Source of the DNA: a virus
Lineage: Duplodnaviria > Caudoviricetes
Strand: one strand, 5' to 3'
Virus record (IMG/VR): IMGVR_UViG_3300038530_002606
Location: 1 to 26,415 of that record
Length of the DNA: 26,415 bases
Part shown: one piece after another, positions 1 through 26,415 of the stretch
Numbering within the stretch: the first letter of the stretch is position 1
Layout: every line of letters begins with the position of its first letter
Made by a program: the position numbers and the translations under genes
Notes under the pieces: model-generated
The model's database searches: none
Seen by the model: the letters and a program-made list of their open reading frames with translations, nothing else
Told to the model about the DNA's origin: nothing

Positions 1-3000
1 ATCAACAGGCAGCGTCGGGCCTTCGGTTCGGTACTCAAACGCAGCAGACTCAAACGCCAACAAGACTTGATCCCAAGCAGATGCAGATGACCAAGCCTGA
101 GATACATTTTGACCACCGCGTATGGCTGAAATGAATCGTCGCATCTTGCCTACAAAGCGGCCCAGTTTGCCCCTGCCCATACCGCTAAACGCACGGGCCA
201 AAGCCCTATTCATATCACCGTCAGCCGCCTCAACCAATTGAGTGACTGCATATGGAACGATCTCCATCGCAACTTGGGGGTTATCCTGAATAAACTGGAC
301 AACCTCCGCATCTGTAAAAGATTGTCTTTGCAGTTCAACACCTTGTCTCAAAGCCTCTGATTGGGCTAATCGGAACATGTATTCCTTCGCACCATCAGTA
401 AGCATGTCCGGGTTGATGGACTTCAAACCTTTGACAAGTGCCTTGTATTTCTTGGGATGATAGAACTGAAGGTTGTGGACAAACTCATGTGACAATACGG
501 CACTAATCACTGAGTTAGGATCATTCTGGAACTCAGAAGCATTAACAATAATGATGCCTGTAGATCGGTCCCGTACCGCCTCAGTTGCCATTGAGTTAAC
601 GAACACCACGCTCGTACCGGCAATGCGCATACTCTCCACAAGTTCCGCAGCCGCCTCAGAAGGAGGCGCAACAACTTCACCAGTGACAAGTCCCATGCTC
701 CGATAGTTCTTCAAAAGATTTTCAAGAATTGAAACTGCTTCTGGGCTTGGCTTGGTTCCAAAAAATCTACTGTCTTTGTCAAGGTGTGTCGGTTGACCAA
801 CTTGTTCGTCAGCAGATGCCGCATCAGACACCTGCTGTGCAACCATTTGATCTGCGGCAAGGGCAACAATTTCTGGAACCGCCATACCCTCAAACGGTGT
901 GCTTGGTCCCATGATCGCCTGCTTAGACTTGCTACGCATGCCAAGCCAGAAGCGTGCGCTGTCGGTTGAGCGAATGAAGTTCTTCGCCGTGGCCTTTGCA
1001 TCCTTCTGAATTTTCGCAACGTCTCGGTCGTATGTCGCGGTTGGCCTATCCTCCGCCGCTGTAAGAGCCTGCTCTGCTAGTGCATCTTGCAATGAGGTTC
1101 GCACGTTCAACCGCTCGACGCTCTCCTTTGCCTTGCGGACAAATGTTTCACGCTGCTCTTGATTCATCCCCTTGACAAACCGGCTCAAGCCAGCCTTCTT
1201 GAAGTCTGATCTGGACGTTCCCTTCAAGGGCTTGAACTTTCGCTCCCCTGTCCGGGCCGGAGACTCCCCTAGCCGAATGTCAGGCAACGATTTACCAGCA
1301 AGTGCGTAGGCCAGTTCCGCGTCTGCACTTGCAAGGTCGATCTTTCTTTGACCATTCGCTCTGCCAGCGCCCTCGTAAATCTCAGAGTTTGGATCTCCAA
1401 ACATTTCTGGGTCAACACCCTTGCCCTCCGAAAAGGTTCGCAGGCTGTCAAAAGCACGCGACAAAATGTTTCGGCGTTCATTGACAGGTCGGTGTTCAAC
1501 CTCTTCCTTGACCATGTGCTGGTAGTAGTGGTTTTTCCAAGCACGTTCAAACTTATCTTTGTTTGACTCAGTGACTTTTGGAACCCGACCGTTTCGATAT
1601 CTACCAGTTTGTTCGTAGGTCAAACCATCTGGGCTTTTGGGGTCAATTTCTGTAAGTTGGATTTCAACATCCGTGTCTCTGGGAGTGTCACGGATAAAAG
1701 TCTTGTCCTCGTCAACCAGTGTCATTGGCGTGCCGTCATGGAACGTCGCTCTGTCACCAACTTTTGGTACGGTGTCCTTCAAAAACTCCGCGTCAAGTGC
1801 ATTGATGACATGGATAGAGTCAATTGTTCCGCCACCTGCTGCACCAAGAACACCGCCAGCAATAGAAGCAATCAGAAGTTCTCTTGCACCAATAAGGAAA
1901 TCACCATCTTCCCGTTCGCCGAAGAAATCAGCACGGTCAAGTGTGGCGGTCAAAGCGGTGTGGAATGACTCGTCGAAAGCCTCCTGAATTGCTTCACGCG
2001 TAAAGCCTTTGGCAACAATGTGTGGGAACTTGTATTTTGCACTTGAAAGGAAAGCCTGCTTGAATGCAGGGTTCTTCATGGCAAATGAATTCAAGCCGCC
2101 CAAAAGTTTGTTAGACCCATAAACGGCAACCAGACCAGCGGCAATATCAGCGGCAGCGTTCTGCTTGGCCTGTTCTGGAGTCAAGCCCATGTCGAGGTAT
2201 CGTTGCTCATTCCTCAACTTATTGACCAGATATGGCATAGATTGAGAAATAGTCCCCCTGACCCCTGAATACATATTTCTGGTCGTGCTTGCAACCGTTG
2301 AACCCAAACGTGCAAGACCTGTTGCCTCAGCAGTTCCGGCAACAGCGCGGGGGTTTCGTGTAGCAAAGGCGGTAGCAATAGTTGCCATGAATCCGGGGAT
2401 AGCCTCACCGATAGCAACGCTTGACTCAGTTGTTATGTCATCAAAGAAAACAGGACGCTGCTCTTGCAGATAACTCAACCAGTTGACACGCTCATCTCCA
2501 CCCCAAATGCCCGCAAGACCCGGAGCCTCAATGTCCGTCCCTTCTAGTACACGCTCCTGTATTGGCACAAACAACCAATCTTCGATGGTGCTTGCAACAC
2601 TTGGAAACATATCCATGAATGCTTTGCCAAAACGCTCGCCGCTATAAGCCAGTGTTGCCATAATGCGATCACTGGTGGTCATATCTCTGGTATGCAACAA
2701 CTCAAGTTCACTGAGGCTCTTAGCAAGTTGTGCCATTCTTGTGCCGTCACCGTTGGCGTTCAAGTATTCAAAAACTTGGGTTGGCGTTTCACGACCGTCA
2801 AAGTAAAGAACCTCTCCGTTCTGCACCTCGAACTTCTTGTCGCCCATCTCGCTTTGATACATGCGCTCTGGCAACATCATGTCATTGTCGATGTAGTGCC
2901 TTGTATTTACACGCATCTCCCCAATTTGCACATTTTCTTCAGGATTGTTGTACAGAGGAACGTGACGAAATTCAAACGGGTTGTAGACGCGGCCTTCGTT

Positions 3001-3486
3001 TACAAAGTCTGGCTCTTTGTATTTACGGTTGAATTCATTATCAAACTGTCTATCTAAAAGACCTCTGCCCCTTGTCCACTCAGCAGCGTCGATTTGCCCC
3101 ATGTCCATCATTTTGTTAAGCCGCTTTACCTCAGCGGCAAAACCGTTCATGTGTTGGGCGCGTGCCTGCTCTTTGCGTTTTAAGGCACGGCGGTCCTCAT
3201 TTCTTTTTTGAAGTTGGAGCCGACGTTGCTGGTCTTGTAGTCTCCCCTCCTGTATGAAGTCAACTTCCTCCGGTGTGAATTCCTTAAAGTTGGGTTTGAC
3301 AAGAGATGCTTCGATCTCCTGCATGGCTGGAAGAACGTCTTGTGCAGTGTCCTGCCGTACCGTGACTTCCTCAACCTGACCGGGCCGTTCATTAAAAAAA
3401 CGACGGTTCTGTTGCTGCTGCTCAAACTGTGAAACTTTGTCTTCAAATGAAGGCTGGACCGGCTGCGAAGGATTTACTTGGGACAA
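1..3486 (-). CDS. Giant internal virion/ejection (polyvalent-type) protein with a zincin HExxH motif; truncated by the window edge (>1162 aa)
   Basis: Missing from the ORF track. Manual translation from TTG at 3486 (AGAGGA RBS upstream, 1 nt after the previous stop) gives MSQVNPSQPVQPSFEDKVSQFEQQQQ... with no stop down to position 1. Contains Gly/Ala-rich hydrophobic helices (IASIAGGVLGAAGGGTI) and SAVLSHEFVHNLQ at 475-489. Confidence 0.85.
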   Translation of the reverse strand, partial: MSQVNPSQPVQPSFEDKVSQFEQQQQNRRFFNERPGQVEEVTVRQDTAQDVLPAMQEIEASLVKPNFKEFTPEEVDFIQEGRLQDQQRRLQLQKRNEDRRALKRKEQARAQHMNGFAAEVKRLNKMMDMGQIDAAEWTRGRGLLDRQFDNEFNRKYKEPDFVNEGRVYNPFEFRHVPLYNNPEENVQIGEMRVNTRHYIDNDMMLPERMYQSEMGDKKFEVQNGEVLYFDGRETPTQVFEYLNANGDGTRMAQLAKSLSELELLHTRDMTTSDRIMATLAYSGERFGKAFMDMFPSVASTIEDWLFVPIQERVLEGTDIEAPGLAGIWGGDERVNWLSYLQEQRPVFFDDITTESSVAIGEAIPGFMATIATAFATRNPRAVAGTAEATGLARLGSTVASTTRNMYSGVRGTISQSMPYLVNKLRNEQRYLDMGLTPEQAKQNAAADIAAGLVAVYGSNKLLGGLNSFAMKNPAFKQAFLSSAKYKFPHIVAKGFTREAIQEAFDESFHTALTATLDRADFFGEREDGDFLIGARELLIASIAGGVLGAAGGGTIDSIHVINALDAEFLKDTVPKVGDRATFHDGTPMTLVDEDKTFIRDTPRDTDVEIQLTEIDPKSPDGLTYEQTGRYRNGRVPKVTESNKDKFERAWKNHYYQHMVKEEVEHRPVNERRNILSRAFDSLRTFSEGKGVDPEMFGDPNSEIYEGAGRANGQRKIDLASADAELAYALAGKSLPDIRLGESPARTGERKFKPLKGTSRSDFKKAGLSRFVKGMNQEQRETFVRKAKESVERLNVRTSLQDALAEQALTAAEDRPTATYDRDVAKIQKDAKATAKNFIRSTDSARFWLGMRSKSKQAIMGPSTPFEGMAVPEIVALAADQMVAQQVSDAASADEQVGQPTHLDKDSRFFGTKPSPEAVSILENLLKNYRSMGLVTGEVVAPPSEAAAELVESMRIAGTSVVFVNSMATEAVRDRSTGIIIVNASEFQNDPNSVISAVLSHEFVHNLQFYHPKKYKALVKGLKSINPDMLTDGAKEYMFRLAQSEALRQGVELQRQSFTDAEVVQFIQDNPQVAMEIVPYAVTQLVEAADGDMNRALARAFSGMGRGKLGRFVGKMRRFISAIRGGQNVSQAWSSASAWDQVLLAFESAAFEYRTEGPTLPVD

Positions 3487-3487
3487 C

Positions 3488-5587
3488 TTATGATCCTCTG
3501 CTACCTATTTGCTCTTTGTCAAAAGATTGTTCAAACGCAATCACGCGGTCGTAATACTCACGCCGCGCAGCGTTGAACTCAGCACTGTCAGGCTGTAAGT
3601 CAGGGTTCATCTTTTGAATGATTGGGTTGAGCCTTTGTATGACTTCAATTTCTTTCTTTCGACGAGCCTCCTTATCGCCTTGGAAATACTTCTTGGCTGA
3701 ATCGGGGTGTGCCAAACGTCGCAAGTCACCTAGCGTGGTTCTATCACCCAACTCCTGTGCGACATAGTTGGGTGTGTCCATCGAAGTGACTTTTCCAAAG
3801 TTCGGGTTTGGCGATCCGTCCTGTAAAGTACGGTTCATATCTCGTTCTACTGCTGCATCACGGGCCATAATTTTTTGCTCTTTGGCTTTGTCATCAGCAG
3901 CGGCACGGTAAGTCTCTGACGGGAAGTTGATGGGTGATACAACTCCACCAACATCGGCTATTCCGCGAAGTTGACGCTCTTCTTTCTGAGATTGAGCAAC
4001 TTTGCCAAGGTCACGCCCAGTTTCTTTTTCAGCCTTTTTCCTTGCAGCAAACTCTGCTTCTTGAGTGACCATGGGACGCGCAAGTGTCTCAGCACGACGT
4101 ATCTTCAATTCTGCAATTTTTCTACGATTGTTGACGATTCGTGCGTCACGCTCTCGAAGGTGGGCCTCGAAAGCAGCATCGGCGTATTCTTGCCTGCCTT
4201 GACCATAGATTTGCGTAAGTTGCATCCGATATTCCATCGGATCTGCCTCTTCGATTTGACCAATCTCCGTTTCAAGAAGAGAGATATCTACATCAATTTC
4301 ACGAACAGTTTCTTGGACAACCCGATCAGTGTGTTCCTGCTTATACCGCTCCATGAGGAATTCTTCACGGCTCAACGGAGGCGGAATAATTGGGTTGCCC
4401 TCATCATCAATCTCGAACTGGTCGTTGTCTTGTTTGTATTGATTTACCGCTTTTTGCTGCTCTAAGTAGGCGTTGTAATCAGCAGTTGCTTTTTGGGTGG
4501 TTTCGCTAAATTTCTCACGAAGTTTGGCATTGTCAATACGCTGATCTTCTTGCTTATTACGAATCGCCGTTTTTGCTTCGGCTGCACGACGATTTCTGTA
4601 TGAAATGTCTTCTTGGATTTTCTGCCTAGCCTCAGCGGCTTCCTGCTGTGTTTTTTGCTCTGCGGTTTGTCTAGCAAAACCGCTGGTGGCACTAAAAGTT
4701 GCTGACCCACGGTCAAACAAATCTTGTAATGCACCTTGACGCTCTTCTTCACGCAGGTTTGGATCACGCAGAATCTCAAGATACTCACCCTGCAACTCTT
4801 GATACATGTCACCAAACTGTTGATCTTTGTCCGCAAGATTCTTCAGTTCAGTCATTTGTTTGTCAAATGCTGACTTAGCAACCTTGAACGCTTCTGTTTG
4901 TGGCGAACTTCCATCGCTGTCACCCTGCGCTCTTGCCGCCTTAGCCTCATCCTCTCCAGCAAACACAAACCTGTTCTTCTCAGGGTCAAAGTTTACTGGT
5001 GTAAAGGCGTCAATCTCTGCGTCATATCTATAGTTCTGTCCACCGCTCTTGACGATGGTATCGTCCATGTCCTGCGGTTGGTTTGTTTGGGCTGGGCCTT
5101 CAAAGGTCGGCCCCGTTGAACGACTATTTATAAAACGCTGTAAGTTGGCAGGATCTCGGAATACCCGAGTTTGCCTTCGTGTGTTTGCAGAGCGCATGGC
5201 AGATTGCTGGCGACTACGATTTTTTTTCGCCTCAAGTTGTGTTCGCAAACTGCGGTCGAGTCGTTCTTGTTCTATCTGCTTTACAAAGTTTGGAACAGGA
5301 GGAAGAGGTTTTGGTGCATCTGGAAAGTCAGAAGGTAATGTGAACGGTTCTGGCTCCGGCCCCGGCCTTCTTACTTGCGGCAACGCATCAGGAAACTGCT
5401 TAACATCCAGTGGATTTTTTCCCAAAGGGCGCTGCGGGATAGGCTCACGCCGACCCGTCATCGGGTTGAATCTAGTGTTTGGGTCAGGCTTAGAACCACG
5501 TCTACGCCCCATGTTCTGGAATGCTTTGCCGCCGGAAATGCGACGATCATCAAGCCGTCGATCTCGTCGTTTAGGTCCGTTTGCCAT
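3488..5587 (-). CDS. Putative internal virion/ejection protein (699 aa, coiled-coil rich)
   Basis: GAGG RBS; Arg- and Pro-rich N-terminus followed by long Q/E/K/A/R helical tracts; lies directly before the giant ORF, as podovirus ejection genes do. Confidence 0.65.
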   Translation of the reverse strand: MANGPKRRDRRLDDRRISGGKAFQNMGRRRGSKPDPNTRFNPMTGRREPIPQRPLGKNPLDVKQFPDALPQVRRPGPEPEPFTLPSDFPDAPKPLPPVPNFVKQIEQERLDRSLRTQLEAKKNRSRQQSAMRSANTRRQTRVFRDPANLQRFINSRSTGPTFEGPAQTNQPQDMDDTIVKSGGQNYRYDAEIDAFTPVNFDPEKNRFVFAGEDEAKAARAQGDSDGSSPQTEAFKVAKSAFDKQMTELKNLADKDQQFGDMYQELQGEYLEILRDPNLREEERQGALQDLFDRGSATFSATSGFARQTAEQKTQQEAAEARQKIQEDISYRNRRAAEAKTAIRNKQEDQRIDNAKLREKFSETTQKATADYNAYLEQQKAVNQYKQDNDQFEIDDEGNPIIPPPLSREEFLMERYKQEHTDRVVQETVREIDVDISLLETEIGQIEEADPMEYRMQLTQIYGQGRQEYADAAFEAHLRERDARIVNNRRKIAELKIRRAETLARPMVTQEAEFAARKKAEKETGRDLGKVAQSQKEERQLRGIADVGGVVSPINFPSETYRAAADDKAKEQKIMARDAAVERDMNRTLQDGSPNPNFGKVTSMDTPNYVAQELGDRTTLGDLRRLAHPDSAKKYFQGDKEARRKKEIEVIQRLNPIIQKMNPDLQPDSAEFNAARREYYDRVIAFEQSFDKEQIGSRGS

Positions 5588-5595
5588 GTTGCCTC

Positions 5596-6894
5596 TTAGA
5601 TCAAGTTCTTGTTGTTGTTCTTCGTGGTGCCGCTAGTTTGGCCAGCGATTCGTGGATAGATCACTTCACCAAAGTAGACCGTGGCCTGTTGAGAGTCCGC
5701 TGAGGCCAAGGCAACATTGCTAGTTTCAGCAGAGATGTCCAAAATACCGTTGAACACTGTCGGGCTGTTCACAGTGCAAGTTCCAACCTTGGTGTTTTTC
5801 GTGACATCTACAAGGCCACCAAAAATCGTCACAGGGGTGCTTGTAGAATTACCAACGTTTTGGTCGCTTTGCCACTTGAGTGTGCCGCCAAACACATTCA
5901 CAGTTCTGCACGCCGCGCTGCCTTTGAAGCAAACAGTCCCCCTGTGAATGTTAAGTTGGTCAGCATCTGCAGCGCCACAACTCGACGATGTTTCAAGGTA
6001 CCCACCGTCTACACGCACCTGATGGATGCCAGTAACGCCGGACTCAATAACCATAGTCAACCCTTCAACACCAATCTGGCGGAAAGTGTTTGCACCGCTA
6101 CCAATAAAAGACGACCCATTTTTCAACCGAATGAGACCCTTGGCCTTCGGCCCAGCGACCGTCATAATGTCAACATTTAGGGCTTTGAGATCAATCGTGC
6201 CGTTGTTACAAGTGATAACAATTTCGTCAAAGTTGCCCTCCATGTTTGTTCTACGGCCAGTTCCACCCAGCGCAAGGTAAGGCAAAACAGAATCTGTCTC
6301 ATTAGACACATCTACTCTGAGAGGGATATCTGCCTGTCCGATTGCACCTTGGTAGCCACTGGTGACGCGAAACTGCTTGAGGTTCACTCCAGACTGGTCA
6401 AGCCCGTACAGAACATCATGCGTACCGGTAGAAAAGAATACCTCATCGTTTGAAGCAGGCACAGCAGATGGCGCAGTCCCGTCTGACTCGACCCAGTTGT
6501 TGAGCGTGTTGTAGTCATTTGGACCAGAGTTTGCTGTTGTGGTTGCCGCAGCAAAAGTAGGAGCATTACCATCACCGTCAGTGTTAACGACAGTTTCGGT
6601 CAGGTAAAAAGGCACACCCGGCGCATTTGCTGTGACATCTACCCGTGATGTTTGGTCCGAAAAGGTGACGCGCTTGAACAGGGATTGGGTTGAAGCATTG
6701 CATTGCAAAACAATGTCATCACATACCTGCGCTACCGTCGTTCCTGTGGCTGTCACAGCCTCAGTTTGCGTTATATCGTCCTCACCCTCAAGAATGACAT
6801 TGAAAACGTCGCCAACCTCAATGGTGCCGCCCGGTGTCAACGTGCTTACTTGTGCCTGTGCGGTCGCGCCGCCTTCCCATCTTAAAATTGCCAA
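5596..6894 (-). CDS. Virion appendage/spike-like protein with a predicted C-terminal beta-helix (432 aa)
   Basis: TTG start; T/G/V/N-rich; recurring x-V-x-GG-x-L/V turns (VRVDGGYL, VNVFGGTL, VTIFGGLV, TVFNGIL) typical of parallel beta-helices; sits in the tail region. Confidence 0.6.
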   Translation of the reverse strand: MAILRWEGGATAQAQVSTLTPGGTIEVGDVFNVILEGEDDITQTEAVTATGTTVAQVCDDIVLQCNASTQSLFKRVTFSDQTSRVDVTANAPGVPFYLTETVVNTDGDGNAPTFAAATTTANSGPNDYNTLNNWVESDGTAPSAVPASNDEVFFSTGTHDVLYGLDQSGVNLKQFRVTSGYQGAIGQADIPLRVDVSNETDSVLPYLALGGTGRRTNMEGNFDEIVITCNNGTIDLKALNVDIMTVAGPKAKGLIRLKNGSSFIGSGANTFRQIGVEGLTMVIESGVTGIHQVRVDGGYLETSSSCGAADADQLNIHRGTVCFKGSAACRTVNVFGGTLKWQSDQNVGNSTSTPVTIFGGLVDVTKNTKVGTCTVNSPTVFNGILDISAETSNVALASADSQQATVYFGEVIYPRIAGQTSGTTKNNNKNLI

Positions 6895-6897
6895 AGG

Positions 6898-7269
6898 TCA
6901 CCCCATGTGTTGCATGAATACTCTGATTTGCGCTTTCGGGTCGGCTGAACCATCAGCCTTGCTAACCGTAAACCGAACCGCGTAAATACCTCGTAGATCA
7001 ACATTAACCAGTGCGGGACGACCGCTTGAAAGGTAGTGGTTTGGCCCAAATGGGTACTCTGGATTTGCCCAGTTTTCGCCATCTACCGAAACTTCCATAA
7101 CTACCGTTACGCTGCCGAGGCTGCCTACCCCACCGTCGGGGTCAGGCAAAAGGATAAAACTGCCGAAACTAAACGCTCCTGCATAGAAAGCATCGGAAGA
7201 TTCACCTTCAGCAGTGAGATTGATTAGAGAGTATCGGTCGTTTACAGAGCCTCTGTACTCAAGAGTCAT
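6898..7269 (-). CDS. Small beta-sandwich virion protein (123 aa)
   Basis: Preferred start is ATG 7269 (MTLEYRG), coupled to the upstream stop at 7259. The motif VVMEVSVDGENW...AVRFTVS resembles discoidin/galactose-binding-like jelly rolls. Confidence 0.6.
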   Translation of the reverse strand: MTLEYRGSVNDRYSLINLTAEGESSDAFYAGAFSFGSFILLPDPDGGVGSLGSVTVVMEVSVDGENWANPEYPFGPNHYLSSGRPALVNVDLRGIYAVRFTVSKADGSADPKAQIRVFMQHMG

Positions 7270-7864
7270 TGTTTTGCTCCTGTTCTTTTTTGCGCCGTGC
7301 TTCTTCAGCCTTGCGGCGAGCCTCACAAGGGCTACATTTTTTGGGTTCGCGAACAGGGTCGTCAACGCCCCGGAAGTGACTCATCTGGCTCATGCCCTTG
7401 TCTCCGCCATCAACAGCGTTTGGTGGCGGAACTGCATCTGATTTCCACGCATACAGTTTTTCTTCAGGGTCAAGGCCCACATAGCCTGAGCCAGTCAGTT
7501 TGCGGAACATGTTAAACCACCACCGGTTCAACAATGCCCGGCGACGGCTGCAAGCGGCACACATTGGCACAAGGCCAAGCGTCAAAACCTTGATAATCCA
7601 ATGGACGTAATCCCCCAAACCTGATGTGGGGTACTCAAATACCCGATACCCATAAAGGGTCAAATCTGCCGCATATTGGTCACGATCAAATTTTGGGTTC
7701 TCACTCAAAAAGTTGCCACATTTAAGCATGCAAGTGCCTTTGCTCGGAGCGCCACCAAACAGGCCCGCTTTGCAAACCCCGTGGTATCGAGAGTCAATGT
7801 TTTCCCATTGCGAGCATTGAATGTTTGATGGTGGAACCATGTAGTCAATAGTGTTGTCTTTCAT
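7259..7864 (-). CDS. Cys-motif protein with GLGD...CxxC..R motif (201 aa); possible tail-protein chaperone or metal/redox protein
   Basis: ATGA overlap with the Cys-rich gene. Four N-terminal Cys, then GLGDYVHWII...PMCAACSRRRALLN and a second CSPCEARRK. Confidence 0.7.
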   Translation of the reverse strand: MKDNTIDYMVPPSNIQCSQWENIDSRYHGVCKAGLFGGAPSKGTCMLKCGNFLSENPKFDRDQYAADLTLYGYRVFEYPTSGLGDYVHWIIKVLTLGLVPMCAACSRRRALLNRWWFNMFRKLTGSGYVGLDPEEKLYAWKSDAVPPPNAVDGGDKGMSQMSHFRGVDDPVREPKKCSPCEARRKAEEARRKKEQEQNNDS

Positions 7865-10800
7865 AAAATTACTGCCCTTGGATTAGTCCATTTGCAAGAC
7901 GGCTGGGCTGGTGCCCTTTTCCAAATATCCTTGTCGCATTCTGGGTTGTTGTTCTCATCAAGGTTCAAACCGTGTTTGTAGTAGAAGCCGTCACCGGGAC
8001 TGTTTTGGTCATAATACGGTGGTATCCCTGCAGAGCCACCACCGGTGTTCCAGTAGCCTTCTAGCAAATTATTGTAAGACCCAAAAATGCAATCATTCGG
8101 AGCGTCTTCATCTTTGATTATTACAAATCTTCCTTGCCCCTGCCGACCAATAGTCCCTGAACCCGCATCGTAAGAGGTGCCACCGCCTTTGTATTCCAAC
8201 GCAATTTGGAACCCCTTTTCAAACCCTTGAATTGGTCGTTCTTCAAAATCATCGCATTCTCCGGCGGTGTATACATTGCCTCTGTCAAAGGGTTTTGTTG
8301 AAAGCGGTCCGCAACTGACTGACACTATTTGCAAGCCAATTTCATCTTCAAAGTAACCATCAGCCCATTGACCAAGAGTAGGGTTGACTCCGGGTACTCC
8401 CCCACAAGCGTCCAGACGGCAAGCGTTACCCGACCCTAACCGAACAGTTTTACCCTTACCCTTAAACTCGCACCGCACACATTTACCATCGGGTGTGAGT
8501 ATGTCGTCACACGGTGTATCACCACACGCTGCTGGATCGTGACCAACATCTTCACTTGTTTCCCATGCAATTGGCGTACATGGATCAGAATTAGAAAAAG
8601 CAGTTGGTTTTTTGGTGCAAGGTTGCCATTTGTTTACACCACACTGGGCAATGCTGCCGTCTGGGTATGGCTGATTTTCCCAAGTGTGGTATGGGTCGCC
8701 CCAGTTCCCGTTGCCGTCTTCATCTCTAGGGGTGTTTAGTTCTACACAAAGACCGCCAGTACAGACAGTGCCTGAAGGGTTATAGGATTCCCATGGACAC
8801 CAGCCGGGGTCACCCGGAATCGGTGCAAGTTCTCTTCGGCAATTTACATTAGCGTACTTATTGTCGCCGCGCGGAACAAAAGGTTCAATTGTGTCTGGGC
8901 AATGCCTGCCATAGATACCTTGTGGCGCACCTGCGTACTGTCTGCGAGGAATAATCCAAGAGATGACATCGCCAGAAGGCGAAGTGTAATCGCCGCCTGA
9001 ACAACAAGGCGGAACATTTTGACCTTGAGGACAGTTGGGGGAGGTCACGCGCGGCACTCCCTCAGGCACAAATTCGCAACCTTTTAATGTGACAGTCTGA
9101 TCGCCAACGATGTAATCACAGTCTGCTTGAGGACGTTTGCACCGGTGGTAAATCCCATCTGAATCTGGAATTGCAGACCAGCCACCAAGGTTGCCATTGC
9201 CATCGTCGGCAAGACCATATGGGCAAAGTTGACCGGGAGCAGGGCCAAGATAAAGGCGTTGCTCATCCGTAGTCGGTTCGCCAGTGTTTGGGTTGTAGTC
9301 AATTATTTGCTCACAACAGTTTGTGTTGTAGCAGTCAATTTCATGGCAGCAAAACTGCGAGCCGCAGTATGACCCTTCACCACACTGGTGGCCGCCCTGA
9401 CAATACGCCGCATAGTTTCTTGAAACTGGATTAGTCTTAAAAGTGCATGGACTGGTTCCAGTAGGTGTGACTATGGCGGGAGACACATCGTCTGGACTTC
9501 TAAGACCTGAGTAATCAGTAGGGTCAAAAGTCCCCTCAACAGTCGCACCACCCATGCAGGATATGTTTTGTAATACGTTTTCGCCATCCGGCTGCTTGTC
9601 ACCCTGCGGCCAACGAACGTAATCGTCTGGGCATGTGGCATTAGTTGCACCTTGCAGCGGACAGTGCTTGATGCACGGGATAGTTGTTGGCGGCATTGCT
9701 CCAATCAACTCTTGAGCCAACGGGTTGCAACATTCTGGTTTTACAGTGTCAGGATCCTCTCCACAATCAAGGGTGCCTCGACCTTCGTTTTGGCAATATC
9801 TTTGTGCTTCTAAAAAAGCCGCTTGACCAAACTCAAACTTTTGTCTTGCCCTGATATACGCATTGGCAGTTTCTTCACACGGCCAATCCATTTCTACAGT
9901 AATACTGGTGCCTGCATATTTCGCATCGCAACAGTCGTTGTAGGGTTCATTGTAATTCCAAACACCTTCGTCGCTTTGGTCTAGGTCTTTTCCAAACTTC
10001 TGCCACCATTCACCCCGTTCAGTGCAGTCGTTAATAGCACCGCAATGTTCTATGCAGTTAACTGGCTGTGGAATTGGTTGGCATGAACCAGCCACGCAAT
10101 AGCAGTTTGGTCCACAAATTGTGCCTGTAACACAAGGGTCGCCGGGGCAATCACCGTTGTCGGGTATACCGCCACCGATTCCCCTTGCCATTCTGCCACC
10201 ATTAAGGTCTAAAAACTCACTTTCATGCTCGACCTTTGTGGTTATTGGAATGACAACTCTGCCTTCAGCACGCTCAAGCGCGCCTTCACTTTTAGCGACA
10301 GTAAGCGTCTGCTCCTCGGTAAAAATCTGCGGGTGGTCAGACGTTTCGATTGCCGTTGATGTAAGACTCCGACGCCTATGCTTTTCTCGACGCTTGACTG
10401 CGTCTTTCTCGGCATAAAACTCTTTGTTGAAAGCGTTTCTGTAGAGGTTGCCATAACCCCGGAAAAAGGCATCTTTTATGAGATTGTAGGAGCGTTGAAC
10501 CACACCCACGATCCCAGAGGTCCAACCGTTGCAAGAATCGGTGCAAGCCTCACAGGCTGGGTTCGTTGATCCGCCGCCGTATGTTCCTTGTGGGCGTCCT
10601 CCAGATGCAAGACAATCAAAAGTGCTTGTCACAAAACAGTCGTGAACACTGCCCGGTGTACTGCAACGACAGCAAATAACCTGATCGTCGCCACAAGGAA
10701 AGGCAGTGCCACTTTGGTTGAGGCATGGGCCACATACGGCTCTCAAAGTGTTGAGACCTCTGGTTGGGATCTCACCCCAGCGGCCAGAAGGAATGGTCAA

Positions 10801-11163
10801 TTGCTGGAGCCTGCTGGTTATGTACTGCAACGACATGTGGTCGCGGAACCGGTAGCCAAGTGCATAGGGAGTAGCCCGCAGAGCAAGTCTTGTTATTTGC
10901 CCAAAAATCTTACTAGACCTGACACCAAACTCAGTGCTGCGCCAGTTTTTGTTTGGGCCGTAGTGCCACGCTGCTTTGTTTCCAATACGGTCTCTGAAGG
11001 ATGATGTGGACATCTCAGAAATATTGATGTGTACCGAGGTGACCGGCACGGTCTGCGGCTGCGCATCAGAGGGGCCGCAAGTGCAACGGTCAGTGTTGCA
11101 ATCGTTGCAAGGCAGTTCAGGAACTGAGCAACTGCAACAGCCAACCTTTTGCAACATGCTCAT
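7861..11163 (-). CDS. Giant Cys/Gly/Pro-rich tail or receptor-binding protein (1100 aa)
   Basis: About 73 Cys by manual count (~6.6%), many CC and CxxC; no signal peptide; ATGA-coupled at both ends; follows the tail-tip-like genes. Confidence 0.75.
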   Translation of the reverse strand: MSMLQKVGCCSCSVPELPCNDCNTDRCTCGPSDAQPQTVPVTSVHINISEMSTSSFRDRIGNKAAWHYGPNKNWRSTEFGVRSSKIFGQITRLALRATPYALGYRFRDHMSLQYITSRLQQLTIPSGRWGEIPTRGLNTLRAVCGPCLNQSGTAFPCGDDQVICCRCSTPGSVHDCFVTSTFDCLASGGRPQGTYGGGSTNPACEACTDSCNGWTSGIVGVVQRSYNLIKDAFFRGYGNLYRNAFNKEFYAEKDAVKRREKHRRRSLTSTAIETSDHPQIFTEEQTLTVAKSEGALERAEGRVVIPITTKVEHESEFLDLNGGRMARGIGGGIPDNGDCPGDPCVTGTICGPNCYCVAGSCQPIPQPVNCIEHCGAINDCTERGEWWQKFGKDLDQSDEGVWNYNEPYNDCCDAKYAGTSITVEMDWPCEETANAYIRARQKFEFGQAAFLEAQRYCQNEGRGTLDCGEDPDTVKPECCNPLAQELIGAMPPTTIPCIKHCPLQGATNATCPDDYVRWPQGDKQPDGENVLQNISCMGGATVEGTFDPTDYSGLRSPDDVSPAIVTPTGTSPCTFKTNPVSRNYAAYCQGGHQCGEGSYCGSQFCCHEIDCYNTNCCEQIIDYNPNTGEPTTDEQRLYLGPAPGQLCPYGLADDGNGNLGGWSAIPDSDGIYHRCKRPQADCDYIVGDQTVTLKGCEFVPEGVPRVTSPNCPQGQNVPPCCSGGDYTSPSGDVISWIIPRRQYAGAPQGIYGRHCPDTIEPFVPRGDNKYANVNCRRELAPIPGDPGWCPWESYNPSGTVCTGGLCVELNTPRDEDGNGNWGDPYHTWENQPYPDGSIAQCGVNKWQPCTKKPTAFSNSDPCTPIAWETSEDVGHDPAACGDTPCDDILTPDGKCVRCEFKGKGKTVRLGSGNACRLDACGGVPGVNPTLGQWADGYFEDEIGLQIVSVSCGPLSTKPFDRGNVYTAGECDDFEERPIQGFEKGFQIALEYKGGGTSYDAGSGTIGRQGQGRFVIIKDEDAPNDCIFGSYNNLLEGYWNTGGGSAGIPPYYDQNSPGDGFYYKHGLNLDENNNPECDKDIWKRAPAQPSCKWTNPRAVIL

Positions 11164-11867
11164 CTATTACGCCTCGGCAGATTTCTCCACCTTTTGTTTG
11201 CTTTTTGCATCTGACGAGCCACACCCTCTGGATCGTTGGTTTGCGAGCAAGAAACCTGCAAATCGTTTTTTCCGTACAGCCCAATATGCACCCGCCCAAA
11301 CTCGCCCCGAGTAAACACTACGGGGACGCCACCCACACCACTGTCCGGGTTCCGAACTGCAAGTGGCAAAATATTTACGTTGCCGGGTATGGCGGTGTTA
11401 TCTGGGTTGTTTGGCGCAGCCACACCGTGCAAATTTCTAACAACATCTTGGCTGCTTTGGGCTGCTGCTTTGTAATTTGTATCGCAAATATTACGGGCCG
11501 AAATCTGTCCGCCGTCAAATTGGTCTAAAACAAACTTGGGAACACCAATACGTTTCATCATTTTTTCAAATGGCGCGCCCTCTGATTCTCCCGGTGCAAA
11601 CAAAGTGTCGTAAAAATTGAACGCGGGGACCAACACATAAGTGCCTGAATCTTTATCGTCAGGCGCATCGGGGTCATTCAGGCCGCCAGCCTGAATGTAG
11701 CAAAACAAAACGAATTGGTTTGTTGCATCTCCGCCTCCAACGCGGTCAAATAACTGACCAAAGGATCTCTGCGATTCACCGATGCGAGATTCAAGAAGTT
11801 CTACGGTTCGACTAAGTTCGTCAAACTTGCGTTGGAACTCTTCACTAAAAGGGTTTGTTGCTGACAT
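11160..11867 (-). CDS. Putative tail-tip/baseplate protein (235 aa)
   Basis: N-terminal coiled coil (FQRKFDELSRTVELLESRI) followed by a beta-rich region; coupled to both neighbours; assignment rests on position. Confidence 0.5.
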   Translation of the reverse strand: MSATNPFSEEFQRKFDELSRTVELLESRIGESQRSFGQLFDRVGGGDATNQFVLFCYIQAGGLNDPDAPDDKDSGTYVLVPAFNFYDTLFAPGESEGAPFEKMMKRIGVPKFVLDQFDGGQISARNICDTNYKAAAQSSQDVVRNLHGVAAPNNPDNTAIPGNVNILPLAVRNPDSGVGGVPVVFTRGEFGRVHIGLYGKNDLQVSCSQTNDPEGVARQMQKANKRWRNLPRRNR

Positions 11868-12754
11868 TATGAGTAAAGGGGTAAGAAGGGGGCAGATTGG
11901 TACTGCGGTTCGTAAATGATTCTACCCCGTAAACCGTCCTTGTCGTCTTCAAAGGTCTCGATTGCCTGATTTACCCAAGCGGTGCTGCAAATGGAGAACT
12001 GGTAACGTGTTGCCCACGCGACCCCACCATCCCTTTCAAGCAGCGGCCTTGGGCTGGTCTGAAAACCATCCAACCGGACACGGTTGGGGTTCCAAAATCT
12101 TTGTTCTGCGTCAGGGCCAAACGGGACATAAAAGGCTTGGGAGTTGGTTTTTCCAACAAGTTTTGTCCACCCTTGTGTGTAAGGACCATTCTGGTCAATT
12201 ACCAAAGGGGTGTATTGAATGATTGAGCGGGTAAACGGCTGCCGAGTAAGAGCGTCGCCGCCAATATGGGCATCAAGATTAATGTTCGTTGGCGATTCGT
12301 CGGGAAGTTGATTGATAAGTCGGCTGTCGGGAATGCCAAAATTGTTGGTCACCCCGCCAGCGGTGTAAATCATAATGGTGTCGGCAGACACACTACTGTC
12401 AAAAGCCTCTTCTCCGACAAACCCAGCGGTCATTTCTATAAGACCCGGCGTGACAACACGGGCAGTAATATTTTGCAGCAGCACCTGTCCGTAGTACCCG
12501 GTCAAGTGAGTCTTTGAACGAATGTAGTTGCCTACTACTGTGTCTTGGCCAGAGGGATCAGAGGTGTCGGCTCCTACGCCCGCCAAGTACGACCGAAAAG
12601 CAGTCTTGGCGTCAAGCAAAAGACTTGCCTCAGACCTGCCTTTTGTTGCGTCGTACCGATAGAACGACTTCGTAGAAAACTGATTGCCAGTCCCATAGTT
12701 GGAGGTCCAACGGGCAGAAAGGCCACTAAACGGCCTTGTAATTAACCTAGCCAT
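11867..12754 (-). CDS. Putative distal tail/hub protein (295 aa)
   Basis: Aromatic beta-rich sequence. LVGKTNSQAF...VRLDG...WATRYQFSI...W resembles, from recollection, proteins that follow the tape measure in planctomycete-type prophages. Confidence 0.5.
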   Translation of the reverse strand: MARLITRPFSGLSARWTSNYGTGNQFSTKSFYRYDATKGRSEASLLLDAKTAFRSYLAGVGADTSDPSGQDTVVGNYIRSKTHLTGYYGQVLLQNITARVVTPGLIEMTAGFVGEEAFDSSVSADTIMIYTAGGVTNNFGIPDSRLINQLPDESPTNINLDAHIGGDALTRQPFTRSIIQYTPLVIDQNGPYTQGWTKLVGKTNSQAFYVPFGPDAEQRFWNPNRVRLDGFQTSPRPLLERDGGVAWATRYQFSICSTAWVNQAIETFEDDKDGLRGRIIYEPQYQSAPFLPLYS

Positions 12755-13094
12755 TTCTTAACGCCTGCACGATCTTGTCTGGTAGTTCTTGCAGTGCTTT
12801 GAGAATGGGATCATTCTCACCGCCACCAAATTCTGACACTAACCTTTGCGCGGTTTGAAATGCAGCCGGGTTTGAGTCAGCGTCAAACAAACCTTCAGGC
12901 AGGCTTGATGGTAGTTGGAAGTCAGGAACCTTTTGCTCCAAAACTTGCTCCGACGTTTGCTCTGGAGTTTGCTCTGGAGTTTGCTGCGGTGTTTGCGTGC
13001 CACCAAAGACAGATGCAAAAGCATCCTCAAAGGTGACATCTTTCATTTGCTCAAACTGGTCATCCAGCGAGAGCGTCTTCAACGTATCGGCCAC
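12747..13094 (-). CDS. Small acidic protein at the tape-measure position (115 aa)
   Basis: GTG start with a GGAGTGG RBS-like sequence; QTPE repeats; amphipathic C-terminal helix ILKALQELPDKIVQALR. Confidence 0.6.
   Translation of the reverse strand: MADTLKTLSLDDQFEQMKDVTFEDAFASVFGGTQTPQQTPEQTPEQTSEQVLEQKVPDFQLPSSLPEGLFDADSNPAAFQTAQRLVSEFGGGENDPILKALQELPDKIVQALRNG
12936..12995 (-). repeat. Five degenerate 12-bp tandem repeats encoding QTPQ-QTPE-QTPE-QTSE-QVLE
   Basis: Plus strand reads ctccaaaacttg ctccgacgtttg ctctggagtttg ctctggagtttg ctgcggtgtttg. Confidence 0.9.
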
Positions 13095-13494
13095 TGATTA
13101 CCACTCCTACGATTGCGGATTGCCTCATAGACGCTTGAACTTGAATGGACTCTACCACAACTGCTTTGGTGCCTTGGTTATTTGCGCCCCCAAAATCGAG
13201 TTGCAGAGACAGTGTTGTTGACCCACCTGAAATCTGAGAATTCAAGTTTTGAAGACCAAGTGCTGTAGCAGTTACCATGCAGCCTGTGAGACGAAACTGC
13301 GAGTAAGCAATGTCTCCGTGTTCATACACAGGACCACCAGTGACAGAGTCACCCGTGCCAGTGACTTCCTGCAAGGGAATTCTGTGCTGACCACTATATT
13401 CAAACACCTTCATTGCAAACTTTGCGGACAACCCATTTGCTGTGAAGATACCCGTGCCAAGCGCTGTTGTTGGCCTTACTACTTGTGTAGGCAT
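13060..13494 (-). CDS. Tail tube-like protein (144 aa)
   Basis: Size and pattern match the non-contractile tail-tube fold: EVTGTGDS loop, then YEHG...FRLTG, and terminal strands VVESIQVQA...VGVVISG. Confidence 0.55.
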   Translation of the reverse strand: MPTQVVRPTTALGTGIFTANGLSAKFAMKVFEYSGQHRIPLQEVTGTGDSVTGGPVYEHGDIAYSQFRLTGCMVTATALGLQNLNSQISGGSTTLSLQLDFGGANNQGTKAVVVESIQVQASMRQSAIVGVVISGRYVEDALAG

Positions 13495-13497
13495 TGA

Positions 13498-13737
13498 TTA
13501 CCCTTCGTCACTAAGACCTGTCCAGTTGCTCGCGGTTCCGCCCGCCGAGTAGTTCACGTAGAGAACCTCGGATTTTGCAGTGCCGTCAAGTCGCAGGTAA
13601 AGATATGCGTCGTGCCTGTTTGCACCGCTGTTGTTTGGCGCGCCGTTGCCGACGAGCAAGAGGGGTGCGGCCAAGTCGAGTCCGCTAACAGCAGCGGCTG
13701 ACTCGGTAAGTTGCGAAACGATATTGTGTCCAGACAT
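13498..13737 (-). CDS. Small structural protein (79 aa)
   Basis: GNGAP...LYLRLDGT...LYV...W pattern seen in short trimeric fibre modules; TAATG coupling with the adaptor gene. Confidence 0.6.
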   Translation of the reverse strand: MSGHNIVSQLTESAAAVSGLDLAAPLLLVGNGAPNNSGANRHDAYLYLRLDGTAKSEVLYVNYSAGGTASNWTGLSDEG

Positions 13738-14756
13738 TAGTATTGTGTCCCGTTGACTGTGACGCTCACATCCGGCCTACGAAGGATGCGTTTGAAGTTA
13801 GCGTCAGTAAACTTGTGATCCGAGGGGTCGCCGTTGTACCCAAGATTCTCGGTGGTGTAGGCTTGACGATCTAGTTCCACACTGGCCCGCAACCTGTTGA
13901 TGTAGTTCTCGCGGTACCGGTGTGGGGAGTTTGGAAAGATTTTCTGCTCTGCAATAGCAAGGCACGATGCCAAAATTGTTTCGCCGTGGAGTTCGCCACC
14001 CAACGGTTGTTCACCGCTGGCGATTGAGGATGGCTCATTGATTTGCTGGTATCTTAAACGATAAACTGCATCAGGAATTGGATAGATTTGGAGACGGAAT
14101 CCTGACCCTACTGTGCCAGACGCGCCCGTAGTAAACACAGCAGCAGCCAAGGGTTTGCCATCACGGTCATCAAGATATTGAAATTTGTCACGCAGTCTTG
14201 TTATGTCCGTGACCTCAATAGTCATGTCGCTACGCTGAGGGTCTGTCCCGAAGAAACTGTCGAAAACGATCGGCCCCTCTAGTCCAGCGAAATTGACGGG
14301 CAGGCTGTAAGTTCCGTTCATGTGAACGGTAAACGATCTGGTTTGCGCGCTTACACCAGTTTCTTGGTACGACGAAGTAAGAGTTAAAGTGGTGGTACTG
14401 CTTACATTGTTGACTAGATATTTTGCAACACTCCCATCTGCGGCAGTAATAGATATGTGTGAAATAGAAGCGTTGGTCACAACAGAATCCAATGCAGGAG
14501 ACATCTCGATGACCGTTGCGCTATTGTGTGTGACTTTGCAAGTGCCTGTGACCGTAGGTTCAATCGTATTGAAAGACCTTTCTTGCTTCAGAAATGACCA
14601 ACGATGCGAGGCACGTTCTCCCGGCAAAGGCTCTGGTGTATAGAACTGCCGCAACCCACGGTTCATAACGATGTCAACCTCGTCATCGCTTGTTGCGATT
14701 CCGAGTACGCTGGCGATTTCCGCCTCTAACACGTTGTAGTTAACTTCTAGGCTCAT
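13737..14756 (-). CDS. Head-tail adaptor (podovirus gatekeeper-like) with an inserted beta domain (339 aa)
   Basis: Helical N-terminus ending HRWSFL, then YSLPVNF, LQIYPIPDAVYRLRY and a helical C-terminus: the usual adaptor signature. Confidence 0.7.
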   Translation of the reverse strand: MSLEVNYNVLEAEIASVLGIATSDDEVDIVMNRGLRQFYTPEPLPGERASHRWSFLKQERSFNTIEPTVTGTCKVTHNSATVIEMSPALDSVVTNASISHISITAADGSVAKYLVNNVSSTTTLTLTSSYQETGVSAQTRSFTVHMNGTYSLPVNFAGLEGPIVFDSFFGTDPQRSDMTIEVTDITRLRDKFQYLDDRDGKPLAAAVFTTGASGTVGSGFRLQIYPIPDAVYRLRYQQINEPSSIASGEQPLGGELHGETILASCLAIAEQKIFPNSPHRYRENYINRLRASVELDRQAYTTENLGYNGDPSDHKFTDANFKRILRRPDVSVTVNGTQY

Positions 14757-15079
14757 GGTGCAATATAAACGTAAACGTCATAAGTTCCTGATGCCCCGTT
14801 CGTACTACCGACATCCACAGTCAAAGTGCCTTGGACAGCAGTGCCACCCATATCGGTTTGCACAATTTGGTCAGTGCTGCCGCTAGCCAATGCAGACGGA
14901 GTGTGGTTGCCAACAATATCGAGACCATTTGCATCTTTAATTGACGCAAGAGTAAGACTTGCACCACGGTTGTTGACAAGCAAAATTGAAACAACTGCCC
15001 CAAAATGCTCGTCAGGCGTGGTGAAGGTTTGTGTGCTTGCAGGCACGGATATTTTAACTGCGTAAACTTCTGAACTCAT
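14753..15079 (-). CDS. Small beta-rich virion protein (108 aa)
   Basis: ATG 15079 overlaps the upstream TGA (ATGA); T/S/G/V-rich; ends YDVYVYIAP. Confidence 0.65.
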   Translation of the reverse strand: MSSEVYAVKISVPASTQTFTTPDEHFGAVVSILLVNNRGASLTLASIKDANGLDIVGNHTPSALASGSTDQIVQTDMGGTAVQGTLTVDVGSTNGASGTYDVYVYIAP

Positions 15080-15951
15080 TTTCGTCCTTTGCCCCAAGGC
15101 TTTCCTTTTTTGTACTTGTGTGTGGCTGGAAGGTTGGACTCAAGGGCAAACCTATGTGCCAAGTATCCTTCAACGCTATCGATATCTGCAAGATTGCTAA
15201 AGGGAGTGCCAGACAAGGCAGTAGCGGAAACCACAACTATTTCGTAAATCAACCCATCAAATGGATCACATCCGCCCCCGGAAAATTCACCAAGCAGGGG
15301 GGACAGAGTGACATTGCCAGCGGTTGCGCTCATAAAGTCTGAACTTCCAGCGGGTCCACTGTCTGCACCATTGATTCTATTTTGAGCCGTTGACGGGGTT
15401 CTGTAAGAAAGGCAGATATTGTTTGTGTCGCTCGAAAAAGGAGTTGCACCGCTGTTCATAGCCACTTGGTTTTCAGGGTTGTCTAGATTGGCAAAGATTA
15501 CAAAACTCAATTTGCTGTTGTTTCCAGTTCCAGTAATTCGCCACGAAAAAGAACCATCCGCAGCACCAGTGCCTTTGGAAAGAATTGATCTGGCGTTTGA
15601 ATCCAAGGTTGGTTTTACCACAGCAGCCATCATAAATGTGCCAAGACTGTCAAGGGTGGCTATATCACCTGCGCCTAAGAAATTATCACTTCCATCAAAT
15701 TCTACCGAATCAATTCCATTCAGTTTTGCTCCAACGGTTGGCATTTTTCCAGTATCACTCTGGAAGAACGATTGTGCTTCAACTCCTCCGGATGTAATTT
15801 GATTAGTCCACGTCGTGACTAAATCAGGCTTTCCGGGGCTTCCTGCAGTAGTAGACGTAGTGCCACCCTTTAGCCACACTTGGGCGTTATCCATGTTGCT
15901 AGGCTCCCAAGCCTTAGCATAACTACAGGGAAGACTGGATACTGCGACCAT
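15076..15951 (-). CDS. LamG/concanavalin A-like lectin-fold virion protein (291 aa)
   Basis: Motifs VWLKG...VTTWTNQ...NGIDSVEFDGSDNFL...FDGLIYEIVVV...VEGYLAHRFAL...LPATHKYK are characteristic of phage LamG-like domains. Confidence 0.75.
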   Translation of the reverse strand: MVAVSSLPCSYAKAWEPSNMDNAQVWLKGGTTSTTAGSPGKPDLVTTWTNQITSGGVEAQSFFQSDTGKMPTVGAKLNGIDSVEFDGSDNFLGAGDIATLDSLGTFMMAAVVKPTLDSNARSILSKGTGAADGSFSWRITGTGNNSKLSFVIFANLDNPENQVAMNSGATPFSSDTNNICLSYRTPSTAQNRINGADSGPAGSSDFMSATAGNVTLSPLLGEFSGGGCDPFDGLIYEIVVVSATALSGTPFSNLADIDSVEGYLAHRFALESNLPATHKYKKGKPWGKGRK

Positions 15952-16076
15952 CAGCGAACCTTGCTCATAACCCAGTCATAGAGCGGGCGACCAGTCACTC
16001 CGCCGAGGACGTAGAAGAAGAAGAAGGCTCCGGTGCTGGCGAAGAACGAGTCGATCCACGAGGAAATAGAATCCAT
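15951..16076 (-). CDS. Small single-TM membrane protein (41 aa)
   Basis: MDSISSWIDSFFASTGAFFFFYVLGGVTGRPLYDWVMSKVR; its stop is coupled (TGATG) to the next gene. This is the credible part of track ORF 15951..16307. Confidence 0.6.
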   Translation of the reverse strand: MDSISSWIDSFFASTGAFFFFYVLGGVTGRPLYDWVMSKVR

Positions 16077-16438
16077 TTGTGCTTCCATAACTTCCAGCCA
16101 GAACCAAGAACCGTTGCTGTTGCCACCACGCCGCTGGCTATCGCCGTGGGGAGCAGGATGTAGTCCGCGTAGCGTTCCACGATGAACGCCAGCAGAATGA
16201 GGCCCACCCCTGTAATCATCGGAAGTGCGCCCCTGAGCGGCAGGCCGATGAACCGAGTCACGGTCATCAGCACCAATCCGCCCAGTATTGAAATCCCCCC
16301 GACCCAAACGAGTGGGTCGAGGGGGGTTTGTAAAGGGGGAGGCGTTGCCACCTCCGAGATCGAGAGATCAGGAATCAGCGGGCTGGTCTTGCAAGACGCG
16401 AGACTCAAGAGCAGAGATGCGAATGTGGTGATCCACAC
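15995..16438 (-). CDS. Lipoprotein with three TM helices (lysis/spanin-like or membrane protein)
   Basis: Lipobox LLLSLAS-C, a Pro-rich linker, then three hydrophobic segments. Start is uncertain (GTG 16438 or TTG 16480). Confidence 0.6.
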   Translation of the reverse strand: MWITTFASLLLSLASCKTSPLIPDLSISEVATPPPLQTPLDPLVWVGGISILGGLVLMTVTRFIGLPLRGALPMITGVGLILLAFIVERYADYILLPTAIASGVVATATVLGSGWKLWKHKWILFPRGSTRSSPAPEPSSSSTSSAE

Positions 16439-16589
16439 TGTGCTTCGCAAGATTTTCAACTGTGCTGTCAAGACGCTCAATGCTCCTTGTCAAAGTTGCC
16501 ATACTTGCAGAAAGCCTCGCAAATGCCCAGACCACCCCACCTACTACGACAACGATGTTGCCAATCGCAAGTGGGATCTGCCAATCCAT
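16368..16589 (-). CDS. Holin/i-spanin-like protein (N-terminal TM plus coiled coil, 73 aa)
   Basis: IPLAIGNIVVVVGGVVWAFA TM followed by heptads ending RISALE; TGATG coupling with the upstream peptide gene. Confidence 0.6.
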   Translation of the reverse strand: MDWQIPLAIGNIVVVVGGVVWAFARLSASMATLTRSIERLDSTVENLAKHSVDHHIRISALESRVLQDQPADS

Positions 16590-16708
16590 CACATCTTCTT
16601 CTTCTGCTTGTCCTTCAGCATCTTGAGCCGCTTCATCATTTCTGATTTCTTCGACATCATTTTGCCTTTGCCCTTGCCTTTAGGTTTCATACCGCCACCG
16701 TGATACAT
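16589..16708 (-). CDS. Tiny Lys/Met-rich peptide (39 aa)
   Basis: Below the track cutoff. Strong TAGGAG RBS; MYHGGGMKPKGKGKGKMMSKKSEMMKRLKMLKDKQKKKM fills the gap between two genes. Confidence 0.75.
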   Translation of the reverse strand: MYHGGGMKPKGKGKGKMMSKKSEMMKRLKMLKDKQKKKM

Positions 16709-16722
16709 GGGGGTCTCCTAAA

Positions 16723-17493
16723 TTAGAGGGCAGTTGAAGAACGACCACAGGACACAAGGAAATAGTCCAAAAGGAACTTACCTTGATCCGTGCCATCAGT
16801 TTCGCAAACAAACGAAGGCAACAGCACTTGGCTGGTTGGCAATGTAGTAAGAGCCGAACCAACTTTTTCACCGTTGACAAACGCTTGGACTTGCCCATTT
16901 CTGATGACCATTCCCAACCGCACGAAGTCATCAACACCGACACCACTGTTTGCAGCAGTATCAATCTTGGCGACATCAGCACTGCCAGTTGCAGCAACAG
17001 AAGTGTTTTCTGCAATAAGGCTCATGTGACCTGCGGTTGGTGCTGCAACATCAGCACCGAAAGAGGCGCAAGAACTAAAACCGACCAAGGCGGTGTTGCT
17101 CAGAACTTCACTACCAATCAAGGTAGTGTCTGAAGCAGCAAGGCCAATGAACATTTGGTCAGTGAAGTCTTCTGAGCCAGCAGTAGCAGCAAAGCGAACG
17201 CGGGCCTCGAAGAACAAGTCACCTGCTTCATCAAGGATGATTCCATCCAAGAATTGGGCATTGACCCCATGTCCCGCACCGCCTGTGCCACCTGAGTCAA
17301 AGAGGAGCGCACCACCATGAACTGTGACATCTTTTGTGACACTGCCAGAGGTGACAGTATCAATCACAATTTGTTCATCAGCAGTAGGGTTGTAGCAACC
17401 GACAAAATCCTCAAAAATTTGGAATTGCCGTTGCGGAGTGTTAATTGGGAACGCGAAGCCCCCAGCCATTCCAGAATCATAACGTACAGCCAT
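16723..17493 (-). CDS. Putative capsid decoration/minor head protein with a ConA-like jelly roll (256 aa)
   Basis: Directly after the capsid gene; IFEDF motif, FFEARVRF, VQAFVNG and LLDYFLV strands. Confidence 0.6.
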   Translation of the reverse strand: MAVRYDSGMAGGFAFPINTPQRQFQIFEDFVGCYNPTADEQIVIDTVTSGSVTKDVTVHGGALLFDSGGTGGAGHGVNAQFLDGIILDEAGDLFFEARVRFAATAGSEDFTDQMFIGLAASDTTLIGSEVLSNTALVGFSSCASFGADVAAPTAGHMSLIAENTSVAATGSADVAKIDTAANSGVGVDDFVRLGMVIRNGQVQAFVNGEKVGSALTTLPTSQVLLPSFVCETDGTDQGKFLLDYFLVSCGRSSTAL

Positions 17494-17507
17494 TATTCAT
17501 TCCTTCC

Positions 17508-18551
17508 TTATACCGTTTCCAGACGGAAGAGACGACGGCGATCGGTACACATGTAGTTCAAAGTGCAGTCAACGAAGACTTGGAACGTGGTGTGTTGACC
17601 GGGAACAGTGTTCGGTCCTTCTTCCTTCATCCATTCGCCGGACAAGAAGACAGGCTTGAGAACGCCCCAGTTGATGCCGTAAATCGGGTTAGTGGTTTCT
17701 GCATCCAGTTTAGGAACGTAGATGACAGGGTTTTGACGGAAAGTAAGAAGACCGTCCTTGGAAGCAATGTCGTTTCCGAGGTTGTCGTTCTGGGCCTCAA
17801 GCACCTCTTCCAATCGACCAATCACGGCGTAGTTGGTGTAGTAGCCGTAGTTGTTGCCGGTGTTGTAGGAAGCGTGTGGTACAGGAGACTTGAAGTTGGT
17901 GAAGACAGCAGCCTTACGCCACTTGCGGATCAAGTCAGTCTTGTTGATGCTCGTGTAGGCAGCGACGTAGTTTCGCCATCCAGAGAACTTCTCAAGATCA
18001 GAGTTGATGCCACCAGCACCATCAGAGAAACCAGATGGGTTCTTGCCAAGGAAGCCCTCGTCGCTGCTGGTTGATGGTGGCACGATCCAGTGTGGGATAC
18101 CAAATGGTTTGAGACTGTCGCTTGAAGAAGTTGGAGTAGACCAAAGGTTGGTTTCCATCAGTTCAGCGAGTGACAACATCGCGTCGGCTCGACGGGTTTT
18201 CACCAGTTCCACGATGCGTGCCGGATTGGCGTTCATCTGAATTTCACGACGCTCGAAAGCGTAGTTGGTGGTGCAGTGTCGCCACGGAATGTTTGCCGTG
18301 GTCATAACGTCTGCGATGTTCACATTGTCAGATTCGTACAGGCCGACGTTCTTAGCAGCGTCGGATTGCGCGAACATGACGTTCCACTGAATGCCATGAC
18401 CGGATTGGTACTGGACCTTGTACTTCTGAAGAATGTTGGGGAGTGCGACATAATCCGTGAGGGTTGACGCAATCTCCGTAAACTTCAGCCGCCCGAGATC
18501 CCGAAGGGTCACAGTAATCAGATCAGCAATTTGTGCGGCTTGCAGTGCCAT
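17508..18551 (-). CDS. Major capsid protein (HK97 fold, podovirus-type; 347 aa)
   Basis: GAGGT RBS; follows the scaffold; E-loop-like GHGIQWNV...GLYESD, spine helix IVELVKTRRADAMLSLAELMETNLW, PFGIPHW, and C-terminal LNYMCTDRRR. Confidence 0.85.
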   Translation of the reverse strand: MALQAAQIADLITVTLRDLGRLKFTEIASTLTDYVALPNILQKYKVQYQSGHGIQWNVMFAQSDAAKNVGLYESDNVNIADVMTTANIPWRHCTTNYAFERREIQMNANPARIVELVKTRRADAMLSLAELMETNLWSTPTSSSDSLKPFGIPHWIVPPSTSSDEGFLGKNPSGFSDGAGGINSDLEKFSGWRNYVAAYTSINKTDLIRKWRKAAVFTNFKSPVPHASYNTGNNYGYYTNYAVIGRLEEVLEAQNDNLGNDIASKDGLLTFRQNPVIYVPKLDAETTNPIYGINWGVLKPVFLSGEWMKEEGPNTVPGQHTTFQVFVDCTLNYMCTDRRRLFRLETV

Positions 18552-18573
18552 GCTATTACCTCATACTTAGGGG

Positions 18574-19497
18574 TTAGAAATCTTGCGGATCGTCAATCCC
18601 GTTCAGCAATCCAGACTGCTCCATATACGACCTCACCGATTGCTTCGCAGCCGCCTCTGGGGACATGGCTCTTCCGCGTCGTTGAGTCGGGGATGCTGTG
18701 AACGCATCGCGGCGACTGTTTATAGCAGCCCGCATTTGTGCTGCTTGAATCTCGTCCCGATCTTGGGTGAACGCACTGGCAAGAGCCTTCTGCATGAGAA
18801 CGTCTTCAGAAGGTATTTCTCGCCCTTGGGCCTCATATCCGGCTGCAAGGGTGTTCATTTCCTCGATCAAGAGGACTCGATTCTCCAAAAACTGACTGTC
18901 ATCAGCCAGTTCTTCGGTAGGGCCAGAGCCGAACAGCCCTGAATAACCAGACCCTACCTCTTCAATCATCTGATCGAACTGAGCCTCAGTTTGCTCAATT
19001 TGTGCAGATTCTTGCATATTCTCAAAATCACCAAACACACGCTCAAAATTGGCTAACTTTTCCTCTAGTTTGCTAACCAAGCCTTCGACAGCGGCTTTTA
19101 CTTCGTCTGGTGTGCCTTCTGGAAGTTCGTAGTCCAACGAGAAGTCTGGCTCTTCTTCTTCCTCGTCAGCCTCGACCTCTTCCATTTGACGTTGTGCGAT
19201 TTCAATGTAGTTCTGGATGTTCTCAATAGAACCCAAACGGTCGATATCGTCCGGCTCTAGGCCAACATCCAAGGCCGCTTCAAGCAGATCATCTACTTCT
19301 ACGTCCTCTTCGTAGTATTCTTCTTCACTACCATCCGAGTTTTTGTCCTCGATGTAGTCCTCAAGGGCTTCCTGCTGCAAGTCATCATCTGGATCGTCAA
19401 AATCCAGTTGGTCTTCCAACTGCTCCTCTGGAGTCATTGCCTGTTCTTCGACAACCTCTTCGCCTTCACTGGCTTCTATATTTTGTTCTTCAGTCAC
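18574..19497 (-). CDS. Capsid scaffolding protein (about 307 aa)
   Basis: Extremely D/E-rich and helical with a basic C-terminal patch (PTQRRGR); lies between portal and capsid genes. GTG 19497 overlapping the upstream stop is preferred over the track start. Confidence 0.75.
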   Translation of the reverse strand: MTEEQNIEASEGEEVVEEQAMTPEEQLEDQLDFDDPDDDLQQEALEDYIEDKNSDGSEEEYYEEDVEVDDLLEAALDVGLEPDDIDRLGSIENIQNYIEIAQRQMEEVEADEEEEEPDFSLDYELPEGTPDEVKAAVEGLVSKLEEKLANFERVFGDFENMQESAQIEQTEAQFDQMIEEVGSGYSGLFGSGPTEELADDSQFLENRVLLIEEMNTLAAGYEAQGREIPSEDVLMQKALASAFTQDRDEIQAAQMRAAINSRRDAFTASPTQRRGRAMSPEAAAKQSVRSYMEQSGLLNGIDDPQDF

Positions 19498-19849
19498 CGT
19501 AGCCACCGTTTCTATCGTGCAGGTTGAAAGCCTTGAGGTGCGCTGCACGGTGCGACCGGCTCGTAAAGATTGCTCGCCCATCCTTGGTGTAGTCAGTATT
19601 GACCCCATGTTTGGCAGCATGTTGTTTCATTTCATTGATTTGTGATGGGTGACAGCCTGCCCCCTCCGACATGATTGGCTGTCGCCATACGTCGTTGACA
19701 TCACTGTGACCACGCATCTCAACATCTACCCGACGCTTGACGGTTTCGCCGTCAAGGACCGGGTTCTTGTCAAAATCCTCCATCTCGGAGATGGTCATAA
19801 TTTTTTCGATGATTTCGCCGTTTGGCTTTTCGTAGCAATACGTTGGCAT
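19490..19849 (-). CDS. FmdB-like protein lacking the zinc-ribbon cysteines (119 aa)
   Basis: MPTYxY start and position after the portal are typical of phage FmdB-like genes; C-terminus GRAIFTSRSHRAAHLKAFNL. Confidence 0.6.
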   Translation of the reverse strand: MPTYCYEKPNGEIIEKIMTISEMEDFDKNPVLDGETVKRRVDVEMRGHSDVNDVWRQPIMSEGAGCHPSQINEMKQHAAKHGVNTDYTKDGRAIFTSRSHRAAHLKAFNLHDRNGGYGD

Positions 19850-21621
19850 TATTCCGCTGGCCTCATAATCGAAGCGGCCTCGCTGTCCTGAACACCGCGT
19901 CCAGTAAGCAGCAGGCGGCTCATCATTTCATCCTGACCCTGCCTCGTCGCACCCGGCTTGTTGACTCGTACCGATTCAGTTCTCTTGTGTACAGACCTGT
20001 TTGCAGCCTGATCTTTTTCAGTTCCAACAGGCACGCCCTGTTTGGAATCAACAACCATTTGTCCAAGATCAGGCAACTGAGTGTATTCGCCAAGCATACT
20101 AACCAGTTTACGAACATCCAGCGCAAGACCCTGCTGCTGCATCATCGGCATAAGTGGGTTTATAAATTGACCCATAACTTGCGTAAGAGCCTGCAACTTC
20201 ATGCCGGGGGTTGACTGCTGGAGGCTGTGAGGCTGAACATCAATGCTGAAGTTTACAAACTCACCCTCAGCCTTGGAGCCTTCGTATACAAACGGCACTT
20301 TGATTGAACCATTTTTGCCAACAGCCTTTTCAAGTTCCAGTTTGACAAAGCGATCTTCAAACAGATGTTGCGCAATCGCAGTCACAGTTTCTTTAACGAA
20401 TGAAATGACTTGGCTCTGCATGTCAGCAACACGGTTAGACGCTGACTGCGAAATAAGTTTGTCTTGACCTACCGTGTCAGACTGCGTACCAAGGCCACCC
20501 AGAGCGTCAAGATTGCCGCCCAAGTAGGTGAAAAGTGACTTGGTTTGCAACATGAAACCAAGGGTCTGTTGGTCGATGCCACCAAACTTGTATGTCTTGA
20601 TCGCGTCAGGATCGTCAAGGCGAATCATTTCGCCATCAGCAGCGTTTTGCAAGTTTTTGGCATCACCTTCCGCAGACCCACGGAAACCAACAATGTCTTT
20701 TTGTCGTTCTGCCTGCCGCCCTAGTTTGCGGAACAAGGTGTTAGACAGTTCGTGCATGTCAATGAGTGTGGCAACAGGAGCCAAAGGCATGGTGTTGCCC
20801 GGCACATCCGAGAACTGCAAGAAGTGATATGGCCCTTCAATCGGGCCGTTGTACTCAACCTGACGAATTAAATGGTGCGGTGCGCCTGTGTCATCGGCTG
20901 CAAATGTCAGGATCTTCCCTTCTTGCGGCAACCACATTTCCCAGAGTTCTGCGTACTCATACGCTTCGTCTTTGTCGTAAGACGTTTCATTGCCGAGGCT
21001 AAACGACTTCGGATCTCCCGTTTCATTGTTTCTGCTCCTACGAACCGCTTGGATTTTATCGGTGTCTTCATACAGGTCGGACTCTTTGACTGCATGAAGC
21101 GGCAGTCGGAACCTGTTGCCCATGAAAGCACATTCCGTCATTTCTTGGGCATTCATGTCGTGAACCCAGTCATCAAGACCAACACACTCTGCATAGGGCT
21201 GTCCTGAACGAGTCAGGAAACCACGGATAGGTTGGCTTGGCTCACTGACACCAACTTTCACAATACCCATAGAGAACAAAGCATCGACTGTCGCTTGACG
21301 CAAAGTTTGCTCAAAGTTCATTTCACCAAGCAGGTGGTTTGTTGCAAGTTCAAACTCTTTGGAAAAAATACGCAGTTCACGCTGGCGTGTTCCAATCGTG
21401 ATTGCAGGTCGGCGGGATGCCAGTTGTCTTGAATAAATGTTGATTGCCAACTCAATAAAGTTGACCGGCACACGATCAGCAGCACCCTGATCGGAGTAGT
21501 TGCGACCGACATACTCACGGAGAGCAGCCAAACGGCGGACTCTGTAAGGCTCAAGTCGCCTTCTGCTGTGGCTGACCGCAGCCTTGAGTCGGGAAATGTC
21601 TACGTTGCCGACTTTTACCAT
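19849..21621 (-). CDS. Portal protein (P22/podovirus-like; 590 aa)
   Basis: Follows terL; PVNFIELAI...RP, DALFSMGIVKVG, ELWEMW, GPYHFL motifs and a Q-rich C-terminal region. Confidence 0.85.
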   Translation of the reverse strand: MVKVGNVDISRLKAAVSHSRRRLEPYRVRRLAALREYVGRNYSDQGAADRVPVNFIELAINIYSRQLASRRPAITIGTRQRELRIFSKEFELATNHLLGEMNFEQTLRQATVDALFSMGIVKVGVSEPSQPIRGFLTRSGQPYAECVGLDDWVHDMNAQEMTECAFMGNRFRLPLHAVKESDLYEDTDKIQAVRRSRNNETGDPKSFSLGNETSYDKDEAYEYAELWEMWLPQEGKILTFAADDTGAPHHLIRQVEYNGPIEGPYHFLQFSDVPGNTMPLAPVATLIDMHELSNTLFRKLGRQAERQKDIVGFRGSAEGDAKNLQNAADGEMIRLDDPDAIKTYKFGGIDQQTLGFMLQTKSLFTYLGGNLDALGGLGTQSDTVGQDKLISQSASNRVADMQSQVISFVKETVTAIAQHLFEDRFVKLELEKAVGKNGSIKVPFVYEGSKAEGEFVNFSIDVQPHSLQQSTPGMKLQALTQVMGQFINPLMPMMQQQGLALDVRKLVSMLGEYTQLPDLGQMVVDSKQGVPVGTEKDQAANRSVHKRTESVRVNKPGATRQGQDEMMSRLLLTGRGVQDSEAASIMRPAE

Positions 21622-23348
21622 TTTGCTTTTTCAACCTTCTTCTGTTTACGGCTTTTTTGCCGATACGCCAAAGTACCGTACACGGAACCTTTGTCCTCTT
21701 TTATCATCGGATCGGGAGTCACGTTGGTTAATTTAGCCGCTAGAGAGTCTGCAATCACCCTATCGCCATGATTGTCTTTTGCACCAGACGGGTCAGTGCC
21801 GTGTCGAGAACGACTATGCACAACTCCCCCAGTTTGACTAAACACATATTCACGGCACTCCTTGAGGGCTGCTCTGCTTCTGTTTGTAATGTCTCCGTTG
21901 GACAACATTCGTCGGTAGTTGCCGAGTAGCGCAATTTTTTCCTCTTTGGTGCTGTACCAGCCCGGAATGCTGCTGGTCTTGGAAGACACAGATTTGTCAT
22001 TCCTACGGAAGTAGATGTTCCCGTATCCCAACTCCATAATTACGTCACCAAAAATGCGACCGGGACCGTTGGCCTCCCAAATCAAATGCGCTCCAACTTC
22101 AGACTTCCCTTTGAACATATGACACAAAGCAACCACAGCCCTTGCGAACTGGTCTGGCCTCATATCAGGTGTGACAAATTCAGCAACCTTCTCGCCATCC
22201 TTACGTCTGACCACAGAGGCAACGCTGTTGCTACTACCAGTTCCAGTGGCAATGTCTGCACCGATTACATAGTCACAGTCTTGGGGTGGCATGTTGAAGT
22301 CATTAAGTTCGACCCAAAGCGAGACTGGGGCGTTTGGATAAGATGAAACCCCTGACAACCGGCCTGCTGGGTCGTGTTCCAAAGCGACTTGACGCAGCGG
22401 CGGCTTTATTTTTTCTTCCGCCCGCGTGACCACTTCCTCTGGGAAAAAGAGATATTCCGACCCCGCGAAGTCGAGGTCGAGTTCTTGTGCGACTTCGACT
22501 GGGTGCGTACGCCTCTTGAGTTCGTTCTCATACCAAGGCGATGTAGGCTTACCATCGCTGCCATGTCGTAGGCCAACATTTTTTCGTGGATCTTGAGTCC
22601 AGTGAAATTTGAGTGTTTTTGTCCTGCCTGAGTGAACAATGTCATAGAAGACATTTCCGGAACCCTTCGGGGTGCTAATAAACCATCTGGTGTTCGACGC
22701 ATCTGCGGTTGCTGCAAGCACTTGACCACCATTTTCCACGCTCGCAAACTCATCAAGCGCGATGCAGGTCTTACGATCACCCCGAGCCACATCACCCGTG
22801 GTTGACTCTCCAGTGATTGCTGATCCATTGTCATCGTTGGTTAGCCGTAGTTTGGTGCGAGTGAGGTTGGGAACCAACCAGCCCGGCAAGTGGTCAAGGA
22901 AAAAGTCAATCTTGGCGAAAAGACTGGCACTGTTGCCCGGTGAATCTACCAAACCTTCTTTACGACTGACAAGTAGCAAAGACTTCAAAGGTTTGAAATG
23001 CCAGTACCAAGCAAAAACTGTGGTGGTCAGCCAAGACGCACCCATGTCCCGAGACTTGACCATTGCAAGATCATGCCCATTGTCAATGGAATCACACATC
23101 TCGTCGATGGCTTCTTCTTGAAACGGGTACAAAACAAACGGCCTTGCTGCTGGGTCAAGCCGTGGGTCGAGGGTGTAGCCAAAGGTATTGATGTAAAAGA
23201 AGATGTCCCGATTGCACATCTTCCATAGTTCAGCCTGCGTCTTCGGACTGCCCTTGGCTTTCGTCAAGATGTCCCGACGAAATGCGAGGTTCTGAATCAT
23301 GGTCTTCGGGACAAGATGGGAGTATGGGTGTTCCGGCAAGGTAGTCAA
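21615..23348 (-). CDS. terL: Terminase large subunit (577 aa)
   Basis: Adenine-binding LYPFQ, Walker A VKSRDMGASW, Walker B IALDEFA, coupling motif ISTPKG, RNase H-like IGADIATG and HGDRVIAD; TTG start with AGAGG RBS. Confidence 0.95.
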   Translation of the reverse strand: MTTLPEHPYSHLVPKTMIQNLAFRRDILTKAKGSPKTQAELWKMCNRDIFFYINTFGYTLDPRLDPAARPFVLYPFQEEAIDEMCDSIDNGHDLAMVKSRDMGASWLTTTVFAWYWHFKPLKSLLLVSRKEGLVDSPGNSASLFAKIDFFLDHLPGWLVPNLTRTKLRLTNDDNGSAITGESTTGDVARGDRKTCIALDEFASVENGGQVLAATADASNTRWFISTPKGSGNVFYDIVHSGRTKTLKFHWTQDPRKNVGLRHGSDGKPTSPWYENELKRRTHPVEVAQELDLDFAGSEYLFFPEEVVTRAEEKIKPPLRQVALEHDPAGRLSGVSSYPNAPVSLWVELNDFNMPPQDCDYVIGADIATGTGSSNSVASVVRRKDGEKVAEFVTPDMRPDQFARAVVALCHMFKGKSEVGAHLIWEANGPGRIFGDVIMELGYGNIYFRRNDKSVSSKTSSIPGWYSTKEEKIALLGNYRRMLSNGDITNRSRAALKECREYVFSQTGGVVHSRSRHGTDPSGAKDNHGDRVIADSLAAKLTNVTPDPMIKEDKGSVYGTLAYRQKSRKQKKVEKAKW

Positions 23349-23700
23349 TCGCCCTCTTTAGGTTGTCTACGGAGTCCCCCAGAAATCCCAAGCCTCTGTT
23401 GGTAGAGCCGTTCAGCAAGCCACGAATCTGTCCAGTCCGGTGACAGTGATCCACATGGCAGGTCTTTGAATCCAAATTGCGGAGTGTCACTGGGTCTTTC
23501 CCCCCCTGCTGGTCCCACAGATCCCACCACATCTGCTTCGTCAGCCCGAACTTTCTCTTGATCTTGTCCCATCTCTGACATTCCTTGCAGATTTTGTTGG
23601 GGTAGGTCTTTCCGCTTTTCTTGACTGACCAAGTAAACTCGCTACTCGGCAACACCTTCTGACACACTCGGCACTTGCACTTGTGTTTCTTCTGGCTCAA
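23230..23700 (-). CDS. Endonuclease VII-family (His-Me finger) nuclease, probably a free-standing homing endonuclease
   Basis: N-terminal CRVC...CKEC, KFGLT...QQGG, HVDHCHRTGQIRGLL...NRGLGFLGDS...AIDYL; GGAGG RBS before TTG. Confidence 0.85.
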   Translation of the reverse strand: MSQKKHKCKCRVCQKVLPSSEFTWSVKKSGKTYPNKICKECQRWDKIKRKFGLTKQMWWDLWDQQGGKDPVTLRNLDSKTCHVDHCHRTGQIRGLLNGSTNRGLGFLGDSVDNLKRAIDYLAGTPILPSCPEDHDSEPRISSGHLDESQGQSEDAG

Positions 23701-24184
23701 GAGTCGCCTCCAGACGGGCGAGGATTTCTAGTTCCTCATTGCCATCATCGGAAAAGCGTGCTTCAGCATCGAGTTGCGACTTGGTGGGCATCAACTTCGC
23801 CCAGATTTGTGAATAGAAACTCGCAGCGTTAGATGGCGAAGCGTGGACCCATTTGAGTAGACCAACAGCACCTTTGCTCGGAACTGCGGTTTGCGGGATA
23901 TTTGAAATGGGAACTGCGGCGTATTCAAAAACGAAAGACGCAGCCTCTCGTTCTGAGCAACTACCCTGCGGGGCAAGTAAGGATAATTCAGCATACGGAC
24001 ACGTTGCCGGTTTTTTAGGAACGCGGGGTTTGGGTTCGGGCTGTATTTGTCTGACCTGCTCATACGCCGTTGCTGCTGCATCTTTTGGAGACAACCCTTC
24101 CTGTCTTAGTATTTCTCTCAGTTCTAAATACTTGTCCCAGACTCCTAGTTCCTGCAACTCGGCTTTGGTGTCCGCTTTATTCAT
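23642..24184 (-). CDS. Putative terminase small subunit (180 aa)
   Basis: Upstream of terL; helical; LLKWV...N...FYSQIWAKLMP resembles TerS oligomerisation helices. Confidence 0.55.
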   Translation of the reverse strand: MNKADTKAELQELGVWDKYLELREILRQEGLSPKDAAATAYEQVRQIQPEPKPRVPKKPATCPYAELSLLAPQGSCSEREAASFVFEYAAVPISNIPQTAVPSKGAVGLLKWVHASPSNAASFYSQIWAKLMPTKSQLDAEARFSDDGNEELEILARLEATLEPEETQVQVPSVSEGVAE

Positions 24185-24402
24185 GCACGCTTACCTTTTG
24201 TACGGTTGGTCTTGCGTGAGACTACCCGAAGGTTGTCCTTGCCGTTGCCACCACCCTTGCTTAGTGGTGTCTTGTGATCCACCTCACGGGGATCTCCAAC
24301 CTTAAGTTTCTTCTTACGACGGGCCATAACACGCATCGACCGGGCCTTTCGGGCAGCCGGGGTGCTGTGAAACTTGCCGTACTCGCGTTTGTAGTCTCTC
24401 AA
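24181..24402 (-). CDS. Small HNH (HNN) endonuclease-like protein (73 aa)
   Basis: EVDHKTPLSKGGGNGKDNLRVVSRKTNRTKG motif; RDYKREY N-terminus; adjacent to the terminase genes. Confidence 0.85.
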   Translation of the reverse strand: MRDYKREYGKFHSTPAARKARSMRVMARRKKKLKVGDPREVDHKTPLSKGGGNGKDNLRVVSRKTNRTKGKRA

Positions 24403-24755
24403 ACCCGACCGTATTTCTTTCTTAGTTTGCGGCCCTTCTTGTCTGATTCTTTCATTGATGCTTTGACAGCCTTGCCAACACTCTTGAATCTCTCGCTCAT
24501 CTCTCCACGACGCCGAGCAACACGTTTAGCCTGCTTTGCTGATTTGAAATCTTCGCCAGTCTTTGTATTGAAGGACGGGACATTGACAAACTTTTTGCCC
24601 TTCTTGCCAGCATCAACCGTTATGGTTCGGCTTGTTTCAGGTTGATTCAGTTGGTTGAGGTAGATCCGGCGACCACCCAACTTTTTGTTGGTGGATCGAC
24701 GCACAGACACTCCCGCCGCAGCCTTGAACCTATCTAACATTGATGGTTTACGCAC
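24399..24755 (-). CDS. Basic hypothetical phage protein (118 aa)
   Basis: Coupled to both neighbours; K/R-rich. Start is GTG 24755 or ATG 24740. Confidence 0.7.
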   Translation of the reverse strand: MRKPSMLDRFKAAAGVSVRRSTNKKLGGRRIYLNQLNQPETSRTITVDAGKKGKKFVNVPSFNTKTGEDFKSAKQAKRVARRRGEMSERFKSVGKAVKASMKESDKKGRKLRKKYGRV

Positions 24756-24993
24756 GCTTGCTGGCCTTCTTCACGCCCTGCTTCCAACTGATCCGGGCTG
24801 GCCCAGTCTTTTTCTTCTTCGCAGCGGTGCACTGGGCCATGGTGGGGCGACAGGCGGGGTAGGGCCGCTTTGACCCACCCTTCGCCGATTTTCGCCCACA
24901 AGGTTTGCCGGTCTTGCAATCGACCCAGCCCTTACCCTTGTTCTGGGCAAACCATTGGCGGAGTCCACCGCCTGTGTTTGCCATGCGTGCCAT
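24748..24993 (-). CDS. Small basic Cys-containing protein (resembles the C-terminal half of DUF5872)
   Basis: GLRQWF...WVDCKTGKPCGRKS...RPYPACRP motif; family name recalled, not searched. Confidence 0.7.
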   Translation of the reverse strand: MARMANTGGGLRQWFAQNKGKGWVDCKTGKPCGRKSAKGGSKRPYPACRPTMAQCTAAKKKKTGPARISWKQGVKKASKRA

Positions 24994-25172
24994 TACATGC
25001 TCTTCTTACGCTTGTTTTTCATCGCACCAGCAATGACATCAGCACGGGTGATCTTGTCCCGTGGCTCTGCCAAAGCAGCCAGTCCCATCTTCATGCGACT
25101 ACGCATGCCCTTTTTCTTCTTCTTCATGCCTTCCATGCCGGTGATGTCTTTACCGCCCATTCCGTGTTTCAT
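24993..25172 (-). CDS. Small Lys/Met-rich protein (59 aa)
   Basis: ATG 25172 overlaps the upstream TGA; MKHGMGG...LAALAEPRDKITRADVIAGA. Confidence 0.75.
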   Translation of the reverse strand: MKHGMGGKDITGMEGMKKKKKGMRSRMKMGLAALAEPRDKITRADVIAGAMKNKRKKSM

Positions 25173-25324
25173 TTCTTCTTGCCCTTCTTCCAGCCGCCAC
25201 CTTTGGATTTGTACCATTTTGCAGCCCATCCGTTGGCGTATGCGGAGGGGTAGACCTTGAACTTAGATTTCGCCAGCGACTTCGCTCGGCTCCATAACGA
25301 TGGATTGGTTGGGACGTTTGCCAT
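25169..25324 (-). CDS. Small basic protein (51 aa; resembles the N-terminal half of DUF5872)
   Basis: Not in the track. MANVPTNPSLWSRAKSLAKSKFKVYPSAYANGWAAKWYKSKGGGWKKGKKK, with a YPSAYA...YK.KGG motif. Confidence 0.8.
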   Translation of the reverse strand: MANVPTNPSLWSRAKSLAKSKFKVYPSAYANGWAAKWYKSKGGGWKKGKKK

Positions 25325-25325
25325 G

Positions 25326-25469
25326 TCACTTCTTGGGCTTGGTATGCCCGTAGCCCTTCTTCTTGAGTTCCAGATGCTTCTCCATCGTGGTCACTCTCAC
25401 AGACTTACCATTCTTGTACATCATGTGGGCTTTCATGGCTTTGCCCATACGCTTCTTCATGTGTTTCAT
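25326..25469 (-). CDS. Small Lys/Met/His-rich protein (47 aa)
   Basis: Not in the track. TAATG coupling; MKHMKKRMGKAMKAHMMYKNGKSVRVTTMEKHLELKKKGYGHTKPKK. Confidence 0.8.
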   Translation of the reverse strand: MKHMKKRMGKAMKAHMMYKNGKSVRVTTMEKHLELKKKGYGHTKPKK

Positions 25470-25747
25470 TAGCACTTCCAACGCCGTCTAGCGGCACAGA
25501 TCCTTTTCTTTGGAGTCTTGGAACAGTTGATGCCGTGCATCTTCATCTGACCCTTTGACCTCGCACAGTATGACGTACGACGCTTGCCTCCGCCGGGCTG
25601 TGGAGCCTTGAGTTTGCTGCCAGTCGCACGGTTGTATTTGGCCCTGCCCTTGGCAGTCAGACCCGCACCCTTGGAAACAGGCAACTTTTCGCCCCTGCTG
25701 ATCGACAGGCTGACTGCTTTCTTCATTCGCTTGCGGGCATGTTTCAT
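25469..25747 (-). CDS. Small basic protein, DUF6321-like (92 aa)
   Basis: ATGA coupling and GAGG RBS at 25747; GLTAKGRAKYNRATGSKLKAP...RRTSYCARS...ARRRWKC; family name recalled, not searched. Confidence 0.8.
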   Translation of the reverse strand: MKHARKRMKKAVSLSISRGEKLPVSKGAGLTAKGRAKYNRATGSKLKAPQPGGGKRRTSYCARSKGQMKMHGINCSKTPKKRICAARRRWKC

Positions 25748-26166
25748 AAAGACCTCTTGCGGGATGGTGTCCAAACCCACCATGCCGCTCCATACAGAAG
25801 CATCGGATTAGGGTCTGGGGCTACCGCAAAGTCTATCTCAGGGAAAGGGTTCTCTCTGATGGAAGGCAGCAGCGGTGGAACGTACGGGAACAATGTTTTG
25901 GCTGGCCTGAACCGGAGGAGAGATCGGTCAACCGGAGGTTGCGGAGAGTAAGCAACCACACGGCTGGGTTCTGGGTCAACACGAACAACACGCTCAACCG
26001 TATCCAACATTTCGTACAGCACCGCTGCTGCTTCACGACCTGCAAGCGTCAAACCAATAGTCAATGCCAAAGTCAAACGCTTGTTCTTGGCTTCTAGTTG
26101 ACTTTTCTGCTGCTCGCAGTCAACAAAGCCTTGCTTGATTCGCTTCTCACATACAGGACATTCCAC
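25744..26166 (-). CDS. Membrane protein with CxxC, coiled coil, TM and a PEP-CTERM-like C-terminus (140 aa)
   Basis: CPVC, LTLALTIGLTLAG TM, a Pro-rich region, and the ending VAPDPNPMLLYGAAWWVWTPSRKRSL. Confidence 0.65.
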   Translation of the reverse strand: MECPVCEKRIKQGFVDCEQQKSQLEAKNKRLTLALTIGLTLAGREAAAVLYEMLDTVERVVRVDPEPSRVVAYSPQPPVDRSLLRFRPAKTLFPYVPPLLPSIRENPFPEIDFAVAPDPNPMLLYGAAWWVWTPSRKRSL

Positions 26167-26415
26167 ACCACCAGCATCGGGTCTTACCTAACTTAACACC
26201 CAAAATGCGTCGTATATTTTTTGGGGATATGTAATATGTAATGAGGGTAGGGGTGTGGATCTGGTTTGCGGCATCGTGGGTGCATGCCTGCAAAAAATCG
26301 CCTGTACAGCCCCAAAAAAGCCATGTTTCGCCGTGGGTCAAGCGTTCGGATGGTCCGTGCGTGCAGTATTGATCTGCCCGCGCGCACGTGCGAGAGGGTT
26401 TGTGTTCTGACCGTA
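26167..26415. promoter_or_regulatory. Non-coding region upstream of the late operon (promoter and possible packaging or terminus signals)
   Basis: No credible ORF. Contains an atatgta tandem repeat (26227-26242), flanking G-runs, A6 tracts 22 bp apart, and the palindrome cgcacgtgcg (26383-26392). Confidence 0.45.

Follow-up and report, generated by a model that had tools for sequence, protein, structure and literature searches.

Why would a tailed phage encode a protein of 1100 aa with 73 Cys residues, and with which partners would such a protein act? The question is raised by P0001, encoded on the minus strand at 7861..11163 of a window of 26,415 nt, the whole stretch that was analysed (positions 1 to 26,415 of IMGVR_UViG_3300038530_002606, a record that is 60% complete). 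That the window belongs to a tailed phage follows from a head module at 17508..23348 (minus strand), where family scans placed a major capsid protein, a scaffold-like gene, a portal and a large terminase, the capsid protein matching NF033394 (capsid_maj_Podo) with an E value of 1e-42. The phage is marine and uncultured, and GenBank phages searched with the capsid protein and with P0001 gave no match for either. The product of 25744-26166, which bears a PEP-CTERM-like tail by resemblance, had no match in an NCBIfam scan.

The initial annotation had described P0001 as a tail-region protein rich in G, P, D and N, with two long Cys-free spacers near the N-terminus and no export signal, and the open reading frame bears this out together with the length and the Cys count. 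Cys makes up 6.6% of the residues, G 11.5%, P 8.1%, D 6.9% and N 5.5%; the Cys-free stretches span residues 30-143 and 212-338; and a hydropathy scan, which is not a signal-peptide predictor, detected no hydrophobic segment, the maximum Kyte-Doolittle 19-residue mean being 0.83 (0.68 near the N-terminus). The Cys motif with which the protein was said to start begins at residue 8, after seven other residues. The N-terminal cluster comprises C9, C10, C12, C19, C22, C27 and C29, and the C-terminal end is a hydrophobic strand. Among 14 other window proteins measured, 13 contain 0-1.6% Cys, while the downstream neighbour, P0011, contains 4.0%.

P0001 is a real gene, as judged from its nine homologs (36-92% identity) and from the comparison with L160, in which pN is 0.21 against a pS of 0.78 and all 41 aligned Cys are kept, 14 of them through another codon. 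Searches of Pfam, PHROG and NCBIfam gave no match and those of PDB sequences no significant one, and family scans of the relatives that occupy the same gene position (hereafter the slot) were equally negative. A PDB match with an E value of 0.003 over 40 positions was rejected as Cys-driven. An ESM Atlas search with P0001 returned no usable match, viral contigs scanned directly with P0001 or its alignment returned none, and the full-length AlphaFold model (pLDDT 31) was unusable. Cys is the best-conserved residue in the homologs, and the P0001 Cys are therefore under selection: in four homologs of 41-43% identity Cys retention is 0.85, followed by Trp at 0.58, and 56 of the 73 Cys are present in at least 10 of 11 sequences. 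This was a check that the initial annotation had proposed, with unconserved Cys as evidence against its reading.

The more telling part of the locus is the two flanking genes, which the initial annotation had missed. P0001 is the middle member of a translationally coupled trio, with four-base start/stop overlaps at both ends (adaptor stop/P0001 start and P0001 stop/P0011 start). The upstream gene, here called the adaptor (235 aa; 11160..11867, minus strand), is a candidate for an oligomeric spike carrying the tip. Its N-terminal segment is helical or coiled-coil-like and its conserved region is closed by an invariant Cys207, aligned in 9/9, 8/8 and 8/8 rows of three alignments. A Cys lies within the last seven residues in 17 of 23 abutting upstream ORFs, and in 3 more, that of the window included, it precedes a tail of 23-28 aa. 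A PDB sequence search with the adaptor gave no match, ESM Atlas matches of 0.79-0.80 are below 0.9 and serve as leads only, and no significant alignment joins the two adaptor groups. Next upstream, a 295-aa gene (11867..12754, minus strand) is hub/distal-tail-like by position, its place matching that of the gene after the tape measure in siphophage-like loci; its profile match to those genes is weak (probability 9.6%, E 0.003) and it has no PDB match. A 144-aa tube-like gene and a 115-aa acidic gene (12747..13494, minus strand), also unmatched in PDB, are conserved upstream of the module and are possibly a very short tube and tape measure; no tape measure was identified within the window.

A similar arrangement recurs elsewhere. 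In 40 of 51 viral loci of the GLGD family to which P0011 belongs, counted where an upstream ORF is present and with redundant contigs included, that ORF encodes a protein of 2.8-8.2% Cys with a Cys cluster at its N-terminus; the Cys-rich gene is absent in 11. The slot proteins fall into 29 clusters below 60% identity and 19 BLAST groups, vary in length from 200 to 1100 aa and are not alignable between groups. The order hub-like, adaptor, slot, GLGD is common to the window and its capsid relatives; L114 shows tape measure, hub-like, adaptor, Cys-rich, GLGD, and L140, on a Pirellulales chromosome, has the same order preceded by a tube gene. Of 401 genomes from the phylum to which this Pirellulales record belongs, none contained the capsid profile. 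One locus with a related capsid (L029) has no such module within its flank. Short slot-family members have 200-280 aa, and one was modelled at pLDDT 89 as a compact beta monomer; Foldseek searches of PDB and BFVD at E 0.001 found nothing similar to the slot-protein model of L021. Since no homology between P0001 and this short family was detected and the adaptor groups are not significantly alignable, a single fold for the slot is unproven.

Synteny thus supports a tail-tip position for P0001, and a virion location is likely. The receptor-binding fibre of the initial annotation finds support in its position and none in its shape: the short protein is a compact monomer in its model, and Pfam, PHROG and PDB searches revealed no fibre or beta-helix repeats and no fibre-family match. 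That P0001 is instead no virion protein but one made late that is non-structural or ejected, or a Cys-rich surface protein of host type that was captured into the tail region, would agree with the sequence searches, which matched no known tail protein, with the fold search for the short slot family, which matched none either, and with L090 and L118, where no adaptor is recognisable and the gene does not lie beside a hub-adaptor pair. We consider this quite improbable, given that the gene keeps its position behind the tape measure/hub-like genes in sipho-like and podo-like genomes alike, the coupling to the neighbours, and a lineage variability as high as expected of a receptor-binding slot.

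The downstream partner, P0011 (201 aa, 8 Cys; 7259..7864, minus strand), is a candidate thiol chaperone or oxidoreductase with a GLGD...CxxC...R...LN domain in which the CxxC is CAAC; another CxxC lies close to the C-terminus, and the N-terminal part contains four Cys. The partner dithiol is invariant in alignments, and 62 distinct GLGD segments, picked by the dithiol motif itself, comprise 56 CxxC and 6 CxC. The GLGD domain of five relatives matches phrog_32048 (E 2e-12 to 4e-4), a family without assigned function or context, which P0011 itself does not match at E 0.05. P0011 and its stand-alone relatives gave no Pfam or NCBIfam match, be it to a thioredoxin, Erv/ALR, DsbB or VKOR fold or to any other, and neither an oxidase fold nor a cofactor site is known in P0011. 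In bacteria, the GLGD-CxxC domain occurs in thioredoxin-fold fusions or in PatA/PatG clusters with Cys-rich peptides. It is fused to AhpC/TSA-redoxin domains in L145, L154 and L156, redoxin being seen only as a fusion partner, and the L156 fusion directly precedes a protein with 16.5% Cys. The GLGD gene of L142 belongs to a YcaO cluster, and the fate of Cys there may be conversion to thiazoles and not to disulfides. The family is present in 5 of the 401 genomes and in 0 of 14 controls; outside the Pirellulales record, four loci with readable context are protease/PatG-like clusters and not prophages. A redox role for P0011 is a tentative proposal.

The initial annotation had left the choice between disulfides and metals (Zn or Fe). 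Disulfides appear to be favoured, since 12 of the 73 Cys lie in CxxC, and His, at 1.5%, is not conserved above Trp, Pro or Gly; across the slot proteins, 17% of Cys are in CxxC and His is 1.4%. Conserved Cys of which few belong to CxxC, together with a scarcity of His ligands, are what a disulfide-rich protein would show; a zinc-finger or Fe-S protein would have the bulk of its Cys in CxxC or in Cys/His knuckles and would match a family, neither of which applies to P0001, and CxxCH is absent. Disulfides are probably dominant in P0001. A polymetallic (Zn or Fe/Fe-S) tip, where Cys clusters bind metals, three N-terminal Cys share a site with the adaptor Cys and the partner is a metal chaperone, would suit assembly in a reducing cytoplasm without an oxidase. 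Tail tips do bind metals, Zn in PAAR and Fe-S in lambda gpL, and these precedents count in its favour, as do the CxxC partner, suited to a metal carrier, the mild CxxC enrichment in slot proteins (1.26x, with CC at 1.45x and CxC at 1.23x) and the failed parity tests. It is nevertheless unlikely, given that 61 Cys lie outside CxxC, that P0001 has seven CC doublets and single Cys at long spacings, as is typical of disulfide-rich proteins, and that the Pfam scan had no metal-binding match. As to parity, an odd Cys number was rejected as support for a tether: it occurs in 20 of 29 slot clusters (p 0.03) but in 3/10 of the P0001 family and 7/17 of the L021 family. Cys changes are even on 2 of 9 tree branches, with no excess over controls. 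Paired gains (707/727 and 856/866) are anecdotal, and in a pair-covariation test against controls they did not exceed the frequency with which other residues share a pattern.

On balance, we lean towards P0001 being a conserved Cys-dense protein, likely a receptor-binding tail tip held mainly by disulfides, in a three-gene cassette within the tail genes. On the hub, the adaptor would assemble into an oligomeric spike, probably a trimer, capped by a single P0001 chain. The CC(x)C cluster at the N-terminus of P0001 would pair with the invariant C-terminal Cys of the adaptor, as in Pam3, where three Cys of one baseplate loop bind the three chains of a fibre (PMC9942802); such a tether is plausible at most. 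The remainder would be a beta core bearing numerous small insertions, each closed by disulfides, and we propose that this allows slot proteins to range in length between 200 and 1100 aa and to diversify with the host range. The co-translated GLGD-CxxC protein would prevent thiol mispairing or catalyse thiol exchange, and oxidation would be completed at lysis or later. An alternative that differs from this explanation only in the partner step keeps the tip and its disulfides, formed spontaneously after lysis or by host enzymes, and makes the GLGD-CxxC protein structural or an assembly chaperone without redox role. Phage disulfides arise, according to PMC13576161, through isomerases of the host or through oxidation by air, and the GLGD domain, of only about 40 aa, is fused also to PRTase and primase-like domains; yet about 36 bonds per chain would be hard to pair by air oxidation unless the chain were pre-folded, the dithiol is kept in 62/62 of the motif-picked segments, and redoxin fusions occur in three bacterial loci. 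We regard this alternative as somewhat unlikely. The full proposal, an undescribed widespread cassette with a disulfide-knotted monomeric tip of unmatched fold, a three-to-one Cys tether to a trimeric spike and its own GLGD-CxxC oxidative-folding catalyst, is doubtful as a whole. No paper describing the cassette was found in the open-access literature searched, as judged by title and start of abstract.

Disulfide networks in phage virions are well documented, and for their formation the cassette offers a small candidate coupled to a likely client in many uncultured phages. If the full proposal is true, a new protein family would provide phages with a disulfide pathway of their own; bacteria, too, use the domain next to thioredoxin domains and to peptides rich in Cys. 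The cassette further suggests a receptor-binding class that has so far gone unannotated and diversifies by added Cys-closed loops, with a possible redox trigger for tip release, and the short slot members are suited to expression and structure solution.

Among known systems, PAAR/gp5.4-type tips are monomers capping a trimeric spike, the same arrangement as proposed for P0001. The T5 pb5-type receptor-binding proteins (PMC12750041) can likewise be compared to a P0001 monomer at the tail tip; unlike both, P0001 is far larger and Cys-dense, and neither its sequence nor, in the Foldseek searches, the short slot model matched them. That virion proteins are as a rule free of disulfides is an outdated premise, since disulfide networks are reported in the virions of Pam3 (PMC9942802), Milano (PMC10811340) and Jabs, and disulfide-linked phage tails are thus already published. 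The adsorption device of Pam3 has disulfides and is DTT-sensitive, and in its baseplate (gp22/gp23) and fibre (gp24) a Cys-rich loop of one chain bonds a trimer, as in the proposed tether; unlike P0001, it is a myophage wedge with side fibres and few Cys, and it has no 70-Cys chain nor, in the passages of PMC9942802 consulted, a dedicated CxxC gene, nor is there a sequence match to P0001. The receptor-binding proteins of Milano also resemble the proposed tether, their N-terminal Cys attaching to baseplate Cys; Cys makes up 2.1% of its structural proteins (PMC10811340), against an average of 0.9% in T4, and is spread over the whole tail, whereas that of the window is concentrated in P0001 at three times the Milano structural average. 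As for the partner, PMC13576161 (2026) states that thiol-oxidoreductase machinery has yet to be described in phages, and P0011 is a candidate for such a helper. The same paper summarises the thiol oxidoreductase pathways of NCLDV (poxvirus, mimivirus), to which P0011 can be likened as a viral CxxC gene whose proposed clients are virion proteins that are rich in disulfides and synthesised in the cytoplasm.

P0001, the Cys-rich gene at 7861-11163 (minus strand), encodes 1100 residues, 73 of them cysteines (6.6%); G, P, D, T and N are also abundant. Residues 30-143 and 212-338 are Cys-free and a hydropathy scan found no signal-like or membrane segment, which bears out the initial annotation's description of a Cys-rich protein with two Cys-free stretches and no export signal. 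The Cys content is 0-1.6% in 13 of the 14 other window proteins measured, and 4.0% in the downstream neighbour. No family match was found for P0001 in Pfam, PHROG or NCBIfam; its Cys cluster at residues 144-211 (10531-10732) may resemble the Cys-rich repeats of planctomycete surface proteins.

Nine homologs (36-92% identity) were present among 4413 candidates. When a profile of 11 family sequences was searched against 1.84 billion representatives, nine proteins were returned at E 0.001, and the two full or near-full new proteins and the fragments inspected belong to the same family, so the P0001 family proper is small. Its cysteines are under selection. Cys conservation among homologs, proposed as a check in the initial annotation, was indeed observed: in four homologs at 41-43% identity it reaches 0.85 for Cys, against 0.58 for Trp and 0.47 for His. 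All 11 sequences share 43 of the 73 Cys, and 56 are kept in 10 or more. All 41 Cys aligned with the L160 homolog are retained, 14 via the other Cys codon (pN 0.21, pS 0.78), as are 65 of 71 with that of L165. A P0001 homolog at L161:653-1909 breaks off after 290 residues, where Cys-free sequence and genes of no relation to it take over, a junction that is either recombinant or a chimeric contig.

P0001 is the middle gene of a three-gene cassette in which starts and stops overlap on both sides: a 235-aa gene (adaptor; 11160-11867, minus strand) ends across the P0001 start, and a 201-aa gene (GLGD partner; 7259-7864, minus strand) begins across the P0001 stop. Twelve of 30 capsid-related loci were examined in detail. 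L005, L011, L015/L016 and L021 have a Cys-rich gene of 280-820 aa (6.4-8.0% Cys) at the equivalent place, or slot, three loci end too early to reach it, and L025, L026, L028 and L029 showed no Cys-rich slot gene on that strand within the flank. Only the L005 slot protein can be aligned to P0001; all of them, P0001 included, have a CCC or CCxC cluster at the start, and after each comes a small gene carrying a GLGD...CxxC...R...LN motif. Scanning for this motif found 56 viral loci; in the 51 that have an ORF upstream, that ORF combines an N-terminal Cys cluster with 2.8-8.2% Cys in 40 and not in 11, a share biased upward because the seed was three module-bearing loci and redundant contigs were counted. 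Once four clusters lacking the N-terminal Cys cluster are removed, 29 slot clusters that share less than 60% identity remain. They fall into 19 BLAST groups, span 202-1100 aa and average 6.2% Cys, and most have a hydrophobic strand at their end.

Genes for the tail tip and for receptor binding are located after the tape measure and hub genes. The only full cassette seen in a chromosome, that of a Pirellulales record (L140), follows the order tail tube (Pfam TTP_12, E 8e-4, below cut-off), tape measure (PHROG, E 4e-24), hub-like gene (293 aa), 121-aa gene, adaptor, Cys-rich slot gene (678 aa, 53 Cys), 146-aa gene, GLGD; in L114 the order is tape measure, hub-like, adaptor, Cys-rich, GLGD. These two gene orders place the Cys-rich slot at a tail-tip or receptor-binding position. 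The names hub (11867-12754, minus strand, 295 aa in the window) and adaptor were assigned from gene position; neither gene matched solved structures, the podo-like and sipho-like hub-like genes match each other weakly (probability 9.6%), the corresponding adaptors do not match, and in L090 and L118 no hub-adaptor pair could be recognised to accompany the Cys-rich and GLGD genes. At L140:8962-10120, the 146-aa gene, itself Cys-rich, separates the slot gene from the GLGD domain, which is joined there to an AEP primase-like domain. Two further GLGD copies in this genome (L171, L173) have no Cys-rich gene nearby, and the capsid profile was found in none of 401 genomes of the phylum of the Pirellulales record.

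The window, a virus record of 60% completeness, has terminase, portal and podovirus-type capsid protein, and most of its sequence is present in two runs labelled marine metagenome, one of which may be where it came from. A 144-aa tube-like gene (no structural match) and a 115-aa acidic gene lie upstream of the hub-like gene (12747-13494), and large internal-virion-like genes follow the module (1-5587); with its podovirus-type capsid, this may be a podo-like phage whose siphophage-type tail is miniature. A 432-aa gene (5596-6894), whose N-terminus resembles by eye genes that adjoin the L096 and L132 cassettes, could encode another conserved part of the tail. The endonuclease VII, HNH endonuclease and DUF6321 genes around the terminase (23230-24402 and 25488-25783) are ordinary; the C-terminus encoded at 25744-26166 resembles a PEP-CTERM sorting signal, with no NCBIfam match.

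A Cys at the end of the adaptor conserved region is invariant in three alignments with hand-chosen rows (9/9, 8/8 and 8/8). In an unselected count, 23 of the 29 slot clusters have an abutting upstream ORF, with Cys in the last seven residues in 17, before a 23-28 aa tail in three (window Cys207 included) and none in three. Together with the slot N-terminal Cys cluster, this leaves both the adaptor end and the slot-protein start Cys-marked. In Pam3, three Cys of one wedge loop are bonded to Cys28 of three fibre chains (excerpts of PMC9942802), and Milano fibres are attached through N-terminal Cys (excerpts of PMC10811340). Since both phages join parts by Cys, a natural reading is that the adaptor may be covalently tethered to the slot protein. 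Odd-Cys parity was rejected as support for a tether: 20 of 29 clusters are odd (p 0.03), but only 3/10 and 7/17 within two families.

The GLGD partner domain matches phrog_32048, whose function is unannotated, and among 62 distinct segments picked by motif 56 carry CxxC (32 CGGC) and six CxC. Scanning GTDB genomes gave 19 loci, of which 11 were inspected. The domain is fused to AhpC/TSA-redoxin domains in L145, L154 and L156, in the last directly before a 16.5%-Cys protein; in L142 and L147 its neighbours are a PatA-like S8 protease on one side and a PatG-domain gene on the other, with small Cys-rich ORFs alongside, and in L153 it adjoins a PatG gene. In three different settings, phage cassette, redoxin fusions and PatA/PatG clusters, the GLGD domain thus accompanies thiol-redox domains or Cys-rich clients. 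Counting against a redox role are the partner's lack of a known oxidoreductase fold, other fusions of the domain, to PRTase and primase-like domains, and the YcaO enzyme of L142, which would put Cys to a different use.

Within the redoxin fusions (L154:4940-6202, L156:1824-3537, L145:9863-10555), GLGD-CxxC lies between or before redoxin domains with weak MauD/ResA likeness, in L154 downstream of an FAD-dependent oxidoreductase gene. The cluster of S8 (PatA-like) protease, small GLGD-CGGC and PatG_D/PatG_C recurs in several phyla (L142:4940-8446, L147:8536-13523, L167, L168, L172, L174), it includes several small Cys-rich ORFs that share an N-terminal leader, and it resembles a so far undescribed RiPP-like system of Cys-rich peptides. 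In several phages, GLGD is also fused to a phosphoribosyltransferase (Pfam E 5e-5 in L121) and a second, HAD-like-looking domain (L096:5875-7008, L121:5902-6900, L122:5487-6485, L128:5905-6879).

The initial annotation proposed a receptor-binding fibre, either disulfide-knotted or polymetallic (Zn/Fe). Disulfides are favoured because CxxC motifs are few (12 of 73 Cys in P0001, 156 of 892 in the 29 slot proteins), P0001 has no CxxCH, 1.5% His and seven CC doublets alongside many Cys that stand alone at wide spacing, and pairs such as 707/727 and 856/866 appear together. Against or neutral for disulfides are CxxC at 1.26-fold above local shuffle (close to CC 1.45 and CxC 1.23), Cys changes that are even on two of nine tree branches, and shared presence patterns that are as common for other residues. 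P0001 is probably disulfide-dominant, a mixed case of disulfides with one metal site being possible; the disulfide and receptor-binding part of the proposal is partly supported, and extended by the flanking genes, while the polymetallic part is less favoured by CxxC share and His. The full-length P0001 model has a pLDDT of 31. The L021 slot protein (279 aa, 29 sequences in alignment), with no detected homology to P0001, is modelled as an almost all-beta monomer (pLDDT 89, pTM 0.87) with no Foldseek match at E 0.001 in PDB or BFVD.

Taken as a whole, we lean slightly towards P0001 as a receptor-binding tail tip held mainly by disulfides, with a possible adaptor tether and a partner that is a candidate for a thiol role. 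We consider it unlikely that the cassette combines a disulfide-knotted monomeric tip, a three-to-one Cys tether and an oxidative-folding catalyst of its own. A description of the cassette was not found in the open-access literature searched. Disulfide-linked virions are already known from Pam3, Milano and Jabs, and PMC13576161 lists further ones; Milano structural proteins contain 2.1% Cys (PMC10811340). According to PMC13576161, thiol-oxidoreductase machinery has yet to be described for phages, and the GLGD partner, if catalytic, would be a new kind of phage function. The cassette is best classed as a variant of disulfide-stabilised adsorption devices, with extreme Cys density in one variable slot; the gene before the slot has a conserved Cys and the one after it a conserved dithiol.

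Follow-up and report, generated by a model that had tools for sequence, protein, structure and literature searches.

Short tails of the phi29/C1/P68 type, found in phages with a protein-primed genome, use a lower collar and a single large knob protein, and a Dit/Hcp-like domain is present in the tail knob. N4-like and crAss-like podoviruses have elongated necks, and their tail barrels consist of adaptor-derived rings or a dodecameric tube, not of Hcp-fold hexamers with a siphovirus-type tip. In the accessible text of the reviews, three tail archetypes are recognized; podoviruses rely on an ejectosome, and siphoviruses have a tube and a tip (PMC9022992). The podovirus tails of SU10 (Kuravirus) and phi24B are an assembly of portal, adaptor, hexameric nozzle, needle and ejection proteins; SU10 is the subject of PMC9509320. 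Siphoviruses are described as having no nozzle analogue in the available part of another source, which also reports that a T5 chain with two tube folds forms a trimeric ring (PMC13243795).

The window (the whole stretch of DNA analysed here, 26,415 nucleotides from the virus IMGVR_UViG_3300038530_002606) combines features of these systems. Like SU10 and phi24B, it has an adaptor of an SU10-type family and a weak, below-cutoff match to the SU10-type portal, and giant proteins of its relatives bear LPD38, as does phi24B gp47; unlike them, it has no recognized nozzle gene, and tube-fold, putative double-tube and putative tip genes lie in the nozzle slot. Compared with siphovirus tail ends (lambda gpV/gpH/gpM/gpL-J, T5 pb6/pb2/pb9/pb3, the GTA short tail and the LSH1 minimal hub), the locus shares the tube fold and the order tube, ruler slot, hub and tip, as in a siphovirus-type locus designated L180. 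However, the ruler slot holds 69-306 aa, there is neither a chaperone pair nor a recognized stopper or terminator, HDII/HDIII hub domains are not demonstrated, and the adaptor is podoviral and the giants ejection-type. With the phi29/C1/P68 type it would have in common a short tail that uses a tube-related fold, but here the genome is terminase-packaged, the adaptor is of the SU10 type, tube, hub and tip are separate genes, and polyvalent giants are present. A short tail and a giant ejected protein, here predicted from genes, are also features of N4-like and crAss-like podoviruses, the group to which the paper on DEV (PMC10925440) relates.

A preliminary description of this DNA had proposed a podo/sipho hybrid virion. 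The findings below support that proposal and include none of the outcomes that were to count against it, the morphology being read from the genes. No description of such an architecture or virion was found in the literature covered, most subscription papers lying outside it, and PMC13014141, PMC9863714 and 10.64898/2026.08.12.739948 yielded nothing of relevance.

Gene organization of the locus

The window is a contig fragment whose last gene is cut by the contig end. From the adaptor gene onward, its ORFs lie on the minus strand and abut or overlap as one operon. The features discussed here are the following:

19849..21621, minus strand: portal protein, 590 aa, podovirus-like (phrog_1216 portal, E 5e-4; Pfam SU10_portal, E 0.0012, under the cutoff)
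17508..18551, minus strand: major capsid protein, 347 aa (phrog_9953, E 8.8e-9)
13737..14756, minus strand: head-to-tail adaptor, SU10 (podovirus) type, 339 aa (family match to PF24175)
13498..13737, minus strand: 79-aa accessory protein (family in tube-type and nozzle-type loci)
13060..13494, minus strand: tail tube/Dit/Hcp-fold protein, 144 aa (AF2 model and Foldseek)
12747..13094, minus strand: 115-aa low-complexity protein (slot equals the tape-measure slot of L180)
11867..12754, minus strand: 295-aa two-domain protein (AF2 model; weak tube/terminator/Dit matches)
11160..11867, minus strand: 235-aa tip-slot protein (relatives, and slot in L180)
7861..11163, minus strand: Cys-rich 1100-aa protein (73 Cys; gene position)
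7259..7864, minus strand: 201-aa small Cys protein after the Cys-rich gene (family conservation)
3488..5587, minus strand: 699-aa Cys-free, highly charged protein (composition, slot)
1..3486, minus strand: giant polyvalent (ejection-type) protein, N-terminal 1162 aa (cut by the contig end)

The ORFs were confirmed at the coordinates previously given, and between the adaptor and the Cys-rich gene there is also a 79-aa gene, which had gone unmentioned. The longest gene between these two encodes 295 aa. Five genes, for 201, 155, 432, 699 and over 1162 aa, follow the Cys-rich gene in this order. The sequence of tube, hub and tip genes was intact in 35 of 35 loci with all three genes and is therefore not a product of chance.

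Scans against PHROGs and Pfam returned no match for the 144-, 115-, 295-, 235-, 1100-, 699- and 1162-aa proteins, no sheath or baseplate wedge among the 29 window proteins, and no recognized stopper or terminator in the window. As for cultured relatives, a search of 50,697 phage records with the capsid protein found none, and terminases were only distant. A prophage/host search of genome contigs gave one weak, uninformative match; the gene set may be of Planctomycetota type.

One adaptor family, two tail types

PF24175 (SU10_adaptor) was matched by 23 of 56 members of the adaptor family (best E 3.4e-13), with both tail types included; the window's own copy had no PF24175 match. This family is common to loci with tube, hub and tip genes (tube-type) and loci with a nozzle-like gene (nozzle-type). 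The portal matched PF23899 (SU10_portal) at E 0.0012, with 17.8 bits against a cutoff of 30, and the capsid protein is 46% identical to that of a nozzle-type locus, L028.

Among 99 adaptor-bearing loci, a count that includes near-duplicate genomes, 45 carry tube/hub/tip genes, 35 a large nozzle-like gene and 19 neither, many of the last ending soon after the adaptor. No locus has both: a single adaptor family is accompanied by a nozzle-like gene in some loci and by a miniature tube-hub-tip module in others. The 'nozzle' label of the sister gene comes from its position, its size, weak phrog_376 matches (6/25) and one pelagiphage structural protein (E 8e-5).

As the window is a fragment, a nozzle or tape measure encoded elsewhere could be sought only in complete relatives. 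The nozzle-like profile, which represents the sister family and would miss an unrelated propeller, detected all 11 nozzle-type records (10 had entered the profile or are identical to its input, and G005 was found independently, at E 4e-101) and none of 23 tube-type records, 12 of which are at least 90% complete. Together with a slot that holds no ORF above 295 aa, this bears out the earlier remark that no recognisable nozzle gene follows the adaptor and, for genes of the sister family, extends it to the rest of the genome in these relatives.

In a quick tree of the adaptor, the tube and nozzle labels need five changes, of which the starred branches force only one, and a single tube-type clade was not rejected (AU p 0.47, without 14 unlabelled rows); we claim neither repeated swapping nor a direction of change. 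A complex prediction with two adaptor copies (residues 1-312) and one tube protein scored 0.00, which speaks neither for nor against their contact.

The 144-aa tube-fold protein

The AF2 model of the 144-aa protein (pLDDT 71) retrieved, as top rows in Foldseek, a phage 812 neck entry, the R4C tube, lambda gpV and the monocin tube; in VIA, a GTA chain (Z 7.3, rmsd 3.0, 111 aligned) and the monocin tube (Z 7.2) were found, and the scores of SPP1 Dit and of lambda tip chains fell no more than about 1.4 Z below the best one. The AlphaFold/Foldseek comparison suggested in the preliminary description thus points to a tail-tube/Dit fold in the model, within which structure search cannot part a tube from a Dit or terminator. 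The protein is predicted to form one or more hexameric rings.

In PHROGs, one of 48 members of the tube alignment gave a weak match to a major tail protein (E 0.013). The top neighbour in the ESM Atlas was annotated 'Tail protein', with leads to DUF6711 and DNA_circ_N below 0.9. A locus scan with the tube alignment found nothing, and PDB sequence profile searches with the tube, hub, tip, nozzle-like and adaptor alignments gave nothing informative.

The tape-measure slot

In the siphovirus-type locus L180, genes for tail completion and major tail proteins come first, then a gene of 152 aa in the chaperone slot. They are followed by a tape measure of 766 aa (E 4.9e-45 in the tape-measure family scan), a hub relative and a tip relative. 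The tape-measure slot of this arrangement is occupied in the window by the 115-aa gene, to which no name had been given before. Its product is of low complexity with a conserved C-terminal amphipathic helix, and across loci the family ranges from 69 to 306 aa, the gap from tube to hub being 202-978 nt (median 266; 35 loci). The 306-aa version, in G007, showed a weak tape-measure match (E 0.024), and a C-terminal profile of the family had no match to the C-terminus of the L180 tape measure. Close relatives differ in length (89 versus 153 aa; 115 versus 174 aa), which is odd for a strict ruler. The 115-aa protein is likely a vestigial tape measure or a plug.

The reported lack of a frameshifted chaperone pair was reproduced: a single ORF lies between tube and hub, and positions 12741-13500 contain no XXXYYYZ slippery heptamer. 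Assorted heptamers occur in 14 of 36 loci, a count made without a chance control, and share no motif.

Candidate hub and tip proteins

In the AF2 model of the 295-aa protein (pLDDT 81), residues 1-119 resemble terminator and Dit chains (Z up to 5.5) and residues 116-260 the tail-tip chains of lambda, Sf11 and T1 (Z 3.3-3.7). These matches are weak (Z at most 5.5; Foldseek E above 0.08 against the PDB), with ribosomal proteins scoring about alike. The structural relatives among uncultured phage proteins reach E 3e-12, and all ESM Atlas neighbours are hypothetical. No profile similarity connects the two halves to each other or to the tube, and hhalign among hub halves, tube, tip and adaptor gave no significant pair. 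A single motif connects the protein with the L180 hub; it scores 17.8 bits in an iterated profile (0 of 2000 shuffles as high) but 10.1 bits with alignment A9 (1 of 2000 shuffles), and hhalign gives a probability of 14%. The protein is predicted from its model to comprise two tube-like domains and to form a trimeric hub ring. Its previous designation as hub-like is weakly confirmed by structure: the model gives weak single-domain matches to tube, terminator and Dit chains, not a demonstrated Tal/gp27 hub with HDI-HDIV domains; no Tal/gp27 chain was prominent in the fold searches, a result that excludes nothing.

The 235-aa protein has an N-terminal coiled-coil-like helix, a beta-rich domain and a conserved C-terminal Cys, found in the last 40 residues of 141 of 150 relatives. 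A total of 837 relatives were recovered at E<=0.001, and in L180 a relative follows the tape measure and hub (E 2.5e-55). It is a widespread tip-slot domain and a putative tip, the earlier tip-like label being weakly confirmed by structure. A locus scan with a long tip-domain protein found nothing, and long tip-domain fusions had no hub family match. In 28 of 33 loci, a CC/CCC motif opens the gene that follows the tip; in the window this gene encodes the 1100-aa protein with 73 Cys, which is likely a distal receptor-binding or tip protein.

Medium and giant downstream proteins

The 699-aa protein is 34% charged and 6% Pro, with no hydrophobic segment. Neither it nor seven slot-equivalents matched a tape-measure family, whereas the L180 control in the same scan gave E 5e-45, which disfavours the possibility, raised earlier, that it is a tape measure. 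It contains 0.15 Gly+Ala and 0.063 Pro, against 0.28 and 0.010 in the L180 tape measure. Its slot before the giant gene is also present in nozzle-type genomes, and it is likely a medium ejection protein.

The closest complete relative, G001, has a giant of 2875 aa, with which the 1162-aa fragment shares 37% identity over 1191 aa. The C-terminal part of the G001 giant in turn shares 33% identity (E 1e-126) with its counterpart in nozzle-type G027. LPD38/ART-PolyVal domains were found in four of eight tube-type giant ORFs scanned; the window's own fragment had no domain match in PHROGs or Pfam. Medium and giant proteins together contain 7 Cys in 54,490 aa. Both proteins are predicted from their sequences to be ejection-type and, in the proposed model, head-packaged.

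P1 is a long-tailed phage, and packaged polyvalent-type proteins in such phages count against the short-tail reading. The available portions of the respective sources place the LPD38-bearing gp47 of podovirus phi24B in the virion as a proposed ejection protein (10.64898/2026.04.10.717836) and report packaged polyvalent-type proteins in phages such as P1 (PMC5512222).

Proposed tail architecture and alternative explanations

The observations are a tube fold in the 144-aa protein, an adaptor family of the SU10 type, the fact that sister phages have either these genes or a nozzle-like one, a short tape-measure slot and polyvalent domains in giants of relatives. We infer, with a probability of roughly 0.65, a short tail in which one to four tube-fold rings, a hub and a tip are mounted on a podoviral adaptor and ejection proteins cross the envelope. 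The 12-fold adaptor would make direct contact with a 6-fold tube ring, in the way it would receive a nozzle. By the rule of thumb for tape-measure rulers, 0.15 nm per aa, 115 aa would give about 17 nm and a stack of about one to four rings. The 295-aa protein would trimerise into a pseudo-hexameric end ring, and a trimer of the 235-aa protein with the C-terminal helix of the 115-aa protein would close the channel; the Cys-rich protein would attach at the tip, perhaps by way of a metal site. Once a receptor is bound, the tip and the plug would come off, and the giant and the 699-aa protein would leave the head to form a trans-envelope conduit, as a long tape measure gives in siphoviruses.

A tip without a tube is the most probable of three unlikely competitors. 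In it, the 144-aa protein makes a single Dit-like ring, and the 115-aa protein serves not as a ruler but as plug, assembly chaperone or small third ejection protein; the virion would still be a short-tailed hybrid. The ambiguity of the structure search, the missing chaperone pair, the freely varying spacer length and the Cys-free genes at the operon end (as a tendency, three in nozzle-type and two in tube-type genomes) are all compatible with it, and two tube paralogues in 3 of 43 tube-type loci fit dedicated single rings. However, a gene ahead of the tape-measure slot, as the 144-aa gene is, has the place of the L180 tube gene, Dit genes being found after this slot, and the longest spacer has a weak tape-measure match. 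Less probable is a conventional non-contractile tail some 100 nm long on a podovirus-derived adaptor, with the 699-aa protein, or a portion of the giant, as a tape measure that has changed its place. Such a tail would suit the tube-fold gene, the Cys-free, helical-looking 699-aa protein and a slot that varies (449-1196 aa) as tape measures do, but the scan and composition of that protein speak against it, as do its slot in nozzle-type genomes, which need no ruler, and the want of a chaperone pair, slippery heptamer and recognized stopper or terminator.

We give slightly less weight again to a podoviral or contractile tail whose nozzle, sheath or other major part went unrecognized (for example the 432-aa, the Cys-rich or an upstream protein), the small genes then making an appended needle. 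The sister-family nature of the nozzle profile leaves room for it, yet the 432-aa family is present in only 9 of 43 tube-type loci, the near-complete G002, G011 and G020 pass directly from the Cys genes to the medium and giant genes, and G001 has no spare large ORF; tube-fold rings are not known to be needle parts.

Returning to the short tube-hub-tip tail, we lean, by a modest margin over even odds, to a broader view in which uncultured phages of 43-47 kb form a widespread lineage with a fourth tail architecture: a reduced siphovirus tail (few tube rings, vestigial ruler, hub and tip) would replace the nozzle on a podovirus adaptor, and an ejectosome would do the delivery job of the tape measure. 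Nozzle and mini-tail would then be interchangeable modules on one neck, and the lineage a living podo-sipho intermediate. If so, it would show how a 12-fold podoviral neck docks a 6-fold tube ring with neither stopper nor terminator, and that a tape measure's function as a ruler is separable from its function in delivery. A few small proteins would then suffice to test the podo-sipho transition. Functions would also be offered for several hundred unannotated phage proteins (837 tip relatives), with the caution that a tube gene alone is no predictor of a long tail.

Accessory genes

Of 43 tube-type loci, 36 contain the 79-aa family, as do 22 of the 35 nozzle-type loci, and the tube gene directly abuts the adaptor gene in 8 of 43 tube-type loci. 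A role of the 79-aa protein as stopper was ruled out because nozzle-type loci have it too; it is likely a small fibre or decoration module. The family of the 201-aa Cys protein is present in 24 of the 43 tube-type loci but in none of the 35 nozzle-type ones.

Gene order and exclusion of the two tail types

The window, a 26.4-kb phage fragment, carries a morphogenesis operon on its minus strand, in which terminase (phrog_2), portal (phrog_1216, with a weak SU10_portal match), a scaffold-like gene, capsid (phrog_9953) and small genes precede the following:

13737-14756, minus strand, adaptor, 339 aa
minus strand, small protein, 79 aa
13060-13494, minus strand, tube-like protein, 144 aa
12747-13094, minus strand, spacer protein, 115 aa
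11867-12754, minus strand, hub-like protein, 295 aa
11160-11867, minus strand, tip-like protein, 235 aa
7861-11163, minus strand, Cys-rich protein, 1100 aa
minus strand, 201-aa gene
6898-7365, minus strand, 155-aa ORF
5596-6894, minus strand, beta-rich protein, 432 aa
minus strand, medium protein, 699 aa
minus strand, giant protein fragment, >1162 aa

The gene order in the preliminary description is accurate for this operon, except that the 79-aa gene had been left out. From the 144-aa gene onward, no family match above noise was found in the window.

Relatives were collected from 30 loci found with the capsid protein as query and 70 + 29 loci found with an adaptor alignment; the adaptor and Cys-rich proteins of one locus, L113, are identical to those of the window. 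With iterated profiles, the 99 adaptor loci, a count that includes near-duplicate genomes, fall into 45 tube-type loci, which carry tube, hub or tip genes, 35 nozzle-type loci, which carry a different large gene, and 19 with neither, many of them truncated shortly behind the adaptor; the two gene sets never occur together. Every locus that holds all three of tube, hub and tip (35/35) keeps them in this sequence, with the small gene between tube and hub. The large alternative gene (520-1720 aa, sometimes split) is termed nozzle-like from its position and size, weak matches to phrog_376 'tail protein' (6/25) and similarity (E 8e-5) to a pelagiphage HTVC115P structural protein whose gene follows that of the capsid.

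Predicted tube, hub and tip proteins

The 144-aa protein had been described as tube-like, and its model (pLDDT 71, built from 48 sequences) is consistent with this: Foldseek (best E 5.5e-4) and VIA-align (best Z 7.3, rmsd 3.0, 111 residues) both returned almost exclusively tail tube, Dit, baseplate and Hcp chains, a homogeneous list with middling Z values. Structure matches tube, Dit and terminator alike, and it is the gene position that favours a tube. Two tube-fold paralogues per cassette occur in L058:10934-13770, L068:8541-10396 and L073:11262-12207, one adjoining the adaptor gene and the other the spacer gene, which suggests dedicated top and bottom rings.

The model of the 295-aa protein (pLDDT 81) consists of two domains, the first of which (residues 1-119) aligns with terminator, Dit and baseplate chains (Z up to 5.5) amid unrelated rows scoring similarly. 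The second (residues 116-260) aligns with tail-tip chains of lambda, Sf11 and T1 (Z 3.3-3.7, high rmsd). The full-length structural relatives are uncharacterised proteins from uncultured phages. According to PMC13243795, a T5 chain with two tube folds forms a trimeric ring. The earlier label of hub-like holds weakly, for a putative reduced hub rather than a demonstrated Tal.

The 235-aa family, with 837 relatives, combines an N-terminal helix with a beta-rich domain ending in Cys, and 141 of the best 150 relatives carry Cys near the C-terminus. As the following gene begins with CC or CCC in 28/33 loci, a metal-linked tip is suggested. In some relatives the tip domain terminates proteins of 600-770 aa. 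Tip-domain proteins include P0105, P0160, P0178, P0067 (three copies of the domain), P0145 and P0115, of which those of 600-770 aa may be full hubs; in P0145 and P0115 the domain is preceded by a long acidic low-complexity region resembling the spacer protein.

The slot before the hub

An ordinary siphovirus-type locus, L180, was found through its tip relative. It encodes a tail completion protein, major tail protein, chaperone-slot gene, 766-aa tape measure (E 4.9e-45), 275-aa hub relative, tip relative (E 2.5e-55) and Cys-rich gene, in this order. The gene order of this one locus shows the hub/tip module as a predicted long-tail end cap and the slot before the hub as the corresponding tape-measure slot. 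The hub link between L180 and the window family consists of one motif, which scores 17.8 bits with the iterated profile, higher than any of 2000 shuffles, and less with A9, another alignment used for this comparison.

In tube-type phages this slot measures 202-978 nt (median 266), and its product, 69-306 aa long and of low complexity, has a conserved C-terminal helix. The 306-aa version (genome G007) matches a tape-measure family weakly (E 0.024), and the spacer C-terminal profile found no match in the L180 tape measure. By a rule of thumb of 0.15 nm per residue, 115 aa would suffice for no more than about 17 nm, the height of four rings.

Neck and terminal large proteins

Pfam SU10_adaptor is matched by 23/56 adaptor homologues, both tail types among them. 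On the adaptor tree tube-type and nozzle-type loci interleave (5 changes), with branch support too low to rule against a single tube-type clade (AU p 0.47). The 79-aa family occurs in both tail types, and in 8/43 tube-type loci the tube gene lies immediately next to that of the adaptor; these two observations argue against a stopper, and we infer from them a direct adaptor-tube contact.

The adaptor contains a beta-rich insertion (14300-14520, residues about 80-150) that is apparently missing from adaptors of 257-278 aa. A weak match (E 0.01) links the adaptor family profile to chain 23gd_B, a 'distal tail protein gp20'. Three consecutive adaptor paralogues, reminiscent of multi-ring necks, lie in L099:7462-10936.

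At the operon end, both tail types encode a medium Cys-free protein followed by a giant of 1450-3850 aa, and 33 ORFs or ORF pieces of this kind contain 7 Cys among 54,490 aa. The closest complete relative is G001, whose capsid shows 94% identity. The window giant fragment shares 37% identity with the 2875-aa giant of this genome, and the last 850 aa of that giant share 33% identity with its counterpart in nozzle-type G027. LPD38 or ART-PolyVal domains were detected in 4/8 tube-type and 1/5 nozzle-type giant ORFs scanned. In PMC5512222 such polyvalent proteins are predicted to enter the host with DNA, and 10.64898/2026.04.10.717836 places LPD38-bearing gp47 of podovirus phi24B in the virion as a proposed ejection protein. 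Polyvalent proteins are not restricted to podoviruses.

Proposed tail architecture

Beyond the folds, gene content and mutual exclusion observed, we infer a stoichiometry, contacts, tail length and mode of injection, with a probability of about 0.65. Portal and adaptor would support a short stack of one to four tube rings. A double-domain trimer and a tip trimer would close this stub, with the Cys-rich receptor-binding protein attached to the tip; the lumen would be plugged by a vestigial ruler, and upon triggering the medium and giant proteins would leave and form a conduit.

The main rival, an otherwise identical hybrid that has one Dit-like ring and lacks a ruler, is unlikely. A long tail with its length set by the 699-aa protein, a possibility raised in the preliminary description, is quite improbable: neither this protein nor its seven equivalents matched a tape-measure family, and their composition differs from that of the L180 tape-measure control. 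A hidden nozzle or sheath is very improbable; G001 has no spare large ORF. The profile of the nozzle-like family matched 11/11 nozzle-type records (10 by construction) and 0/23 tube-type records, of which 12 have a completeness of 90% or more.

The stub-tailed phage proposed here would resemble podoviruses in its neck and predicted delivery but fails on the nozzle, and it is siphovirus-like at the tail end but without long tape measure and chaperones, in line with the podo/sipho hybrid originally put forward. All parts would use known folds. A literature search, mainly of open-access main texts, found no virion of this plan, and we lean slightly towards a distinct tail architecture.

Additional observations

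The 155-aa ORF aligns from residue 33 with a 123-aa gene of G001, so its true start probably lies further downstream, close to where the 201-aa gene ends. The 432-aa protein, possibly a fibre or spike, lies ahead of the ejection-type genes and is present in only 9/43 tube-type loci; in the other members this place is taken by an unrelated gene of 464-482 aa or by none. The nozzle-like gene after the adaptor is split in L052, L053, L080, L086, L093, L096 and L107, where an ORF of 76-102 aa forms the N-terminal part and another of 520-870 aa the body, at times several genes apart; 'split nozzle' appears in the title of PMC13730344. In L024 and L025, with capsids 61% related, the genes that follow the capsid gene, one of them for a giant with similarity to that of G002, are encoded on the other strand.

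At 23230-23700 and 24181-24402 lie an Endonuclease VII gene, which separates the presumed small terminase gene from that of the large terminase and whose place in G001 is taken by an unrelated ORF, and, upstream, a small HNH gene. Upstream of the terminase (24399-25783) lies a series of very small Lys/Arg-rich ORFs, one matching DUF6321. G001 also encodes a serine recombinase (L033:7108-7800; phrog_95, E 1e-43); the group may be temperate, and prophages could thus reveal the host.
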